A DNA stretch of 64,000 bases, from the IMG/VR virus record IMGVR_UViG_3300024229_000651. One strand, written 5' to 3'. This DNA is from a virus (Duplodnaviria > Caudoviricetes). The notes under the pieces are model-generated. The model was not told where the DNA came from. It ran no database searches and saw nothing but the letters and a program-made list of their open reading frames with translations. Of the stretch, positions 1 to 64,000 are shown piece by piece. Numbering within the stretch: the first letter of the stretch is position 1; each line of letters starts with the position of its first letter. The position numbers and the translations under genes are program-made.

Positions 1-34
1 TTCGGCCTAAGTAACACATCACAGTAATCCAATT

Positions 35-403
35 TTACATCAGTTTCGATACGCATATATAAATTATCCCTATGTATGTTAATAAATGTAGTAGTTGATC
101 AACACCATGTGCTATCCAGTATTGCTGATCCATAGCAGTTAAATGCTTGTTCTTCCAAAAATTACTTTTAACGTAATCCACGTGATAATGTACAACACTG
201 TCCAAAGCGGCTAATGCAAGTGCTGCATACGGACTTATAAAAAATGCAAGGACTACAAATGTTAGTACTCCGTGCAACTTAGCATGTGCAAATCCTCCAA
301 AGGCTCCATAAGTACCTTTGTCTTTGATCATCCAGCTATATTGTAAAAAATAATCTGCACATGTGTGTTTAATGACAAACAGTGTTATTAGTAAAAGTTC
401 CAC
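35..403 (-). CDS. DUF3307-family membrane protein
   Basis: KHTCADYFLQ, HAKLHG, HYHVDY and DQLLH His/Asp pattern within hydrophobic helices; GTG start. Confidence 0.75.
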   Translation of the reverse strand: MELLLITLFVIKHTCADYFLQYSWMIKDKGTYGAFGGFAHAKLHGVLTFVVLAFFISPYAALALAALDSVVHYHVDYVKSNFWKNKHLTAMDQQYWIAHGVDQLLHLLTYIGIIYICVSKLM

Positions 404-404
404 A

Positions 405-542
405 TTACCACCACTGCCAGTTCCACGGAACTTTTTTCTTAATAGGACCTAGCCATCTTTCTTCTAGCGTACCTATAAAATATGGCCTAGGTATCAACCA
501 CCCTAAAATAATTCCTAAAATAATTAAAAATAATGTACTCAT
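405..542 (-). CDS. Small 45-aa membrane protein (not in ORF track)
   Basis: ATG at 542 with GGAG SD; MSTLFLIILGIILGWLIPRPYFIGTLEERWLGPIKKKVPWNWQWW; fills the gap between co-oriented genes. Confidence 0.65.
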   Translation of the reverse strand: MSTLFLIILGIILGWLIPRPYFIGTLEERWLGPIKKKVPWNWQWW

Positions 543-565
543 GTTTTGCTCCCTTTATTTCTGTA

Positions 566-901
566 CTACAGGTCATCTGCTTCTTTTACGAAAACTCCGT
601 CGACCATTCTTCCCTTCCTAAACCGAATGTCTTCATACGCTACGTGTAAACATTCAGTTAATGTTATGTTGTTTCTTTCAGCTATGTTGATTAATACTAC
701 TAGCATATCACCAATGTCGTCCTTGATGTCTTTTCCCTTACAAATGTTATCGCTTAATTCGCCAGCTTCTTGAATTAGCTTTGCAAATTGCGTTTTATCA
801 TCCGAACCAGTAATAAGATTTCTATCATAATGCCACTGCTTAACAAGTTCGGATAAAGTAATAAGATCAGAACTTTCTCTTTTGTACTCTGCTACATTCA
901 T
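566..901 (-). CDS. MazG-like nucleotide pyrophosphohydrolase
   Basis: KLIQEAGEL...DDIGDMLVVLI MazG/dUTPase acidic motif. Confidence 0.85.
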   Translation of the reverse strand: MNVAEYKRESSDLITLSELVKQWHYDRNLITGSDDKTQFAKLIQEAGELSDNICKGKDIKDDIGDMLVVLINIAERNNITLTECLHVAYEDIRFRKGRMVDGVFVKEADDL

Positions 902-1305
902 TACATATTACTCCAAATAAGTGTTTCGTTTTGATCGTTAATCCTTTCAGATAGACTGCTATCCTTTGCGTTTGTTTTAAACGTATCAGTCAAGTAATAC
1001 ATCCACGCTTTGCCTTCAGTTGTATGCACAACTTTTCTATCGTAGAAGTTAGGGAATCCTTCAATCTGATCAAGCATGTGAAATGTTTCTTCATCAACCT
1101 CCCACACTTCCCCTTGAATAAATTTTGTGCCTGATACTACTCCTGGAAAAGACCCTAGGTCTATCATATCGTAGTCAGGGTATTCTGTATTTGCTTTACC
1201 TAATAGCACTGACTGATCAGACATTTTGTCCAACCCTCTAAGTGGGCCGCCAGTCTTCAGTGTGCCGTATACAAAAACTTTATTCAGTTGTGCGAAGTCG
1301 TTCAT
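901..1305 (-). CDS. Gamma-glutamylcyclotransferase (AIG2-like) family protein
   Basis: VFVYGTLK, IQGEVWEV and LDQIEGFPNFY motifs. Confidence 0.85.
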   Translation of the reverse strand: MNDFAQLNKVFVYGTLKTGGPLRGLDKMSDQSVLLGKANTEYPDYDMIDLGSFPGVVSGTKFIQGEVWEVDEETFHMLDQIEGFPNFYDRKVVHTTEGKAWMYYLTDTFKTNAKDSSLSERINDQNETLIWSNM

Positions 1306-1532
1306 TGTTTACCCTGCTTTAGAACCTGCTCTTCAAGTTCTTTTATTCGTGTGTTAAGGCTAGTTATCAAGTAACTTGTTTCTTGATTAGTGACTATAGT
1401 GTCTAATGCAATTCTGTCTTTTTGCATAGTTTCCACTTCAATCTCCAAGTCCTTGATATTAGATTCTGCCCGCTTTAGCTCATCAATAAGCTCTGCTTTT
1501 GTCATTTGCGTTTTAGATTTTCTCTTAATCAT
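1302..1532 (-). CDS. Hypothetical coiled-coil protein
   Basis: 76 aa with heptad pattern, in operon, directly behind a sigma70 promoter. Confidence 0.6.
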   Translation of the reverse strand: MIKRKSKTQMTKAELIDELKRAESNIKDLEIEVETMQKDRIALDTIVTNQETSYLITSLNTRIKELEEQVLKQGKQ

Positions 1533-1538
1533 GCTTGT

Positions 1539-1567
1539 ATTATACAGTAATTGAACATATAGGTCAA
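1539..1567 (-). promoter_or_regulatory. Sigma70-type promoter TTGACC-17-TATAAT
   Basis: Minus strand aaaaaaggTTGACC-N17-TATAAT; -10 box ends 7 nt before the ATG at 1532. Confidence 0.75.
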
Positions 1568-1573
1568 CCTTTT

Positions 1574-2509
1574 TTAGTACTCTAAGGTGTCAGTTTCTTT
1601 TATTTTGGTGTACTCATCAAAGTAGTTATCCACCATGTTATCGTAGTGGAAAGTGATTCGATGGAGTACTCGTTTGGCTATGATTTCAGGATTCCATTCA
1701 ACTCGTTTATGCAAAGTTAAAACTTGGTCGCTGATCACTATATCGCCTGGATGCCACTTGTGACTGTAGCAATATTTTTCTTGGAAACAATGATCCATTA
1801 GTATCTGCTTTAAGTCAGGATCTGTTGGGAACACACAGTTATTATGGTAATGGAAGTACAGTCCTTTCTTACCATTAAACCCTGTGTGTACCAAAGGCAT
1901 TGTGTATGTATGATCTACCAAACCCATACCTTTCATCATATTAAGTTGCGGTGTAGGTACACCCTTTGCCCAATTTTCTGGTGCGTACTCATAATGACCT
2001 ATCACATTCTCACAACGTTGCTTAATATCATCAGGTAAGTCTGCATAAGCTCGGACAGTGTCCATAAATGCTGTATGGGTGTTATCACTATGCCACGCAC
2101 CTTGTAGGGCAACACCTCTTGCACGGTCCATATCACCGTTCATATTGCTGTGCCAATCCAGTTCTCCGTTACCAAAGATACCTGTTGCTAGACCTTTCTT
2201 ACTCTTCTCACCCGTGACACGTTGAATTAAATAATCGTCATCGTCACCTGTAAAGTCAAACGGCTCTGTAAATGTTCGACGACCTTTATTATCGCCGTTC
2301 TTGATCCAAAGCATTTGTTTGTGATTAGCAAAGCTCCCCATCTTTCTAACCAACTTAGCAAATGGCACTGAACGAAATTCTTGATTAGTAAATGTGATCA
2401 GCAGATTATCTAAATATATCTCATTTATATCCTGATAGTCCTGTTCGGATAATTGTGTGATGTCACAATCAATATTAACACCGACATTACTTAATTTAGT
2501 CACTAGCAT
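1574..2509 (-). CDS. TauD/TfdA-family 2OG-Fe(II) dioxygenase
   Basis: DWHSN, TAFMDTVRAY, HKWHPGDIVISDQVLTLHKR and RVLHR match the TauD fold; first motif is HxN rather than HxD. Confidence 0.8.
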   Translation of the reverse strand: MLVTKLSNVGVNIDCDITQLSEQDYQDINEIYLDNLLITFTNQEFRSVPFAKLVRKMGSFANHKQMLWIKNGDNKGRRTFTEPFDFTGDDDDYLIQRVTGEKSKKGLATGIFGNGELDWHSNMNGDMDRARGVALQGAWHSDNTHTAFMDTVRAYADLPDDIKQRCENVIGHYEYAPENWAKGVPTPQLNMMKGMGLVDHTYTMPLVHTGFNGKKGLYFHYHNNCVFPTDPDLKQILMDHCFQEKYCYSHKWHPGDIVISDQVLTLHKRVEWNPEIIAKRVLHRITFHYDNMVDNYFDEYTKIKETDTLEY

Positions 2510-2931
2510 TGCTCTACTATAACTCCACTTTTATTTAAAAATTCAATACCCAGTGTACAACGATATAGATTTTTGTAATATACCGTTGTAATACCACTTT
2601 GATATATTAGTTTTGCACAATCTATACACGGTGAGTGTGTAATAAAGATAGTCGCTCCTTCTCCACTTTCAGAAGAGCGAGCTAGTTTAGCAATTGCATT
2701 AGTTTCTGCGTGGAGGACTTCAGGCCTTGATTTCATTTCGTAGCCGCCATCCTCATACTGGTATTCATCTTCGCATCTATTATCCCATCCACTGGGCATA
2801 CCATTATATCCAATGCTTATAATACGATTATCCTTTACAATGATTGCACCTACTTGGGCACGTTTGGCACTGCTGAGTTGTGCAAATCTTTCTGCACAAT
2901 CCATGAATGCATGTTTAAATTTATCTTTCAT
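2503..2931 (-). CDS. dCMP deaminase
   Basis: HAETNAI and SPCIDCA zinc motifs, IGYNG; likely start MKDKFK at 2931. Confidence 0.9.
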   Translation of the reverse strand: MKDKFKHAFMDCAERFAQLSSAKRAQVGAIIVKDNRIISIGYNGMPSGWDNRCEDEYQYEDGGYEMKSRPEVLHAETNAIAKLARSSESGEGATIFITHSPCIDCAKLIYQSGITTVYYKNLYRCTLGIEFLNKSGVIVEQC

Positions 2932-4138
2932 ATTTGCACACACTCACTGCAGCACTGCGGCCGCCGAATCCAAAACTTGTTTTCATAAAGCGATTGTATG
3001 TTTTACTCACTACGTCTTTATTTAAATTAAAATATTCATCGTCGGTGAACGGCACTTCTAATCCAGCATTTGCAGGCACAAAGTTATCGCACATTGCCTC
3101 AGCACCCAACACTATTTCCGCAATACCAGATGCTCCCATTAAGTGTCCTATTTGACCCTTGTTGCTGTATAGATAGCTGCCTTTAGGGAAATAGTCTCTA
3201 AGTACATTGTACTCAACTGGATCACCGAACGGTGTGCTAGTTGCATGTGCGTTTAAAACGTCATATGCAGACGTTTCAACTTCTGCCTGGGACAATGCCC
3301 TATCAATTGCAATTCTAGCGCCTGTCCCCTCTAAATCTGGCTGTGTAGGGTGTGCACCATCGTTAGCAATACCTAAACCATCAACAACCCAGCGAATACT
3401 AGCACCCCGAGCTTCTGCTTTTTCTAAGGGTTCTACGACAAGATAAACTGTGCCTTCTCCCATAACAAATCCGTCTCTAGATTTATCCCACGGCACACTT
3501 CTTCCAGTAGGAGATATTGCACCTAACTGTTGAAAATAGAGTGTGCTCATGCTACTTGTCATGAAGTCAGTTCCACCAACTATTGCACAATCATATCCTT
3601 CTGTTTGCATGTACTTCTTTGCTAGATCTAGTGCCTGTACAGCACTGATACATGTTCCACTTGTTGCCATACTCGGGCCATGCCACTTATAATGACTGCT
3701 TATATGGTTACTCACATATTCATGGCTGCTAGATAACAGTATTTGTGGGTGTATTTTTGATTTGCCTTGTACAAGTAAGTTGCTAAACTTAGCTAGGTTA
3801 GGTGCGCCGCCGCGAATGGTTCCTATGAACACAGGAGTATTGTCAGGGAAGTCAAGTCCGCTCATCTTAACTGCTTGGTCAACTGCAATCATACTTGTGA
3901 TCACAGTAGGGTCTGTCCAGCGGATATCTTTTTTGCGCATTAAGCCTAGTGCTTCAGTGTCTACATCGTCGTAGTTACAGTGAAATGCTCTTTCTACTGT
4001 TAATGTCGCATCAGAAAAATGTCCTGAACGTCTATATTCTGTATTGGGTACACACAAATCTTTTAAATTTGTGATGTTTTCTTGAATATTGTTTCCTAAG
4101 GGAGAGACAATGCCTATGCCAGTAATTGCTAGTTTCAT
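2921..4138 (-). CDS. fabF: Beta-ketoacyl-ACP synthase (FabF/FabB-like)
   Basis: ITGIGIVSPLG, catalytic Cys in GTCISA, NAHATST, KGQIGHLMG, DGFVMGEG, SFGFGG. Confidence 0.88.
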   Translation of the reverse strand: MKLAITGIGIVSPLGNNIQENITNLKDLCVPNTEYRRSGHFSDATLTVERAFHCNYDDVDTEALGLMRKKDIRWTDPTVITSMIAVDQAVKMSGLDFPDNTPVFIGTIRGGAPNLAKFSNLLVQGKSKIHPQILLSSSHEYVSNHISSHYKWHGPSMATSGTCISAVQALDLAKKYMQTEGYDCAIVGGTDFMTSSMSTLYFQQLGAISPTGRSVPWDKSRDGFVMGEGTVYLVVEPLEKAEARGASIRWVVDGLGIANDGAHPTQPDLEGTGARIAIDRALSQAEVETSAYDVLNAHATSTPFGDPVEYNVLRDYFPKGSYLYSNKGQIGHLMGASGIAEIVLGAEAMCDNFVPANAGLEVPFTDDEYFNLNKDVVSKTYNRFMKTSFGFGGRSAAVSVCKYER

Positions 4139-4213
4139 TAAGGATCGTGCCTATGTGTAAGTTGTGTAATTACTTAGTTTTTAAATTTTGGAATCGAGGT
4201 TTTTTTGATATAA

Positions 4214-4243
4214 AAAAAGTAGCGACATATGTCGCTACTTTTT
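4214..4243. terminator. Perfect inverted repeat, intrinsic terminator
   Basis: AAAAAGTAGCGAC-ATAT-GTCGCTACTTTTT downstream of the 4271 gene. Confidence 0.85.
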
Positions 4244-4270
4244 AAATAGGATTATCTACAAAGTGTTTGT

Positions 4271-5104
4271 TTAAAGTTTCTTAAGAACACATAATTGCCA
4301 ATAGCCTGAGCCGTCAGCTTCTGTGTTACAAAGATAGTCTACTTCGAAATTAGAGCCTGTAAGTTGTAATGCTTGTGCAACATCCCAATATGCTTCGTTA
4401 ACAACAGGTATGCCAAAGAATGGTACAATTAACAACCCATTTGTTGGTAATCGCTTAAATGCTCTAACAAGTGCAAGTCTAACACCATTTGCTTCTGCAA
4501 CTGGAAAGCCGTTGGACACTAGCCATGTACATACGATTTCTACCTCGGGAGAATAGCTTCCATCAGCTTCAATTGCTTCGCCTGAGGCGTTTACAATATG
4601 CGAGTTTGGAACAACTAGTGCATCTTCTGCTATCAAGTCATTTACACCAATTGGCTGTGGGGCTACTGTTAAATCAATTTCCCTAACAACTGAATTACCA
4701 TTGTGGATATCTAGTTGTCTAAATAGCGAAGCATTTCCTGCTTCATCAAACTCAACTTCGGTTGAACCGGAAGTATCGTTTTTGTAAACATTTGCTGCAC
4801 TGCCTACATTATCAAAAAAGTCACTAGTTGTTAAAAATGTATCTGTAAATTGGTCTGTGGTCGCAATTTTCCAATTGGCTGCGTTGGCACAGTTATCGTT
4901 AATGAACTTAGCAGTTTTTCCTGTAGCTGCGTTCTGCTCACTGATGTTAATAGTGATGGCAGTCTCAGTTACTTGATCAAGTATAGCTTTGATAGCTGCC
5001 CCTGTCGGCTCGTTTAATGTGCCGTCCATTAGATCATCCCAGACTAGAGAATCTGTATCGATGGCATTTATGTCTGCCTCTGACGGAATTGTAATACTTT
5101 GCAT
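4271..5104 (-). CDS. Acidic hypothetical protein, possible degenerate class I methyltransferase fold
   Basis: Own TAAATA box and terminator; LALVRAFKRLPTNGLLIV resembles the post-motif region of Methyltransf_24 proteins; no glycine-rich SAM motif. Confidence 0.55.
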   Translation of the reverse strand: MQSITIPSEADINAIDTDSLVWDDLMDGTLNEPTGAAIKAILDQVTETAITINISEQNAATGKTAKFINDNCANAANWKIATTDQFTDTFLTTSDFFDNVGSAANVYKNDTSGSTEVEFDEAGNASLFRQLDIHNGNSVVREIDLTVAPQPIGVNDLIAEDALVVPNSHIVNASGEAIEADGSYSPEVEIVCTWLVSNGFPVAEANGVRLALVRAFKRLPTNGLLIVPFFGIPVVNEAYWDVAQALQLTGSNFEVDYLCNTEADGSGYWQLCVLKKL

Positions 5105-5152
5105 TGATAATCTCCTAAAAATTACTACTGTTATTTATCAGAAAACGCTATT

Positions 5153-6061
5153 CTACTGCGTAACTTCGATTTCTTTTACTGTCGGATATAACGTGGTCAA
5201 TTCCAGTACATCATCCATTGTGTATGCTTTATTTATGTGTCCTAGACGCAAACGTCCTAATCTATATTCAGGTGCTTTGTAGTCTATATAATCGCCTAAA
5301 CCTTGCGACTCGCACCACGTATGGTACTCTTCGATTTTTTCTTTGTCGCTTTTTTCTGTGGGAAAATTTGCAGGATCGTGCTGAAAGTTCGTTGCAACAC
5401 CTGCTGTCATAACCAGTTGTTGCCTGTGTTCCCCACGCTTTATTAGGTCAGCATCGTCTGTCCAAAAACATGCACCGACATCTTTACCAATAGTATCGTA
5501 ATCCATTTCTAAACATCCCCACTGAGAATGGGGCATCCTCAGCATATGGTCGTCATCAGTTAAGTTTAGGTCTGGCAACATCCATTCTGCATAACCGTAT
5601 TGTTTTGCTACAGCAAAGACTTGATTAATTTCTACTGGTGCTGCTTCCATAAAGTGTACAAGTATATTAACACGCTCTAACAAATCTTGTGTTTCATTAA
5701 TACCCGTACCCCATTTTTCAGAATACAACTGAAAAATTTCATGTAGCCTGTTCAATTTATTAACTTGTAAATGAGGTGCAACTGTTAAATCTAACAATAA
5801 ATTATCAGGTATTTGGCAGTACTCATCAAGCTCGTTTATCTGAGATATAACATTATTCATTTCCGTAGCGTAACCCAGCGTTGTGTCTGCGCCTTGACTT
5901 CGTCTAATGTCTATCCGACTAGCTATATCTGATGTAGGCTTAGTTTGAGTTAAAAGTATACAAAGTTTTTCTATTACATCAGCTTGGTATAGCTCGTATG
6001 AGATATGCTCTGTTTTAGTTTTTAAATCGTTTTCAAATACCAAATTAATCGTTGACATCAA
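5153..6061 (-). CDS. Hypothetical phage protein
   Basis: 302-aa ORF coupled to the peroxiredoxin gene; no function recognised. Confidence 0.65.
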   Translation of the reverse strand: MMSTINLVFENDLKTKTEHISYELYQADVIEKLCILLTQTKPTSDIASRIDIRRSQGADTTLGYATEMNNVISQINELDEYCQIPDNLLLDLTVAPHLQVNKLNRLHEIFQLYSEKWGTGINETQDLLERVNILVHFMEAAPVEINQVFAVAKQYGYAEWMLPDLNLTDDDHMLRMPHSQWGCLEMDYDTIGKDVGACFWTDDADLIKRGEHRQQLVMTAGVATNFQHDPANFPTEKSDKEKIEEYHTWCESQGLGDYIDYKAPEYRLGRLRLGHINKAYTMDDVLELTTLYPTVKEIEVTQ

Positions 6062-6686
6062 TATCCTCTTTGGTGTCCTCTACAGCAACATCGTCTTGTT
6101 CCATTTCCATCTCTGCCGCTTTTGCTTCATCTTCGATACGCTGTAATGCTTCTCTACGAGGTTCGCGGATATCTTCTAAATAATTCATCACTGTTTTAGC
6201 ATCACTAATAGTAAAAGGGTCTTCTGCAAGATTATCCATTTTGTTGGGCTCTGACCAAATGGCCTCTACACGACCTCTATCAACAACCATAGCATATCGA
6301 TGGCTCCTGATGCCAAACCCAAGGTTATCTTTTTTAACAGACATTCCCATAGCTCTTGTAAAGTCTCCCGATCCGTCTGGCAATGCCTTAACGTTAGTTA
6401 TTTCTTGTGCACTAAACCATGCGTTCATTACAAAACTATCATTAACACTTAAACAAAAAACCTCATCGATATCCTGCTCCATAATTCTACTGTAATTAAT
6501 TTCAAAGCCAGGCAAGTGTGTACTTGAGCACGTTGGCGTAAAAGCGCCTGGTAGTGCAAACACCACTACTCTTTTATCATGAAAAATTTCAAATGATGTT
6601 CTGTTTATCCATTCGAAGTCAGCAGTTTTATCACTGCGTTCTCTCATAACAAATGTCATGTCTGGTACATATAATTCTACTGCCAT
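6045..6686 (-). CDS. Peroxiredoxin (Prx5/PrxV type) with acidic tail
   Basis: FALPGAFTPTCSSTHLPG, CLSVNDSFVMNAW and RSHRYAMVV. Confidence 0.92.
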   Translation of the reverse strand: MAVELYVPDMTFVMRERSDKTADFEWINRTSFEIFHDKRVVVFALPGAFTPTCSSTHLPGFEINYSRIMEQDIDEVFCLSVNDSFVMNAWFSAQEITNVKALPDGSGDFTRAMGMSVKKDNLGFGIRSHRYAMVVDRGRVEAIWSEPNKMDNLAEDPFTISDAKTVMNYLEDIREPRREALQRIEDEAKAAEMEMEQDDVAVEDTKEDIDVND

Positions 6687-6700
6687 AATTTTATCTCCTG

Positions 6701-8281
6701 TTACTGTGTGTTATAATTATCGTCGATTCTAGAAAAGCTCTTAAAAATCTCGTAGATATCACCTTTTATTGTTGCGTTAGGATCGTCTATCAAATCATCT
6801 ATTGTGTGTACTAACCAAGCATTAAGATTTATATAATAGTTATTACCCCAGTTAGTTAGCATTGATGCCATTCGTTCTTGATTTTCAAGAATTTTTGGTT
6901 TTGCGGCGAGTCTACACTGATGTAATTGCTCGGGTGTCTTTTGCTGAAGTTTGTGTACTTCTCTAGCAATTGCTTCTGCACGGTGTTGGCTGCTAACAAT
7001 ATCATCGTAGGACTCGTCGATGCCGAACTCCTCAGCTAGAGTATGGAACCCCAAACGTTTAAACCGTTGCACAAATCCTTGCCAAGAGAAAATAATAGTT
7101 GCTAAACCTAAGTAAAGAGGTTTTAAACTTTTTTCTGTAATGAATAAGTTAGCTTTTTCTGCAGGCTCAGAGTATAGCGCATTAGATTCGCATGTTAACC
7201 AAACATAAGTAGTGTCTTGGAACGGTATGTACTGCGACTCTACACCACCAATGAAATCATGATCGTCTTCTAGAGATTTGCCTGCTCTCATTTTTTCTCT
7301 AAAATCTGCAGCTAGTTCGTCGGAAATTTTGCCGCCCTCTCTGTCAACCCAAGCCTGACAGCCTTCACGAATCATCTCGTTTTCTAAATATTGCCCAGTC
7401 ATCCAAAAATTAGGATTGTGGTTGCTTGGCGCTGTCCCTACATTAAAGTATTGTAATGGTGGATAAAGACTAGTAACGGTTTGATATTGCCAGTAGTCGT
7501 TTTTATAAAGTTCCCAAGCAAGTAATGTTCTAGCTACATCTGGTCTTCTATTCAAAAAGGTTATTGTGCCTGGACGAATTGTATCCCAATCGTTAGTATC
7601 TATAAATTTAAGATATCCGGAACTGCCGGGATCACCCTCATGGAAGTTCATAAACGAATCTGTAGCCATATGGCCAATCATATCCCATGCTGGTATATAA
7701 TGTATAGGCTCTTCACCTAACTCTTCTGTAATACTATTACAGTAATTTTGACCATTTAAATTATGTCCTGTGATGAAGAACTTATTCCTAGGCACTTCGT
7801 ATATCTGTAATATATGACAAATTTGTATTATAATATCTCTAAGTTCTGGGGACTCGTCAAAAAAGTCGAGGACTAGAGCCGGCTGGCCCATTTCGTCCCA
7901 ATGGTCATAAAATTCCAGAAGAAAATCGACTTGTACTTCTCGGAGTTTCCAATTTGTTGTGTATGCCCCTCTGTCGTCAAAATCACCGAATCCACTTGTT
8001 GGTAGAAAAAATCCCACTTTAGCTACATGATTTCTGAAGCCAGTCTGTCCAATTCTTTTACTGAAAGGCATGTTAGCAAAAAACCCGATTAGCGGATGTC
8101 CTTCAATATCCCCCATGTGTGGACCTTTAGTGTCTAAATGGTATGTGTCATAGCCACCGTATATATTACGATGAGACATTACTTGGATAAAATCCAATAG
8201 GGTAGTTTGAACACTGTCATCGTTAATTGTAAAAGAATTTATAACTGGTAGTGCCTTAATGGATATAAGTCGTTTTGCCAT
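6701..8281 (-). CDS. Hypothetical protein with GT10/GT-B-like C-terminal domain
   Basis: WLTCES...FITEKSLKPLYLG resembles the FENS...YVTEK motif of GT10; paralog of 28134..29366. Confidence 0.5.
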   Translation of the reverse strand: MAKRLISIKALPVINSFTINDDSVQTTLLDFIQVMSHRNIYGGYDTYHLDTKGPHMGDIEGHPLIGFFANMPFSKRIGQTGFRNHVAKVGFFLPTSGFGDFDDRGAYTTNWKLREVQVDFLLEFYDHWDEMGQPALVLDFFDESPELRDIIIQICHILQIYEVPRNKFFITGHNLNGQNYCNSITEELGEEPIHYIPAWDMIGHMATDSFMNFHEGDPGSSGYLKFIDTNDWDTIRPGTITFLNRRPDVARTLLAWELYKNDYWQYQTVTSLYPPLQYFNVGTAPSNHNPNFWMTGQYLENEMIREGCQAWVDREGGKISDELAADFREKMRAGKSLEDDHDFIGGVESQYIPFQDTTYVWLTCESNALYSEPAEKANLFITEKSLKPLYLGLATIIFSWQGFVQRFKRLGFHTLAEEFGIDESYDDIVSSQHRAEAIAREVHKLQQKTPEQLHQCRLAAKPKILENQERMASMLTNWGNNYYINLNAWLVHTIDDLIDDPNATIKGDIYEIFKSFSRIDDNYNTQ

Positions 8282-8283
8282 TG

Positions 8284-8616
8284 TTATAATATTCCCAATT
8301 GATATTTTGCTTCGTCTGTTATTTTATCTGGGTTCCAAGGAGGATCAAATGTTAAAATAACCTTGACGGTATTTATGTTTGACACAGCTCGTGTTGCAAA
8401 CTCTACTTCCATAGGAAGTATCTCAGCAGCCGGACAATTAGGCGATGTTAATGTCATCGTTACACGGGCGTTTGTATCAGCATCTACAGTTACATCATAG
8501 ATTAATCCTAGGTCATAAACATTTAAATTAATTTCAGGATCAAATACTTTTTTTAAATTTGCTACAATTAAATCTTCTAATTGACTTAAGAGTTGAGTTT
8601 CTTGAATATCTTCCAT
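8284..8616 (-). CDS. sufT: SufT / DUF59 Fe-S assembly protein
   Basis: VFDPEINLNVYDLGLIY and MTLTSPNCP; likely start MEDIQ at 8616 (track gives 8640). Confidence 0.9.
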   Translation of the reverse strand: MEDIQETQLLSQLEDLIVANLKKVFDPEINLNVYDLGLIYDVTVDADTNARVTMTLTSPNCPAAEILPMEVEFATRAVSNINTVKVILTFDPPWNPDKITDEAKYQLGIL

Positions 8617-9806
8617 AGACCTTCTACTAGTTGTACGCAATCATTCTCATCATTATAAGGTGCTAGGCTTACTCTGAGCACACCTGATTCCGTTGGGTTA
8701 TATCTGCAACTTGCAGGGTATGCACACAAGTGTCCGGATCGAACACACACATCTTCCATACCAAGTAATGTTGCCACATCACCTGCATCATGATCCTTCA
8801 AAACAAAACTATACACACTTCTGAACGTCTTAGGTCCTATCAGTTTCATATCATCGATAGCAAACAGTCCCTTTTCTTTCAGCATGTTGTAGAATTCTTT
8901 TTCACACTCTGCTATAGTTTTGTAAGTAGTGTCTTGTATCCATTGAGCAGCAGCACCTATACTGTGTACTCCTGCAATATTTGGTGTTCCAGCTTCAATA
9001 CGGCTAGGGTCACTGTTCAAGTCGTATTTGTCGAAATTTAGCCACTGTACTGTGCCGCCGCCAACACTCAATTCGACATCGTGGAATCCTCCACGTTTAA
9101 AAATTACACCTATTCCAGTACTAGCAAACATCTTGTGTCCGCTGAATACTAACCAATCCATATTTGACGACTGCACATCAATAGGCTTGTGGCCGATTGT
9201 TTGACATGCATCTAGCATTACTTCACAGCCTTGCTCTTTTGCAATTTGTACCATGTCTCGCCATTTTAACTCAAGGCCCGTTAGGTTACTTTGTGTTGTT
9301 ATTGATACAAACGTTCCTGGCTTAGCATATTCCAATGCTGTGTAAAAGTCTTCCAAACTGACGTCACCGTGATCGCTTGCTTGAACAACGATTAGATCTC
9401 CTTGATCTTGTCCTCTGCCGGCTTTAATCCATGGCATAATATTACTATGGTGTTCAAGCTCAGTAATTATTACTTTCCTGTCCCTATCGATACTTTCTGC
9501 TATTCGATTAAGACCATCTGTAGTACCAGATGTAAATGCAATCTCATAAGGTTTTGCATTAATTAGTTTTGCAACTTGTTCTCTAGCTTGCTCATATAAA
9601 TTGGATGCTGTCATCGCTGAAGCATATTCGCCTCTGTGAATATTGCTTCTATAATTATAATGATAATCACTGACTGCTTTGATCGCAGTGTCCACAGTTT
9701 GTGATGTGGCTGCATTATCCAAGTAATGGATTTTTGCATAATTCAAACTGGGAAACTGGGATCTAATATTGGCAATTTGTTTTGCCTTTTCGTAAACTCT
9801 TAACAT
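8586..9806 (-). CDS. sufS: Cysteine desulfurase, group II
   Basis: YLDNAATSQ, EHHSN, FSGHK (PLP Lys), EAGTPN, RSGHLCA (catalytic Cys). Confidence 0.93.
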   Translation of the reverse strand: MLRVYEKAKQIANIRSQFPSLNYAKIHYLDNAATSQTVDTAIKAVSDYHYNYRSNIHRGEYASAMTASNLYEQAREQVAKLINAKPYEIAFTSGTTDGLNRIAESIDRDRKVIITELEHHSNIMPWIKAGRGQDQGDLIVVQASDHGDVSLEDFYTALEYAKPGTFVSITTQSNLTGLELKWRDMVQIAKEQGCEVMLDACQTIGHKPIDVQSSNMDWLVFSGHKMFASTGIGVIFKRGGFHDVELSVGGGTVQWLNFDKYDLNSDPSRIEAGTPNIAGVHSIGAAAQWIQDTTYKTIAECEKEFYNMLKEKGLFAIDDMKLIGPKTFRSVYSFVLKDHDAGDVATLLGMEDVCVRSGHLCAYPASCRYNPTESGVLRVSLAPYNDENDCVQLVEGLWKIFKKLNS

Positions 9807-11056
9807 AAAAAACTTTCCACTAAAATTGTTTTGGCTTGATCAGGTGAAACTCCCTTTGTCTGCAAATAATATAAAGCAGAATCATCAACATTACTTATGG
9901 TACAACCATGTGCACATTCTATTTCTTTGGTCTTAATATCAAGCTGAGGCCGTGAACGCATTATGCTGCTACTATCTAACATAATATTTTTGTTAAACAT
10001 GTTGCCGCTAAAACCCGTGCCATGTTGATCAACTAGGAATGTCCCTACAAAACTTGTTGTGCTGTGTTCATGTCCTACTGTTCTGATATCAACATCACAC
10101 GAATTATTTGTAGACTTAGTTTCAAAAAATACTTCCGAATGATACTCGTTCCCTTTCCCAATATTATTTCTACCATTTATGTTAACTGTGACATCTTTTG
10201 TGGCATCCACATAAAAATTTTCCACACTGTAATGACTACCTGTATTTTTAACATCAATGTTTAATGTACTACCAGGGTAGCAAATGAACACACTGTCAAA
10301 TATACCCCAAGTGCCGCCTTTTGATAGTGTTTCTCTTTGTAGATTAAGAGTAGCATTTTCTCGTAAAATATAGACCACATAGTTAAGTTGGCCGGCTTGC
10401 AAATCTACTAACTCATTTAAGTTGACTGCGCTGTTTGCCTTGATGTCAATAACATTTGTATTGCTTTCCAATATAGGATCGTCAACAGAATTACAGTACT
10501 CTATTACTACAGGCGAATCGTTTGATTTATTAATTGTAATAACATTAGGAAATACCGTTGATGCTATAGTTAGATCACCAAAACCTTTTGTATTTTCTAG
10601 ATACGTTGTGTATTTGTCGTACTTGTAGTTTCTATTGATGTCGTCGAATAATCTGACTTTGGAAGTTTTCTCATGTAGGTCGTTAGTAGTGAAGGCATTA
10701 CTGTCACAAAAAATAATTGTTTCTTTAGGGCCTGTAGCCAAACGATCAAATCTATTTAACTGCATATTATAATAATCAACAGTATTACCTACGTCTGATG
10801 TATCGAGTATGTCAGTCTTATATATTTTGTTGAGATTAAAATCGCCGAACACTTTGTGCTTTTTGTTGGGGAGACCAGCTCCGGCAAGTCCAGTCAACGC
10901 TGTTGTATAATAATCTGCTTTGGAGTCCCCATAGGAATTAAAATAAAGTTCCGCCCACTTATCATCCGTTAAGTAATTGTATAAGTCCTCAAGCTGATAA
11001 AACTTTTTTGTTGGGGCTTCTTGAAATGTTGTGTGGGCGCATAATCTCTTAAACAC
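9800..11056 (-). CDS. sufD: SufD Fe-S assembly protein
   Basis: SRPQLDI...ECAHGCTISNVDDSALYYLQTKG; beta-helix character; N-terminus divergent. Confidence 0.85.
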   Translation of the reverse strand: MFKRLCAHTTFQEAPTKKFYQLEDLYNYLTDDKWAELYFNSYGDSKADYYTTALTGLAGAGLPNKKHKVFGDFNLNKIYKTDILDTSDVGNTVDYYNMQLNRFDRLATGPKETIIFCDSNAFTTNDLHEKTSKVRLFDDINRNYKYDKYTTYLENTKGFGDLTIASTVFPNVITINKSNDSPVVIEYCNSVDDPILESNTNVIDIKANSAVNLNELVDLQAGQLNYVVYILRENATLNLQRETLSKGGTWGIFDSVFICYPGSTLNIDVKNTGSHYSVENFYVDATKDVTVNINGRNNIGKGNEYHSEVFFETKSTNNSCDVDIRTVGHEHSTTSFVGTFLVDQHGTGFSGNMFNKNIMLDSSSIMRSRPQLDIKTKEIECAHGCTISNVDDSALYYLQTKGVSPDQAKTILVESFLC

Positions 11057-11744
11057 TTTTAAATCCTGATTGGAAAATTTTATCTGCTATTTCAATTCCG
11101 CCCGTTATCGTACCAGTGGGTTGTAGGACAACAACTGTGTCTGGGTTTATACCAGCAATTAGTTTTTCATAGTGTGTTACAACTATGAGAGTTCTATCAG
11201 ATGATTTCCATTTATTCAGCGATTCAATCAAACTGTCGATGCCGTCTACGTCAAGTCCACTATCCGGTTCGTCAAGCATTGCAACACTAACATCAAGCAT
11301 GTTCATTTGAATAAGTTCGTTCTTCTTTTTCTCACCGCCGCTTGCATCTGTGTTAATGCTCTTTCGGTCCCACAAATCTGGTAGTGCGAGTTCTGCGCTC
11401 AACTCTTTAAATTCTTTCAGCTTTGTAACAATATCAGCGCCGCTTAAATCAAGTGCTTGTTTTAGCATCTGGAAGTTACTCAAGCCAGGTATAGGAGTAG
11501 GCGTTTGAAATCCTAAAAATAATCCAGCCTGTGCACGTTCATGGACTTCTTTATCGGATATAATTTCGTTATTGAGTATAACTTCACCTGATACTTCTAT
11601 ATCAGGTCGGCCCATAATTGCGTGGAGTAGTGTGCTCTTTCCAACACCATTACTTCCCATAATTACATAAGTTTTGCCCACTTCAAAGGAAAGCGATATA
11701 TCCTTTAAAACATTGTTAACATTTAACTTTTTAATTTCTAACAT
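11049..11744 (-). CDS. sufC: SufC ABC-type ATPase
   Basis: GSNGVGKST Walker A, LFLGFQTP, SGGEKKKNE, LDEPDSGLD. Confidence 0.93.
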   Translation of the reverse strand: MLEIKKLNVNNVLKDISLSFEVGKTYVIMGSNGVGKSTLLHAIMGRPDIEVSGEVILNNEIISDKEVHERAQAGLFLGFQTPTPIPGLSNFQMLKQALDLSGADIVTKLKEFKELSAELALPDLWDRKSINTDASGGEKKKNELIQMNMLDVSVAMLDEPDSGLDVDGIDSLIESLNKWKSSDRTLIVVTHYEKLIAGINPDTVVVLQPTGTITGGIEIADKIFQSGFKSV

Positions 11745-11750
11745 GTGTGT

Positions 11751-11779
11751 ATTATACCTGATGTGTTGTGTTTTGTCAA
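11751..11779 (-). promoter_or_regulatory. Consensus sigma70 promoter for sufCDS-T
   Basis: TTGACA-N17-TATAAT; ATG of sufC is 7 nt downstream and has no SD. Confidence 0.85.
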
Positions 11780-11786
11780 TAATTAT

Positions 11787-12044
11787 TTAGACTTCTTTGC
11801 GTACAGATTTGCTATACTTGTACATACTTGTGCCGTGTTCTAGTTTAAATATATAACTTTTTTGCCAGCAGTCTAATTGTATAGGTGTCATTCGACCTTT
11901 ACATTCTTTAATGTTTTCCTGCTTCCATTCGGCTGTTGTATCAGGATCCTTCCACTTTAGTTTTTCTAATACTGTTCTTCCACAACCCTGACATTGATTG
12001 GTATATTTGTCGTGCATGCACAAACTAATACAAGGACTGATCAC
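11787..12044 (-). CDS. DUF1289-family Cys-rich protein
   Basis: SPCISLC...CQGCGRT..E..W pattern. Confidence 0.8.
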
Positions 12045-13492
12045 CCCACAGCACCTTCCATTGTAACGCTCAATAATTGGTTTGCTTCAGCAGCAAACTC
12101 TAGTGGCAAGTGTTGGAATACATCCTTACAAAATCCGCTGACAACAAGGTTAAGTGCATCGTCTTCAGCAAACCCTCTACTCTGTAAGTAATACATTTGT
12201 TCTTCGCTGATCTTGCCGGCGCTTGCTTCATGCTCGACTTTTGCAGTACTGTTTGTAGAGCTGACATATGGTATTGTGAGTGCTCTACTGTTCTGCATCA
12301 TCAAGCTGTCACATTTAGTGAAGTTACTAGCATTGTCAGCCTTACCGTTAATTTTTACCATGCCTCTGTAAGTACTAGTACTATCACCAAAACTTATACC
12401 TTTAGCGATAATTGTGCTTTTAGTATCTTTACCAACATGAATCATTTTACTGCCAGTGTCTGCTTGTTGTTTGCCTTTAGTAACAGCAACACTAAAAAAC
12501 TCGCCCACACTGTTATCGCCTTTAAGAATACAACTTGGATACTTCCATGTTACTGCTGAGCCAGTCTCAACTTGAGTCCATGATACTTTACTGCTCTCAC
12601 CTTCGCATAAGGCTCGTTTGGTAACAAAGTTATATACACCACCTACACCGTTCTCATCGCCTGGATACCAATTTTGTACTGTACTGTATTTGATCTCTGC
12701 TCTGTCTAGTGTTACAAGCTCCACAACTGCCGCATGCAGGGTGTTCTCATCGTATGCAGGCGCTGTACAACCTTCTAAGTAACTTACATAACTATCATCG
12801 TCTGCGATAATAAGTGTGCGTTCAAACTGCCCTGTATTACGAGCATTTATTCTAAAGTATGTGTTAAGTTCCATTGGGCATCTAACACCCTTTGGGATAT
12901 AGCAAAATGTGCCGTCGGAAAACACTGCACTATTCAAGCATGAAAAATAGTTATCGCTGTATGAGACAACACTGCCTAAATATTTTTGTACAAGTTCGGG
13001 ATGTTCCTTTACTGCTTCACTAATACTACAAAAAATAATTCCGTCTTTTTCTAGCTCTGCTTTAAAAGTAGTGGCAACACTGACAGAATCAAAAACAGCA
13101 TCAATTGCCACAGTTGGGATAATCCTATCGTCATTCTCACTCTCAATTCCAAGCAGTGCATCACGTTCATGCAGTGGGACACCCAACTTGTCGAATGTGT
13201 CCAATATTTCCTGAGGTATTTCATCTTTGTTTCTTATTTTAGGCGCCGAATAGAAACTCATTGCCTGATAGTCTGGTCTGTCATAATTTAACTCTGACCA
13301 GTCCGGTTCTGATAACTGTTGCCATCTCTTGAAGGCTTTGAGTCTAAAGTTTAAGAGCCATTCTGGTTCATCCTTCATTTGGCTCAGTCTACGAACGATG
13401 TTTTCATCTAAACCCGGTTCAAAGTCTTCGCTTTCAATTTCAGTACGAAAGCCTTCCTTGTATTGTGTAGTTTCTATTGTGTCAGCTTTCAT
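12041..13492 (-). CDS. sufB: SufB Fe-S scaffold
   Basis: [62 protein letters not shown]; uninterrupted 483 aa. Confidence 0.96.
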
Positions 13493-13788
13493 TCGATTCG
13501 TTCAAAGTTAACTTTAAGTGGGTGTCCGGCCATTCTGGCAAGTGTAGTGGCTTCGGTCGTTTTCTGTTCAGCTATCTCATGATTGTAGGTTCCAGCGACA
13601 GCCGAGTCCTCACTATGTATCCGCATAGTTACATCTTGTGCCGTTTCCAATGAGGTGTTGAACACATCGATAAGCATCTGTATTACAAACGCCATTGGTG
13701 TAAAATCATCATTGTACACAATCACATTGAACCTGGGCGGGTAAGATAACCTTGTTTCTGTGTGTGTTTTTACTTGTGCGTTAGCCAT
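13489..13788 (-). CDS. clpS: ClpS N-end-rule adaptor
   Basis: [20 protein letters not shown]...MRIH. Confidence 0.92.
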
Positions 13789-13836
13789 TTAATACTGTCC
13801 AGTTAGTAGGGGAGGTATTCCTCCCCTGGGTTTTAT

Positions 13837-14274
13837 TTAAGATATTTTAATTTTTTGGGGTTTCATTGCATCAGGAATGTGCCTGACTAATGTTACTCTC
13901 AAAATGCCATCTTCTAATTTAGCACTATCAACTTCAACATACTCTGCAAGTTTGAATGTTCTCACAAAGTTGCGTTCTGCAATACCTTTGTGTAGGAACT
14001 CTCTGCCGTCTTGGTCTAACACCTGTGAGTTACCTGTTATTTTTAATGTACCATCTTCCAACTCGATGTCGATATCACTACGCTTAAATCCTGCTAGGGC
14101 AAGAGTAATCTCATAAACATCGTTATCGTCTTTGGAAATGTTGTACGGAGGGTATCCAGTCACATTTGCGAATGCAGGTTCGTTGAAGAATTCATTCATA
14201 ACTCTATCGAAGCCAACGCTGGCTCTGAATAGAGGGTTTAGGGTTTCGGTTGTCAATCTGAATTGCTTTGTCAT
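13837..14274 (-). CDS. Small heat shock protein Hsp20/IbpA
   Basis: GYPPYNI, LALAGF, LHKGIAERNF, AKLEDGIL. Confidence 0.93.
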   Translation of the reverse strand: MTKQFRLTTETLNPLFRASVGFDRVMNEFFNEPAFANVTGYPPYNISKDDNDVYEITLALAGFKRSDIDIELEDGTLKITGNSQVLDQDGREFLHKGIAERNFVRTFKLAEYVEVDSAKLEDGILRVTLVRHIPDAMKPQKIKIS

Positions 14275-14350
14275 AATAATCTCCTTTATAAAGCAAGTTA
14301 TTTTTGTAACAGTATCAAATACCCATATCTGGCGTATTGTTTGTTACACA
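14275..14350 (-). promoter_or_regulatory. ROSE-like RNA thermometer 5' UTR of hsp20
   Basis: SD hairpin CUU-G-CUU-UAUA-AAG-GAG contains UUGCU; upstream hairpin UGUAACA/UGUUACA; ATAAATA box at 14353-14359. Confidence 0.65.
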
Positions 14351-14368
14351 TCTATTTATCCATTATAA

Positions 14369-14785
14369 TTAACTAGAAAATAAATTGTTGAAACTTTCTT
14401 CTAATGATCTAACCGGGAGCCTATCATAAAACTTTAATTTAAACAACATAACATCTTCCTCAGTCCAAGCTCGCCCATCAGGCTTTGCTACAACATTAAG
14501 GTACATAGTTGAATAGTCTGGTGAGTTCGAATCGTCCTCCCAACTGTTCCCCCACGACATCATAATTTTGTAATCCATCTTTGCGTCATTGAAGAATTTG
14601 ACAAAAGGCTGTATCACATTGTGTACAGCCATTTCATTTATCCATTCGTAATCAGCATCATCAGAAACAGGTGCACTAACAAGCAGTATAGAATCTACTG
14701 TTTCATTGTGCACATTTTTCTGTAAGAAGTTATCAATTTCCTTTGGCACCGAGATAATCCTTTTCTTTACTAGTCTTGATTGCAT
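14369..14785 (-). CDS. Hypothetical protein
   Basis: 138-aa ORF in operon. Confidence 0.6.
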   Translation of the reverse strand: MQSRLVKKRIISVPKEIDNFLQKNVHNETVDSILLVSAPVSDDADYEWINEMAVHNVIQPFVKFFNDAKMDYKIMMSWGNSWEDDSNSPDYSTMYLNVVAKPDGRAWTEEDVMLFKLKFYDRLPVRSLEESFNNLFSS

Positions 14786-15185
14786 GACATCTACAGCACA
14801 AAGTTTGAATGTTATCCTTGGTGTTTGATCCGCCTCGGCTTTTCAATTCAATATGATCTCCGTGCATCACACTACGCATACATCGAAGTTTGTGAAATTC
14901 ATCTTCAATATCGTCAAACTGAGGATCTTTGCGTGGATCGTAGCCGCATGCCTCGCATACCCACCCTCGATAGAATGTATGAGGGCGTTCAGGTTTACCC
15001 ATCCCGCCGTATTCAGTGCACTCAAGTTGATGATGTCTGCAAAGTATTTTGCTACCCGGTCCTTCGTAGTTGCTGAGAGGACTATCGCAGTCCTCTAGCA
15101 TACAGGTTGAATTAACACGAGTTTCTTTGAGATACTGGGTCGTGCTTTTAACTTTATCGTTATCGGGATCTCTAAGCATTTCCAA
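14733..15185 (-). CDS. HNH endonuclease
   Basis: CEAC...GDHIELKSRGGSNTKDNIQTLCCRCH. Confidence 0.85.
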   Translation of the reverse strand: MEMLRDPDNDKVKSTTQYLKETRVNSTCMLEDCDSPLSNYEGPGSKILCRHHQLECTEYGGMGKPERPHTFYRGWVCEACGYDPRKDPQFDDIEDEFHKLRCMRSVMHGDHIELKSRGGSNTKDNIQTLCCRCHAIKTSKEKDYLGAKGN

Positions 15186-15194
15186 CTCCTATCC

Positions 15195-16340
15195 TTACCA
15201 AAGATCTGCTGAGTTAACAGCAAAGCCATTATTAGGTATATAAGAAGGAGTTTTAAGTTTAGTACTCTTCTTAAGTTGTGCAATAAGGAACGGAATGCCT
15301 GTGCGCATCTCTGTACTAAATCCTTTCAAACCAAATTCTTCATAGCTTTCAGGGTTAGCTTTAGCATACCAATTTGTGTAGGCCATTTTTACTTTGTTCC
15401 AGAACATGCCGCTTTCACCGAAGTTGGCTTCGAAATATTCTTTAGTAAATTCAGCAAACTCTCGAAGATACTTGCTATCAACATTAATACCCTGTTCATA
15501 GCACAAGTTAAAGTACTCGTATAATTGTCTAGCTTCCTTAGCTTGCACCGGGCGGCTTGTATTCAAGTAACTCCAGTATTCTGCAAACATTCTAGTAACT
15601 TCTGGACGTTTTGCTTTACTTAGATTTTTACTCATAATTGTATCAGCAAGCAATGTAAATGCACCAGGTTTATCGTCATCGCCGAATTTGTTGCCGGTAG
15701 CAAATAACTTTACTTTTGCAAAATGCTGTTGTTTAAGATCTGCATCAAGCCAATCTTGGTCAGTAGCACCGTCTGTGCGTACACCGTGTACCATTTGCTT
15801 GAAGATGTCAATAAAATCTAGCGGCGCTTTGGCCTCACCATTAAGTTTAATAAAGTTTCGTCTAATTTCTAATTTATGTTTAGTGGGGTAAACATTTACT
15901 GGAATAGTAAAGTTTTTAGGCAGAACACCAAAAACCATTGTGCACAAAATATATAGAACGATTGCAGTATGTTGGCCATCCCATGCAATATATTTTCCAG
16001 GCTGTTCTGGGTCCTCATATACCTGAATAGGCATTACCATGGTGTTTTTAAAACCAGATATGATTTCAGTTATATGCTTAAAGTTTACTTGTCGCTGCAT
16101 TGTTGTGTCGATCAATATTTGATCTAGGGTTGCATTAACTCCTTTACACAATTCTATGTCAGTGATGGTTTTGAATTGAGGCTGGCGCCGTTTGAATTCA
16201 TCTACAGTGCCGGTGAGCATATTTCTGAAAGCAGAATGCAACGACAGTGATTGTTCTAAACGGTCTTGTAGGGAAACAAAATTACTTTCAGTATTACTAA
16301 ACTGTTCATTAATTTTGTCAGCATGGTCTAAAGTAGTCAT
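15195..16340 (-). CDS. ParB/DGQHR-like domain protein
   Basis: TMQRQVN...YIAWDGQHT in the N-terminal half. Confidence 0.55.
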   Translation of the reverse strand: MTTLDHADKINEQFSNTESNFVSLQDRLEQSLSLHSAFRNMLTGTVDEFKRRQPQFKTITDIELCKGVNATLDQILIDTTMQRQVNFKHITEIISGFKNTMVMPIQVYEDPEQPGKYIAWDGQHTAIVLYILCTMVFGVLPKNFTIPVNVYPTKHKLEIRRNFIKLNGEAKAPLDFIDIFKQMVHGVRTDGATDQDWLDADLKQQHFAKVKLFATGNKFGDDDKPGAFTLLADTIMSKNLSKAKRPEVTRMFAEYWSYLNTSRPVQAKEARQLYEYFNLCYEQGINVDSKYLREFAEFTKEYFEANFGESGMFWNKVKMAYTNWYAKANPESYEEFGLKGFSTEMRTGIPFLIAQLKKSTKLKTPSYIPNNGFAVNSADLW

Positions 16341-16423
16341 ATTATATCTCCTAGCCTATTTCTGAGGCGGATTGTTAAAGTTAAGTATTGTGAAAGTGAC
16401 TAAACTTTGCACAACACGAGCAT

Positions 16424-16452
16424 ATAGTACTATCACTATATTCTGTTGTCAA
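16424..16452 (-). promoter_or_regulatory. Sigma70-type promoter TTGACA-17-TACTAT
   Basis: aaaaacggTTGACA-N17-TACTAT about 85 nt upstream of the 16340 start. Confidence 0.7.
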
Positions 16453-16631
16453 CCGTTTTTGGGATCTTGTGCTTGCTCCTTTCTCAGTTGCTCTTCTTCT
16501 TTGCTAGGAAGAGTCTGTTGCTGTTGGGGTTGACGCTTTCCAAAGATGCGGTCGTAATTATCCGAATACGCTTTTTGGTTAGAACCTTTTCTGAGGCGAT
16601 CTCCCTTGCCGCCGTGCCACTTGTCTGTCAT
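16449..16631 (-). CDS. Small hypothetical protein typical of T4-like phages
   Basis: HGGKGDR.R...AYSDNYDRIF; ATGA overlap. Confidence 0.65.
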   Translation of the reverse strand: MTDKWHGGKGDRLRKGSNQKAYSDNYDRIFGKRQPQQQQTLPSKEEEQLRKEQAQDPKNG

Positions 16632-16900
16632 TGTGAATACCTCGCAACACGAACAAGCAATGCATCCATTGACGGGTCGTTGAAGTAAGCAGTCGGGCCA
16701 GGAAAGTCTCTAGTCAACAGCATGTCGCCTTTGTGATACAGAGCCATTGTCCATAGCCCTGAATAAGATTTTTCAGGCTTCTTACGCTTGTCCCGTTCAG
16801 CAACAACAGTGTAGCCGTTACTAAAATCGTATTGATGCCGGATAAGGTTTCCAACATCCTCAACAATCTTTTTGTCCAGCAGAGGATAATCTTCCGTCAT
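16628..16900 (-). CDS. Hypothetical protein
   Basis: ATGA-coupled ORF with SD. Confidence 0.6.
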   Translation of the reverse strand: MTEDYPLLDKKIVEDVGNLIRHQYDFSNGYTVVAERDKRKKPEKSYSGLWTMALYHKGDMLLTRDFPGPTAYFNDPSMDALLVRVARYSQ

Positions 16901-17334
16901 CGTGCCATCCTAGAAATTTCTTCAGCATGCTTCTGATCAATAACTGGCACAGCATTACTCTTGTGCATGGTAGCAATACCTTTGACCAGTGTACCAGTAT
17001 ACTTCTGCGGCTCTACTTTACGACAACTTCCCGTGTCAATAGAACCCATTGGTACACTAGGATACTTTTCTCTGTGGTCGTCTCTGCGCCAAGCTGGTGG
17101 AGTAGAAGGTGCAGCCGTCACAAACTTCTTCTTGTCAATTTTGTTACGACCGAAGCAGTAATCAAGATAGTCGTCGAACGACTCGTAACGCATGTCATGC
17201 ATACCATTGCGCTTCATTTCTTTGTTGTGCTTGTGCCAACTTTCACGAAGCTCTGCGGTACGTGCTTTGGTTAACTTGACCTCACGCTTTTTTGTACTGA
17301 TGGTGCTGAGGCCTTGTGCAAGATGCATTGTCAT
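16897..17334 (-). CDS. Conserved T4-like phage hypothetical protein
   Basis: YTGTLVKGIATMHKSNAVPV C-terminal motif. Confidence 0.7.
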   Translation of the reverse strand: MTMHLAQGLSTISTKKREVKLTKARTAELRESWHKHNKEMKRNGMHDMRYESFDDYLDYCFGRNKIDKKKFVTAAPSTPPAWRRDDHREKYPSVPMGSIDTGSCRKVEPQKYTGTLVKGIATMHKSNAVPVIDQKHAEEISRMAR

Positions 17335-17336
17335 AA

Positions 17337-17588
17337 CTATGATCCTGTTGAGATTTCAACGTCGAGATCAGGGTTAGCAGAAATAAACTGATCTGCAAGA
17401 AAATGGAACTCATCGTAATGTGCCTTTGTGCTTTCATTAGACATGACACCGCGTGAACCAGCCATATCACTGTACACGTCAGCATCAACAAAATTCCAGT
17501 TGATTGTACCATCAACATTGATGTTCTCGCTGAGTGTTACAGCCTTGTTAAATGCACGGGCCATCTTGTTTGATACGTTCATAAGCAT
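17337..17588 (-). CDS. Hypothetical protein
   Basis: Likely start MLMNVS at 17588 with GAGAG SD; first gene after a promoter. Confidence 0.6.
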   Translation of the reverse strand: MLMNVSNKMARAFNKAVTLSENINVDGTINWNFVDADVYSDMAGSRGVMSNESTKAHYDEFHFLADQFISANPDLDVEISTGS

Positions 17589-17614
17589 TACTCTCTTTGT
17601 TAACAATATATACT

Positions 17615-17642
17615 ATTATACGGATTCTAGAGCCAAAGTCAA
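17615..17642 (-). promoter_or_regulatory. Promoter TTGACT-16-TATAAT
   Basis: aaaaaggTTGACTt...gTATAATagta; near-identical flanks to 18396..18423. Confidence 0.7.
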
Positions 17643-17749
17643 CCTTTTTCTGCCAGAAATATTGGTATATAAGTGCTTGATTTATAGCATGTTTTAAGTA
17701 CATATACCAGCTGAAATAAGTAATTATTAACAGACAAGAGGTATTTTTC

Positions 17750-17998
17750 ATGGATTTAGCTGGTAATAACGATGGGAAAATAATCACCATCACTGATTTG
17801 CTACAAGACAAGGAAACTAAACAGAAAGAACTGGACTATTACGAAATGTGTTTAAAGGATTTGGTAATGAAGATGCAGTTGGTAAGGAATCAAATAGGCG
17901 TCACCGAAACTATCATTAATATGATAAAAACAGAAAACGATAAGTTATTTGAGGACTTCATAGCTGCTAAGGATAAAGCAAGAATTTTAGACCTATAA
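17750..17998 (+). CDS. Hypothetical coiled-coil protein
   Basis: GAGG SD; ends at a bidirectional hairpin. Confidence 0.65.
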   Translation: MDLAGNNDGKIITITDLLQDKETKQKELDYYEMCLKDLVMKMQLVRNQIGVTETIINMIKTENDKLFEDFIAAKDKARILDL

Positions 17999-18001
17999 AA
18001 A

Positions 18002-18025
18002 GAAAGGGGACCGGAGTCCCCTTTC
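18002..18025. terminator. Hairpin between convergent genes
   Basis: GAAAGGGGAC-CGGA-GTCCCCTTTC. Confidence 0.75.
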
Positions 18026-18054
18026 CATATCTTAGAAATGTCAATATCTAAAGA

Positions 18055-18336
18055 TTATACCGCGGTGTTAGCAGCAGCCAATGCACGGTAGCCAGCAGCC
18101 ACAATCTCGCGGCTAGGAGTACCTAGTCGATAGAAAGTCTTGGTGCGACCTTTAGTGTCAGTGTTCTGATTTGCATAGATTGCAAAACCCTTCATGCGAA
18201 GTGCTGACACAGTCGAACGTGCATTACCCACGCCAAAACGTGCTTCGATTTGCGCAGCAGTCAAGCCGCGGTTAGTGCTCTGCAGTGCTTCAAGAACTCG
18301 GTCTTGCTTAGATACAGTGTTGTTTACAATAGACAT
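18055..18336 (-). CDS. Winged helix-turn-helix DNA-binding protein
   Basis: RVLEAL...LTAAQIEARFGVGNARSTVSALRMKGFAIY; AAGGAG SD. Confidence 0.75.
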   Translation of the reverse strand: MSIVNNTVSKQDRVLEALQSTNRGLTAAQIEARFGVGNARSTVSALRMKGFAIYANQNTDTKGRTKTFYRLGTPSREIVAAGYRALAAANTAV

Positions 18337-18395
18337 AATGTCTCCTTTTTACCTTAGGTTCTCATGTACCGCCCATCGGCACACAAGTTTGTACT

Positions 18396-18423
18396 ATTAT
18401 ACTGATTTTAAAACTGAAGTCAA
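18396..18423 (-). promoter_or_regulatory. Promoter TTGACT-16-TATAAT
   Basis: aaaaaggTTGACTt...gTATAATagta. Confidence 0.7.
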
Positions 18424-18445
18424 CCTTTTTTTAATAAATATTTGC

Positions 18446-19330
18446 ATGACAACAAATACTCTCGTAATTGGGGGCTCTGGCTATATAGGTAGCGCACTTT
18501 GCCCTCAATTGAACACTTACTACACAAACATGGATTTACACTGGTTCGGTGGACCTAGCCCCAACCTAAAAATGGACTTCGGGGATATAACTCAGGGATT
18601 TTTAAAAAACTATGACACCATTGTTCTACTTGCAGGACATAGCAGTGTTGCAATGTGCGATCACAGTTTGCTCGGGTCTTGGAAGAATAATGTTACTAAT
18701 TTTATAAATTTGCTTGAATGCATGGGGGATGATCAAGTTCTCATATATGCAAGTAGCGGCAGTGTGTATGGCAGTAATAATGATACACTATGTTACGAGT
18801 CTATGGATTTACCGTTAGAAAGTAAAAATTATGATTTTACAAAAAAAGCGATTGAGAAGATCGCAATGAAATCTGATAGGAACACAGTAGGACTTAGATT
18901 CGGCACTCTAAATGGATGGTCACCTAATACTAGAACGGACTTAATGATTAACCAAATGGTCCTAACAGCTAAAACATCTAACGGTATAGCACTGACTTCT
19001 GTGGAAAACTATAGAAGCATTTTGGGTATTAACGATTGTGTTAATGCGATCAATGCTATTATAGAGAATCCGAAACAAGGCAATTACATATACAACCTTT
19101 CAAGTCTTAGCGGCAATGTTAGATCATTTGGCACTGCTGTAAAGAATTCATTAAACTGTAATCTGACCATTCACGATGAAGAAACAAGTAGATTCAGTTT
19201 TCAACTGGATAACTCCAGGTTTATAGAAGACTACAATTTTGTATACCTCGATACGTTACAATCGCTGATTGAAGATCTTGCATTAAACAGCTACAGTCAT
19301 AATCATAGGAGAGATGCAATTGACTACTAA
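18446..19330 (+). CDS. NAD-dependent epimerase/dehydratase
   Basis: GGSGYIG, ASSGSVYG, YDFTK (YxxxK), LRFGT; real start likely 18446, 5 nt after TAAATA. Confidence 0.85.
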   Translation: MTTNTLVIGGSGYIGSALCPQLNTYYTNMDLHWFGGPSPNLKMDFGDITQGFLKNYDTIVLLAGHSSVAMCDHSLLGSWKNNVTNFINLLECMGDDQVLIYASSGSVYGSNNDTLCYESMDLPLESKNYDFTKKAIEKIAMKSDRNTVGLRFGTLNGWSPNTRTDLMINQMVLTAKTSNGIALTSVENYRSILGINDCVNAINAIIENPKQGNYIYNLSSLSGNVRSFGTAVKNSLNCNLTIHDEETSRFSFQLDNSRFIEDYNFVYLDTLQSLIEDLALNSYSHNHRRDAIDY

Positions 19331-20201
19331 GAACACAATTTTTATATTAACATACTGTGAGGGTGACTTTTTTACAACGCAAGCATGGGCCAACGTAGAT
19401 CACTCTGACTATAATTTTGTTGTGCTTGACAACGGTAATCAGCAAAACGTTAAAGATTTTTGTGAGCAGAACAACTGGGAATACTATGCCTCGGAATACA
19501 ACATCGGTAGCAGTGGAGGATATAATTGGATAATCAGAGCAGCATCAATGTTAAAATTGAAACGTGCTGCACTTGTGCAAGCGGACGTAGAAATACAAGA
19601 TATTGCAACAATCAACATGCTGTTTAATCCTCACATAGAAAGGTGCGATGATACTTCAGTTTTAATGTGGCCTCAAACAGATCCTACGGGTTGGCTAACT
19701 GAACTAATGGCAGAAACAGAACGAGACTTCACATACGGTGAAGGGACACCTGTAAACTTAGGGCAAATATTTTCCTTCAATCCGGATCACATGATATATA
19801 ACCATTTGCTAAATGATGAAAATTTTGTAGTCACTCACTTTGACGATGTTGATCTTAAATATCGAATAATAAATTCAGATACAAGATTACTAAATATGGC
19901 TTGGTATCATAAAATGGAAGACAGGTGGATTGCCGATGAAGTTGGTCCTAATATAACAAACGGCTCTGTAGATGGTATGTACAAAATACATCACATTAGT
20001 GTTGAAACAAATGGCAACCACCAAGATTGGTACGAGTATAATATTGCATACTACGAGGGTAAACTTCTTAACACTCCAGAAGGTTACAAAAGACTCAATA
20101 AGTGGTCGCAAGCATCGTTACGATGGACTGAAATAGGATACCCACCGTTTCCAGTGGAATACGAACTTAATCGATGGTGGTCACAGAGGGAAAGTAAGTA
20201 A
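19314..20201 (+). CDS. GT2-like glycosyltransferase
   Basis: VVLDNG, NIGSSGGYN, VQADVE (xxD) and HFDDVDL. Confidence 0.6.
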   Translation: MQLTTKNTIFILTYCEGDFFTTQAWANVDHSDYNFVVLDNGNQQNVKDFCEQNNWEYYASEYNIGSSGGYNWIIRAASMLKLKRAALVQADVEIQDIATINMLFNPHIERCDDTSVLMWPQTDPTGWLTELMAETERDFTYGEGTPVNLGQIFSFNPDHMIYNHLLNDENFVVTHFDDVDLKYRIINSDTRLLNMAWYHKMEDRWIADEVGPNITNGSVDGMYKIHHISVETNGNHQDWYEYNIAYYEGKLLNTPEGYKRLNKWSQASLRWTEIGYPPFPVEYELNRWWSQRESK

Positions 20202-21345
20202 TATATTTCACATCACTTTTGACAGCATCAACCCGCTGTCTAATCTCATTTAAAAAATTCCAAGCCAATGGCACAATTATAACTTTATCGTGCTTCGATA
20301 ATTCGTCAATACTAACAACAGGTATTTGCATAGCTGGACTAAACAAACCTTGTTTTGCTGGACTGTCGTCTATGATAAAATCTAATTCTGTCTGTGCTGC
20401 ATTTAAAAATGTCATACCTTTTGCAGCGGCGCCGTAACCAATAACTGTGTAACCATCCTGCTTGTATTTTTCAACAGTATGCTTAAACTCGTCACATAAC
20501 GTTTTAACATTGTCAGCAAATTTTTCATAGAAAGAAAATGTGGTTCTGCCGTCAGCGTCTTCTTTTTCTTTCATTGCTATACTGTTCTGTACGTTGTACT
20601 CTTTAGATAATGTAAACAAATAACTATCCCCATGTATATCCATTATCTCAACTTTGTTCAGATACAATCCGCAACGCCCTGCTAGCCGTAACATACTACT
20701 AACACTAAAGAAGCTAATATGTTCGTGATAAACAGTATCAAATTCACCTCTTTGATACATTTGACTTTGACTGGTTTGTATATATATTTTACCAGTGTTC
20801 GTTATATTATCACTACAAGCTAATAAAAATTCATACGGGTTTGGAGTGTGGGCTAGAACGTTTTGTGCTACAATTACGTCATATTTCTTTAGATGTGTAT
20901 CGCAGGGCCAAAACCCGTGCGTTATATTGTGTACTTTGCTCGACTCTTCTAATAAATTTTCTGCAGGATCAACACCGTATGTTTTCCAACCATAGTTGCT
21001 AAATGCATTAAGCTGGGAACCATCATTGCATGCTATATCCAAAACTGTTTTAGAACTAGTATTTTCGTTTGATACTTTTTTTGCAAAATCTAAAAAATAG
21101 TCTTTTAGAGTATTGCTTGTACCGGACTTATAAATGTAATTTGCAAACAGCACAGACGGATCTACACTGTGGGACAATTGCGTATGTCCGCAAATATCAC
21201 AGTAGTTTACTGCTAACGGGTATTCATCTGTTTTAATTGGGGTGTCTGTAAAATTATTTGCTAAAGGCTGATCATGTAGATCTAAGAACTTTTCAATTTT
21301 ATCATTACTGCATGCAACACATGCTAAAAGCTCAGTACAACTCAT
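20167..21345 (-). CDS. NDP-hexose C-methyltransferase family
   Basis: CVAC...YCDIC zinc motif, LDIACNDG, YHEHISFF, GYGAAAKG. Confidence 0.88.
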   Translation of the reverse strand: MSCTELLACVACSNDKIEKFLDLHDQPLANNFTDTPIKTDEYPLAVNYCDICGHTQLSHSVDPSVLFANYIYKSGTSNTLKDYFLDFAKKVSNENTSSKTVLDIACNDGSQLNAFSNYGWKTYGVDPAENLLEESSKVHNITHGFWPCDTHLKKYDVIVAQNVLAHTPNPYEFLLACSDNITNTGKIYIQTSQSQMYQRGEFDTVYHEHISFFSVSSMLRLAGRCGLYLNKVEIMDIHGDSYLFTLSKEYNVQNSIAMKEKEDADGRTTFSFYEKFADNVKTLCDEFKHTVEKYKQDGYTVIGYGAAAKGMTFLNAAQTELDFIIDDSPAKQGLFSPAMQIPVVSIDELSKHDKVIIVPLAWNFLNEIRQRVDAVKSDVKYITYFPSVTTID

Positions 21346-21767
21346 CCCTTGTACCGTTCAGCCAAGTACTGTTCGTGTTGCTTCCACTTGCCTTTGTCTA
21401 TAAAACCCCATTCCCTTACTGAAGGACCTGGGATGAATAAAGTCCATACATCACTACCAGGCTCCAACTCAATCCGGTGAAGGCCGCGACTGCTCGAAAA
21501 GCGACAAGTAAAGGGTCTCCTCCACTTTCGCTCGCCAGTTTGTAAATGCTCCCAATACCCACCTTTAAGGATAATAGTGCAATAAGGCCAAGGGTGATCA
21601 TGTAAATCATCTGGGTCTCCTTTATGAAAGTTATGTAAGAAAATGTTAAATGGGAACCATTTTCTATCTTTTAAAAATAAATAATATCGTGTTAAGTAAG
21701 GCTCGTTATTTATACGATCCATTACAATGCGTTTTCTTCCTAATTTTTCTAGCCATTTTAAAAACAT
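21342..21767 (-). CDS. Cupin-fold phage protein
   Basis: LHDHPWPY...HRIEL...WTLF. Confidence 0.7.
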   Translation of the reverse strand: MFLKWLEKLGRKRIVMDRINNEPYLTRYYLFLKDRKWFPFNIFLHNFHKGDPDDLHDHPWPYCTIILKGGYWEHLQTGERKWRRPFTCRFSSSRGLHRIELEPGSDVWTLFIPGPSVREWGFIDKGKWKQHEQYLAERYKG

Positions 21768-21768
21768 G

Positions 21769-22464
21769 TTATTGACCTTTTAGTACTTCCCATGTGTGCT
21801 TCCAATCTCGGACATGGTATACTTGTTTACTATCTAGCAGAACTGCTAAGGGATAATCATTTCCGCCTTCGTCACATTTATCTCCATAAAAATTAATGTA
21901 ACTTATTTCGTCTATATCGAAGTCATCTAGTACTTGACTTTTATCACATCCTATAGGGAATATATCTATGCCTGTATCCCCGCCGACTTTTGCTGATAAG
22001 TCTGGAAATGTAGCTTCAAATCGTTGTGCAATATTAGCTCTCTCGTTTTGAAATGTATCATATGCTACATACATTGCTCGTTGTTCAGTGTCAGCGTTAC
22101 GTCCTACTACACTAAAGTTAACCATTCCTGTTCTAGCTTCTATATGATTGCCTGTCCTGTATTTGTAGTCCGAGGACGTTACTTCACGGGAGAGCCACGA
22201 TGCTGCATTCTTCGGTAGTACCCAATCAGTTGAATATATACGTTTGTCGCCGGTCCATACTTCATTGCCGCTACAATTATATACTCTTGCACAAGCGTTA
22301 TAAATTTCTTCGCCGACTTGCTCAACTGTCTTGGGTTTGTCAGAACCTGTTACAAGAAACACAGGATTATTTTGACAAAAATCTAAAAACCAATATCCAA
22401 ACTCTTCGTCCATTGCACATCGCGATGGGGTCAAAGTGCCGTCAACATCAAACATGTGAATCAT
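21769..22464 (-). CDS. HAD-IIB phosphomannomutase-like protein
   Basis: FDVDGTLT, VTGSD, EARTGMVNFS, FYGDKCDEGGND. Confidence 0.85.
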   Translation of the reverse strand: MIHMFDVDGTLTPSRCAMDEEFGYWFLDFCQNNPVFLVTGSDKPKTVEQVGEEIYNACARVYNCSGNEVWTGDKRIYSTDWVLPKNAASWLSREVTSSDYKYRTGNHIEARTGMVNFSVVGRNADTEQRAMYVAYDTFQNERANIAQRFEATFPDLSAKVGGDTGIDIFPIGCDKSQVLDDFDIDEISYINFYGDKCDEGGNDYPLAVLLDSKQVYHVRDWKHTWEVLKGQ

Positions 22465-22904
22465 TATTGCTGTCCTTTAGAAACCCTATTACGTAAACTT
22501 GTACTACTAAAACTGTGATCTCTTTTATTAAAATATAAATCAATGTTTCTCATAGTACAAATATCTCTTCCAGTAAAGTCACTATCCTTATACTCTATAC
22601 CTAGTATACGCACATTTATAGGTAAAGTCAATAGCATATCTTCTAAATCCTGTTCAGTGTTATATACAATGATCTCGTCTACAAATTTAACAGCACTCAA
22701 TTGTATTTGTCTTTCTATAATACTTTGTATAGGCGGATTCTTACTGTCAGGTCGATCAATAGTGGGATCATTTTGTAAGCCTACAATAAGAAAATCACAG
22801 TGACGTTTTGCTTCTTCTAACATAGTGATATGCCCAGCATGCAGGAGATCAAACGTACTACAAGTAAAACCTATTGTGCCACAATCCTTGTAGTCTAGTT
22901 TCAT
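22464..22904 (-). CDS. Cytidylyltransferase (TagD-like)
   Basis: FDLLHAGH, ERQIQL, FSSTSLR. Confidence 0.88.
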   Translation of the reverse strand: MKLDYKDCGTIGFTCSTFDLLHAGHITMLEEAKRHCDFLIVGLQNDPTIDRPDSKNPPIQSIIERQIQLSAVKFVDEIIVYNTEQDLEDMLLTLPINVRILGIEYKDSDFTGRDICTMRNIDLYFNKRDHSFSSTSLRNRVSKGQQ

Positions 22905-23338
22905 TACTGAAAATCTCTTAGCATTTTTTCAATTTCCAATGCATGTTGTTCTTCTGTGCCGATTTGGCCTCTCGCATATTCTTCCAACATTATACTAGAG
23001 TCTGCTACTTCTGTCAACAACTTTTTGTACAATCCTACCGCATGCTCTTCATGTGCAAGGCTTTCCCGTAGAATAGCTTGGACACTATGGTCATGGCTTT
23101 CTTCTATTTGCGCAATACGCTGACTAGGATGTCCGTTAAATCCACTAATAAACTCTCCTGCTTGTAAAGCATGAGCCAAACTTTCATTTGCTTGCTCCTG
23201 CAAAAAGGTTACAATTGGCTGTCTATACGGGCCTGTGATCATTAGCGAGCTGTGTGCATATCGTACGACACCTGCCATTTCATATTCCACAATCTCATTG
23301 AGGATCTCGTTAACTGCCAGTCTGTTAAGTGTTTTCAT
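22904..23338 (-). CDS. Bacterioferritin/ferritin-like protein
   Basis: Ferroxidase ligands E(MAG), ESLAH, E(EHA), EEQH; the heme-ligating Met is apparently absent. Confidence 0.82.
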   Translation of the reverse strand: MKTLNRLAVNEILNEIVEYEMAGVVRYAHSSLMITGPYRQPIVTFLQEQANESLAHALQAGEFISGFNGHPSQRIAQIEESHDHSVQAILRESLAHEEHAVGLYKKLLTEVADSSIMLEEYARGQIGTEEQHALEIEKMLRDFQ

Positions 23339-23340
23339 TT

Positions 23341-24120
23341 CTAGTTACTCTCTCCGTTGTAATATTCGAGACGTTCAATGTCATCTTCGTTTGTTTCTTG
23401 GCCATATTGTATTTCTATAATATGGCAAGGTTGTTCATAGGGATTGTATGCTTGATGCCAGTCACCTTGTCTGACATGAAACAATTCATCTTTTTTAAGT
23501 GTATGTATGGAAAACTGGGTATGGTGACGGAATGCATGTTTGACATTGATCATGCCCTTACTCACAAACCACATTTCGGAACGTTTGAAATGGCGCTGGT
23601 AACTGATACCCTTGCCCGGCTCAATTATTAGTTCTTTTACACGCACAACATCATCATGGAATATGTCACTAAACTCGCCCCATACTCTGCGTACAGTTGG
23701 ATATTGCCATTCCTTTAGTATCCAACTACTGCTATTGGCTTTGTTATCGCCACCGACAGCAAATTCAAACTCGTAACCGTCGACATCCATTTCTGGTATG
23801 TTGTCTTTGCCTCTGTCACCACCATTACAAAATACATATTCATGGTCGTGTCCATACTCGTCTCTAATCTGCACTAGACCCGCAGTGACGCTGTCGTCGC
23901 TGTCATTTACTGCAAATACTTTATCTACCATATCCATTCTTTCGATGATAGTAGAACGCTCAGTAAAGGGCATGAATGGTCTACCCTTCTTCCGGGTTAA
24001 CCATTCGTCACTGTTGACTAGTACGACTAGTACATCGCCGTGCTCGGCTGCTGATTGTAAGTAATGGATATGCCCTGAATGTAAAGGATCGAATCCTCCA
24101 CTAACGACAGATATTTTCAC
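23341..24120 (-). CDS. Cytidylyltransferase fused to mannose-6-P-isomerase-like cupin
   Basis: SGGFDPLHSGH, NGGDR; RVWG...SYQRHFKRSEMW...IIEIQYG. Confidence 0.85.
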   Translation of the reverse strand: MKISVVSGGFDPLHSGHIHYLQSAAEHGDVLVVLVNSDEWLTRKKGRPFMPFTERSTIIERMDMVDKVFAVNDSDDSVTAGLVQIRDEYGHDHEYVFCNGGDRGKDNIPEMDVDGYEFEFAVGGDNKANSSSWILKEWQYPTVRRVWGEFSDIFHDDVVRVKELIIEPGKGISYQRHFKRSEMWFVSKGMINVKHAFRHHTQFSIHTLKKDELFHVRQGDWHQAYNPYEQPCHIIEIQYGQETNEDDIERLEYYNGESN

Positions 24121-24131
24121 AGTTACCTCTG

Positions 24132-24530
24132 TTATTTTTTCTTTATGCGTTGACGAAGACGATCCTGTTGTTCTCTAACCGGCTTCATTTTCTTTTTGGT
24201 TTTAAGATGTTTTAATCCACTAGTAGCATACTGCACATGTTCACCAGATATTTCCTTCTCTGTGACTGATCTCTGCCACCGCTTTGCAGCTTGTGCCTTT
24301 GATCTGCGCTTAGTTTCGCTTGGCTTTTCGTAATACATATTTTTTGATATAGTCTTCTGAAAGTCATCACGCTCTAATCTCTTTTTTAGAATTCGTAGTG
24401 CTTTACCTACATCGCCGCCTCGGACTTCGACCCCAGGTTTAAAATAATCAAAAAAGTTTTCTTTTGGTCTTGTGTCGTTACCCTTATTATTCCAAGACTT
24501 GGAATAATTGTTATTCTTATGTTTGTTCAA
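24132..24530 (-). CDS. rpsU: Ribosomal protein bS21 with N- and C-terminal extensions
   Basis: VEVRGGDVGKALRILKK...YYEKPSETKRR. Confidence 0.8.
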   Translation of the reverse strand: MNKHKNNNYSKSWNNKGNDTRPKENFFDYFKPGVEVRGGDVGKALRILKKRLERDDFQKTISKNMYYEKPSETKRRSKAQAAKRWQRSVTEKEISGEHVQYATSGLKHLKTKKKMKPVREQQDRLRQRIKKK

Positions 24531-25791
24531 TTTGTCCTCTCAATAAAACAGTGTAATGTTTGTCTATTTCTTCTACTCCGTTACTATAAACGAGAGTAGG
24601 CGCCGGCATATCACTTATCTTTGGGTATTGATTAAAAATTACTTTTGTGACACCAGCGTCTTGTAATTCGGGTGCTCTATACATGATACTGTGTAAACTT
24701 GCTTCCACAATGCTGCGTATACCTCGAGCGCCTATACCCTTTGAATGAGCAATTTCTGATACTGTTTTATAATAGCTATCAGAAAACTCTAATTCTATAT
24801 TATCCATTAAAAGCAAGTTCTTGGATTCTTTTATAACACTAACATCCGACGATGTCATTATTTCAATCATGTCATCCTCTGCTAATTCACTTAGAGAAAC
24901 AATAGTAGACAACCTTCCAACAAATTCAGGTATCAACCCATATGTTATCAAGTCTTTATGTGAAATAGACTGCCTCCAACTAGCTTTGTCTGTATTACTT
25001 ATATCTGCGCCGAAACCAATACTACGTTTATTGAACCTAGCATTAACTGTTTTTTCCAAACCAACAAAAGCGCCACTGCAGATAAAAAGTACATTGCTAG
25101 TATCGAATTCGACAAAGCCATCAGATTTTTTACTGCTAGGCATAGGCACTTTGATGACAGTGCCTTCTATAAGTCTCAACAACGCCTGTTGTACGCCCTC
25201 ACCACTGATATCTTTTGTAGACGAGTTTGATTCGCTACTTCTAGATTTTTTATCTATCTCGTCTATAAATATTATACCTTGTTGTGCACGTTTTACATCC
25301 CAGTCGCAAATGTTAAGTAATCTCTCTACAACACTTTCAACATCCTCTCCAACATAACCCGCTTCTGTAAGAGTAGTTGCATCAGCAATTGCAAACGGCA
25401 CAGACAGTACTGTTGCCAGTGTTTGCGCTAATAGTGTTTTGCCGCTACCTGTGGGGCCGATCATTAACACATTGCTCTTGCCTATTTTGGCATCACCAGC
25501 TTCCAAACTAGATATACGCTTGTAATGATTATACGAAGCTATACTTAGAATTTTCTTTGCTGTTGTTTGGCTAATTATTGTTCGGTCTAATCTATCACAT
25601 ATTTCAGTAGGCGATAACAGTGAACTTACTTCTTCGAGCAAATCTTCGTTGGTTGCATCGCTTAAGATGTTTGCACTGACACTTATACATTCATCGCAGA
25701 TAAATGCTACAGGACCTGCTATTAATTTGTTAACTTGGTCTCGTCTTTTGCCGCAAAAACTACACGAATAGTTCTGTTCTTGTGTACTCAT
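24517..25791 (-). CDS. clpX: ClpX ATPase
   Basis: CSFCGK zinc domain, GPTGSGKT, EAGYVGEDVE, FIDEIDK, DISGEGVQQALL, IGF loop. Confidence 0.95.
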   Translation of the reverse strand: MSTQEQNYSCSFCGKRRDQVNKLIAGPVAFICDECISVSANILSDATNEDLLEEVSSLLSPTEICDRLDRTIISQTTAKKILSIASYNHYKRISSLEAGDAKIGKSNVLMIGPTGSGKTLLAQTLATVLSVPFAIADATTLTEAGYVGEDVESVVERLLNICDWDVKRAQQGIIFIDEIDKKSRSSESNSSTKDISGEGVQQALLRLIEGTVIKVPMPSSKKSDGFVEFDTSNVLFICSGAFVGLEKTVNARFNKRSIGFGADISNTDKASWRQSISHKDLITYGLIPEFVGRLSTIVSLSELAEDDMIEIMTSSDVSVIKESKNLLLMDNIELEFSDSYYKTVSEIAHSKGIGARGIRSIVEASLHSIMYRAPELQDAGVTKVIFNQYPKISDMPAPTLVYSNGVEEIDKHYTVLLRGQIEQT

Positions 25792-26201
25792 TTTTTGCTT
25801 GTATACCTCGGCTTTGTTGGCTTATCGTTATCTTCAGAAGGTAAAGGAACTGCCCAAAACCCTAACGCTCTATTTACTTCTTCTTCGCTAAGTTTTTGTA
25901 ATTTGTCGAATATATCTTTTTCGCTGAAATCTTCTTTATTAAAATCGGAATTAACAAGAAGTCTTGCAGCTTCATGCAAATAAGCATCGGGTTCAACACC
26001 GTCTTTGAGTTGCGTTAATTCTTTTTCTAACATTCGTATGCGGTCAACATACATACGTTCAGTTCTAGAAGACATGGGGACAACTACAGTCCTTTTCTCT
26101 TCTTGGCTTTCTTGCGAGTGTTTTAGCTTTATCAACGCTGTTTCATACTTTTTAAGCAAACTTTCAAAAGCAAGTTGCACTTGATTATTGTTCATTGCCA
26201 A
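25788..26201 (-). CDS. Hypothetical protein
   Basis: Overlap-coupled ORF. Confidence 0.6.
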   Translation of the reverse strand: MAMNNNQVQLAFESLLKKYETALIKLKHSQESQEEKRTVVVPMSSRTERMYVDRIRMLEKELTQLKDGVEPDAYLHEAARLLVNSDFNKEDFSEKDIFDKLQKLSEEEVNRALGFWAVPLPSEDNDKPTKPRYTSKK

Positions 26202-26430
26202 GGACGGTATGCTCTAGTTCCACAATGGACTGGGGAATTGTTAGGTCAACATCTATAGTCGGCTCTGTATTGTTTTCTTCTTCTAGCTCTGTAATTCTCT
26301 TTGCTTGAGCAGCCATGGAACTCTCAAGACTTTCTGATTTATCGATAGAGTCAGCTAAAAGTTTTAATGTATTTCCGTATTTTTCGTATAATACGTCTAA
26401 CGCTGTTTGTATTTCTTCTTTACTCGCCAT
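26185..26430 (-). CDS. Hypothetical protein
   Basis: Coupled ORF; C-terminus resembles that of the upstream gene. Confidence 0.55.
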   Translation of the reverse strand: MASKEEIQTALDVLYEKYGNTLKLLADSIDKSESLESSMAAQAKRITELEEENNTEPTIDVDLTIPQSIVELEHTVLGNEQ

Positions 26431-28060
26431 CTTGTGTTCCTTTTAATTTTTTAGATAATTCATTTTCCAAATCAATTATTGTTTGAGGTGTACCTATTTC
26501 TACATTTGTATCAGTTTCTATTATAACTTCTTTTGGTCTGTCAATCAATAATTTTTTAATTTTATCTAGTTCATTTCTCAATGCTGCACTTTCTGCTGCA
26601 GAACTTGCAGCCATAGTTATTGCTATGCTGTCTGATTCACTGTTGTCATGCGCACTGCTGTGTTCACCAGTTCCCCCCACTTGTTGTAAATGTATACTGT
26701 TGTCTGTTGTACTCCCTCCTTGGGAAGAATCTTGTAGGTTGTCTTTGTTGTCTGCCTGTCTATCAACGGCTCCCCCATTATCGGGCGAGCTGGTAATGCT
26801 GGCATCGCTATTATCGGCTGGATCTCTGTCATTGTCTGGTGCCTCACTTTCTAAATTAATTCCATATCTTATCAATGTCTGGTTCGCAGCTATTAATAGT
26901 ATCACAGCTAACGGGTCAAAAACAAACACCAACATCAGTATGAATAGTCTGACTGACTGATCTAAATAGTCAGCTGAATCATTTCCGTACAGTAGTTGTG
27001 CAACGTACTTTATAGGTCCGACTTCCTTTTCTAAAACACGTACAACGCTTTCTGCTTCAAACTTCTCATCTTTAAGTATAGCTATACCGTCATACAATGT
27101 ATCTATCTGATTGTTGTAGTCGTCGACCTGTTCTAATGTATCGTCTTGATCTTGAGCGTTTGATCCCCGCAAATTATTAATTTCAGCGTTTGCATTATCT
27201 ATAGTAGTCTGTGCTTGTTGTCTATAACGATCAATGGCGCTTTGAAAAGTTTTAATATCAGTATTAGATTGAGATCGTAATAATTGACGTTGGTCGTTAA
27301 GACTACTTTTTTGATCTATAATTTCGAGTCTTTCTGCTTGTTGGGAATCTCGTAAATCATTTGCCTGTTGTACATAATCGATAGTTTCTGTTTCGGCACG
27401 TCTGAATGCGCCGCCTGCGTCTGTTTCGATAACCTCTACACCTTTGCTTCGTAAAGTATTTACTGCAGAATCCAATGTACTCAGTCTAGTATCAATTTTT
27501 TCTTCTCTAGCATCCACACCCTGCAAATCTAAAGTTAACTGGTCTCTTACGCTTGAAATCTGTTGCTGATTATAATCTATGTCACCTTGGACTTGTTGCC
27601 AAGCGCCATCACGAATACTTTCTTGCTGTGTAATACTGCTACTTATATCAAGACCGGTATTGCCTGATAGTCCGTTTATTCTATCAGTTAATATAGATAT
27701 TTTATTTTCTTCTCTACTTATTTGACCATCTAGTCTCTCTACAGCAGCAATGGCATCACTACTAACTCCTGCTTGGTCTAAATGAGCCTTACTTAAATAT
27801 CCAAAAATGCCCATGCTTGTTATCAGCATCAACACCAAAACTGCAACTGTGAGATAAGATTTAATAAACAGTCCCGCAGTATTCCAATATCGATACAGCC
27901 AACTTGCTGTGAGCAACTTGCCTACTTCTAATGTGCCCGCCATTATAGCAATCTCTAATGCACTTGCACTAAATATTGCCATTAGTCCTTCTATACTAAA
28001 CCAGGCTGCAACGCCTGCAATAGCTAAGGATATAAATAATGTTAAGAATCCAAAAATCAT
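26420..28060 (-). CDS. Membrane-anchored long coiled-coil protein
   Basis: N-terminal TM helices (AAWFSIEGL, LEVGKL), long coiled coil, VGPIKYVA...FVFDPLA TM; start 28060, 5 nt after TAAATA. Confidence 0.75.
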   Translation of the reverse strand: MIFGFLTLFISLAIAGVAAWFSIEGLMAIFSASALEIAIMAGTLEVGKLLTASWLYRYWNTAGLFIKSYLTVAVLVLMLITSMGIFGYLSKAHLDQAGVSSDAIAAVERLDGQISREENKISILTDRINGLSGNTGLDISSSITQQESIRDGAWQQVQGDIDYNQQQISSVRDQLTLDLQGVDAREEKIDTRLSTLDSAVNTLRSKGVEVIETDAGGAFRRAETETIDYVQQANDLRDSQQAERLEIIDQKSSLNDQRQLLRSQSNTDIKTFQSAIDRYRQQAQTTIDNANAEINNLRGSNAQDQDDTLEQVDDYNNQIDTLYDGIAILKDEKFEAESVVRVLEKEVGPIKYVAQLLYGNDSADYLDQSVRLFILMLVFVFDPLAVILLIAANQTLIRYGINLESEAPDNDRDPADNSDASITSSPDNGGAVDRQADNKDNLQDSSQGGSTTDNSIHLQQVGGTGEHSSAHDNSESDSIAITMAASSAAESAALRNELDKIKKLLIDRPKEVIIETDTNVEIGTPQTIIDLENELSKKLKGTQDGE

Positions 28061-28133
28061 AACTGTATTTATCTGATAAAATGCTGTTATATTATATTCT
28101 TGAAGTTTAAAACGGAGTAATAAACACACTTAC

Positions 28134-29366
28134 ATGCAATTTTATCACTATAAAGGAATGAAACTTTCAACAATAGTTATTGATCCCAGCTCTAACGAGG
28201 CACTAAATTTAATAGATGAGCAGAAAGCAGATGACAAGTATTGGTGCCGATGGCGCTTTCATAGTTTTTTCGAATCGCCGAATGATTGGCGAATTACTCA
28301 GTTACTATCAGAAAGTGCACTTAATCACATCATAAATTGCAGTCAGGATCTAGATGACCGAACAGGACATTTTATATATTTAGACGATTTTTTATCAAAT
28401 GATTTTGACGACACATATTACTTCGAAATACCCATGAGTCTTTGGTATATATTGAAGGATCGCAAAAGGGTGTTTGCTAATAAAAATATAGTTCTATCAC
28501 AACCTGCTGAATGTTTCTTTGTAGGGCTAAAATGTGACCAACTGTATTACCCTTCGTTGATAGAGCAAGACCCCACCGTTCTCACAGATCTTTCTGCATG
28601 CAAATCTGCATCAGTTGTGTGGGATAACATAGATCCTCGAAACAGCGAAAGATTCCCTGATATCAATTGGATACCTGGCAACATCTGGCTTGCTGAATAT
28701 GCTCATAGACAGCACACCTTCACAGATAACATAATTACACATAGAAAACAACTCAGGGAAAATGTGTTAAAAGATAAAAAACATAACTTTGTTGCATTAC
28801 TAGGTAAGACTAAAAAGCATCGTGTCGATTTTGCACAGAAGGTACTAGAACAGAATTTACATCTGGATAATGAAGTAGGAACAAACTTCAGAGAAGAGCA
28901 TGACGACTATGCATCTTTTTGTCTAAAGTACGAGAAAGATAATAATTTCCAATATTGCAACGACCGAGACATGGCGCCAGAATGGTATCAAGATTGTAAG
29001 GTTTGGATATCACTTGAAACAGCATATAATGACTTAGAAATACCATCTGATGGATTGCAATTTTCTCAACTAACAGAAAAAACGTTTAAACCCATGGCAT
29101 ACGGTATGCCTTTCTTAGTCAATGGTGGATATGGTATTTTTGATTACATAGAGGAATTAGGTTTTAAAACCTTTAAAGATGTTTTTGGTGACTATACTGG
29201 GTCGACATACGAAGAAACAAATAACAACATAATAGAGATATTAAAAAATCTAGATTCGTATAATTGGGATTTGGTCGCTGATCATTGTGAACACAATTAT
29301 GATGTGTTGATGCATTGGACAAAGATTAAAGTATTGGATTTATATCTAGATAAACTTATGAGGTAG
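28134..29366 (+). CDS. Hypothetical protein with GT10/GT-B-like C-terminal domain
   Basis: WISLET...LTEKTFKPMAYGMPF...LGFKTF. Confidence 0.55.
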   Translation: MQFYHYKGMKLSTIVIDPSSNEALNLIDEQKADDKYWCRWRFHSFFESPNDWRITQLLSESALNHIINCSQDLDDRTGHFIYLDDFLSNDFDDTYYFEIPMSLWYILKDRKRVFANKNIVLSQPAECFFVGLKCDQLYYPSLIEQDPTVLTDLSACKSASVVWDNIDPRNSERFPDINWIPGNIWLAEYAHRQHTFTDNIITHRKQLRENVLKDKKHNFVALLGKTKKHRVDFAQKVLEQNLHLDNEVGTNFREEHDDYASFCLKYEKDNNFQYCNDRDMAPEWYQDCKVWISLETAYNDLEIPSDGLQFSQLTEKTFKPMAYGMPFLVNGGYGIFDYIEELGFKTFKDVFGDYTGSTYEETNNNIIEILKNLDSYNWDLVADHCEHNYDVLMHWTKIKVLDLYLDKLMR

Positions 29367-29459
29367 CGGCCCATTCGTCAATGGGCATACCACTTTCTAA
29401 TCTATAGTATTATATCATATACACTGCTATTGCTCGTCAGCGGGCAAACAGTTACGCCG

Positions 29460-29909
29460 TTACTTTTCGTAAATTGCTGAATTCGCTCCGTGCTCTGCAC
29501 ACTCTGCTCGTACACAGTAGCAACGGTTGTCACTCATTTCACGTACTAGTTTGTCTGCAAAGTTAAATGCGTGTTGCGCAAACTTCTCTGCACCTACTCC
29601 ATCCATTACTACAATTTCTGCTAGATCAAGTTCTTGTAATTCCATAAACTTGTCTAAGAATGGATCGTCTTTGTCAATTGCTGTCTTGTGATCAAAGTGA
29701 TCTTCTAACCACTTCTTCAAAGGCTTTAATCCGCCAAAGTCAACTGCCCAGTTTTTATTGTCTAATTCATCACATCCAAATGTAAATGTAAACGCTAAAC
29801 TGTAGCCATGTAACAAATGACAATGTGAATGATCTGCATTAGGTTGCCTAAATACTGCTGACAGTCCAATGTTGTGTCCGTAATGTTTTGTACTTAAAAA
29901 TCTTGCCAT
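29460..29909 (-). CDS. queD: 6-pyruvoyl-tetrahydropterin synthase / QueD-like
   Basis: HCHLLHGY, VDFGGLK, FDHKT, AEKFA, EHGANSA. Confidence 0.85.
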   Translation of the reverse strand: MARFLSTKHYGHNIGLSAVFRQPNADHSHCHLLHGYSLAFTFTFGCDELDNKNWAVDFGGLKPLKKWLEDHFDHKTAIDKDDPFLDKFMELQELDLAEIVVMDGVGAEKFAQHAFNFADKLVREMSDNRCYCVRAECAEHGANSAIYEK

Positions 29910-29928
29910 ATTAGTCTCCTATTCCAGG

Positions 29929-30213
29929 TTATGTTAAAATACTACTAGTTTGTTCACTATACAATTTAGCAATTTCATCTTGTGTTTTTGCATAAGCTAG
30001 AATGTGAGACAAACTAATTGTAAACTTAGCCGAATTAGTTGTTACCATAAACGGTATTAAGCCCATATTTCCATCAGGACTTCTAGCAACAATCATAGGT
30101 TTACTGAGTTCAAGTGAAGTACCGGTGTCCTTAACAAGGGTGCCCAGCATTTCCTCTCCAGTCGAAAGGCGAACACTAACAACATCACCTTGCTTTGTAA
30201 TATCTAATAACAT
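29929..30213 (-). CDS. Small beta-rich (Sm-like) conserved phage protein
   Basis: VVSVRLSTGEEMLG...LSKPM...GLIPF. Confidence 0.6.
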   Translation of the reverse strand: MLLDITKQGDVVSVRLSTGEEMLGTLVKDTGTSLELSKPMIVARSPDGNMGLIPFMVTTNSAKFTISLSHILAYAKTQDEIAKLYSEQTSSILT

Positions 30214-30247
30214 TTTTATTCCTATAAGATTAAGTTATACAATAAGT

Positions 30248-30276
30248 ATTGTACAACCTTACTTAGGCAATGTCAA
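30248..30276 (-). promoter_or_regulatory. Sigma70 promoter TTGACA-17-TACAAT
   Basis: Direct reading of the minus strand. Confidence 0.75.
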
Positions 30277-30298
30277 GCATTAATAAAGATTTTTTGGA

Positions 30299-30766
30299 TT
30301 ATTTTAAGCCAGCTTGTTCAAGGGTAATTTTTACAACGCCTGCTTCAATTAATTTCTTTCGGTTTTTAAGATGCAGTTTTGCCGAGTCTTCTTTGTTACC
30401 ACCCGTATATTTTACTGCATGACCTTCTTCTAGCAAAATTTTTGTAACAGGTCTCCATGCATCCTTTGCATGATCATACACCGTGAAGTCTCCGAGGATA
30501 CGTCCAAACTTACCTTTCATATCTTCGCCGTCTTTGTTGACTTGCGTTTGCAATACAGCTGATTTGCTAAGGAGCTCTTTTAATCTGTTTTTAGCAGCCA
30601 GTCCAAATTTCTTCTCAACTTTATCTCTAGTTCTACTTTCGGGTGTGTCTATTCCCATTATCCGAACACGCTCATCTGTCAGCCATACACCGAATCCTAA
30701 GTCTATGTCTACATCTACTGTGTCGCCGTCTACTATCTTGACGACCTTACATTTATACTCGTACAT
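30299..30766 (-). CDS. Thermonuclease (SNase)-family nuclease
   Basis: VDGDTVD, RIMGIDTPESRT, GKFGRILG. Confidence 0.85.
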   Translation of the reverse strand: MYEYKCKVVKIVDGDTVDVDIDLGFGVWLTDERVRIMGIDTPESRTRDKVEKKFGLAAKNRLKELLSKSAVLQTQVNKDGEDMKGKFGRILGDFTVYDHAKDAWRPVTKILLEEGHAVKYTGGNKEDSAKLHLKNRKKLIEAGVVKITLEQAGLK

Positions 30767-30802
30767 CGAAAAATACTCCTTATCATTAAAGTAGTATTTA
30801 TT

Positions 30803-31438
30803 TTAATGTATGTAAAAGGAGTGGTTTTGAATTGTTGCAACATATGTAAGTTCAGCGGCCCAGTACGGATTTACAAGATGGTGGTTAAAATAATGGGTGC
30901 TTCCGTTTGTGGGATCTGGCATTTCATTATATAGTACTTCCCAAGCAATTCCTTTAGCATTCTTCCAACTCCTAGACTCTGTGTCAATCAGATCGCTCTT
31001 ACCATCACAGAACCAAGAGAACTGACACCTAAATCTAACCGGAACGAGTCTGCCATGGTGTTCGTACCACCATGTAGAATAAACTGCTTGGTATACAACA
31101 TCACAAATCTTATCAGGAAATCGCCTACTCTTCATTCTGTTGTAAGTAACATGCGCAACTGCAATCTGCCCTGTCAATGATTCGCCCCGAGCTTCATGAT
31201 AGATATTTGTTGCCAAACAAATAATTGCTTCTTGGTCTACAACTGGCTGTTGTGGTTGGGGCTCCGTAATTGCTGTCTCTTCTTGTGGCTTTGGTACAGC
31301 AACAACAACAATATCTTCTAACGTCTCGGGTTGTGTGAATATATCGTAAAAAATATTGTTCAAATCCACAGCAACAATTGTTAAAAATATTGATATAGAA
31401 AATATTATATTTCTAAATACACGATAGTTATCAGTCAA
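30803..31438 (-). CDS. Cell wall hydrolase (SleB/Hydrolase_2)
   Basis: CLATNIYHEARGE...GQIAV...CQFSW...DPTNGSTHY; N-terminal TM. Confidence 0.9.
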   Translation of the reverse strand: MTDNYRVFRNIIFSISIFLTIVAVDLNNIFYDIFTQPETLEDIVVVAVPKPQEETAITEPQPQQPVVDQEAIICLATNIYHEARGESLTGQIAVAHVTYNRMKSRRFPDKICDVVYQAVYSTWWYEHHGRLVPVRFRCQFSWFCDGKSDLIDTESRSWKNAKGIAWEVLYNEMPDPTNGSTHYFNHHLVNPYWAAELTYVATIQNHSFYIH

Positions 31439-31467
31439 AGCAAATCCTCACATACTGTAATAACATA

Positions 31468-31496
31468 ATTATAGCATCAACTGTGTGATGTGTCAA
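31468..31496 (-). promoter_or_regulatory. Consensus sigma70 promoter TTGACA-17-TATAAT
   Basis: Direct reading; upstream of the SleB gene. Confidence 0.8.
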
Positions 31497-31499
31497 GTA

Positions 31500-31847
31500 T
31501 TATTCTTTGAAGGGCGCCTTACTCACTTTATCCCATGCTTCTTGATTGGTGTATTTGATGTCTTCATACCCTGGCAAAGGTTCTTTGACCTTTCGAATAA
31601 CTGGCCAATTTTCTTCTTGGCTCATTTTTTTATTGAAATCTAGCCAATGGTGATCTTCTGGGGCAAGTTTTCTATCACTAACAATTGCATTTACTGGGCA
31701 TTCGGGTTCACAGATTGCACAATCGATGCAAATATCGGGATCAATAACAAGTGTATTCTCACCTTCAAAAAAGCAATCCACAGGGCAAACTTTAACGCAG
31801 GTGGTATGTTTACAGTCTACGCATTCACCCTTAACAACATATGTCAT
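31500..31847 (-). CDS. fdxA: 7Fe ferredoxin (FdxA type)
   Basis: CVDCKHTTCVKVCPVDCF...CIDCAICEPECP. Confidence 0.92.
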   Translation of the reverse strand: MTYVVKGECVDCKHTTCVKVCPVDCFFEGENTLVIDPDICIDCAICEPECPVNAIVSDRKLAPEDHHWLDFNKKMSQEENWPVIRKVKEPLPGYEDIKYTNQEAWDKVSKAPFKE

Positions 31848-31933
31848 ATTTTATTTTCCGATATTAATTTACATGTATTTACTATTTTTAGCTTATTTGT
31901 TACATTTTTCTAGGTTTATACTAAATAAAATTA

Positions 31934-32061
31934 AGCTGATTGGCAACACCGAGTTGACAATTTAAATTAGTTCGCACCACTCATTGAGATGTGCTATATA
32001 CATAAAGGGACAAAGGTCTCACCCAATCAGTAGTCAATAGGTCCGGACCTATTATTTTTTT
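31934..32061 (+). ncRNA. Candidate structured non-coding RNA
   Basis: TAAATA at 31922; closing stem CTGATTGG/CCAATCAG around three hairpins; plus-oriented terminator AATAGGT-CCGG-ACCTATT-U7; no plus-strand CDS nearby. Confidence 0.5.
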
Positions 32062-32070
32062 AGATACAAC

Positions 32071-33141
32071 TTAATTCTGTAAATGCGACTGCATGTTTAG
32101 TGCCTGCGTATATAGTTGCTCACTCGCCAGATTCTTAGCCTTGGCCTCGCACTGAATATCAAAATCCTTCCAAAATGTAATAGCCCAGTCGTTAGCTTCA
32201 TAGTTAGGATAGTAATCGCTGTGTGCTCGAAGTTTTTGCTTCTTAGCACCTGTGTCTAATAGTGCGGATATGTCATGAAGGGTGGTATGTCGTGTTCCTT
32301 CATCAATTCGTGTTGACTGGTTAAGCCATTCATCTCTGCTATAGCTGTAATGTAAAGTAGGCCTAACACCACGCCAACTGTCAATGACCATTTTAACACG
32401 GTCGTCATCTGCTTGTATATATTCTTCATCTCTAATCCAATGGTGGTGTATATCTAGTACTAGTGCCACATGATCTTTAAGCATAAGACTTGCATCTAAG
32501 CCGTGGCACATTTCGTCGTTTTCAATAGCAAGTGTATTTCTTGCTTCAGGTGAGAGCCTAGGCAACACATCAATAATACCCTGGTAACCCTTTCTACCTG
32601 ATATATGAACATTAAGCTTCATGTCCATAAACTCTTTACCATAGCCCATCCATCGGGCCATATTAGCATGGTACTCAAATTCGTCAATACTACGTTCTAC
32701 TACGTCATCGTTATCGCTAGCCAGAACGCAAAACTGGCCAGGATGGAAACTGATACGCACATCAAGATCACGAGCCAATTGGCCCACCTTGGCGAATCCT
32801 TTCTCCAATATTCGGATATTATTAGGATCGTCCCACAAGTAGCGCCAATTTGGCTCAGTAGCCATAGGTATTTGATTACTTCCAAGTCTAACCATACGTC
32901 TGTTATCAGGTAGTCCACCTACGTATTTAATCAAATTGTATGCACTTTGCATGTTATGCTGTACAAGATCGAGCATTCGTTGCTCTGCTACGGCTTTTTC
33001 TTGCCGATTGCACCAAGCCACAGTTGTAACTTTTTCTGTAAAATTCTGCTGTAACTCCTTGAGTACCTTAGGTTTTTGCGATTGGTCTGGGTCAAGATAC
33101 TTGCAGCAGAAACCGATACGTTGTATAGACTGGTCGAACAT
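32071..33141 (-). CDS. uvdE: UV-damage endonuclease
   Basis: RIGFCCK, RISFHPGQF, LAIENDE, LDIHHH, HSD, CEAKAKN; likely start 33141. Confidence 0.92.
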   Translation of the reverse strand: MFDQSIQRIGFCCKYLDPDQSQKPKVLKELQQNFTEKVTTVAWCNRQEKAVAEQRMLDLVQHNMQSAYNLIKYVGGLPDNRRMVRLGSNQIPMATEPNWRYLWDDPNNIRILEKGFAKVGQLARDLDVRISFHPGQFCVLASDNDDVVERSIDEFEYHANMARWMGYGKEFMDMKLNVHISGRKGYQGIIDVLPRLSPEARNTLAIENDEMCHGLDASLMLKDHVALVLDIHHHWIRDEEYIQADDDRVKMVIDSWRGVRPTLHYSYSRDEWLNQSTRIDEGTRHTTLHDISALLDTGAKKQKLRAHSDYYPNYEANDWAITFWKDFDIQCEAKAKNLASEQLYTQALNMQSHLQN

Positions 33142-33175
33142 AATTATACCTGTAATATGCAATTGAACAAGCCTT

Positions 33176-33204
33176 ATTATAGCAAAGAACACATTCAATG
33201 TCAA
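33176..33204 (-). promoter_or_regulatory. Consensus sigma70 promoter for uvdE
   Basis: TTGACA-N17-TATAAT; abuts a plus-strand TAAATA at 33205. Confidence 0.8.
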
Positions 33205-33215
33205 TAAATAGTTGT

Positions 33216-34043
33216 ATGAAATATGACCTTATTATTGCTTGCGGTGACAGCTTCACCGAAGGGTGCCAAGATGCACTCAAAATACCTGTTGAACAAACAT
33301 GGCCCGGGTTGCTTGCGGAAAGTTTAGGCATTCCTTTTGTAAACTTAGCTATAGGGGGGTCATGTAATTTAGAGATTGCACTGCAACCACTGAAATCCGC
33401 CACAGCGGCAGAGCTCGAAATTATACATAAAGCCAAATGCCCTTTAATATTATTTAACTTTACTGTAATGGAAAGGATGCCATACGCTAGTCTTAGAGCG
33501 GGCTTCACTGAGTCGTGCTTCTCTATTTTACCAGAACACACAGAGGGACTTCGGATATCATATATAGATAAGACCGTTAAAGAAATGCTAATCGACAATT
33601 TTGTAAACCTTGATACGGAATGCGCATGGGATGCATATTCTATAAACCAGTCTGATGGTGATCGACCGGACAGAAATATTGACTGGTTTGTTTTTTCAAC
33701 AATGCAGGCAATTCGGACATGTATGAATTGGGAAAAACTAATCCCCAATTCAACTGTGGCATGGGGATTCATTCATATTAATACCAGCTTGGTTGGTAAC
33801 GGATTAGATCAATATTTTAATATGTTCAGTGACCACCCACACGAGCAGAAACTTAACTACCCATACTTAGAGAGGTGTTACAACAAATGCTTAAATATGA
33901 AGGAAGTTCAATCTATACTATATGACGAACATCTTCAATTCAGACAAGAATGTATAATAGCGCCACATGACGTCCACCCAAATCCACTGGGAATAGGCAT
34001 CATCGCTAAGTGGTTTGAGGATTACATTAGTGAAAACCTTTGA
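33216..34043 (+). CDS. SGNH/GDSL-like hydrolase or acyltransferase, paralog 1
   Basis: GDSFTEG, NLAIGG.CN, DVHPN; start 33216. Confidence 0.75.
   Translation: MKYDLIIACGDSFTEGCQDALKIPVEQTWPGLLAESLGIPFVNLAIGGSCNLEIALQPLKSATAAELEIIHKAKCPLILFNFTVMERMPYASLRAGFTESCFSILPEHTEGLRISYIDKTVKEMLIDNFVNLDTECAWDAYSINQSDGDRPDRNIDWFVFSTMQAIRTCMNWEKLIPNSTVAWGFIHINTSLVGNGLDQYFNMFSDHPHEQKLNYPYLERCYNKCLNMKEVQSILYDEHLQFRQECIIAPHDVHPNPLGIGIIAKWFEDYISENL
33361..33389 (+). repeat. Exact 29-nt repeat, second copy at 34178..34206
   Basis: catgtaatttagagattgcactgcaacca in SGNH paralogs 1 and 2. Confidence 0.9.
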
Positions 34044-34755
34044 TAGTATCATTGCATGCGGTGACAGTTATACCGAAGGCCATCGAGATGTTCTCGGAAT
34101 CGGTGTCGATCAAACTTGGCCTGGTAAGGTAGCAAAACATTTTGATGTACCGTATGAGAACTTAGCTGTAGGTGGAGCATGTAATTTAGAGATTGCACTG
34201 CAACCAATGTTAAGTCAACAAATGCAATATGCGAATCCTTTATACATATTCAATTTTACAATTGACGAACGATTGCTCATGCTGAACTCAGAGCCTGAAA
34301 AGGTTTTTCGAACATTATTTTCTCTACTAGAAGAGGACACACAGGACATACCTTTTTCTAATGAATATCGAAGAATCATAAATTATTTCTTGACCAAGCA
34401 TAACAGTGATGGACTTGACGGTTTCCAAACTCATACATTAAGATCTATACAACTTGCGCACAACGTTATGACTGTCAATCCAAATGCATCAGTGTTGTGG
34501 GGATTCATACACAGCGATCGCACGGGGGACGAAGACACTATTTTTGATCGTGGTGGTTTTGATTTTAATAATTCCACCACCGTTAATTTGCCTAATATAG
34601 AAACTTGCTATAATAAATATGTGGGTCACAAGCCTTTACAACATTTTATCGATGACAATTCGATGATAATAAGCAATCAAGACCCCCATCCTAACTTTAA
34701 AGGAATAAAAGTACTTGCCGATCATATGACAAGTATTATACAGAATGCAATTTGA
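34030..34755 (+). CDS. SGNH/GDSL-like protein, paralog 2
   Basis: GDSYTEG, NLAVGGACN, DPHPN; GTG start 34030. Confidence 0.75.
   Translation: MKTFDSIIACGDSYTEGHRDVLGIGVDQTWPGKVAKHFDVPYENLAVGGACNLEIALQPMLSQQMQYANPLYIFNFTIDERLLMLNSEPEKVFRTLFSLLEEDTQDIPFSNEYRRIINYFLTKHNSDGLDGFQTHTLRSIQLAHNVMTVNPNASVLWGFIHSDRTGDEDTIFDRGGFDFNNSTTVNLPNIETCYNKYVGHKPLQHFIDDNSMIISNQDPHPNFKGIKVLADHMTSIIQNAI
34129..34151 (+). repeat. Exact 23-nt repeat, second copy at 34841..34863
   Basis: gtagcaaaacattttgatgtacc in SGNH paralogs 2 and 3. Confidence 0.9.
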
Positions 34756-35566
34756 TGCTATAATAGCCTGCGGGTGCGACTATACCGAAGGGTGGCGAGA
34801 AATATCAGGCTTTTCCATAGAAGAAACATGGCCCGCACTAGTAGCAAAACATTTTGATGTACCTTATGAAAACTTAGGGCACGGATTTGCTTCTAACTAT
34901 CAAATTGCCACTCAGCCTTTTTACCACCAGAAAAATAGCTACAAACAACCTTTGTATATTTTCAACTTTACAATAGATCACCGATATCCCATTTTCGATC
35001 CGGAGCAATTAACAATCGATAGTATATCATCTATTCATGCTGATTGGATACATATGCACGAATGGGGTGTTGCTAATAAAATATCTATGCAGTACATGTT
35101 AGACAAAACTGTAGCAAACTATCCTGGTGATACAGAATGGCATAGATACCACGAACTTCACTCCAGTAAATCTTCATTAGAAGATAAAGTTAAAATGAAA
35201 AAGATGGAAACTGATGCTGTTTCCAAAAATGATTTTATAGATGGTTATCAGCACCTTACAAAAGAAGCAATACTTCTAGCACATCGAGTTACTGTTCAGA
35301 ACCCTAACGCTAAAATATTGTGGGGCTTTATATACGGGGACTATGAAATAGGTATGCCTAGTAATGTGCATATTAGGAATAATAAAACCGTGCTGTTTCC
35401 AAAGATCGAAAACTGCTACAACACACTATTTCAGGATAAATACTTACATGAGTACATTGCGTCTAACGGTTTTGTACTCGGCACAGAAGACATACACCCA
35501 AACAAAAAAGGCATTAACTTATTAAAAAATATGTTTGTTGACGCCATAAATACCAAATTTAAATAA
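34745..35566 (+). CDS. SGNH-like paralog 3 lacking the catalytic Ser
   Basis: GCDYTEG replaces GDS(F/Y)TEG; DIHPN retained. Confidence 0.7.
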   Translation: MQFDAIIACGCDYTEGWREISGFSIEETWPALVAKHFDVPYENLGHGFASNYQIATQPFYHQKNSYKQPLYIFNFTIDHRYPIFDPEQLTIDSISSIHADWIHMHEWGVANKISMQYMLDKTVANYPGDTEWHRYHELHSSKSSLEDKVKMKKMETDAVSKNDFIDGYQHLTKEAILLAHRVTVQNPNAKILWGFIYGDYEIGMPSNVHIRNNKTVLFPKIENCYNTLFQDKYLHEYIASNGFVLGTEDIHPNKKGINLLKNMFVDAINTKFK

Positions 35567-35601
35567 ATAAGCAATATAATCGATTATACGGAGTAACTAA
35601 A

Positions 35602-36189
35602 ATGGCAGACATTTTTAACTTTGCACAAAAAGGTTTAGCTAACCTAGTGCAATTCGGCAAAAGAGGTCTCAAACTTGTCAGTAATACTAGCGGAGAATAC
35701 TTCTCGTTTACAGCAAACGATGGTACAACACTAGTAGAAGTACGTGGTGCTAACGCAACTGTTGCAGAAGCGTTCATCACAAAAGGACAATTTGATGCTT
35801 CCACCTCAGCTATCACACAGTACGTTAGTACAGAAGTAGCATTTGATAATGGTACTACAACATTATTTGAGATCCCTAGCAATTCTATGGTTTACAGTGT
35901 GTCTGTAGACGTAGGTAGCCCATGGGTAAGTGCTGATGCATCTACTGCAATTAGAGTAGGCGACGATAGTGACGATGACAGGTTATTTACTGATGACGAA
36001 GCTGACATGACTCAGACTTTCCAATTCCATAGTAATTACCAGCATATTTACGATTCACCTGCAAATATAACTTGTACAGTAGCAGGCGGTAGTGCATCGT
36101 CAGGTATTGCCACGGTAACATGCGTAGTTGTAACAGAGAACTTAACTGTTAAAGATTACGGTAGTGTCGCGGATGCAGCTGGTCTATAA
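35602..36189 (+). CDS. Probable virion structural protein
   Basis: Late TAAATA box, GGAG SD, S/T/A/G/D-rich beta protein, followed by a terminator. Confidence 0.55.
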   Translation: MADIFNFAQKGLANLVQFGKRGLKLVSNTSGEYFSFTANDGTTLVEVRGANATVAEAFITKGQFDASTSAITQYVSTEVAFDNGTTTLFEIPSNSMVYSVSVDVGSPWVSADASTAIRVGDDSDDDRLFTDDEADMTQTFQFHSNYQHIYDSPANITCTVAGGSASSGIATVTCVVVTENLTVKDYGSVADAAGL

Positions 36190-36213
36190 TTAAAAAATAG
36201 ATTGACACTAAAG

Positions 36214-36241
36214 AAGCCTGCTTCACAGCAGGCTTTTTTTT
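36214..36241 (+). terminator. Rho-independent terminator
   Basis: AAGCCTGCT-TCAC-AGCAGGCTT followed by a T run. Confidence 0.85.
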
Positions 36242-36295
36242 GCTTTTAAAAAACATATGATAAATACAACTATATTAACAGCGTAAGGAACAAGT

Positions 36296-36739
36296 ATGGA
36301 CCGCAAAGCAATATTTGAACAACTAAAAATCGACGAAGGAGTTGTTTATGAAATTTATAAAGACCATCTGGGCTACCCAACTTTCGGAGTTGGCCACCTG
36401 GTCACAGAAAACGATCCAGAGCACGGAGCAGAAGTCGGAACATCCGTATCTGAGTCAAGAGTGGCAGAATGCTTTGAACGTGACCTTGACACCTCAATTA
36501 GTGAATGTGTTGCGTTATACGGAGAACAGTTTAATGAATGGCCAGGAGAAGTACAAGAAATCCTAGTTAACATGATGTTCAACATGGGCAGAACACGTTT
36601 AGGCAAGTTTAAAAACTTCCGCAAGGCACTAGAAGCTCAAGACTGGAAGAAAGCAGGAATTGAAGGCAGAGATAGCCGTTGGCACAAACAGGTAACTAAC
36701 CGTGCTGAAAGACTAATGGTAAGATTAGAGGAAGTATAA
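36296..36739 (+). CDS. T4-type lysozyme (GH24 endolysin)
   Basis: LKIDEG...YKDHLGYPTFGVGH, NMMFNMG, SRWHKQVTNRAERL. Confidence 0.92.
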   Translation: MDRKAIFEQLKIDEGVVYEIYKDHLGYPTFGVGHLVTENDPEHGAEVGTSVSESRVAECFERDLDTSISECVALYGEQFNEWPGEVQEILVNMMFNMGRTRLGKFKNFRKALEAQDWKKAGIEGRDSRWHKQVTNRAERLMVRLEEV

Positions 36740-37407
36740 TGACTGTGTATACCTTCGGGTGTAGCTTTACTTACGGATGTGAAGGTAGCGACTACAATGC
36801 AACTAGTTGGGTTGAGAAACTTGCACAGAGATACCCAGATATAGAATTTGAAGATTTTGCTTATCCGGGTACATGTATAGAGTACAGTTTATATCATTAT
36901 GAAAAAGTTGCTAAAAGATTGCAGCCAGAAGATATAACTGTATTCCAGTTTACAATTCCATTTAGATACACAACATGGACTAACAGTGCAGTATTTGATG
37001 ACCCGCAGAACAGGCATAAAAAATCGTCGAACTATACAAAATTTGTACCAGATTTTAATATCAATTTAGAAAGATATATAGGTAATTTACGAAATTGGCA
37101 GTATCACGATAATCAGGAATTGCTAGATAAGGAATTTCATACAAAGTATTATACAAAATTTAACGAGGGTAAAGAGATGGCGGCATACAATGCTATCGCA
37201 AACTATCTTAGGAGTAAAACAACATTTACGTTTTTTCACACTGAGCCGCCAGCTGGCGTGGATGATAAAGACAGTGTTGTAATACAAAACATTTTAGGTA
37301 AACAGTTTAAAAAATATACGTGGGACTGGGGACGACATTTTGGTGACGAAGGCTGTAATTTTGTAGCCGACATTGTTGAAGAAAACATAGGATTAAAAAA
37401 CAAATGA
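36739..37407 (+). CDS. SGNH-like protein, paralog 4
   Basis: FGCSFTYG; C-terminal WGRHFGDEG. Confidence 0.65.
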   Translation: MTVYTFGCSFTYGCEGSDYNATSWVEKLAQRYPDIEFEDFAYPGTCIEYSLYHYEKVAKRLQPEDITVFQFTIPFRYTTWTNSAVFDDPQNRHKKSSNYTKFVPDFNINLERYIGNLRNWQYHDNQELLDKEFHTKYYTKFNEGKEMAAYNAIANYLRSKTTFTFFHTEPPAGVDDKDSVVIQNILGKQFKKYTWDWGRHFGDEGCNFVADIVEENIGLKNK

Positions 37408-38177
37408 AATTAAATGATTTAGGCAAAAAGTATCTAGAGTTAGAGAATGGTACAGGAAATTTTAATATAAAAGTTGGCGGTGAAACTATCAATACTGTTG
37501 CTGGGAGTGACCGTGCAAATAAATTTGTTGAGTCCTTGAAAAGAAAAGGCATCACGGCAATAGCAGAAGCGGACGAGCCCACAACTGATAAAAGTGCTAG
37601 AGCTAGATTAGATCTTAATCTACGTGATCGAGGACACAGCGTTGAAAAGCCTAAAAAAGGCAAAGGATCGTATGCACGTTCAGACAAGCATAAGAAGCCA
37701 GTGTCTGAAGGGCCACTAGTGGTTAGTAGATCATCCGACTTAATGGGGATGCTTGATGTATTACTAAAAGATTTCAAAAGCAAAAGTCCAAGCGATGAAG
37801 AAATGATCGCTTTAGTAAAGTCGCTTGGTTATAACATGACCAAAGATGGTGAGCGCACTACGTTAGTTAAAGAAGAAGATTGCGATATCGACGAGGGTAA
37901 CGGTAACATACGCAAAGGCTTAGCCGCAGTAGCGTTGATTGCTGGGTTGTGGAGTGTTAATGACCATGTAGCACAGAAGGCATATGATGCCAGTCCACAA
38001 CTACAAAAATTAACAGCATATCTAGAAGTAGCAAAAGACCATAACGATCAGCGTATGATTGATCAGTTAGAGCAACGTATTGGAAACCACAAGACCAGAA
38101 TCGATATTGGTAAGGGCGAAGTGATGGGTAACGATGGTCGCCCAGTGGACGTTAAATACGACAAGGAAGCTAATTAG
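37404..38177 (+). CDS. Modular protein containing an ArfA-like motif, possible head-internal protein
   Basis: VEKPKKGKGSYARSDKH at aa 80-96; segments bounded by (I/V/L)xE sites. Confidence 0.6.
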   Translation: MKLNDLGKKYLELENGTGNFNIKVGGETINTVAGSDRANKFVESLKRKGITAIAEADEPTTDKSARARLDLNLRDRGHSVEKPKKGKGSYARSDKHKKPVSEGPLVVSRSSDLMGMLDVLLKDFKSKSPSDEEMIALVKSLGYNMTKDGERTTLVKEEDCDIDEGNGNIRKGLAAVALIAGLWSVNDHVAQKAYDASPQLQKLTAYLEVAKDHNDQRMIDQLEQRIGNHKTRIDIGKGEVMGNDGRPVDVKYDKEAN

Positions 38178-38720
38178 TTATTGTTTCGATATAAGCTCTT
38201 TTGCAGCTTCATCACTCATAGGTTGTCTTCCCGGATTATTAGGAAAAACGCAACAAGGTTGTACATTGTAAAACTCTCCACGTTCTTCGCACCACAGACG
38301 TTGCCAGTAATTGCCGTCAACATCTAATTCAATGTGCAATCTTTTATCTGTGTCCATAAAAACGTCAACCATGTCCTTGCCTTCCTGAAAAGATGCTGTT
38401 CGTGCAAGTTTATCAAGATATTCCCCTTCAGGTGATAATCCAAACAAAGGAACAGCACCATCCCAATCTGGATGATCTGCTTGCCAGGACTCTTCGGTAA
38501 TATCCCACTGGGGTGCATAAGTTCCTAATAAATCGGAAAAATTATCACTTAGCCAGAACTTTTCATTTTCCCAGTCATCAAACCCATCTAACTCGATCTC
38601 TTCGCCGTTATAGTTTTTTGTTAGACTTTCTCCGCCGTTGTCTGTAACATATTGCAAGTTTTCATTAATTGTACAAGTCAATCTGCCTATTGTTTGATCA
38701 TGTATCCATGTAAGTTTCAT
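38178..38720 (-). CDS. Hypothetical acidic protein
   Basis: 180-aa ORF with GGAG SD. Confidence 0.65.
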   Translation of the reverse strand: MKLTWIHDQTIGRLTCTINENLQYVTDNGGESLTKNYNGEEIELDGFDDWENEKFWLSDNFSDLLGTYAPQWDITEESWQADHPDWDGAVPLFGLSPEGEYLDKLARTASFQEGKDMVDVFMDTDKRLHIELDVDGNYWQRLWCEERGEFYNVQPCCVFPNNPGRQPMSDEAAKELISKQ

Positions 38721-38792
38721 TGAACATCTCCGCTGGTAATGTTATTATTTATTATTTTCAATAAATAGTACACACATATAAAGGAGAATCAA

Positions 38793-39080
38793 ATGGACTT
38801 ACTAGACCGACTACTATCGGATCAATTATGGATTTACACTGCTATACTAGGATCTTTAATAGGTGCAGCATTTTTAGCATGGTTCCGTAATACACATATG
38901 GGATTATACCTTATGGGTAAGTTCGATAGTTTTTTAGATTATCTTGCTATACGCTGGGGCTGGACATTACTACAAGATGACCCAAACGCATGGCGTAAAC
39001 GTTATCCTAAAGTTACTAAGAAAATTGACGACCTAGAACAGCGAATCATTAATCTAGAAAAGAATAAAAAATTAGACTAA
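38793..39080 (+). CDS. Small membrane protein (holin-like topology possible)
   Basis: One TM helix plus a basic coiled C-terminus; TAAATA box and AAGGAG SD. Confidence 0.55.
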   Translation: MDLLDRLLSDQLWIYTAILGSLIGAAFLAWFRNTHMGLYLMGKFDSFLDYLAIRWGWTLLQDDPNAWRKRYPKVTKKIDDLEQRIINLEKNKKLD

Positions 39081-39097
39081 GATGATAAATATTATGT

Positions 39098-39613
39098 ATG
39101 AAAATATATGAAATTACAGAAGCAGAAGGCGATAACTGTGAAAAATGTCGTGGCCGAGGCAAGTTAGACTTACATAGTGAAGATCCACATAAGTGTAATG
39201 CGTGTGATGGCACTGGCAAACAAAAGTGGAAACCAGAACCAGTTAATTTCAGTAAGTTTAAGAAGGTTGGCGAGCAGGTTGAAGAAACCATTGACAACGA
39301 TGATGATTTTTTTGAAGCATACGGCTGGATAGACGGCGAATCACTCGAAGAAGCAGAATATCAAGGACGTAAAGTTAAACTAGGCAAGCCTATGCAAGGT
39401 GATGTTAAGAAGTTTAAAGTTTATGTTAAAGATCCTAAAACAGGTAATGTTAAAAAAGTTAACTTTGGACACGGCGGAAGCAGTGTTAAAGGTAAAGCAA
39501 TGAAGATTAGAAAATCTAATCCTAAGGCTCGTAAGAGTTTCAGAGCAAGACATAACTGTGATAATCCAGGGCCTCGCACTAAGGCACGTTATTGGTCATG
39601 TAGGAAGTGGTAG
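39098..39613 (+). CDS. Conserved phage protein with a DnaJ-like Zn finger and a basic C-terminal domain
   Basis: CEKCRGRG/CNACDGTG; KKFKVYVKDPKTG...RKSFRARHNC...RYWSCRKW. Confidence 0.7.
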   Translation: MKIYEITEAEGDNCEKCRGRGKLDLHSEDPHKCNACDGTGKQKWKPEPVNFSKFKKVGEQVEETIDNDDDFFEAYGWIDGESLEEAEYQGRKVKLGKPMQGDVKKFKVYVKDPKTGNVKKVNFGHGGSSVKGKAMKIRKSNPKARKSFRARHNCDNPGPRTKARYWSCRKW

Positions 39614-39622
39614 TAGTGTAGA

Positions 39623-39892
39623 ATGAATAAAACATACACAGACAAACATGTAACCCAATCTGTTTTTGAACGTATATTTGACCTTAAAGATGACAACGAA
39701 GAACTTACATGGCATACGCATGATTGTTCAAGATTTATCAAAGTACTAGAAGGCTCAGGCTGGAAAGTACAATTCGATAACGAACTCCCTAAAGATATTA
39801 TTCCCGGAACAACAATACACATTAATAAAAATTCTTATCATAGACTACTCAGAGGTCATTCCGAATTAGTAGTCAGGATTGTAGAACTTTAA
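39623..39892 (+). CDS. Small cupin-fold protein
   Basis: WHTHD...YHRLLRG. Confidence 0.65.
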   Translation: MNKTYTDKHVTQSVFERIFDLKDDNEELTWHTHDCSRFIKVLEGSGWKVQFDNELPKDIIPGTTIHINKNSYHRLLRGHSELVVRIVEL

Positions 39893-39903
39893 AGGACACA
39901 CAC

Positions 39904-40473
39904 ATGAAGAAGGTACTAGTTACTGGTGGCACTAACGGCATCGGCGGAGCGTTATGTGCTCTACTAAAAGATGACTACGATGTTATACCAATGGATGTGC
40001 ACACTGGGCACAGTTTTAGAAGCAAAGAAGTATTAGAAGAAGTATACAACACTGCATTAAACTGCGATGTATTTGTTAATAATTTATTCCATCATGATTC
40101 CCAACTATCTCTGTTTAAGAGAGTATATGATGCATGGAAAGAAGATCCCACTAAACATATTATAAACATAAACAGTAAACTAAGACTGAAAATTCCTCGC
40201 GGTCCGCACGACATTGTCGCTGTTAATGGATACACTGAATTAAAAAAAGTATTACACAACGAATGGCTGTCAGTATTACACGAACCTGGCAGGAAAGTAA
40301 AAATATCTAATGTTAGCCCAGGTTTTGTCGATACAAAATTTTCAAAACAAAATAAACTACCCGAAGGCATGAAGCTAGAAGCCAGTGAGGTTGCAGAATA
40401 TATTAAATGGACGCTAGAACAGCCGGACTTTATTGAGTTAGGCGAAGTATCCTTTTGGCGTATTAAAAGATAA
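39904..40473 (+). CDS. Short-chain dehydrogenase/reductase, paralog 1
   Basis: TGGTNGIG, YTELK, NVSPGFVDT. Confidence 0.85.
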   Translation: MKKVLVTGGTNGIGGALCALLKDDYDVIPMDVHTGHSFRSKEVLEEVYNTALNCDVFVNNLFHHDSQLSLFKRVYDAWKEDPTKHIININSKLRLKIPRGPHDIVAVNGYTELKKVLHNEWLSVLHEPGRKVKISNVSPGFVDTKFSKQNKLPEGMKLEASEVAEYIKWTLEQPDFIELGEVSFWRIKR

Positions 40474-40486
40474 ATACACATATTAT

Positions 40487-41050
40487 ATGAAAAAGATTGC
40501 TATAACAGGACATACACAGGGCATAGGCAAAGCAGTTGTAGATTTATGCAAACATGATTACGAAATTTTAGGATTTAGTAGAGCCACTGGGCATAATTTA
40601 CTGAAGCCTGGTGTTGTAGAAAGAATATTTGAAGAAGCAAAAGACTGTGACATTTTTATTAACAATGCTTTTTCCACAGATGCACAAATGAAGCTATTTG
40701 ATTTATTTTATAATCACTGGAAAGATGATGTGACAAAGTTTATCATTAATGTTAACAGTAAAAATAGATTTCGGGCAGGCGATGGTAGCTTCGGAGATAA
40801 TGGTTACGCCGCTGTAAAAGCACTATTGCATAAACAGTGGATAGACGTATTACATGAATCTGGGAGACTATGTAAAATATCAAACATATCTCCGGGATTT
40901 GTTGATACATATTTAATAAGTCATTTTTCTGTACCTGAGTGGCTCAAACAGCCGCCAGAAGAATGTGCAGAAACAATTATGTGGCTTATTAACCAGCCAG
41001 ATAATGTAGAAATAGGCGAAGTAAGTTATTGGAGACGTAAGGCACAATGA
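40487..41050 (+). CDS. Short-chain dehydrogenase/reductase, paralog 2
   Basis: TGHTQGIG, FINNA, YAAVK, NISPGFVDT. Confidence 0.85.
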   Translation: MKKIAITGHTQGIGKAVVDLCKHDYEILGFSRATGHNLLKPGVVERIFEEAKDCDIFINNAFSTDAQMKLFDLFYNHWKDDVTKFIINVNSKNRFRAGDGSFGDNGYAAVKALLHKQWIDVLHESGRLCKISNISPGFVDTYLISHFSVPEWLKQPPEECAETIMWLINQPDNVEIGEVSYWRRKAQ

Positions 41051-42666
41051 AAAAAGCTATAATATACCCAGGTCGGTTTCAACCAATGCTACCACATCAC
41101 GCAGAAGTATATCGCAGACTGCAAAGTACTTTTCCTGATGCTGATGTATTTGTTGCTACATCGGACAAAGTTGATCCTCCGAAAAGCCCTTTTCCATTTT
41201 CTGAGAAGGTACAAATCATGCAAGAAATGCATGGCATACCTAAAGACAAAATTTTAATTGCTCCCCAACCGTACCTAGTAGACAGTTTCAAAGACAAGTT
41301 TGACTCTGAAAATACAATGGTTATTTTTGCGGTGGGTGAAAAAGACAATGACCGTTTTCCTATGAACAATGTTGATCCTGCTACAGGATTAGATATGACT
41401 GTGCGCGGAGTTACCAGGCCAAAATACTATCAGATGATAAATACATTAAAGACTGATCCTCCCATGTCAATGAATGAGCGAGGTTATATTTACAATGCTC
41501 CAAGCATTGAAGGATTGGACGGAGAAGTAGCTAGTGCAAGTGCTTTTAGAGAAGCATTCACAAGTGTTGATAACGAACAGCAGCAACGTGCTATATTTGA
41601 AAAATATATGGGTACGTTTAACGAAAATATATTTGCACTGTTTAAGAATAAACTAATAGGTGATAAAATGAAAGAATCAATTGAAAAACTAAAATTTTTA
41701 GCAGGAATGTTAGAAAGTGCTCCTGTAGATTTTGATGATGAACCAGAAGCACGTTTATCCGATGAAGAAGATGATGACTTGAAGCCAGGCTTTGCTCAAA
41801 AAGGCATGATCAATCAGTTAGGTAAAATTGCTGACAGCGAAGATGCTAGTCAAGATGCTGATTCAATGAAAGTTAAAAAGTTTTCTAAGCTAACTACTGT
41901 TACAACAGATGATGGCGATGAAATAGAACTATCAGGAAGCGAAGCTAAAGCTCTTATTAAAATGTTTAACATGTTATCTGCACAAAGAGCTGGTGACGAG
42001 CAATCACCTAGAGAAAGATTCATCCGTGCTATCCAAACTACAAAAGGTTTAGACAGCATGACCGCTTTTGCTAAAGCAAAAGGACTTGTAGAAGAAACTG
42101 CTGAAGATCAGTATACATTAGATTTCGATGACATCCGTTCAGACTATGGCACTGAAGACAAAAGCAAACGTCAGATAATGGACGCTGTAGTACAGGAATT
42201 GGCTGAGTTGGCTAAATGGGTACAGGAAGCAGATTATCGTTGGAGTGAAAGTATGTATGACGAGTTCAATGCCGCAATTGAACCTATACTGGACCACGAA
42301 GATCTTATAAAACAATTAATGGACCCACAGCATGAAGTAATTTATCCTGAAATGGAAGAAGAGGACGAAGGAACGATTAAGTCAATAATAGATAGATTGG
42401 CAAAGAGATTGGCAGATTTTAGAGTAGGCTCTGTAAAAGAAACTGCTGTAGACGAAGAAGAGATCGATGAAGTTGCAGGACCTGAAGATTGCTGGCCCGG
42501 TCATAAGAAAGTTGGTACACAACCAGGAACAGGCAAGAACAAAGGCAAGCGTGTTAACAAATGCGTTAAAGAAGAAGAAGATGATGACGAAAGTGCATTA
42601 GAAGAAACTACTAATATCGCGATGGCAGCTGCATTAGAAGAGTTAAGAAAATTAGCAGGCATTTAA
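41047..42666 (+). CDS. Nucleotidylyltransferase (NMNAT/cytidylyltransferase-like) fused to a long acidic modular tail
   Basis: YPGRFQPMLPHH, SASAFR; tail with KLKFLAGMLE, CWPGHKKVG..NKCVK and ELRKLAGI. Confidence 0.7.
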   Translation: MKKAIIYPGRFQPMLPHHAEVYRRLQSTFPDADVFVATSDKVDPPKSPFPFSEKVQIMQEMHGIPKDKILIAPQPYLVDSFKDKFDSENTMVIFAVGEKDNDRFPMNNVDPATGLDMTVRGVTRPKYYQMINTLKTDPPMSMNERGYIYNAPSIEGLDGEVASASAFREAFTSVDNEQQQRAIFEKYMGTFNENIFALFKNKLIGDKMKESIEKLKFLAGMLESAPVDFDDEPEARLSDEEDDDLKPGFAQKGMINQLGKIADSEDASQDADSMKVKKFSKLTTVTTDDGDEIELSGSEAKALIKMFNMLSAQRAGDEQSPRERFIRAIQTTKGLDSMTAFAKAKGLVEETAEDQYTLDFDDIRSDYGTEDKSKRQIMDAVVQELAELAKWVQEADYRWSESMYDEFNAAIEPILDHEDLIKQLMDPQHEVIYPEMEEEDEGTIKSIIDRLAKRLADFRVGSVKETAVDEEEIDEVAGPEDCWPGHKKVGTQPGTGKNKGKRVNKCVKEEEDDDESALEETTNIAMAAALEELRKLAGI

Positions 42667-42667
42667 T

Positions 42668-42961
42668 ATGAACGAAATGCGTAAATTAATGGAGACTGTT
42701 GCTCCGCTATTTCAAGAAGAGCAGCCAGTTGTAGAAGCAAATACAACAGAAGCTGTTGAGGAACTTCATAGCATTCTAGACCATCTTGAAGAGCTAGGCG
42801 AACAAGCAAGAAATATTGTAGCAATGCTTGATCGAGGAGAAGCCGAAAGATTAGATGCGTACGGCGCATTTGATTTTGGTAGTAGCTCAAACAGGCACGA
42901 TACTACACTAGCAGGTTTTGTGGAAGACTTAGAAAGCGGACAGTATGATGAACGAGATTGA
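42668..42961 (+). CDS. Small acidic protein
   Basis: MNEMRKLMETV N-terminus. Confidence 0.65.
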   Translation: MNEMRKLMETVAPLFQEEQPVVEANTTEAVEELHSILDHLEELGEQARNIVAMLDRGEAERLDAYGAFDFGSSSNRHDTTLAGFVEDLESGQYDERD

Positions 42962-43283
42962 TAGAATTAAATATTTGTCAGGGATAATCAACGAAGAAGA
43001 TGTAACAAAAGTTGCTGTTGGACATGTTGACGACGAATCTGATATGATGCGCAAAGAGCTTTACAAAATTGGAAAGCAGTCCATAGAACTTTACAAAATG
43101 ATGGGCGAATTGCCAGACGGAGATTTCCCTCACTGGTTTCAATCTAAACTCGTCAAAGCAGGCGAATATATTAGCTCTGCAAAACATTATCTAGAAGGTG
43201 AGCTATATGCACCTGAGCAAGAAGAAACTGCACTAGACAAGCAAGACGATGTCGACGACGATTTAAGTCCCTCAGGAGTTTAA
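42945..43283 (+). CDS. Small acidic protein
   Basis: MNEIDRIKYLSGIINE; FPHWFQSKLVKAGEYISSAKHYLE. Confidence 0.65.
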   Translation: MMNEIDRIKYLSGIINEEDVTKVAVGHVDDESDMMRKELYKIGKQSIELYKMMGELPDGDFPHWFQSKLVKAGEYISSAKHYLEGELYAPEQEETALDKQDDVDDDLSPSGV

Positions 43284-43294
43284 TACAAAGTCAT

Positions 43295-43324
43295 AAAAAA
43301 AGGAGCATTGATTGCTCCTTTTTT
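43295..43324. terminator. Bidirectional terminator
   Basis: AAAAAAAGGAGCA-TTGAT-TGCTCCTTTTTT between convergent blocks. Confidence 0.88.
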
Positions 43325-43344
43325 ATTATCTGATATAAAGTTTG

Positions 43345-44103
43345 TTAACCGGTTTTCTCAATAAAAACAGGATTATGTATACACCACATCGGTGGTAGTC
43401 TTCTTGATACTATTCTAGCAGTGTCTGGTAAATTAATACTCAAATATTCATCTAAGTACTGTGCGTTCCAAAACCAAGAATAATGTGTAGCTTCTACAAC
43501 GGCATCTTCGCCTGAAGTGGCTACACGTTCTACGTTTGTTTGAAGATTATCATTATCAATCAGACAAATCACATCAGCATTTTCTGTATCTTCAACTAGT
43601 CCGGTAGGCAATACTCCGTACTCGTGTGTCCTACGGACAATAAAGTAATTTAATGCAACTTCACGTATAAATGTACCAAACACAATTGCACCGCCAACAT
43701 TTAAATGTTCATAGCATTCGCTAATAATGTTTTTTAATATCTCAGGATCTAAATTACCTGTTTTCATATATGAAAAAATGATATCAAACTTTTCATCCGG
43801 AGAAGACCATGGCATAGGTTCATCTATGTTACCTTCTGGATTATTCATTTGATTATGATGATTCCACTCACGGAAGTCTGCGTTAGGAAACATTTCTCTG
43901 CCTTCCTCTATCGCTTCAGCATCAAATTCAAACACTGTGTAATTTTCTTCTTTGAATTCGCACTCCGGATCATTGAGTAATGTTCCTGCGTTTCCGTACA
44001 ATTCTAAAATTTTTGTGTCCGCAAAAACTGGAGTGTTGTAAGATGAACTGCCTAATGTAGTATTAATATATCCAAATTTAGGAATATATGCTTCGATAGT
44101 CAT
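43345..44103 (-). CDS. Class I SAM methyltransferase-like protein, paralog of 47853
   Basis: KILELYGNAG, FPNADF..NHHNQMNNP, FDIIFSY. Confidence 0.65.
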   Translation of the reverse strand: MTIEAYIPKFGYINTTLGSSSYNTPVFADTKILELYGNAGTLLNDPECEFKEENYTVFEFDAEAIEEGREMFPNADFREWNHHNQMNNPEGNIDEPMPWSSPDEKFDIIFSYMKTGNLDPEILKNIISECYEHLNVGGAIVFGTFIREVALNYFIVRRTHEYGVLPTGLVEDTENADVICLIDNDNLQTNVERVATSGEDAVVEATHYSWFWNAQYLDEYLSINLPDTARIVSRRLPPMWCIHNPVFIEKTG

Positions 44104-44135
44104 TGATGTATCCTTTGTGTGTTAAAGATATTTAT

Positions 44136-44819
44136 CTACCCTAAAAATTCGTCTTTATCCAAACTGGCAATCAGGTGTATACGTACTTCATTGCTGTAAT
44201 TAGTTGCACAATGAATTTTTGATGTGTCTAACAGATACGAATTAGGTGTCTTAAAATTAGCCATTTGTAGCGTAATTTCTTCACCTGAGTGCTCAACAGA
44301 TGTGAAGTCGTCTGGCCAACCTACTATGAAAGCTCTGTTGGAAGTTTTGATAGGAAAGTGTAACCTCCATGTAAGTATAGCAGATCCTCCTTGCAAGGAA
44401 GGCATATGGTCGTGTCCATCTACGTGTATGCTTAAAGTAGTCCTAGGCGGCAATATACTAATTCGCCATCTATACGCACCTTTTATCGACTGCACAAATT
44501 CTTCTAGATATGTTCCTTGTATTTGCTTCAAGGGATGTATGTATTGCCTTTCGTTAAGCATTTCGTTCTGTTCTCTAGTGAGCTGTGTAGACAAACTAAC
44601 CGATGTATCTAGTCTTGTATTGTTAACAAACGTTTTGCCGGCGATACCATCTGCCCAGTCAGTAGAATCTTTCTCAGAAACTGTTATACTCTGATTTCGA
44701 TATGCTAAAATTTCATTCTCTGTGCCGGCTGCCTCTGCGATAATAGAGTTATACGTAGTAAGGACATCCTTACGTAACTTCATAAAATCAAAGTCTACAT
44801 CTACTTTTTCAAAAATCAT
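44136..44819 (-). CDS. 2OG-Fe(II) oxygenase / AspH-like cupin
   Basis: IHVD...WRLHFPI...IHCATN...RIHLI. Confidence 0.7.
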   Translation of the reverse strand: MIFEKVDVDFDFMKLRKDVLTTYNSIIAEAAGTENEILAYRNQSITVSEKDSTDWADGIAGKTFVNNTRLDTSVSLSTQLTREQNEMLNERQYIHPLKQIQGTYLEEFVQSIKGAYRWRISILPPRTTLSIHVDGHDHMPSLQGGSAILTWRLHFPIKTSNRAFIVGWPDDFTSVEHSGEEITLQMANFKTPNSYLLDTSKIHCATNYSNEVRIHLIASLDKDEFLG

Positions 44820-45487
44820 AACGGTATATTAGTGGAGTCCGATAAATGCAACGAGTCAGGTCCAACCATTCCAGTAATAGTTAAACAATATCTAGGCCAA
44901 TAGCCTACATTACCAGTAGCATGATAGATACCTTCTCTCCAGCAGTGTATATCCCCGATTTTATACTGGTGTAATACTGTATTACCAATTAATACATAGT
45001 GTCCCCAATTCCAATCGTTTAACTGAACAAGATACCTAATTATTTCTGTGTCGTCACTGACTTTTGCAAAATTACGTCTATAATTATTATAACTGTCCCT
45101 ATGCCAGGGTATAGACTTACCTGGTGGTTGTTTTAAAAACATTATTTGCGGATTTACCAAACCCGACTTCTCTGCCATTTTATGAAACAAGTTTGGTAAA
45201 TTATTGCGGCGTTGCATGCCTCCGGTATTGTGTTGAGTGAATCCAGCTGAAGTAATATCGTTGTGATACCCTTCCATTATGCTTTGTGCTTCTGGGTTAT
45301 ATGCTGTTCCCTTGAACTCTACTTCGCTATATGCATCAGTGCTTTCAAAACCATCGTCTGCTAATTTTACAGCATCGTTCAAATCTTCGTGAACAAATCT
45401 GCCAACATGTGTGACGTCATTGTATGCACATGAAGGATCATAATGCCAATCAAAATTTTCGTTATTCCAATCCCAATAACTTTTCAT
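44816..45487 (-). CDS. 2OG-Fe(II) oxygenase
   Basis: IPWHRD...YHATGN...RYCLTI. Confidence 0.72.
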   Translation of the reverse strand: MKSYWDWNNENFDWHYDPSCAYNDVTHVGRFVHEDLNDAVKLADDGFESTDAYSEVEFKGTAYNPEAQSIMEGYHNDITSAGFTQHNTGGMQRRNNLPNLFHKMAEKSGLVNPQIMFLKQPPGKSIPWHRDSYNNYRRNFAKVSDDTEIIRYLVQLNDWNWGHYVLIGNTVLHQYKIGDIHCWREGIYHATGNVGYWPRYCLTITGMVGPDSLHLSDSTNIPL

Positions 45488-45489
45488 TG

Positions 45490-46200
45490 TTAATAAAATT
45501 CTCCTGTAAAAAATATTCGTCTATGCACATTGTTTGAGCAAAAATCTGTTCCGTGCCAAGTATCAGCACCAGGTGCCCACATCATCGCATATCCGTTTAC
45601 ATATTCTATTTCTTTTATTAAATTAAAACCAGAGTAGCCGCCGTCATCGTTATAGCCAGCCTCTTTTTTCGTATATAATTTTGTACCATATTCAGCATAA
45701 TCGCGAGAATCATCTCCGGTGTACATCACAAGTTTTATTATCCCGACTTCCGTTGATAATCGATTGATTGTATTTTCTCGAATTAGTTCTACTGGATCAT
45801 CCGTATGCGGATATAACACTGCCGATTCTAACTCTATACTAGTTTGATTAACAACTGTTGATTCATTAGGAGTACAATTCCACTTGGCTTCTGCCGCTGA
45901 ATTATATTGTTTAGAAAAATACTCTTGTGATATAAGATTAAGTAAGTCCGTTGGATAGTCATACATCAGCTCGTCAGGTATATCGTCAAATGTACCTCTC
46001 GGAAATCCCACGTTAGCCTGCGCGGATCCGTTAATTACATTTGAAAACGGTTGTGATTTCATACCTATATTGAAAGTCCTTGTGCATAGTTCTTTTAGAG
46101 TATCACTAGTAAACACGATATGTTTAAACGGATGATCGTATACATAAAGCTCTAAACTACTATCAAATTCTGCTAGTTTTTCATTTTTTATTTTTTTCAT
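45490..46200 (-). CDS. 2OG-Fe(II) oxygenase
   Basis: YPHTD...GTKLY...TWHG...RR. Confidence 0.7.
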   Translation of the reverse strand: MKKIKNEKLAEFDSSLELYVYDHPFKHIVFTSDTLKELCTRTFNIGMKSQPFSNVINGSAQANVGFPRGTFDDIPDELMYDYPTDLLNLISQEYFSKQYNSAAEAKWNCTPNESTVVNQTSIELESAVLYPHTDDPVELIRENTINRLSTEVGIIKLVMYTGDDSRDYAEYGTKLYTKKEAGYNDDGGYSGFNLIKEIEYVNGYAMMWAPGADTWHGTDFCSNNVHRRIFFTGEFY

Positions 46201-47035
46201 AATTTGTTACTAACTCCTCTGCTTGCTCTCCCCAAAACTTACCAGCTTTAGGACCTCCATTTGCTTTTCCATCGCTCTCACCAGGTATTTTAATCCATAG
46301 GAATGCATCACATTTTTCTTCGCCTGTATCTGTAGTAGGAGGAGAGCCTAACGATCTTCCAGGAGGATTACACCATTCGTTTCCATGTGGGCCGTTGCCG
46401 TTGCGACTAGTGTCTATAACAAAATGATCGTTTGGTCTGAGCTCGCATATTTTTAATGCCCATTCCATGCTTTCTTTTGTTGTTCGATAATTACTTACAT
46501 TTACCGAAAATCCTTTAACCTTATCGTTACATACACTATTTAACAATTTTGCAGAATCTTCGGCATTTAGCCAATTACTGTGTCCTATATCAACGTACAC
46601 AAGCGCATTGCATCTGCTAGTAAAAATTTCAAGACCTTCTCTCATCATATCTAGACGCCATGATGCTTCGTCCTCGTCCATTTCAACTGTATGAGGAAGA
46701 CTGTCAGGTTCAAATATTACTATCGGAGACTGGTCTTTTATGCCATCAGCGAAACTTTCTAAAAAGTAAAAATAACTATCTTTAGAATGTGCTCCGCCTT
46801 TACTATAGTGTCCCATATCTCTATTAGGCATATTGTAAACAACTAATATAGGCAAGCAAGGATGTGTTCTTTTTAGCAATCTAACAATACTATGATCTAA
46901 GTCACGCATTTCTTTGCCGTTTCGCTCACCATACCAGAACGAGACCGGATGGTTGAATATTTTACTTGCTAAAGGATATTTTAGTTTGTGATCTCTTACT
47001 CTATCGAAGTTGTTGACCCAGAGAGGATAGTCCAT
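46181..47035 (-). CDS. Glycoside hydrolase family 6 (cellulase-like)
   Basis: VVYNMPNRD, IFEPDSL, YVDIGHSNW, NVSNY, VIDTSRNG, WCNPPG, WIKIPGESDG. Confidence 0.9.
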   Translation of the reverse strand: MDYPLWVNNFDRVRDHKLKYPLASKIFNHPVSFWYGERNGKEMRDLDHSIVRLLKRTHPCLPILVVYNMPNRDMGHYSKGGAHSKDSYFYFLESFADGIKDQSPIVIFEPDSLPHTVEMDEDEASWRLDMMREGLEIFTSRCNALVYVDIGHSNWLNAEDSAKLLNSVCNDKVKGFSVNVSNYRTTKESMEWALKICELRPNDHFVIDTSRNGNGPHGNEWCNPPGRSLGSPPTTDTGEEKCDAFLWIKIPGESDGKANGGPKAGKFWGEQAEELVTNYEKNKK

Positions 47036-47041
47036 AATATA

Positions 47042-47347
47042 CTATGGGAACATAGGTGCTAGTTCGTCATTGGCATGCATTTCTGTAATAATGTCACATC
47101 CGCCAACTAATTCACTGTTAATAAATAATTGCGGGAATGTAGGCCAATTGCTAACACTGGGTAATGTAGTTCTTACTTCGCTGTCTGCTAAAATATCAAT
47201 GTATGCAAACGGCTTACCCACTTGAATTAAACATTCTATTACTCTGGCACTAAAGCCGCATTGTGGTTGTTGTGGACTCCCCTTCATGAATAAAATGACG
47301 TCATTGCCATCTATCATTTCTTGTATTTGTTCTGCTACTGAGCTCAT
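47042..47347 (-). CDS. grxD: Monothiol glutaredoxin Grx4
   Basis: LFMKG.P..PQCGFS, WPTFPQLF, GGCDI. Confidence 0.93.
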   Translation of the reverse strand: MSSVAEQIQEMIDGNDVILFMKGSPQQPQCGFSARVIECLIQVGKPFAYIDILADSEVRTTLPSVSNWPTFPQLFINSELVGGCDIITEMHANDELAPMFP

Positions 47348-47362
47348 TGAATTACCAGTTAA

Positions 47363-47491
47363 TTAATAAAAAATACCGTAAGCTGCACACCATATTTCTA
47401 GTGCAACCATATAAAGCGAATCTGCGGCGAGTATACACAACACGAGTCCTGTAGCAATTAACAATTGCTGTTTCTTTAATAATGCTAACAT
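47363..47491 (-). CDS. Small 42-aa hydrophobic protein (not in ORF track)
   Basis: AAGGAG SD; MLALLKKQQLLIATGLVLCILAADSLYMVALEIWCAAYGIFY. Confidence 0.6.
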   Translation of the reverse strand: MLALLKKQQLLIATGLVLCILAADSLYMVALEIWCAAYGIFY

Positions 47492-47512
47492 ACGGACTCC
47501 TTGCTGTAAAAT

Positions 47513-47588
<76 letters not shown>

Positions 47589-47599
47589 TATATCATTAT

Positions 47600-47851
47600 T
47601 TATTCGAAATGTGATTCGAATTCATCAAAATAAGGTTGTTTTTCTTCGAAAGAATCAAACCTAACGCTATTAACGTACTCAGTGAGATCTTCTACGCTTT
47701 CTAGTGTTACAAGCATTTCCCTAGGTGATTGTTTTGTAAGTCTACAAAGTTCTGTCATTACTAAGACTAAGTGATGATGACCAATATCAAGTCTTTCGCA
47801 CAGTAAACGTACATCAGGTTGGTAGTCGGTTTGTGTGGTATCGTCTATCAT
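47600..47851 (-). CDS. Hypothetical protein
   Basis: 83-aa ORF in operon. Confidence 0.55.
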   Translation of the reverse strand: MIDDTTQTDYQPDVRLLCERLDIGHHHLVLVMTELCRLTKQSPREMLVTLESVEDLTEYVNSVRFDSFEEKQPYFDEFESHFE

Positions 47852-47852
47852 T

Positions 47853-48617
47853 TTATTTTCTCCCGTTTTTTACTATAATTGTTTTTTGTACGTGTCCAGT
47901 CGTAGGAAAACGCATAACATTTTTATACCCAGCTTCCTCAAGTTGTTTAGATAGCCAACCTGGATGGTAGACCGAAACCATATGTTCTAGATGTTTATCT
48001 GAATACAATTCATCGACAATAAGATCACTGTCCACAAGGTACTTGTAATCAACAACACTGGTTTGAAGTTCTTCTATTGTAACACAGCGTCTATTTGGAT
48101 AGTCTACCTTACGTTTCTCTAGGAACCACTCTGCTCCTTGTAAGTCTACAAATGTGACAGCTATCTGTCCGAACGGCTTACATACTCTTCTCATTTCAGC
48201 AAAATCAAAAAGTAATTGTTCATATGTAGTATGACTGTAAACACTATATGCTAATACAAAATCAAACGTGTTATCCTCGTACGGAAATAATAGTTCTTTC
48301 TCTCCTGCAGGATTATACATATGGTTAAATGCATTATGGTGTTTCCAATTAGCAGTCGGACATAATTTCTCACCATAATTTAACGCATCGTTGTTTACAT
48401 CTAAGCAATAATAATTTTCAGGATCAACATCGTTAGATCCATCAACACAATCTAGGATGAAGTTGCCGCAGTTGCCGCCGATGTCTAATATTTTCTTATC
48501 TTTCCACTCGGGCTTACGTAAAATTACATCAAAGAATTTAAAACGTTGCACTCTGGGAAATATACTACTGTTAGTAGAATACCGATTAGTACCTGCTATA
48601 TCTATTGCTGTGTCCAT
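47853..48617 (-). CDS. Class I SAM-dependent methyltransferase
   Basis: KILDIGGNCG, LDVN, FDFVLAYSVYSH. Confidence 0.8.
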   Translation of the reverse strand: MDTAIDIAGTNRYSTNSSIFPRVQRFKFFDVILRKPEWKDKKILDIGGNCGNFILDCVDGSNDVDPENYYCLDVNNDALNYGEKLCPTANWKHHNAFNHMYNPAGEKELLFPYEDNTFDFVLAYSVYSHTTYEQLLFDFAEMRRVCKPFGQIAVTFVDLQGAEWFLEKRKVDYPNRRCVTIEELQTSVVDYKYLVDSDLIVDELYSDKHLEHMVSVYHPGWLSKQLEEAGYKNVMRFPTTGHVQKTIIVKNGRK

Positions 48618-49480
48618 TACAGAGTAATTTTTGTATCATCGGGTAAGCGTTCTTTGCCTGATGTGTTAATACTATCAAACTGCCCTGCGCCTTTGGGATT
48701 GTAATTTCCAAGATCAGCAAAAGGATTAATTTCTCCGGCTACATATTTTTCAAATGTACTTGGAGATTCTACAACGCCAATACGTTTCAAGAACCAATCA
48801 ATTTTACTAGCATGGTGCATACGAGCTTGCGTCATATTAGGATGATTGAAATCTTCTGGATCTTCTGGATTTCCTTCCTTATATACTCTGTCGGCAAATG
48901 TTTTATCATCGTTGCCGCCAGTCAAGTCTGCTCTATCATGCAAAATTTCAATATCGATTTTTTCATAGATGCCGTTCATTCTAGCAATAACACTCACCCA
49001 TGTATCGTTTTGTGCGTTAATACTCCAAGCGTCACATAGAACAAACCAGTCTGCAGGAATAATTGGAAAAATTGCGAAAGGGTGGTCATGATTATCTTTA
49101 GGGGACAATAACTTAAACTGTCCGTCATTTTCCCTAACAGTGTCGTCCCATCCTTTAGTCTGCATTAGTGCATCATCATTCCAAAGGAACAACCATTCTC
49201 CTGTTGATGCATGGCATAACAAGTTCACGTAAACATTTAATTTACTATAGCCCAATGGCTTAAACATTTTTGCTTTACATCCGCATCCATATGGCTTAAC
49301 AAAGTCACCAGCTTCCTTATTGATCCACTCAATAGTTTCTTGGTCGTCTTCATCTACACCCAACATAATTTCAACCGTTGATGGATCGGAAGCATTATCT
49401 AATAAACTCTTTAAACTTTTCTGTAATGCACCGGATGCACGACCTCGAGTGGGTAAAATTATACTAACTCTATTTTTCAT
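48617..49480 (-). CDS. GT2 glycosyltransferase
   Basis: IILPTRGR, LWNDD, QNDTW. Confidence 0.8.
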   Translation of the reverse strand: MKNRVSIILPTRGRASGALQKSLKSLLDNASDPSTVEIMLGVDEDDQETIEWINKEAGDFVKPYGCGCKAKMFKPLGYSKLNVYVNLLCHASTGEWLFLWNDDALMQTKGWDDTVRENDGQFKLLSPKDNHDHPFAIFPIIPADWFVLCDAWSINAQNDTWVSVIARMNGIYEKIDIEILHDRADLTGGNDDKTFADRVYKEGNPEDPEDFNHPNMTQARMHHASKIDWFLKRIGVVESPSTFEKYVAGEINPFADLGNYNPKGAGQFDSINTSGKERLPDDTKITL

Positions 49481-49481
49481 T

Positions 49482-50348
49482 TTATTTTCCTGTGATCAAT
49501 TTACGAATGTTTCCGCGGAATGTATAATGCCCAACATGATTGAGTGCTGTGCGTGGATCTAAGTATACTTCGCCACCCATATCTTGCCAGCGCCTACAGA
49601 AGGTATAATCCTCAGATAAATAACGTCTGCTTTCAGGGTCAATAATACAATCAAACAATGCGTACATATGCTTTTCAAACTTTTCATCAACATTAATGTC
49701 GTTTGCATATTTTAATTCAGTGTGCTTTTCGAACATCTGTGCTATAACTTCCTTCTTAATACACATAAATCCTGTACCAGCATCTTTAAGTTTAATAAGG
49801 TTGTCAGTTATTTGAATTTGTGGGATGGGATTTCCCTCGTCATCCTTAACAAAATCAAAGTTCACAACATAATTTGAACTGTGTCCTTCAATTGTTTCAG
49901 GAGTTTCTTCTACGTTCTTTCTAGAAGCTTCGATAATGCTGCCCCAATTAATTGCTTTTTTGGGATATGCACCAACTGTAATTGGCTTATCGTATGCTAC
50001 CATCCGCAATAGATCATTGGGATCGAATTCAATATCTGCATCAATAAAGAACAAATGCGTTGCTTCTGGGTGCTCCATAAAAAAGCTAACTAGTGTGTTT
50101 CTGCCTCTAGTAATTAGGCTTTCGTTAGCCAGTGTACTAATTGTGTACTGAATATCGTACTTGTTACATAGTATAGCAAGTCTCATCATACTTCTAAAAT
50201 ATGGCTCACCAATTTGCCCACCGTAACAAGGTGTAGCAATAAAGATATGTTTGTTTCGTAGTAGTTGGATCGGAATTTCGATCTTGGCATCTAATAAATC
50301 ATGCAGAACCTGATCTGCAGGTTTATCAGAAGTCGTGTTGTCAGACAT
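49482..50348 (-). CDS. GT-A-fold glycosyltransferase-like protein
   Basis: IATPCYGG, NESLITRGRN, FIDADI, GTGFM, LSEDYTFC. Confidence 0.75.
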   Translation of the reverse strand: MSDNTTSDKPADQVLHDLLDAKIEIPIQLLRNKHIFIATPCYGGQIGEPYFRSMMRLAILCNKYDIQYTISTLANESLITRGRNTLVSFFMEHPEATHLFFIDADIEFDPNDLLRMVAYDKPITVGAYPKKAINWGSIIEASRKNVEETPETIEGHSSNYVVNFDFVKDDEGNPIPQIQITDNLIKLKDAGTGFMCIKKEVIAQMFEKHTELKYANDINVDEKFEKHMYALFDCIIDPESRRYLSEDYTFCRRWQDMGGEVYLDPRTALNHVGHYTFRGNIRKLITGK

Positions 50349-50385
50349 AATTGTGTTCCTGTGTGAATGTATGTTCTAGTATGTT

Positions 50386-50414
50386 ATACTACACTATTTA
50401 CACAATCATGTCAA
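50386..50414 (-). promoter_or_regulatory. Sigma70-type promoter TTGACA-17-TAGTAT with TAAATA in the spacer
   Basis: Direct reading of the minus strand. Confidence 0.65.
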
Positions 50415-50433
50415 TGATTATTTTGTTTTCTGG

Positions 50434-50607
50434 TTACCGGGCGCTATCGGAAGGTCTTTTGGAAATGAACGAATTAAGTTTTTCTGCTTCTGAAATAATA
50501 TCTTCAGTTGACGGCATATTTTCAGGCTTACTGGATTTCGCTTGAAGAATTAATCTTGCTTCCTGAATAAGCTCTAATCTAATTTCATACGGGGTTTTAC
50601 TCGACAC
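50434..50607 (-). CDS. Small conserved phage protein, 57 aa (not in ORF track)
   Basis: AGGAG SD with GTG start; MSSKTPYEIRLELIQEARLILQAKSSKPENMPSTEDIISEAEKLNSFISKRPSDSAR. Confidence 0.75.
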   Translation of the reverse strand: MSSKTPYEIRLELIQEARLILQAKSSKPENMPSTEDIISEAEKLNSFISKRPSDSAR

Positions 50608-50664
50608 TTAACTGCTCCTACAACAATATTAATATTCTATTTTAGTCCTACACCATTATTTATC

Positions 50665-51369
50665 TTATTTAAACAATTTTCCGGACATATACTTTCGATG
50701 CATTACGTTTATATCACACACATCTTCAACCGATGCCGTTAGAATAACTCTGTCAATATCCGACTCTTCGTTATAACCACGATGCATATGTAGAGTATTC
50801 TGAAACCCAGGAACAGTCTGGTTAGTCCATTCCGAAAGTATTTCTGCGTCAGGCAATTCGTCTCGGCTAACGTGCCGCATTCTGTCATACTCTACGGGAT
50901 CAACATCCTTGAATCTAGGAAAGGTTGCCCATTGAGCTTTACTGTTAACAAAATCACCTGACATAGGGAAATTTAATCCGCATCGTCTATCATGGTATGT
51001 TGGACCTTCTGTATGCCATCGACCACTTAACCCCGCGGGTGTTCTTAGCATAACTACATGTGTAAATTTTACGTTTAAAGTGTCGTGCAACCATTCTTTT
51101 AATAATTTAGACAAATCTAAATTTGCCTCTTCGTACATGCCTACCGCAGATGGATCACGCTTATTAAATTTAGAACCTTCGTACGGAATAAAACTGTGAT
51201 ACCAGTTTGCTAGATTAGTTCGTGTTTTGCCTAATGCTACTTCTGGACTTTTTGATTCCAATGCTGTTGACTGTCGAACATCTTCTGGTATTAAAAACGG
51301 CTCTAGATCAAAAGGAGGCATCGGCAACTCCGGAACTTCAAAATAATAAGGCATATGTTCTTTAGACAT
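50665..51369 (-). CDS. 2OG-Fe(II) oxygenase-like protein
   Basis: WHTE...CGLNFP...MHRGYN...RVIL. Confidence 0.68.
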   Translation of the reverse strand: MSKEHMPYYFEVPELPMPPFDLEPFLIPEDVRQSTALESKSPEVALGKTRTNLANWYHSFIPYEGSKFNKRDPSAVGMYEEANLDLSKLLKEWLHDTLNVKFTHVVMLRTPAGLSGRWHTEGPTYHDRRCGLNFPMSGDFVNSKAQWATFPRFKDVDPVEYDRMRHVSRDELPDAEILSEWTNQTVPGFQNTLHMHRGYNEESDIDRVILTASVEDVCDINVMHRKYMSGKLFK

Positions 51370-51943
51370 TAATTAATTCTCCAGCCGTATACGCTTCGTA
51401 GACGTCTTGTATTGGGTTATTTAGTGCGGCACTTACAACTATTCTATTCTCATCTGTAAAATTAAATACACGATGCCAATGCATTGTATTATATACAGTA
51501 GCTTGGTTTTGTGTCATTCTATGTTCACTTAATATTTCCATATTCTCATTTTCCCACCAAGCGCCTTTAGTATCATTTAGTAGAATATCATCTTCGTTTA
51601 TTTTACTCCATTGCACATACGAATTCACAAAGTCTCCTGAAATCATAAAGTTTAGTGCACACTGCCTTCCAAATAGATTAGGACCCTCGCTATGCCATGG
51701 ACTCGAACCGTTTGCATTTGTGTTCAACAGTGTAATTGACCCGATCTTAATGTTAAGTTTTTCATCCAAATACTGCTTGATCGCTGCATGCCAATCTGTT
51801 GGGACAGCTCTATACTGGAATGTGTTGCCTCCCATGCCTTTACCAGATGGGCTAAGGAAGTCCATCGGGTGTTGTTTGTATGGCATACTGCTGAATTCTG
51901 CAGGAAGCTGTAGTTGTGGTATATCAAAATAGTAAGGAATCAT
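51362..51943 (-). CDS. 2OG-Fe(II) oxygenase-like protein, paralog of 50665
   Basis: WHSE...CALNF...WHRVFN...RIVV. Confidence 0.68.
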   Translation of the reverse strand: MIPYYFDIPQLQLPAEFSSMPYKQHPMDFLSPSGKGMGGNTFQYRAVPTDWHAAIKQYLDEKLNIKIGSITLLNTNANGSSPWHSEGPNLFGRQCALNFMISGDFVNSYVQWSKINEDDILLNDTKGAWWENENMEILSEHRMTQNQATVYNTMHWHRVFNFTDENRIVVSAALNNPIQDVYEAYTAGELINV

Positions 51944-51970
51944 AGTAAATATTTATCTATGGGTAGATAA

Positions 51971-52999
51971 CTAGCGAGTTTTACTGATAGATATGTCGCT
52001 TAAATTATTACAAAATTCAAACGGGCACACAGTTTCACTTATTGGCAAGTCCCAGTTTTCGATCTGTGTAATATTACCAAAGCTCTTTGCACCGCACCAA
52101 CTACTAATAACCTCACCATTCATATCTATGTTAATGCTATCATAGCCTAATTCACATTTCATGCCTTTAAACTTGTTTAAGCCTTCATTAATAATCTGGT
52201 GGCTCTGTACGTAATGAGTAGATCCGTCGTCATACAAAAATTCTGTACTCCAAAATCTAGGGTGGTCTTGACTGTCGTCATGATCCTGTTGATCTTGTTG
52301 TACCGGTTCCGGAGGTCTAGGTAGTAATCCCGGTCGCTGTAAAATAGCCATTTCATCATCAGTGTAGGCGTAATAAGGATCTTGGTTATTATCGTTGTCG
52401 CCTAAGTATTTGTTGTACAGTGTTTTTACAGTAATATTAACATCATAAATACTTTGCTGTTCGTTGTCTATAAATAACTCACGCAATCTATCTGCAACTG
52501 TGCCTAACTCTTGTACTTGTCCACCTACTCCGGCAATATTTAAATCTATAGTACAATGACCTATTAGTGTTTTAACGACAGCAAATAAATGATCTTCGTC
52601 CATAGTGAGCGGGTGATATGTTATCACAACACCCGATAAATATTCTCTAGCTTCTTCCCACCAGTCTACAGTTCTGCTACCATTAGTGTATATTGTACAA
52701 CTTGAATTATAAGAATGTATTTTTTCAATAATCTTTTCAAATCCAGGTATAGTTGTAACTTCGCCACCAATTAATTCCCAGTGCATGAAGCGACTTTGAT
52801 TACGTTTGTAATGCGTTGATATTTTGTCTACAATGTCTAAATATTGTTGTGTAGACATCCAAGATCTAGAACCATTGTGCAATTCAGTTGGACAATAATC
52901 ACAACTAAAATTACACACATTACCCATACTCCATTGTATCTTAACTGCACGATCTGGGTCAGTAGTATGAGGTCCTTTGACAGATATTAGATTGGCCAT
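51971..52999 (-). CDS. Radical SAM protein with Cys-rich C-terminus
   Basis: CNFSCDYC, GGEVT, YTNGSR; C-terminal C...C...CxxxxC. Confidence 0.88.
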   Translation of the reverse strand: MANLISVKGPHTTDPDRAVKIQWSMGNVCNFSCDYCPTELHNGSRSWMSTQQYLDIVDKISTHYKRNQSRFMHWELIGGEVTTIPGFEKIIEKIHSYNSSCTIYTNGSRTVDWWEEAREYLSGVVITYHPLTMDEDHLFAVVKTLIGHCTIDLNIAGVGGQVQELGTVADRLRELFIDNEQQSIYDVNITVKTLYNKYLGDNDNNQDPYYAYTDDEMAILQRPGLLPRPPEPVQQDQQDHDDSQDHPRFWSTEFLYDDGSTHYVQSHQIINEGLNKFKGMKCELGYDSINIDMNGEVISSWCGAKSFGNITQIENWDLPISETVCPFEFCNNLSDISISKTR

Positions 53000-53020
53000 G
53001 CATATATTTATCTTAATATA

Positions 53021-53959
53021 CTACTTGACAAAAGGATACACAAGGTCATTCCAAAATTCTCTGTGTGCAAATGCATGTGGGTGAGATCCTATACTTACTT
53101 CATTAGCCATTTCATCGAAATCGTACGGAGTTTTATCGGGATATTTTTTTGTGTAATAATCTATAATATTTTCATTTGTTATCAAATACGGCTTCACATA
53201 TCTGTCGTATTTTGCTTGGCAATAATTTAACCAATCAGTTGGTAAGTTATCCCACCCATGAAAATACCCCAACTTAATGTTGTTTAATTTACAGTATTGT
53301 GATAGTATTTGTAATTGATCTAATGCTCGGATATAGTATTCGTTAATGTCTGCACAGTAGTCTGCGTAGTACGCACTATAGATTCTTAGCTTATCCTTAC
53401 TTTCCTCTCTTTCTACCATCTGTACATTAATATCTCCAGATTGCTTAATGTATGTAATCTCGCCCAGACGGTATATGTCATATTCCGATCTTTCTCTAAT
53501 TGTTATGTCTAAGTCACGTTGATTTAAGGTTAACACTTCTCTTCTAGCAAAACCGGTTATCTGATATACAACTGTATCAACATCTGAATGGTTTTCCAAG
53601 TAATTAATTACCGCTCTGGCGGATAAACTATTACTTGCTGAACCTTCCCCAGCAAAACATATCCTATATTGATCAACATTTAACATTTTACATTTTTGTA
53701 TGAACGCTAGAGAATCGTATTCCGGGTCATCAACTCCGTGATACTGGGTGTGCCACTTACGTTGCATTCGTAAAGGGTCTTGTGTAGTCCTTGGGTTGGG
53801 GCACTGTGCTGGATCGCCTAAGCCGCATGCATTCAGACCAAAATGATCAAGGCTTCCGTCAGAATCGTATATTGGTTCATATGCTAAAGGTCGTGCGCAA
53901 TAAGCCCAGCTATCACCGCTATGAGTAAAACTGCATCCACCAAATACTAAGTGTCTCAT
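53021..53959 (-). CDS. SGNH-like protein, paralog 5
   Basis: FGGCSFT, GSASN, GSHP. Confidence 0.65.
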   Translation of the reverse strand: MRHLVFGGCSFTHSGDSWAYCARPLAYEPIYDSDGSLDHFGLNACGLGDPAQCPNPRTTQDPLRMQRKWHTQYHGVDDPEYDSLAFIQKCKMLNVDQYRICFAGEGSASNSLSARAVINYLENHSDVDTVVYQITGFARREVLTLNQRDLDITIRERSEYDIYRLGEITYIKQSGDINVQMVEREESKDKLRIYSAYYADYCADINEYYIRALDQLQILSQYCKLNNIKLGYFHGWDNLPTDWLNYCQAKYDRYVKPYLITNENIIDYYTKKYPDKTPYDFDEMANEVSIGSHPHAFAHREFWNDLVYPFVK

Positions 53960-54813
53960 TTTATCGAATCTATCAAGTCTGCTATTACCTGTTGAGTTGC
54001 CATAGGATCAAACGTCATAACTGCATCAACTTTTTTCCAGTCAGTATCTTTCCAAACCTTGCCTTGTTGTACCCAATTATACACTTCTGTCATTTCTGTA
54101 GGAATTGGGAAGTCGGCATGATGATTAATTATAACATCTTTAGCAAGATCATTCTCATACCCTTGTTTGCAAAATCCGTGCGTTACATTGAAAAACTCTA
54201 CGCACTGGCTGTTTGTCTCGTTGGCAAATATTTTAGATTTCTCACTGCTAGTCCAGTTATCATCTGAGCCGTGATATAATTTAACATTATAGTTTTTAGC
54301 ATTATAAAACGCAGATTCAAACGGCCATAAATTTCCATAACAGAGAGCAAAAAAAGCATCGTCGGATAAATTATCCATATGATGACCTAGTATTTGTGCA
54401 AGTGTGTCGGCTCCCCAACTGAAACCAACAAAGGAAATTCTATTAATATTAATTACTTGAAAGAGACTGTCTATATTACTCTTTATATAGTCAACCGCTT
54501 TCATAGTTTCAAATGCCCGTACTTTAGGACTGATATAACTACTCTGACTATCCCAACTCAAAGAACTAATATTTCTGCCTGTAAAACTGTCTACACACAG
54601 GCATGCAATGCCCGCATCAGTTAAACTGTCCACAAACAGTTCTGTGTCACTGCCTAATCCACCACTGCCGTGGCTGATCACACATAAAGGCGTGTCGCCT
54701 GTAAATTTGTTAGGTATAATAACTTCACAGCCAATATCTATTTCAGTGTTGTCCCAAAATATGTTTCGTTGGCTTTTAACGCTGAACAGAATTCGCTTTA
54801 TGTATTTTTTCAT
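53956..54813 (-). CDS. Dienelactone-hydrolase-like alpha/beta hydrolase
   Basis: SHGSGG, GFSWG nucleophile elbow, HGSDD, HGF. Confidence 0.82.
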   Translation of the reverse strand: MKKYIKRILFSVKSQRNIFWDNTEIDIGCEVIIPNKFTGDTPLCVISHGSGGLGSDTELFVDSLTDAGIACLCVDSFTGRNISSLSWDSQSSYISPKVRAFETMKAVDYIKSNIDSLFQVININRISFVGFSWGADTLAQILGHHMDNLSDDAFFALCYGNLWPFESAFYNAKNYNVKLYHGSDDNWTSSEKSKIFANETNSQCVEFFNVTHGFCKQGYENDLAKDVIINHHADFPIPTEMTEVYNWVQQGKVWKDTDWKKVDAVMTFDPMATQQVIADLIDSIK

Positions 54814-55438
54814 CTGATATCTCTTTAAACTTACTGTGATGTATTTTCCATGATACTTGGGGTACTTTATAGAATTCGAATATACCTTCTGGCTCTGCTA
54901 TACCTTTTCTCATCCACCAGTTTCGTTTTATGTAATCTGTTATTTGTGTTGTACTTTTTACATAACTTCCTGAGTACGATTTGTTTGCTAGAGTTGTGCC
55001 AAACGTTGCAACAAAGTCTTTCTGTTTAGATGCCCAGTCACAATTAAAATAAAGTAGCCCGTCGAATTCTGGCATAATGGTCCTGTCGAACCTTGCTCTG
55101 TAATTCATTGGTATATCTGCGTTAGGTATTCGAGCGAGGCGAGTCCAAACACGATAATATCCTTGTTTGTATTCGGGCATGTGTTCTACACCGCCTACTG
55201 CATAAATTTTGTTTGTATGCATATGTACCATACAATGGTACTTAACTTTGTCTACCTTCATAGCATCAAGTGATTCGTTACTAACGTATCCTAGTGATTT
55301 AGCGACAGAACAAAACTCTTCTAATTCTTTTTGCCACGCAGGAGTATATTCTATACACCCAATTTGTCCATCGAAAAATGTTCTTAATGTTTCTGTATCG
55401 GCCATATCATCCATCTTCCTACATCGAGTTCGTACCAA
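54776..55438 (-). CDS. Hypothetical protein (possible GNAT-like)
   Basis: ORF in operon; start may be MDDMAD; fold guess is weak. Confidence 0.5.
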   Translation of the reverse strand: MVRTRCRKMDDMADTETLRTFFDGQIGCIEYTPAWQKELEEFCSVAKSLGYVSNESLDAMKVDKVKYHCMVHMHTNKIYAVGGVEHMPEYKQGYYRVWTRLARIPNADIPMNYRARFDRTIMPEFDGLLYFNCDWASKQKDFVATFGTTLANKSYSGSYVKSTTQITDYIKRNWWMRKGIAEPEGIFEFYKVPQVSWKIHHSKFKEISDEKIHKANSVQR

Positions 55439-56151
55439 CGAGTGCTAAAAGATAGCCTTCTTGGAACTGCATGATGATTATTATGTAAACTTTCTCCCCA
55501 AGTAAGGAAAACAAACCAAGGATTATTTGTGCTGTTGTTTTTAGTTTCTGTGGTGTAGTACGTAAGTTTACTGATAGGTGTATGCCCAAATACGTTAACA
55601 AATCCACTAATGAACACAGACAATATACTAGCATTAAGACTAGAAAGGATTAACATTCCATCATATTGCCACCAACTTAACAAAGCAATAACAAGCAAAT
55701 TTGTTATTACTAATAACGCATAATTCTTATGGCACCAAAGGGAATATTGATCTAGTGTTCGTCGAATTTTATATATTTCTTTTGTTGCGAAAGCATGATT
55801 GTCTTTTTGAAATATCCACCCAATAAACGCATACCATTTACCTTTAGTAGGCGTGTGCACATCCTTATCACTATCTGTATGTGCATGGTGACTTCTATTG
55901 TGTAATAATGTCCAAGTAACCGGTGATCCTTGGGCTCCTTGACAACCTAAGTACAATAATGCTTTTCTTATAAACTCGTATGTGGTAAAACTTTTATGAC
56001 TATGCAATCTATGAAATCCTACGCTTATTCCATAACCGCTGTATAATACTGTGAAAACAAAAGTAGATACAAAAAGATGGGATGTGCCATAAACTACTGA
56101 CCATATTAAGCTGGCGAGACAAGCTGGCAAGAAGATCATATAGAATAGCAT
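55384..56151 (-). CDS. Membrane fatty acid desaturase, copy 1
   Basis: His boxes HRLHSH, HNRSHH, HNNHH; TM helices. Confidence 0.9.
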   Translation of the reverse strand: MLFYMIFLPACLASLIWSVVYGTSHLFVSTFVFTVLYSGYGISVGFHRLHSHKSFTTYEFIRKALLYLGCQGAQGSPVTWTLLHNRSHHAHTDSDKDVHTPTKGKWYAFIGWIFQKDNHAFATKEIYKIRRTLDQYSLWCHKNYALLVITNLLVIALLSWWQYDGMLILSSLNASILSVFISGFVNVFGHTPISKLTYYTTETKNNSTNNPWFVFLTWGESLHNNHHAVPRRLSFSTRWYELDVGRWMIWPIQKH

Positions 56152-56960
56152 TACTGCAAAACTCCTTTAATCACCCAGCCACTAATATCTATTTCAGACC
56201 AATGCTGACTGTTACTAACTGCTTTCCATTGTCTATGGTGATTATTATGTAACATTTCACCCCAAGTTAAGATAGACCCAACTCTGTTGTTCACACTGTT
56301 ATCTTTAGTTTCGTGGTTCCTATAACCGAACCACGGCATATGGCTAAGTGCTGTTACCAAACTTGTGTTTAGCAGTGTAAACCATACGCCAATTGCAAAT
56401 CCATAGAATGCTAACTCTACACTAAACAACGATATCAACACAAGAGTGCCTAGATTAATCGCAATGTGATAGTCATTTAATATTGTATAATACTTATTAT
56501 TTACAAAATTACGCTTAATATATTTCACTAGTGTGCGGCGATCAATAGCACTATCAAATTCGTATTGGTGTTTATGCCATATTAGAAAACTGTGCCAAAA
56601 GCCTTTTATAGGGGAATGGGGGTCCTCTGGTTTATCACTATGTTTATGGTGGCCTACTTCGTGAATCATAACCCAAGGAAAAATACTACCATATCCGTTA
56701 AAAATAGATAATGTAGTAACAATATATTCTTTCCATTTGGGCATATCGAATGAGGCATGGCTCCAATATCTGTGCAACCCTATAGCCATGCCTACACAAC
56801 CAAATAAGAAATAAAACGCTACTGTTGACCACAGCCAACTGTAGGATTGCGTGTATAGCAATGTTACTAAGGATGCAATTCCAATAAGATGTACTGGAAC
56901 AGTGTAACACCAAAAATTGGTGTTTGCTTTATCGTTAAAAAAGTTTGTTAATAAATTCAA
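56151..56960 (-). CDS. Membrane fatty acid desaturase, copy 2
   Basis: His boxes HRYWSH, HEVGHH, HNNHH. Confidence 0.9.
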   Translation of the reverse strand: MNLLTNFFNDKANTNFWCYTVPVHLIGIASLVTLLYTQSYSWLWSTVAFYFLFGCVGMAIGLHRYWSHASFDMPKWKEYIVTTLSIFNGYGSIFPWVMIHEVGHHKHSDKPEDPHSPIKGFWHSFLIWHKHQYEFDSAIDRRTLVKYIKRNFVNNKYYTILNDYHIAINLGTLVLISLFSVELAFYGFAIGVWFTLLNTSLVTALSHMPWFGYRNHETKDNSVNNRVGSILTWGEMLHNNHHRQWKAVSNSQHWSEIDISGWVIKGVLQ

Positions 56961-57888
56961 AATCGGCTCCGTGGTGTTCTTCCAACATTTGTTTCAATGC
57001 TGTATCAACTTTTACAGTGTATTGTAAACTGGCGAATTTCATTGTTAAGTAGCCGAATTGGGCAATACGTTGTCTAAGTTCTTTATCGTATTTATCATGT
57101 CCGAAAAAAGTTTTTAAAAGTTCTATGCCGATTAGTTTTTCTGTCGTAGGTTCTATGTCAAAACCAGCTTGACGTATAGTTCGTATTTCCGATTGGTAAT
57201 ATCTGTGCGGGGCATTATCTACAAAAGACTGAGTAGGAGACTTTAGCACCGCTCCATAACTTTCTGTAAATAGCCAACTGGTATACATATTGACATCATG
57301 CTCTTGAAAATTTGTATATTCTTTACCGAAGAAAGAGGCTGCATGTTCCTGTGTTTCGTGTGGCACAAAAGGCATGAAGCCATTATTTTTAGATCGTGTC
57401 CACTCACTGTTACTTACATGCATCATGAAGCCTGGATATACTATACAGCAGTCTGGCAACATATCAAAAAACTTCCCCATGATTGTCATCTGGGGCTGTG
57501 TTGTAGGAAAATGTTCTGCATAGTATTCTATTTCATTTTCAAAAAGGTGAGGTACATCAATATGAAATAGTTCATATGGTATATTTCTTTTTTTGCAGTA
57601 TTGTATTGTGCAGTCATTTTCTCGTTTGGAAAGATCATTACTTAATACAGGTATAGCCGCAACAAAATCTATTCCAGCCATTATAAATCCTTGCATGGCT
57701 ATCTGTGCGTACATGTGCTGAACACTATAATCTTGTATCACATATAATGGTTTCGTAAACTTTTTCCTAATTTTTCTTGCAGTGTTTACTGCTTCCTGCA
57801 TAGGAGTACCAGGTTTGGCATCAGGTGCATTCATCATCATGTCTACATTCTGACCACCACTAAATTCAGTAAAAGATATACCCCTCAC
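56935..57888 (-). CDS. Hypothetical protein
   Basis: 317-aa coupled ORF; weak resemblance to adenine-nucleotide alpha-hydrolase-like phage proteins without the SGGxDS loop in place. Confidence 0.55.
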   Translation of the reverse strand: MRGISFTEFSGGQNVDMMMNAPDAKPGTPMQEAVNTARKIRKKFTKPLYVIQDYSVQHMYAQIAMQGFIMAGIDFVAAIPVLSNDLSKRENDCTIQYCKKRNIPYELFHIDVPHLFENEIEYYAEHFPTTQPQMTIMGKFFDMLPDCCIVYPGFMMHVSNSEWTRSKNNGFMPFVPHETQEHAASFFGKEYTNFQEHDVNMYTSWLFTESYGAVLKSPTQSFVDNAPHRYYQSEIRTIRQAGFDIEPTTEKLIGIELLKTFFGHDKYDKELRQRIAQFGYLTMKFASLQYTVKVDTALKQMLEEHHGADFEFINKLF

Positions 57889-59021
57889 AATGACTTCCTA
57901 TACAAATGCAAATCATTTAAATTGTATGTTCTTACCCATGGGTCACCGGGCTCTAAGAGTTTTATAGGCTTGCTCATAGGCATCCAATACTCTCTGATAC
58001 TAAACGGTGGAGAATCATACTCACGATTATAATATTTTTCTTTGCATTCTTCGTATGAAGGTTTACTGTCTATATCACATGATATCATGTGCATTTCAAA
58101 ATATTGCTCCCCATTAATATCAAATTGAAACCTGTGAAACATGGCTTGTCTATATTTAAACGTGCCGAATAGCCACCCTGTATTAATATCAAAATTAATG
58201 CCTCTAGGTAAATCTATCGAACAATCTATGACATCAGGATTTATAAACTCCGATAACAGACAATTACCGTATAAGTATGACACAGCATCTCCCTTCTTTA
58301 CAGGCAGTAATTGTTCCCCAGCTACATATCGCAAATTGGAAACAGGAAAAAACTCGTATAGTTTCCTGTTTTTTGTATCATCAGTGACTACTCTCTTTGC
58401 CCAACTTGCACTACGAATAAAAGAATCGCTGTAAAAATCTAGTCTGTGGTCAATATTAATATTCTCGTTTTGTGCAAGTTTATCTGCTATGTATACCGAA
58501 GCAATATTAGAATCGGGTTGATTGTCTACTATGTAGTCATAACAATCGATCCAATTAGTATTACCGGATTTATCCGAACTACCCACTTTTAAGGTGTTAT
58601 CTGCACCAGCTGGGCTTAAATCTAATACAGGTAACTTGTCTTGGCCGCCGGCGCAAACAACTGTGTGCCCGTATTCAATTAATTCCTGAACTCTATTGTC
58701 GATGAGATAGTTTCTAGGAGTTTGCCATGGGAAGCATATCACTGTAGGTGGTATGCATAGTGCATCGTCAATGGCCTCTAAAACATCGTGTAATGAACGT
58801 TTGGCTGTGATGCATACGCAACTAGTATGTTGAGGTTTGTAGCTGGAAACGATGTTTAAATCGTCGGAATTAATACTTACTATGTTGTTATTTGTGGTAA
58901 TATCCAACATTAAATCGTAATCGCTCAAATTATGATCTAACACATAAGTATTATTTCTTAACTCTTTTACAATTTTGTAATTATTATCGTTGAATGTTGT
59001 TGCTAACTGTATTACTATCAT
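57885..59021 (-). CDS. Degenerate subtilase (S8)-like protein with Ig-like C-terminus
   Basis: TVVCAGG...SPAGADNTLKVGS resembles VVAAGN..SPA..ITVGA; LPRGINFDINTGWLFGT resembles a He_PIG repeat. Confidence 0.5.
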   Translation of the reverse strand: MIVIQLATTFNDNNYKIVKELRNNTYVLDHNLSDYDLMLDITTNNNIVSINSDDLNIVSSYKPQHTSCVCITAKRSLHDVLEAIDDALCIPPTVICFPWQTPRNYLIDNRVQELIEYGHTVVCAGGQDKLPVLDLSPAGADNTLKVGSSDKSGNTNWIDCYDYIVDNQPDSNIASVYIADKLAQNENINIDHRLDFYSDSFIRSASWAKRVVTDDTKNRKLYEFFPVSNLRYVAGEQLLPVKKGDAVSYLYGNCLLSEFINPDVIDCSIDLPRGINFDINTGWLFGTFKYRQAMFHRFQFDINGEQYFEMHMISCDIDSKPSYEECKEKYYNREYDSPPFSIREYWMPMSKPIKLLEPGDPWVRTYNLNDLHLYRKSL

Positions 59022-59050
59022 ACAGCATATTTATACTTGGCTGATATTAC

Positions 59051-59314
59051 TTATCCAGCAAACGTGGTGCTTGCGCCGTCTGCATTATGTCCACATGTAG
59101 CTGGGTCTCCTGCACGAACAACAGGCTTGCCTGTGGCAAATACACTTCCACTTGCTCCAACAATAACCGCAGATGCGTGGGGAGGATTGCCATGAGGGGC
59201 TACTTTATCCTGAATAAGTGACACTTTCTGTCCTTCACAGAATACTGTTGCTGACCCGGGGCCTGTGATTGTTGCTCCTGCTGTGTTAGCTGTTACTCTT
59301 GTTAATGCTGGCAT
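59051..59314 (-). CDS. PAAR-repeat spike-tip protein (gp5.4-like)
   Basis: GSATVFCEG, VAPHG.PPH, SGSVFATGKPVVRAGDPATCGH. Confidence 0.9.
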   Translation of the reverse strand: MPALTRVTANTAGATITGPGSATVFCEGQKVSLIQDKVAPHGNPPHASAVIVGASGSVFATGKPVVRAGDPATCGHNADGASTTFAG

Positions 59315-59338
59315 AATGTATCCTTTTGTTTTATTTAT

Positions 59339-60424
59339 CTATAAAGATAACCCACTAAATGTATTCTCGTCTACATCCTGTTTTGTGCCGCCAATTACAT
59401 AACTTGAGATTTCTGTTTCTTGTGGTGCGACTTGTACTTCTCCACCGCTAATCCACTTTTGTGTCCAGGGTAGCGGATTTGTTGGAACACTATACACTTT
59501 TTCCAAATTCAAAGATGACATTCGTTTACCTGCTATATGCTCAACATACTGCTTTAGCAATTCGCCGTTTAATCCAATAATACTACCATCTTTAAACAAA
59601 TAATCTGCCCATGCTTTTTCTTGTTCCACTGCATCGACGAACATCTGAGTACATTCTTCTTCTGTTTCTTTTGCAATATTCTCGAAGTCCGGATCATCTG
59701 TTTTTAATAATTTTAACATATGCTGGGTACTTGCTAAATGGATATTTTCATCTCTTGCAATTAACTTGATAATTTTAGCATTGCCTTCCATCTTCTTCAA
59801 TTCTGCAAATGCCCAAGAGCATGCAAATGATACATAAAACCGGACACCTTCTAAAATATTAACAGCCATTATAGCAAGATACAAAGCCTTCTTGTGATCG
59901 TACGATCCATACCGTTTAGGATTATTATTAAATTTAATAAGTTCGTCGTAGTACTTTGTAATACTATCTGCACAGTCAATAATCTCTTTTGTATGGTGCA
60001 TCTCATCAAATACTTTACTTGGGTTGCTATAGATATTACGTATAATATGAGTATAACTTCTACTGTGAATCGTTTCGCTAAATGCCCAAGTTTCAATCCA
60101 AGTTTCTAATTCTGGAATACTCACAATCGGTAAGAATGCTAAGTTTGGTGATCTACCCTGAACGCTGTCCAAAAGTATTTGTCTCTTCAAATTGCTTGTA
60201 AAAATGTGTTGCTCAAAATCTGTTAAATCCTTAAAGTCTTTGCTATCTTTAATAATGTCAACTTCCTCTGGTCTCCAAAAGAAGCCCAGTTGTTTATCAG
60301 TTAACTTATCAAATTGTCGATATTTAAGTGTATCGAATCGTTGCATGCCCATGCCGCCGTTCGGGTCTAGAAACATCCTTGCCTCTGTGTGCGCCGTCTT
60401 GTTTTTCATGTCTAACACTGTCAT
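59339..60424 (-). CDS. nrdB: Ribonucleotide reductase class Ia beta subunit
   Basis: FFWRPEE, ETIHSRSY, LEGVRFYVSFA, DENIH, PQETEI; likely start 60424 (ATGA overlap). Confidence 0.97.
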   Translation of the reverse strand: MTVLDMKNKTAHTEARMFLDPNGGMGMQRFDTLKYRQFDKLTDKQLGFFWRPEEVDIIKDSKDFKDLTDFEQHIFTSNLKRQILLDSVQGRSPNLAFLPIVSIPELETWIETWAFSETIHSRSYTHIIRNIYSNPSKVFDEMHHTKEIIDCADSITKYYDELIKFNNNPKRYGSYDHKKALYLAIMAVNILEGVRFYVSFACSWAFAELKKMEGNAKIIKLIARDENIHLASTQHMLKLLKTDDPDFENIAKETEEECTQMFVDAVEQEKAWADYLFKDGSIIGLNGELLKQYVEHIAGKRMSSLNLEKVYSVPTNPLPWTQKWISGGEVQVAPQETEISSYVIGGTKQDVDENTFSGLSL

Positions 60425-62706
60425 ATTTTGCAACTCTCACAATCTTCATCATCAGTCTCACCCTGTGCAAGATCTGGTTTATCATCTTTATTAATATCAA
60501 TTTCGCCTTGGCCATCAAATGTATTGTTGTAATACAACTGCTTGCCGCCATACTTGTAAAACATCACAAGATGCTGTAGCAACATACTCATAGGAACTTT
60601 TTCATCTTCAAAATGTTCTGGGTTATAACTAGTATTCACACTAATACCCTGATCTATAAACTTTTGCAACACTGCCATGATCTTTAGATATCCTTCTGGA
60701 CTCTTCTGATCCCATAGCAGATCATATTTATTCTTGAGCCTAGGATAGCCCGGTACTACTTGTTTTAGTACGCCGTGCTTACTCTGTTTAACGCTAACGA
60801 AACTACGGGGAGGCTCGATACCGTTCGTGCTATTACTTATCTGCGCAGATGTTTCTGCAGGCATTAATGCCATCAACGTACTATTACGGATACCAGTTTG
60901 CTTCAACTGTTCACGCAAAGAATCCCAATCCTTTTTGTAAACAGGCTTTACTAATTCGTCAACATCCGATTTGTAAGTGTCGATTGGTAATATGCCTGCA
61001 TTATATTTTGTTTCATTTGCAGACAAACATTCCCCTTTCTCTTGTGCTAAATCTGCACTGGATTTAATTAGGTAATAACTCCATGCTTCCGTCCACTCAT
61101 GTATTAACTCCAAGTTTGGATCTTGATACGTAGAGTCGTTTTTAGCTAGCCAATATGCAAAATTAATTATGCCTACGCCTAACGGCCTTCTTTTCATTGT
61201 TGCATGATATGCAGCCAGAACAGGATAGCTTTGATAATCTAACAGTGCATCCAATCCTCGTACAGCCAAATCACATGGTTTAGCAAAGTCTTCCGGCTTT
61301 TTAATCGCACCCCAATTGATTGCAGTAAGTGTGCATAATGCTATCTCGCCATCCTCGTCCATAATATGTTCTAGAGGTTTAGTAGGTAAATCAATTTCGC
61401 AACACAAGTTGCTTTGTCTAATAGGGGCAACGTCTGCTATAAATGAACCGTGATCGTTTGCGTGATCTACGTTCATTAAGTATACTCGTCCAGTATCTTT
61501 GCGTTCTTGCACAAATTGACTAAAAAGATCTACTGCTTTGATCGTCTTCTTACGCAGTCGTGTATTACGTTCTGCTGTTTCATACAGTTCTTTAAACTTG
61601 TCTTGGTCTGCATAAAATGCATGATATAAACCTGGGACGTCTTGTGGGGAGAACAATGTAATGTCGCCGCCAGTTAATAGTCTTTCATACATTAACTTGT
61701 TGAATTGTACACCATAGTCCATATGGCGCACTCTATTATCTTCGGTACCTTTGTTGTTCTTTAACACCAACATGTCTTCTATTTCTAAATGCCAAATAGG
61801 ATAGTATAGCGTTGCTGCTCCGCCCCTTACACCACCTTGACTGCAACTCTTTACAGCAGCCTGAAACAACTTATAGAAAGGTATAACACCTGTATGTGTT
61901 GCGTCACCACTCCTTATAGGACTACCAATAGCACGAATATTTCCGGCGCCGATGCCGATGCCTGCTTTTTGACTGACATACTTGACAACTGCACTACTAG
62001 TAGCATTAATGCTATCCAGACTATCGTCTGTTTCAATTAATACACAACTGCTGAACTGTCTCTGTGGTGTCCTAACTCCAGCCATAACAGGAGTAGGCAA
62101 ACTAATTTTGAAATTACTAATAGCATCATAATAATCTTTTACGTATCGCATTCTTGTTTCAGTAGGATACTTATGAAAAAGTGTTGCTGAGATCATTATG
62201 TATGCAACTTGTGGTGTTTCAAATATTTCACCGGTTGCCCTGTTTTGTACCAAGTACTTCCCACGGAATTGTTCCATAGCCGCATATGTTAAGTTGCTGT
62301 CTCGGCTGTGGTCTATGAACGACTGTAGTTGATCTATCTCTTCTTTGGTATAATACTCTAAAAACTTTTCATCGTAAAAGCCTTTTTCGATATTTTCTTC
62401 AACAATATCACATAAGCAGGGAGGAGTAAAAGATCCGTAAACTTGCTTTCTTAGATGGTAATTAATTAATCTTCCAGCTACGTACTGGTAATGTGGGGTT
62501 TCTTCGCTAATTAAGTCTGCTGCGCTTTTGATTAATGTCTCTTGAATAGTCTCAGACTTAATTTTGTCATAGAATTGGAGTCGACTGTTGATTTCTACTT
62601 GACTAATACTTACTCCGGGTAAACTATCACATGCATAAGAAACAACACGGTGAAGTTTGTCTATATCTATATCCTCAACTGTACCGTCTCTTTTTAACAC
62701 TTGCAT
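60421..62706 (-). CDS. nrdA: Ribonucleotide reductase class Ia alpha subunit with ATP cone
   Basis: VLKRDG, QFSSC, QSNLCCEI, MPAETS, KQLYY, CESCKI; no intron or intein. Confidence 0.98.
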   Translation of the reverse strand: MQVLKRDGTVEDIDIDKLHRVVSYACDSLPGVSISQVEINSRLQFYDKIKSETIQETLIKSAADLISEETPHYQYVAGRLINYHLRKQVYGSFTPPCLCDIVEENIEKGFYDEKFLEYYTKEEIDQLQSFIDHSRDSNLTYAAMEQFRGKYLVQNRATGEIFETPQVAYIMISATLFHKYPTETRMRYVKDYYDAISNFKISLPTPVMAGVRTPQRQFSSCVLIETDDSLDSINATSSAVVKYVSQKAGIGIGAGNIRAIGSPIRSGDATHTGVIPFYKLFQAAVKSCSQGGVRGGAATLYYPIWHLEIEDMLVLKNNKGTEDNRVRHMDYGVQFNKLMYERLLTGGDITLFSPQDVPGLYHAFYADQDKFKELYETAERNTRLRKKTIKAVDLFSQFVQERKDTGRVYLMNVDHANDHGSFIADVAPIRQSNLCCEIDLPTKPLEHIMDEDGEIALCTLTAINWGAIKKPEDFAKPCDLAVRGLDALLDYQSYPVLAAYHATMKRRPLGVGIINFAYWLAKNDSTYQDPNLELIHEWTEAWSYYLIKSSADLAQEKGECLSANETKYNAGILPIDTYKSDVDELVKPVYKKDWDSLREQLKQTGIRNSTLMALMPAETSAQISNSTNGIEPPRSFVSVKQSKHGVLKQVVPGYPRLKNKYDLLWDQKSPEGYLKIMAVLQKFIDQGISVNTSYNPEHFEDEKVPMSMLLQHLVMFYKYGGKQLYYNNTFDGQGEIDINKDDKPDLAQGETDDEDCESCKI

Positions 62707-62746
62707 ACATTGTTTCCTGTTTGTTTGTTTGTAAATTTACCTGTAG

Positions 62747-62775
62747 AGTATAACGGGTTTTGCTCTCGAAGTCAA
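62747..62775 (-). promoter_or_regulatory. Sigma70-type promoter for nrdA
   Basis: TTGACT-N17-TATACT. Confidence 0.7.
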
Positions 62776-62776
62776 C

Positions 62777-63202
62777 TTAAATATTTAGCAATTTTATATG
62801 TCCTAACCGCCGAAGTTCGATGCACATATCACCCACTTTAGATATGTGAACTTTTTTTCCTGGGCTTAAATTATACATATGGTCATCATACACAAATACG
62901 GCGCCGTCGTATCCTGTGATATGATTACTTATCACTTTCCACTCCACCAGTTCAGTATCTATATAACCTAGGCTTTCTAACGTGTGATATAGTAGTACAG
63001 AAATTCCAGTAGTGCAAAAGAAACCGTTTTCTACGATGTCGAACGGATTATACCAACTTTCAGGTGTATAGTAGTCTAAATACCTTGCTAGTACTTTTAT
63101 GTTGGCGAATGATTCAAGAACGGCTTGTTCGCTGGTTGAATCATTGCGGACGGCTCGCCATTGTTGTAGCCTTATTTCTAAGTCTGTGTGTTTTTCAAAC
63201 AT
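62777..63202 (-). CDS. Hypothetical phage protein
   Basis: Likely start MFEKH at 63202 (track gives 63232). Confidence 0.65.
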   Translation of the reverse strand: MFEKHTDLEIRLQQWRAVRNDSTSEQAVLESFANIKVLARYLDYYTPESWYNPFDIVENGFFCTTGISVLLYHTLESLGYIDTELVEWKVISNHITGYDGAVFVYDDHMYNLSPGKKVHISKVGDMCIELRRLGHIKLLNI

Positions 63203-63216
63203 TACATAATGTCTAG

Positions 63217-63999
63217 TTATTGTGATTTCCACTTACGGACAACATATTTCATAATTACGTTGCTAGTAGTGGGAGATAAACTGTTGTTTGCAGTTATCGA
63301 AACAATATCTGAATTTATGGCAGCACTAAACGTTAGATTGCCGGTGAAATAATCATCTGTAGCTTCGGAACTAATATCTTGTAAAATTACTGCGCCTGAT
63401 GGTTCACCGTTAGCATCTTGTAATGCACTTGGATTTCCGTGGTATACTATTGTGCCAGCTCTATTATAATAACGTCTTATAGACGAATTGCTTGAGTCAG
63501 CCGCTTCTCCCACAACACTATAATCGATAAACATTGTGTCATACGAGTTTGTATCTGTGCCTAGGTCAGTTAATTGCACATTTGTGTTTGAACCAATAGA
63601 TAATTGTAGAGGCTGTGAATAAACTGTTTCTGCTTGTCCGGATTCTAGTGCTGATGTTGTCAACAGTTCAATATTTGTTTTAAGATTAATTAGTCCTCTT
63701 TTATCAGGATCATTACTTCTAAAATATAACTTGTTAACTATTGTGGCAAAGTTGCCTGCTTCATCATTTGAATCGAACTTAATTTCAGCAGTAGTAGGAT
63801 CTAAATCTACAAACCAAGAATTAAATCCGTTTATAACAGTATTATCGCTAGTGTATAAATCATTACAGAAAATGTCGGAAATAACATTAACCTTTTCGTC
63901 CTGGGTGAATCGATACAGCCAGTTTTCTAATTTAGATTTAACAGTATCGTCAGATCTAGTATATCGTCTAGGTGTGATGCCAATTTCTTGCCAAGAAGA
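63217..63999 (-). CDS. C-terminal part of a larger, probably structural protein (runs off the window)
   Basis: Frame is open from 63999 (SSWQEIGITPRRY...) through the track ORF to ...KYVVRKWKSQ. Confidence 0.7.
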   Translation of the reverse strand, partial: SSWQEIGITPRRYTRSDDTVKSKLENWLYRFTQDEKVNVISDIFCNDLYTSDNTVINGFNSWFVDLDPTTAEIKFDSNDEAGNFATIVNKLYFRSNDPDKRGLINLKTNIELLTTSALESGQAETVYSQPLQLSIGSNTNVQLTDLGTDTNSYDTMFIDYSVVGEAADSSNSSIRRYYNRAGTIVYHGNPSALQDANGEPSGAVILQDISSEATDDYFTGNLTFSAAINSDIVSITANNSLSPTTSNVIMKYVVRKWKSQ

Positions 64000-64000
64000 A

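What the first reader, a model, noticed from the sequence alone, without database searches (positions are those of the whole stretch)
8284..13492. Near-complete SUF Fe-S biogenesis operon in a phage
Seen: sufB, DUF1289, sufC, sufD, sufS and sufT are contiguous and co-oriented with overlapping stops and starts. Key residues look intact: SufS PLP Lys and RSGHLCA Cys, SufC Walker A/B, the SufB CDS Cys and EHE, and the SufD CAH His. The flanks are phage genes and phage-type promoters. Established: SufBC2D plus SufS is the core scaffold and sulfur donor of the oxidative-stress and iron-starvation Fe-S pathway; as far as I recall, phages usually carry isolated carriers or scaffolds. Inference: the phage builds its own Fe-S clusters independently of host ISC/SUF regulation. 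sufA, sufE and sufU are not in this window, so sulfur transfer may use host SufE or a direct SufS-SufB route. The gene order, with a separate promoter for sufC, differs from the E. coli sufABCDSE order.
Basis: partly seen in the sequence, partly recalled or inferred. Interest (0 to 1): 0.85.

Follow-up and report, generated by a model that had tools for sequence, protein, structure and literature searches.

The report
Jumbo phage iron-sulfur assembly operon
A 340-kb marine jumbo phage, like dozens of uncultured relatives, carries an intact and apparently transcribed bacterial-type SUF machine for building iron-sulfur clusters, most likely to feed its unusually many iron-sulfur enzymes.

Summary
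On the minus strand, 8284-13492 encodes sufB, a DUF1289 protein, sufC, sufD, sufS and sufT, with overlapping junctions and every catalytic residue I checked intact.

The context is viral. The window lies in a 339,794-bp IMG/VR record. It has polB at 59 kb, terminase at 228 kb and a gp23-type capsid gene at 270 kb. Its nearest cultured relatives by capsid are PA5oct- and Rak2-like jumbo phages.

New points:
- The genome has its own SufE, 20.6 kb from the operon and next to clpP. No SufA or SufU was found.
- Hsp20-ClpS-SufBCDS-SufT-Prx synteny recurs in about 20 IMG/VR contigs.
- 35 of 40 viral SufB sequences form a virus-only group. The best bacterial identity is 64%.
- A perfect sigma-70 promoter sits exactly 6 nt before the sufC ATG. 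The hexamers and this distance are conserved in about 13 relatives, which predicts a leaderless mRNA.
- SufD lacks about 30 C-terminal residues across the clade.
- The genome has 11 radical SAM ORFs. Two other SUF-bearing jumbo phages have 22 and 23. Three SUF-less cultured relatives have 0-1.
- The operon is present in six seawater metatranscriptomes.

The B-C-D-S-T order is the ordinary bacterial one. Nine literature searches found no described complete phage SUF. This scan also flagged a complete SUF operon in another phage genome.

The parts
13837..14274 (-). hsp20 (IbpA/IbpB-like small heat-shock protein), first gene of the conserved block
   Evidence: Pfam HSP20 65.6 bits. Upstream of clpS-sufB in 26 related viral loci and in 0 of 80 bacterial suf loci.
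13807..13828 (.). GC-rich hairpin between hsp20 and clpS
   Evidence: 9-bp stem. The T-run is on the plus strand only, so for minus-strand transcription it is a hairpin without a U-tract. Its role is unknown.
13489..13788 (-). clpS (Clp N-degron adaptor), overlapping the sufB start by 4 nt
   Evidence: Pfam ClpS 88.4 bits. ClpS-SufB adjacency is conserved in about 24 viral loci.
12041..13492 (-). sufB, Fe-S scaffold subunit
   Evidence: NF008773 803.6 bits, cut-off 717. E = 2.6e-187 to E. coli SufB 5awf_A, with C254, C405 and E434 equivalents present. These residues are invariant in 40 viral rows.
11787..12044 (-). DUF1289 small four-Cys protein in the variable sufB-sufC slot
   Evidence: PF06945 41.2 bits. 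GTG start overlaps the sufB stop. Absent from all 40 related viral loci, which hold other small genes or nothing here.
11751..11779 (-). Perfect sigma-70 promoter (TTGACA-17-TATAAT) ending 6 nt before the sufC ATG
   Evidence: 12/12 match. Hexamers and the 6-nt distance are conserved in about 13 relatives while the spacer varies. It is one of 12 such sites in the genome, all on the minus strand, against 0-1 expected.
11049..11744 (-). sufC, ABC-type ATPase
   Evidence: TIGR01978 206.3 bits, cut-off 212.8. Aligns to E. coli SufC with all ATPase motifs. Motifs are invariant in 33 viral rows.
9800..11056 (-). sufD, scaffold partner with a shortened C-terminal domain
   Evidence: SUFBD_core 105.7 bits. 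Cys381 and His383 align with E. coli C358 and H360. The tail after the His is 35 aa, against 57-81 aa in 77 bacterial SufD proteins.
8586..9806 (-). sufS, type II (SufS/CsdA-like) PLP cysteine desulfurase
   Evidence: Aminotran_5 304 bits; TIGR01979 317.6 bits, below the 475 cut-off. Best solved matches are SufS/CsdA enzymes. Lys225 and Cys361 are conserved.
8284..8640 (-). sufT (DUF59 Fe-S assembly/maturation factor)
   Evidence: FeS_assembly_P 56.1 bits; TIGR02945 117.7 bits, below the 143.4 cut-off. Follows sufS in 46 of 80 bacterial loci and in most viral loci.
6701..8281 (-). 526-aa ORF of a virus-only family, 2 nt after sufT; probably co-transcribed; function unknown
   Evidence: No Pfam, NCBIfam or PHROG match. 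Atlas neighbours are all viral, with only a weak GT10-like lead. Present in only 6-8 of the closest loci, so it is not a core SUF part.
6045..6686 (-). Peroxiredoxin (Redoxin/AhpC-TSA)
   Evidence: Redoxin 86.2 bits. Downstream of sufT in 17 viral loci and in no bacterial locus.
24517..25791 (-). clpX (context: the phage encodes its own Clp system)
   Evidence: zf-C4_ClpX and AAA_2 matches. ClpP and a Clp_N-bearing 736-aa ORF lie elsewhere in the genome.
51971..52999 (-). Radical SAM enzyme, one of 11 candidate [4Fe-4S] clients in the genome
   Evidence: Radical_SAM 38.1 bits. Genome-wide list.

Best explanation
This is a genuine, intact SUF iron-sulfur cluster biogenesis system carried by an uncultured marine jumbo myophage of about 340 kb. 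It was inherited vertically within a clade of such phages.

Inferred mechanism, by homology with E. coli SUF:
1. SufS (PLP on Lys225) takes sulfur from cysteine as a persulfide on Cys361.
2. The sulfur passes to Cys40 of the phage's own SufE, which is encoded 20.6 kb away beside clpP.
3. It then passes to SufB Cys242.
4. The cluster is built at the SufB Cys394/Glu422 - SufD His383 interface of a SufBC2D-type complex driven by the SufC ATPase.
5. SufT assists client maturation. Final delivery must use host carriers, because no A-type carrier or SufU is encoded.

Inferred purpose: a phage-controlled Fe-S supply for the phage's large set of [4Fe-4S] enzymes (11 radical SAM ORFs). The SUF type tolerates oxidants and iron limitation (established knowledge from E. 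coli), and the host's own suf/isc expression may no longer be available during infection (not examined here).

Inferred expression: host sigma-70 RNA polymerase starts at a conserved consensus promoter placed so that transcription begins at the A of the sufC ATG, giving a leaderless sufCDS-sufT message. hsp20-clpS-sufB are read from upstream signals.

The block sits in a phage-specific stress island: Hsp20, ClpS and a peroxiredoxin.
For: Gene identities and catalytic residues. The residues are invariant across 17-40 viral homologues.

Viral context:
- The record is 339,794 bp, CheckV 91% complete, with no 16S rRNA.
- polB lies at 59-60 kb, TerL at 228 kb and the gp23 capsid gene at 270 kb.
- The capsid gene is nearest to PA5oct- and Rak2-like jumbo phages.
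- Base composition is uniform across the window.
- Logan contigs of single runs span 2000-20000 (DNA run) or 2000-18370 (RNA run) without differences.

Lineage-wide conservation:
- 40 IMG/VR loci carry related SufB genes, and about 20 have the Hsp20-ClpS-SufBCDS-SufT-Prx order.
- The window's SufB lies in virus-only clades of 13 rows (SH-aLRT 97) and 21 rows (100), and in a 35-row viral group (94).
- The best of 80 bacterial SufB sequences is 64% identical.

SufE:
- It passes the Pfam cut-off (33.7 bits, cut-off 27) and its Cys aligns with the CsdE active Cys.
- SufE is present in 4 of 5 large related contigs, and the SufE-ClpP adjacency is conserved.
- The SufS+SufE complex prediction gave weak support: score 0.38 against a best control of 0.00. 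The pass mark was reached by 51 of 78 solved complexes and 2 of 108 mismatched pairs. Passes at 0.60 or under came from only 5 of those 78 solved complexes and from all 4 passing mismatches.

Demand:
- 11 radical SAM ORFs in this genome.
- 22 and 23 in two other SUF-bearing jumbo phages.
- 0, 1 and 1 in three SUF-less cultured relatives.

Promoter.

Expression: the operon is held in full by 6 metatranscriptome runs. RNA contigs break at intergenic gaps and differ in depth from 17x to 352x, while the DNA run gives one even contig.
Against: No biochemical or genetic test exists.

SufC, SufD, SufS and SufT fall below NCBIfam equivalog cut-offs. They are only 29-43% identical to bacterial counterparts, whereas SufB is 60-64% identical.

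SufD lacks about 30 C-terminal residues. From my memory of the E. coli SufBC2D structure, that part belongs to the domain that holds SufC, so complex architecture may differ.

No A-type carrier is encoded.

The radical SAM correlation rests on six genomes without phylogenetic control.

The RNA evidence comes from assembled contigs, which cannot show transcript ends or exclude DNA carry-over. The leaderless start is inferred from geometry alone.

The SufS-SufE prediction is only a weak pass.
Confidence: 0.75

Rival explanations
1. A host-maintenance auxiliary gene set. The phage SUF mainly keeps host Fe-S enzymes (respiration, central metabolism, nucleotide supply) running under the oxidative and iron stress of surface seawater during a long infection. 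Serving phage enzymes would be secondary.
For: The block travels with general stress genes (Hsp20, ClpS, peroxiredoxin) in about 20 loci. Published readings of single phage Fe-S genes favour support of host stress responses (PMC8940887). The source is seawater.
Against: SUF-bearing jumbo phages hold 11-23 radical SAM ORFs, against 0-1 in three SUF-less relatives. This points to phage-encoded clients. The two readings are not exclusive.
Confidence: 0.2
2. A cellular artefact: a bacterial fragment, a chimeric assembly, or a bacterial island misclassified as viral.
For: The suf genes are of cellular origin. Most 'phage' SufB and SufS hits in GenBank are host DNA in phage preparations or prophage edges. 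In Microcystis phage MaAM05, sufBCDS-iscU sits at the record end beside panB, panC and pxpA.
Against: polB, TerL and a gp23 capsid gene lie on both sides of the operon on the same record, and there is no 16S rRNA. Logan's assemblies of single runs (one DNA run that may be the source, three RNA runs) reproduce the local contiguity. Synteny with virus-only ORFs recurs in about 20 contigs from many samples. The SufB clade is virus-only and at most 64% identical to any of 80 bacterial sequences. A related complete 328-kb genome with terminal repeats carries sufB, sufC, sufD and sufE plus gp23.
Confidence: 0.02
3. SufS and SufE serve mainly as a sulfur relay for thio-modification of nucleic acids or cofactors (tRNA or DNA thiolation, thio-cofactors), not for cluster assembly.
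For: Cysteine desulfurases feed many thiolation pathways (established knowledge). SufE is encoded apart from the scaffold genes. The genome is rich in modification enzymes (and earlier notes).
Against: sufS is translationally coupled to sufD within a scaffold operon. The cluster-ligand residues of SufB and SufD and the ATPase motifs of SufC are invariant across the viral clade. That is not expected if only sulfur mobilisation mattered.
Confidence: 0.03

Closest known systems
E. coli-type SUF system (SufBC2D scaffold + SufS/SufE; solved as PDB 5awf/5awg and SufS entries such as 1jf9 and 6mr2)
   Same: It has the same six protein families and the same B-C-D-S order. The sulfur-acceptor Cys, the cluster-site Cys/Glu of SufB and His of SufD, the SufC ATPase motifs, the SufS Lys/Cys and the SufE Cys are all present.
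   Different: It is carried by a virus. It has no sufA. sufE lies at a separate locus beside clpP. SufB lacks the E. coli N-terminal CxxCxxxC stretch. SufD has a C-terminal tail about 30 residues shorter. SufC, SufD and SufS are strongly diverged (29-43% identity). ClpS and Hsp20 lie upstream and a peroxiredoxin downstream. There is an internal consensus promoter with leaderless geometry.
sufBCDS(-sufT) operons of marine Gamma- and Alphaproteobacteria (80 loci from genome contigs)
   Same: The gene order is identical in 72 of 80 loci. SufB identity is 60-64%.
   Different: None of the 80 has ClpS, Hsp20 or this peroxiredoxin next to suf. In the tree the bacterial sequences lie outside the viral group that holds the window's SufB (35 of 40 viral rows).
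Previously described phage Fe-S auxiliary genes: single A-type carriers, IscU, SufE, NifU, PaaD/DUF59 (Nishimura et al. 2017, PMC5332604; ETNP OMZ viromes 2021, PMC8940887)
   Same: They come from marine phages, are often T4-like, and co-occur with many phage radical SAM genes. PMC5332604 reports a 183-kb genome with 12 radical SAM genes and one carrier.
   Different: Those are isolated carriers or accessory proteins that depend on the host scaffold and desulfurase. Here the scaffold, the ATPase, the desulfurase and its sulfur shuttle are all phage-encoded.
Microcystis phage MaAM05 (GenBank MW495066) annotated sufB-sufC-sufD-sufS-iscU
   Same: It is a jumbo-phage record with an annotated SUF core. 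Its SufB is 58% identical to the window's.
   Different: It is SufU/IscU-type rather than SufE-type. The genes sit at the extreme end of the record beside panB, panC and pxpA. In the tree its SufB falls among bacterial sequences on a long branch. The suf genes are not mentioned in the main text of the two Microcystis jumbo phage (PhiMa05) papers I could read; I did not confirm that PhiMa05 is the same phage as MaAM05.
Other viral SUF operons in IMG/VR, e.g. L036 (IMGVR_UViG_3300034375_009923)
   Same: It is phage-borne sufB-sufC-sufD-sufS with sufT, and it belongs to the same 35-row viral SufB group.
   Different: That clade has a 194-aa minimal SufD. It keeps sufE, a glutaredoxin, a ferredoxin and an A-type carrier inside the operon. 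It lacks the ClpS-SufB coupling.

Membership tests
SUF Fe-S biogenesis system | SufB scaffold subunit with the sulfur-acceptor Cys and cluster-site Cys/Glu | tested here: met
   NF008773 803.6 bits, above the 717 cut-off. Cys242, Cys394 and Glu422 align with E. coli C254, C405 and E434. They are invariant in 40 viral rows.
SUF Fe-S biogenesis system | SufC ABC ATPase with Walker A/B, Q-loop, signature and H-loop | tested here: met
   All motifs align with E. coli SufC and are invariant in 33 viral rows. The TIGR01978 score of 206.3 is just under the 212.8 cut-off.
SUF Fe-S biogenesis system | SufD paralogue with the conserved His at the SufB-SufD interface and a full C-terminal helical domain | tested here: inconclusive
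   SUFBD_core is met and His383 and Cys381 are present. TIGR01981 scores 109.8 against a 222 cut-off. The C-terminal tail is 35 aa, against 57-81 aa in 77 bacterial proteins.
SUF Fe-S biogenesis system | Type II cysteine desulfurase SufS with PLP Lys and persulfide Cys | tested here: met
   The best solved matches are SufS/CsdA enzymes at E about 1e-59. GHKM Lys225 and Cys361 are conserved. It falls below the TIGR01979 cut-off (317.6 against 475.1), so it is a divergent member.
SUF Fe-S biogenesis system | Dedicated sulfur shuttle (SufE or SufU) that pairs with SufS | tested here: inconclusive
   A SufE-family ORF is present in the genome (Pfam 33.7 bits, cut-off 27) with its Cys aligned to the CsdE active Cys. 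No SufU/IscU was found. Pairing with phage SufS has only weak predicted support: 0.38 against a best control of 0.00. The pass mark was reached by 51 of 78 solved complexes and 2 of 108 mismatched pairs, and passes at 0.60 or under are more often wrong than right unless likely beforehand.
SUF Fe-S biogenesis system | A-type carrier (SufA) for cluster delivery | tested here: not met
   No PF01521 match in the 340-kb record at E <= 0.1. A carrier is not universal in bacterial suf operons. Another viral clade does carry one.
SUF Fe-S biogenesis system | Assembles and transfers Fe-S clusters in vivo or in vitro | not testable with these tools
   This needs complementation of an E. coli isc suf mutant and in vitro reconstitution.
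Phage auxiliary metabolic gene (virus-encoded, not contamination) | Lies inside a viral genome between hallmark genes, with virus-specific phylogeny and synteny | tested here: met
   polB, TerL and gp23 lie on the same record. Synteny recurs in about 20 viral contigs. The SufB clade is virus-only. Logan's assemblies of single runs reproduce the local contiguity.
Leaderless mRNA | Transcription start coincides with the A of the start codon | not testable with these tools
   Only geometry is available: a perfect -10 hexamer ends 6 nt before the ATG, and this is conserved in about 13 loci. Only contigs could be laid, and these cannot show RNA 5' ends.

The most novel reading that the evidence does not exclude
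SUF and the phage's own Clp proteolysis system form one functional unit. clpS is translationally coupled to sufB, and sufE is paired with clpP, in every close relative examined. The genome also encodes ClpX and a ClpA-like protein. The phage could degrade host proteins, including host Fe-S proteins, through ClpS/ClpAP and ClpXP. It would then channel the released cysteine and iron straight into its own SUF machine, re-allocating the host's scarce iron quota to phage radical SAM enzymes. A conserved leaderless sufCDS message would keep that line translated under stress.
Probability: 0.12. Interest if true: 0.8.

Novelty: new variant of a known kind. Interest (0 to 1): 0.62.

Why it matters
Phages were known to carry single Fe-S helpers: carriers, IscU, SufE and DUF59 proteins. 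Here the scaffold, ATPase, desulfurase and sulfur shuttle are all phage-encoded and conserved across a virus-only clade. This is a near-autonomous cofactor-biogenesis pathway in a virus.

It links two features of marine jumbo phages that have been noted separately: their large radical SAM repertoires and their Fe-S auxiliary genes. That gives a testable supply-and-demand hypothesis. It also bears on how viruses re-allocate iron in iron-limited oceans.

The phage versions are natural minimal or divergent variants that could inform SUF mechanism. Examples are the SufD that lacks its C-terminal end, the 194-aa SufD in a sister clade, the SufB without N-terminal cysteines, and the leaderless sufC.

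The conserved pairing with Clp components is unexplained and may point to a new regulatory or recycling link.

Tried and rejected
Literature. Nine full-text searches found no description of a complete phage SUF. They found only single-gene reports (PMC5332604, PMC8940887). The library misses most subscription journals, so absence is not proof.

Flanking ORFs. PHROGs gave nothing for the large ORFs next to the operon (6701-8281, 15195-16340, 2921-4138) and only non-structural families such as ribonucleotide reductase further off.

The 526-aa ORF after sufT. I examined it as a possible new SUF part and rejected that. It belongs to a virus-only family with a weak glycosyltransferase-like lead. 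It is present in only 6-8 of the closest loci.

DUF1289. I considered it as a core part. It is unique to this genome among the 40 related loci, so it is a passenger in a variable slot. It is plausibly Fe-S related, and from memory the family is annotated as a predicted Fe-S protein.

GenBank 'phage' hits. Most SufB and SufS hits (Staphylococcus, Listeria, Enterococcus and gut contigs) look like host DNA or prophage borders and were not counted as precedents.

MaAM05. I treat it as a doubtful precedent because of its cellular-looking neighbours.

Rfam. No regulatory RNA in the window.

SufS-SufE complex. The prediction is a weak pass only: 0.38 against a best control of 0.00. I use it as a hint, not as evidence of binding.

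Donor lineage. It could not be resolved. The viral group branches outside all 80 sampled bacterial SufB sequences.

Full report
WHAT IS THERE

On the minus strand, 8284-13492 holds six tightly packed ORFs. Pfam and NCBIfam name them SufB, a DUF1289 protein, SufC, SufD, SufS and SufT/DUF59.
- SufB is a clear equivalog (NF008773, 803.6 bits, cut-off 717).
- The others match their Pfam families well but fall below NCBIfam equivalog cut-offs: SufC 206.3 against 212.8, SufD 109.8 against 222, SufS 317.6 against 475.1, SufT 117.7 against 143.4.
- They are therefore divergent members of their families.

- SufB Cys242, Cys394 and Glu420-His421-Glu422 match E. coli C254, C405 and E432-H433-E434. Arg214, Asn216, Gln273, Trp275 and Lys292 are also invariant across the viral SufB rows; from memory these correspond to the E. 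coli sulfur-tunnel residues.
- SufD has Cys381 and His383.
- SufC has Walker A, Q-loop, signature, Walker B and H-loop.
- SufS has Lys225 in GHKM and Cys361 in RSGHLCA.
- Across 17-40 viral homologues all these positions are invariant.
- SufB lacks the N-terminal CxxCxxxC stretch of E. coli SufB.

IS IT A PHAGE?

The window is bases 121,549-185,548 of a 339,794-bp IMG/VR record. CheckV puts it at 91% complete, and it has no 16S rRNA.
- The same record carries a family-B DNA polymerase at 59-60 kb.
- It carries a large terminase at 228 kb.
- It carries a gp23-type major capsid gene at 270 kb.
- The operon, at about 130-135 kb, is therefore bracketed by hallmark genes.
- The capsid region is nearest to Pseudomonas phage PA5oct and to Rak2-like jumbo phages such as XbC2 and fHe-Yen9-04.
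- Composition is even across the window.
- Logan's assembly of a seawater DNA run, which may be the record's own source, spans 2000-20000 in one contig without a difference. Its assembly of an RNA run spans 2000-18370 in one contig.
- An HNH endonuclease (14733-15185) and virus-only ORFs sit next to the block.

I consider contamination or chimerism essentially excluded.

HOW WIDESPREAD, AND WHERE FROM?

A scan of IMG/VR with SufB returned 40 loci at 58-81% identity.
- About 20 of them share the order Hsp20-ClpS-SufB-SufC-SufD-SufS-SufT-(526-aa ORF)-Prx, with further shared neighbours.
- A scan of one genome per prokaryote species returned bacterial SufB at no more than 64% identity, mostly Gamma- and Alphaproteobacteria.
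- In a maximum-likelihood tree of 121 sequences, the window lies in virus-only clades of 13 rows (SH-aLRT 97) and 21 rows (100).
- 35 of the 40 viral sequences form one group apart from all 80 bacterial ones (SH-aLRT 94). The other five fall among bacteria.
- The donor lineage is unresolved.
- SufC (at most 43% identity), SufD (about 29%) and SufS (about 32%) are far more diverged from bacterial proteins than SufB is.
- Gene order B-C-D-S(-T) is the same as in 72 of the 80 bacterial loci, so it is not unusual.
- None of the 80 bacterial loci has ClpS, Hsp20 or this peroxiredoxin nearby.

A sister viral clade (L036) has sufB, an 88-aa ORF, sufC, a 194-aa sufD, sufS, rpiB, sufE, a glutaredoxin, sufT, a ferredoxin and an A-type carrier in one row. 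Phage SUF operons are therefore diverse.

THE MISSING SHUTTLE IS NOT MISSING

A Pfam SufE search of the whole record found a 118-aa ORF at 108.9-109.2 kb.
- It scores 33.7 bits against a cut-off of 27.
- Its motif GC-x3-VW aligns with the active-site Cys of CsdE.
- It is followed directly by clpP.
- 4 of 5 large related contigs also encode SufE. One of these is a complete 328-kb genome with terminal repeats and a gp23 gene.
- The SufE-ClpP pairing is conserved in three of them.
- No IscU/SufU and no A-type carrier was found.

A complex prediction for SufS with SufE gave weak support only.
- The score was 0.38 against a best control of 0.00.
- The pass mark was reached by 51 of 78 solved complexes and 2 of 108 mismatched pairs.
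- Passes at 0.60 or under came from only 5 of the 78 solved complexes and from all 4 passing mismatches.
- The predicted contacts include residue 42, two positions from Cys40.

PHAGE-SPECIFIC FEATURES

(i) Promoter.
- A perfect TTGACA-17-TATAAT lies at 11779-11751 in the 42-nt gap before sufC. Its -10 hexamer ends exactly 6 nt before the ATG, and there is no Shine-Dalgarno sequence at the usual distance.
- In about 13 related loci the two hexamers and the 6-nt distance are kept while the spacer and the 6 nt vary.
- The genome has 12 such sites, all on the minus strand, against 0-1 in simulated sequence. This looks like the phage's class of host-sigma-70 promoters.
- The geometry predicts a leaderless sufCDS-sufT message. 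This is an inference.

(ii) The sufB-sufC junction is a variable slot.
- It holds DUF1289 here.
- It holds a 110-aa ORF in L005, L006 and L013.
- It holds a CGFS-type monothiol glutaredoxin in L027-L032.
- It holds other small ORFs or nothing elsewhere.

(iii) SufD ends 35-37 residues after the conserved His in the whole clade. In 77 bacterial SufD proteins the tail is 57-81 residues.

(iv) clpS overlaps the sufB start by 4 nt.

(v) The genome also encodes ClpX, ClpP and a Clp_N-bearing 736-aa ORF.

WHY WOULD A PHAGE CARRY IT?

- The record has 11 radical SAM ORFs, seven of them in tandem at 5-14 kb.
- Two other SUF-bearing jumbo phages have 22 and 23.
- Three cultured relatives of 287-368 kb have 0, 1 and 1. 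None of the three appeared among the SufB hits.
- Nishimura et al. had noted single carriers beside many radical SAM genes in T4-like marine genomes (PMC5332604).
- The simplest reading is supply for the phage's own demand. The sample is small and not phylogenetically controlled.

EXPRESSION

The 5.2-kb stretch is held in full by 14 seawater DNA runs and 6 metatranscriptome runs.
- In RNA runs the contigs break at the 4139-4270 intergenic gap and near the hsp20 start.
- Their depths differ from 17x to 352x, whereas the DNA run gives one even contig.
- This fits transcription. Contigs cannot prove it, and they cannot show transcript ends.

COMPARISON AND NOVELTY

It works like, and by residues is, a SufE-type SUF system. 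It departs in four ways:
- viral carriage;
- split loci paired with Clp genes;
- a shortened SufD;
- the absence of a carrier.

Published phage Fe-S genes are single carriers or helpers (PMC5332604, PMC8940887). The only GenBank phage with an annotated SUF core, MaAM05, has it at the record end beside panB and panC. The main text of the two Microcystis jumbo phage (PhiMa05) papers I read does not mention suf genes; I did not confirm that PhiMa05 is the same phage as MaAM05.

This scan's own notes list another phage genome with a complete SUF operon. That matches the sister clade I saw in L036.

I rate this a new variant of a known kind. Interest is moderate to high.

Noticed in passing
window 17585-18378: In two metatranscriptome runs this short stretch forms its own contig at 164x and 352x. 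Neighbouring contigs are at 20-40x. It covers a divergent pair of small ORFs: 17750-17998 (+, 82 aa) and 18055-18336 (-, 93 aa, which looks like a small DNA-binding protein). It may be a very highly expressed early regulator region.
   Followed up: partly
window 14263-14299: A 37-nt element just upstream of and into the hsp20 start recurs in short contigs with different flanks, in all four runs laid. It contains TATAAA followed by AGGAG and the ATG. It may be a repeated late-promoter/RBS cassette shared with another gene or a related phage.
   Followed up: partly
G000 whole record (positions listed): All 12 perfect TTGACA-17-TA[TC]AAT sites in the 340-kb genome lie on the minus strand, against 0-1 expected by simulation. 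This suggests a strand-biased set of host-sigma-70 (early) promoters.
   Followed up: partly
G000 95-109 kb and window 13489-13788, 24517-25791: The phage encodes a full Clp set: ClpP, ClpX, ClpS and a 736-aa ORF with a Clp_N domain (ClpA-like). sufE is paired with clpP and sufB with clpS.
   Followed up: partly
G000 5-14 kb; also G005 and G006: G000 has a tandem array of seven radical SAM ORFs of about 400-490 aa. Related SUF-bearing jumbo phages hold 22-23 radical SAM ORFs each. Earlier first-stage notes of this scan describe the same array as a tailoring island.
   Followed up: partly
L027-L032, about 11400-11690: In another viral SufB clade a CGFS-type monothiol glutaredoxin, an Fe-S trafficking protein, occupies the sufB-sufC slot that holds DUF1289 here.
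   Followed up: no
L036:10001-16738: A sister phage clade has sufB, sufC, a 194-aa sufD, sufS, rpiB, sufE, a glutaredoxin, sufT, a DUF3470-type ferredoxin, an A-type carrier and mazG in one row. The SufD is about half the usual length.
   Followed up: partly
window 1574-4138: Upstream neighbours include a TauD-family dioxygenase, a dCMP/cytidine deaminase and a beta-ketoacyl synthase (76-77% identical in relatives). A stand-alone KAS in a phage is unusual.
   Followed up: no
L004 (MW495066 255000-273876): The last 19 kb of the Microcystis phage MaAM05 record reads like cellular DNA: pxpA, panB, panC, a 'gluconeogenesis factor' and sufBCDS-iscU. This casts doubt on that end of the record.
   Followed up: no
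window 14733-15185: An HNH homing-type endonuclease ORF lies between the SUF/stress block and the next conserved gene.
   Followed up: no

Follow-up and report, generated by a model that had tools for sequence, protein, structure and literature searches.

The genome of the seawater phage examined here encodes a modular protein of 257 residues (P0001; positions 37404-38177, plus strand) that carries, in its interior, the mRNA-tunnel tail of the ribosome-rescue factor ArfA. P0001 is best explained, with what we regard as an even chance of being right, as a late internal protein of the T4 type, that is, a head polyprotein that would be processed by the prohead protease and would release an ArfA-tail peptide, which most likely binds ribosomes with an empty mRNA channel. 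The window, meaning the whole stretch of 64,000 nucleotides that was analysed, corresponds to bases 121549-185548 of an IMG/VR virus record of 339,794 bp with a completeness rating of 91%, and DNA of this phage is found in seawater metagenomes. Among its genes are those of a T4-type prohead protease (Peptidase_S77, genome 272084-272692, 85.5 bits) and of a major capsid protein of the gp23 type (70% identical to the capsid protein of Pseudomonas jumbo phage PA5oct), and its head module has the order portal, small ORF, SGNH-like protein, acidic protein, protease, scaffold, capsid protein. A preliminary description of this DNA listed bS21 and a tRNA, and the window does encode bS21 (approximately 24279-24431) and a tRNA-Thr (47513-47588).

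P0001 is the last gene of a unit of three on the plus strand, preceded by a T4 e-type lysozyme of 147 residues (36296-36739, 30% identical to T4 gpe, E 3e-23, with matches to endolysin/tail-lysozyme PHROGs) and a GDSL/SGNH-like protein of 222 residues (36739-37407, with a weak Pfam Lipase_GDSL match), the gene of which overlaps that of P0001 by ATGA. An intrinsic-terminator-like hairpin read from the sequence (AGCCTGC...GCAGGCT followed by a T run, 36215-36241, plus strand) closes the upstream unit, and a late-promoter-like motif, GATAAATA (36259-36266, plus strand), lies 37 nt upstream of the lysozyme gene at the head of the lysozyme-GDSL-P0001 unit. This motif is present in 61 copies in the 340-kb genome, versus 16-27 for other NATAAATA words, and at least 40 of the copies are located 13-76 nt upstream of ORF starts on the same strand, including those of the portal, the tail sheath and a 1799-aa fibre-like gene. 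In contrast, the genome shows no enrichment of the canonical T4 late promoter (TATAAATA). RNA contigs from four seawater metatranscriptome runs end at 36182-36206, restart at 36234-36288, reach approximately 38720 and restart at 38784-38888, and adjoining contig pieces from these runs differ in depth; each of the four runs thus yields a contig of its own for the unit, from about 36265 to about 38720. DNA contamination would not break at these bounds, so the lysozyme-GDSL-P0001 unit is transcribed, the contigs giving neither proof of a single mRNA nor timing. In the relatives that carry the homologue P0004 (L078-L080), the GDSL gene is a deleted remnant and the homologue follows directly after the lysozyme gene; the motif ahead of the lysozyme unit is conserved in L078 (ATGATAAATACAA, as GATAAATA). 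By this comparison, the GDSL gene appears to be a dispensable insert between lysozyme and P0001. The T4 record has the order e, ipIII, ipII on one strand, so that the genes of internal proteins IPIII and IPII lie, like that of P0001, just downstream of the e lysozyme gene.

P0001 consists of an N-terminal leader and four modules, all on the plus strand. The leader (MKLNDLGKKYLELE, aa 1-14, 37404-37445) resembles the T4 capsid-targeting sequence. Module 1 (aa 15-55, 37446-37568) is a beta-beta-alpha-beta domain (AF2 pLDDT 85-90) that ends at the predicted site I53-A54-E55↓A56, the arrow here and below marking the cut. Module 2 (aa 56-102, 37569-37709, net charge +5) is the predicted released peptide of 47 residues, composed of ADEP...SARARLDLNLRDRGHS, the ArfA-type mRNA-tunnel tail (aa 80-97, VEKPKKGKGSYARSDKHK, 37641-37694; detected with Pfam PF03889, PDB ArfA chains and hhalign) and KKPVSE, and it ends at the predicted site V100-S101-E102↓G103 (37701-37709), a conserved column within a linker of low pLDDT. 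Module 3 (aa 103-164, 37710-37895) is an acidic alpha-alpha-beta-beta domain (net charge -6, AF2 pLDDT ~82) with the sites V155-K156-E157 and I162-D163-E164↓G165 at its end. Module 4 (aa 165-257, 37896-38174) is the family-defining C-terminal three-helix domain, which includes a hydrophobic helix (GLAAVALIAGLWSV) and is the best-conserved part across all 67 homologues. The AF2 model built on these homologues is a row of small domains joined by low-confidence linkers (aa 19-56, beta-beta-alpha-beta, pLDDT 85-90; aa 110-156, alpha-alpha-beta-beta, pLDDT ~82; aa 170-235, three helices), in which aa 57-109 are disordered except for a helix at 65-75 and the ArfA-like stretch has a pLDDT below 50. 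Foldseek comparison of the model with the PDB gave no match at E<=0.001, as is expected since P0001 is a string of mini-domains. The PHROGs gave no function for P0001; neither megablast nor tblastn detected a homologue of the locus, the protein or the module among 50,697 phage records; a word-indexed homologue search with aa 50-110 returned zero candidates, and an ESM Atlas look-up with the C-terminal domain returned nothing usable. The hydrophobic C-terminal helix and the nearby lysozyme would also suit a membrane or lysis role.

The preliminary description had pointed out 13 identities to E. coli ArfA within the 17 residues at aa 80-96 of P0001 (VEKPKKGKGSYARSDKH, 37641-37691), and both the ORF translation and phmmer agree with it (ArfA segment QRVEKNKKGKGSYMRKGKH; match line 'vek kkgkgsy r kh'). 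Among all PDB chains, phmmer matches only those of E. coli ArfA (5U4I, 5MDV, 5MGP, 7OJ0, 5H5U). The Pfam ArfA profile PF03889 scores 22.6 bits against the whole of P0001 (E 7.2e-5, gathering cut-off 25.5 bits), the match being confined to residues 80-97 and to profile positions 27-44 of 44; relatives score 20.6-29.6 bits, and when all six frames of the complete 340-kb genome are searched, the tail is the sole PF03889 match (25.6 bits). When five ArfA-type modules were aligned by hhalign with nine small phage ArfAs, the probability was 97.1% (E 6e-11) over 21 columns only, which pair module GHSVEKPKKGKGSYARSDKHK with ArfA 24-44. Judged by these profile comparisons, the match is real and more than the product of chance or composition, and the motif reported in the preliminary description stands with profile support. 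Residues V80-P99 correspond to ArfA residues 29-48, and eight of them are basic, the same number as in E. coli ArfA. Variation among the homologues falls where ArfA itself varies, namely after Y and at the S/D positions, and the predicted peptide (aa 56-102) spans ArfA-equivalent positions ~5-51.

In ArfA, aa 31-48 occupy the mRNA tunnel and aa 21-30 the A site, while the hydrophobic N-terminus activates RF2; ArfA cut to residue 47 is still active, and ArfA cut to residue 40 is inactive (PMC5378476). PF03889 positions 1-26 have no match in P0001, and the hydrophobic N-terminal half of ArfA (E. coli aa ~10-28), which binds and activates RF2, is undetectable in it. ArfA and RF2 make their contact on the ribosome, and no binding of RF2 is claimed for P0001. 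The front half of the module (ADEP..SARAxLDxxLRxxGH) has no ArfA counterpart and is common to homologues without an ArfA tail. With the mRNA-tunnel tail but no RF2-activating front half, P0001 is not a member of the ArfA family, and the suggestion in the preliminary description that it is a ribosome-rescue factor is not borne out, as only the mRNA-tunnel tail matches. ArfA (YhdL; PF03889; 5MDV, 5MGP, 5U4I, 5H5U) and P0001 have the tail VEKxKKGKGSYxRxxKH in common; however, ArfA is a small stand-alone protein of ~50-75 residues that is regulated through non-stop mRNA, whereas P0001 is a multi-module protein of 257 residues with the motif in its interior and a predicted 47-residue product, and its gene ends in an ordinary stop codon and lacks such regulation.

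The segments that flank the motif have the features of prohead protease junctions. In the alignment of 67 homologues, from which all leader and junction counts are taken, 58 sequences start M[KRNI][ILVMF]x[QDENHK][ILVF] regardless of the module that follows. The leader may be written M-[KR]-[IL]-x-[QDE]-[IL]-x-E and is exemplified by MKIIQITE↓ADEP, MRLYQLFE↓AEEP, MKLNDFLTE↓SEEP and MKINQITEGY. In the T4 record, IPIII and IPII start MKTYQEFIAE↓A and IPI starts MKTFKEF…ITE (MKTFKEFTSTTTPVSTITE↓A), the resemblance of the P0001 leader to the T4 capsid-targeting sequence being at motif level only. Twelve ORFs of the 340-kb genome have such a leader, versus 1.5-2.7 expected (P ~2e-5), among them the neighbour at 39084-39613 and a 66-aa ORF adjoining the portal gene; PHROG scans of the neighbours of P0001 and the other leader-bearing ORFs gave only 'unknown function'. 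The leader of P0001 itself (…YLELE) has no canonical [LIV]xE site at its end, so aa 1-55 would stay together, and the predicted products are 1-55, 56-102, 103-157/164 and 165-257.

The IAE and VSE sequences that had been remarked on either side of the motif (I53-A54-E55 and V100-S101-E102, enclosing 47 residues) do fall in conserved [LIV]-x-E↓[A/G] columns. Glutamate is found in 29 of 47 sequences at the E55 column (P3: V in 13, I in 8, L in 4; P1': A in 26), in 40 of 58 at E102 (P3: L in 28, I in 6, V in 4; P1': G in 35), in 51 of 65 at E157 (P3: V in 29) and in 65 of 66 at E164 (P3: L in 52, I in 11; P1': A in 45, G in 20). At P3 of equally conserved glutamates within folded domains (E133, E208, E223), the residue is D, Y or Q. 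The glutamates with the motif sit in the linkers between confidently folded domains, where insertions and deletions of cassettes also happen. This pattern is the one expected of substrates cut by a Glu-specific prohead protease of the T4 type. In T4, the capsid-targeting sequence is the first 10 residues of IPIII, gp21 cleaves after Glu, the internal proteins are ejected into the host, and conservation across the varied internal proteins of T4-like phages is limited to the leader (PMC9026906, PMC3012670).

The P0001 family shares with T4 IPI, IPII, IPIII and Alt a leader of the MKTYQEFIAE type, from which packaging of P0001 is predicted, and with the T4 internal proteins both Glu-specific [L/I]xE junctions in a genome that encodes a gp21-type protease, from which its cleavage is predicted, and a hypervariable cargo behind a constant leader. 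Delivery in the virion, proposed in the preliminary description, is plausible given the leader, the location after an e-type lysozyme gene as for T4 ipIII and ipII, and the late-type motif, and we infer it on these grounds. The mature parts of the T4 internal proteins, gp67 and gp68 have no sequence similarity to the P0001 family. The T4 internal proteins undergo leader removal alone, whereas several internal sites are predicted in P0001, which would make it a polyprotein; in this it is similar to gp67, a precursor of internal peptides.

P0001 has 68 metagenomic homologues (161-448 aa), in which the C-terminal domain (aa ~165-257) is constant and the N-terminal two thirds consist of variable cassettes. 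In IMG/VR, the same domain forms the end of 56 proteins, which reach 945 aa in length; three of them, all distant bearers, match phrog_13484 ('virion structural protein'). The ArfA-type tail is found in four of the 21 family members with the module, namely P0001 and its closest relatives P0003, P0004 and P0012, and also in other architectures (P0069, P0083, P0084, P0085). The other 17 of the 21 have the same front half with a different Lys-rich tail (KKKELKKGKVKHKGK; VVPDKKKELKKGKVKHKGK), so that the motif is conserved in homologues in part: it is kept in those named and replaced in most bearers of the module. The possibility that the other Lys-rich variant is a cryptic ArfA tail was rejected (hhalign probability 0.9%); sequences such as VEKDKKKKLKKGEVKHKGK are intermediate in form. 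In some homologues, the corresponding slot is matched by DUF7230 (PF23876).

The tail is also encoded by other phages, in other settings. A scan of IMG/VR for VEKxKKGKGSY identified 11 contigs, in all of which x is Pro. Two complete contigs (L008 and L009) encode a 47-aa ArfA that scores 69.6 bits over profile positions 2-40 and has the same sequence as an ORF of Salmonella phage Arash, and a third complete contig (L015) encodes a small genuine ArfA (43 bits); T4-type protease genes were looked for in these three contigs and none was found. In five others, which are marine T4-like contigs (L006, L007, L010, L013, L016), the 11-mer belongs to a tail-only module (PF03889 profile positions 25-41, 25-27 bits) in proteins of 102-182 aa that have a [LV]-x-E↓S site after the tail and the C-terminus ...EIEKPLF. 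All five of these contigs encode Peptidase_S77, and in all five the module gene is immediately downstream of the protease gene; in the sole region examined for what follows (L074), a 294-aa scaffold-like gene and then the capsid gene come after it. The corresponding neighbourhood of the T4 record contains the prohead core genes 67, 68, 21 and 22. The tail-only protein of L007 had no match in 50,697 phage records, and BLASTP of the tail-only head-module protein against T4 gp68 found no similarity. The tail-only gene thus has an identical 11-mer and a head-assembly context in common with P0001, but the protein, the flanks and the locus are different.

The 11-mer VEKPKKGKGSY is encoded with differing wobble bases (23-29 of its 33 bases are identical), on which ground recent DNA transfer of the motif was rejected; the differences indicate that the peptide itself is under selection. 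When 1.84 billion representatives were searched with a profile, many proteins of 51-101 aa were identified that share the tail alone (PF03889 25-44) behind unrelated front halves, and the ArfA tail is a portable module attached to many different front halves. Stand-alone phage ArfAs and mini-proteins with the ArfA tail (the Arash ORF, an ORF of Pseudomonas phage pf16, gp30 of pelagiphage HTVC027P and g10 of Citromicrobium phage RXM, the latter two annotated as ArfA (PMC12753301, PMC8953757), and metagenomic proteins of 42-101 aa) share the VEKPKKGKGSY tail with P0001. They are separate small genes, however, whereas the tail of P0001 is internal and would need proteolysis for its release.

By the favoured explanation, P0001 would enter the prohead by means of its capsid-targeting-like leader and would be cut after Glu at E55, E102 and E157/E164 by the gp21-type Peptidase_S77 of the phage. 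A peptide of 47 residues (aa 56-102, net charge +5) would thereby be freed, the last third of which is the ArfA mRNA-tunnel tail and the size of which is that of active ArfA. The peptide may be kept in the head and enter the next host with the DNA, or may be shed into the cytoplasm at prohead maturation, and by either route it most likely binds ribosomes with an empty mRNA channel. Binding in the ribosomal mRNA tunnel would most simply explain why non-basic positions are exactly conserved in unrelated contexts. Because the RF2-activating half is missing, the peptide is likelier to occupy the channel, or to be a factor whose front half differs, than to be a canonical ArfA, and canonical RF2-dependent rescue by a peptide without the ArfA front half is unlikely. 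Other rescue factors are known to join such tails to unrelated front halves. Two considerations count against ribosome binding: the slot may need only basic charge, since most family members carry the non-ArfA Lys-rich tail there, and the ribosomes of a large cell would outnumber an injected dose of a few hundred peptides. The wider proposition, that marine T4-type phages load protease-released ArfA-tail peptides into their heads and deliver or shed them to seize empty-channel ribosomes, is tentative, and we hold it to be doubtful rather than probable.

The main rival is a basic peptide within the head that has no ribosomal role, the Lys-rich segment binding packaged DNA or the inner capsid or core; its likeness to ArfA would then be a shared solution to the binding of polyanions or a borrowed piece reused for DNA. 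The non-ArfA Lys-rich tail in the same slot of 17 of the 21 module-bearing members, the intermediates such as VEKDKKKKLKKGEVKHKGK, the location of the tail-only gene inside the head-morphogenesis module, the strongly basic C-terminal tail of T4 gp68 and the annotation of gp67 as 'precursor to internal peptides' all fit such a role. The non-basic residues V, E, P, G, G, S and Y, however, are kept exactly in unrelated proteins with diverged codons, which argues for a specific target, and the pattern of conserved and variable positions is the same as that of ArfA; we consider a peptide of this kind unlikely. A match of a Lys/Gly-rich stretch arising from composition by chance would be in keeping with the short, low-complexity region and with a whole-protein PF03889 score below the gathering cut-off, but it is highly improbable in view of the hhalign result (97%), the single match in 340 kb at 25.6 bits and the recurrence of the 11-mer in genuine phage ArfAs.

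At the other extreme, the freed peptide could be a true rescue factor of the ArfA type that recruits RF2 (or RF1) to non-stop ribosomes, such as those that arise from phage degradation of host mRNA. In favour of this, the tail is a homologue of that of ArfA, and in size and register the predicted product agrees with active ArfA (PMC5378476); many metagenomic proteins of 51-101 aa carry the tail behind unrelated front halves, and full ArfAs exist in phages (L009, 69.6 bits), HTVC027P gp30 (PMC12753301) and RXM g10 (PMC8953757) being annotated as ArfA. This role is nevertheless improbable for P0001, of which the hhalign alignment ends at the tail, leaving PF03889 positions 1-26 unmatched, the front half SARAxLDxxLRxxGH recurs in homologues that lack the ArfA tail, and the gene has no non-stop-mRNA design. 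P0001 might instead be a late protein that is absent from the virion and acts intact, for example in association with the membrane or with lysis, its junctions being ordinary linkers and its leader an N-terminus related to expression. Co-transcription with lysozyme (shared RNA contigs), the conserved hydrophobic helix in the C-terminal domain and the absence of a structural or PHROG annotation would agree with this; on the other hand, the ip genes of T4 likewise come after e, the hydrophobic stretch is just ~14 residues long, and the P3/P1/P1' pattern at three junctions, together with a leader that stands before unrelated modules, is hard to square with linkers. The probability of an intact, non-virion protein is low.

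T4 internal proteins that bear a capsid-targeting sequence are classic effectors injected with the phage DNA; their known targets are restriction enzymes or RNA polymerase, and none, to our knowledge, acts on the ribosome. ArfA of phages has so far been noted only as an annotation of small stand-alone genes, and the literature searched contained no description of an ArfA tail that forms a protease-bracketed module inside a head protein. If ribosomes are reached by the peptide of P0001, manipulation of translation would set in with the first seconds of infection or be triggered by head maturation. Should the favoured explanation be true, P0001 would represent a class of virion-borne, proteolytically activated translation effectors distinct from stand-alone phage ArfA. 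The 47-residue peptide is a concrete and easily synthesised object for a test, and the portability of the ArfA tail bears on the evolution of release-factor-dependent rescue factors.

P0001 may also have company at its own locus. The leader-bearing neighbour of 171 residues (39084-39613, plus strand, also listed at 39098) has its own GATAAATA motif, a leader of the form MKIYEITE↓AEG, a DnaJ-type CxxCxGxG match and a match to phrog_7595, and is a second candidate internal protein.

ArfA-type tails are also encoded by other phages. Salmonella phage Arash has a 47-aa ORF (OQ632216.1, 57937-58077; 69.6 bits to Pfam ArfA) that is identical to a small ArfA of IMG/VR and is labelled 'ribosomal protein L2' in that record, an apparent misannotation, and Pseudomonas phage pf16 has an unannotated ORF 57% identical to this Arash and IMG/VR sequence. 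Other T4-like contigs of marine origin carry a small ArfA-tail gene (6049-6375 of contig region L074, on its minus strand, with equivalents in G001-G004), with the prohead protease gene on one side and the scaffold gene on the other; its product reads KVKERK(R/K)FAPATKVEKPKKGKGSY..., then [LV]xE↓S (arrow, predicted cut after Glu), then a helical domain ending in EIEKPLF. This is a putative head-module protein with the ArfA tail. In some metagenomic homologues of the 257-aa protein (P0018, P0020 and P0026), the ArfA-type module is replaced by a DUF7230 (PF23876) segment, KRNPVAKNIEKFNRPATHTDKKKDMKKGEVKHRK, which may be a further basic tail module; no publication on this family is known.

The CTS-like leader of the 257-aa protein recurs in this genome. 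A 171-aa ORF (window 39098-39613) begins MKIYEITE↓AEG, matches the DnaJ-type CxxCxGxG zinc finger, and has a basic, cysteine-containing C-terminal domain (phrog_7595); this product is another candidate for an internal protein. Leaders of this type (MKISDIILE, MKLHDFLTE, MKIVEITE, MRLEQIEE, MKFTDI...) are found at the N-termini of a minus-strand cluster of ORFs of 55 to 1693 aa (genome 189.9-205.9 kb), and of a 66-aa ORF (genome 274499-274699, MRLNEFYE...) adjoining the portal gene, a place occupied in T4 by gene 67. A second head-targeting tag, of C-terminal type, may be the motif LRKLAG(I/L), shared by the scaffold protein (genome 270962-272074, ending ...INQLRKLAGLSNK) and a 539-aa protein (window 41047-42666, ending ...EELRKLAGI) with a nucleotidyltransferase-like N-terminus and an acidic middle.

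The word GATAAATA occurs 61 times in the genome, versus 16-27 times for other NATAAATA words, at window 36259-36266, at 39084-39091 ahead of the 171-aa ORF, and at 59 other sites. Most copies lie 13-76 nt 5' of ORF starts, including those of portal, sheath and fibre genes, and the word appears to act as a late-promoter-like element of this phage; no enrichment is seen for TATAAATA, the canonical T4 form.

Within the lysozyme unit, the GDSL-like gene (window 36739-37407) is evidently a recent insertion or deletion, because in a close relative it is reduced to a short remnant (L078 3905-4000) that keeps the start ...VKVYTFGCSFT and the end ...DEGCNVVADIVEKGIGFK. Convergent to the 257-aa gene is an acidic 180-aa ORF (window 38178-38720, minus strand), for which the family search returned no match; RNA contigs extend across it, and therefore the RNA unit at 36265-38720 probably merges converging transcripts.
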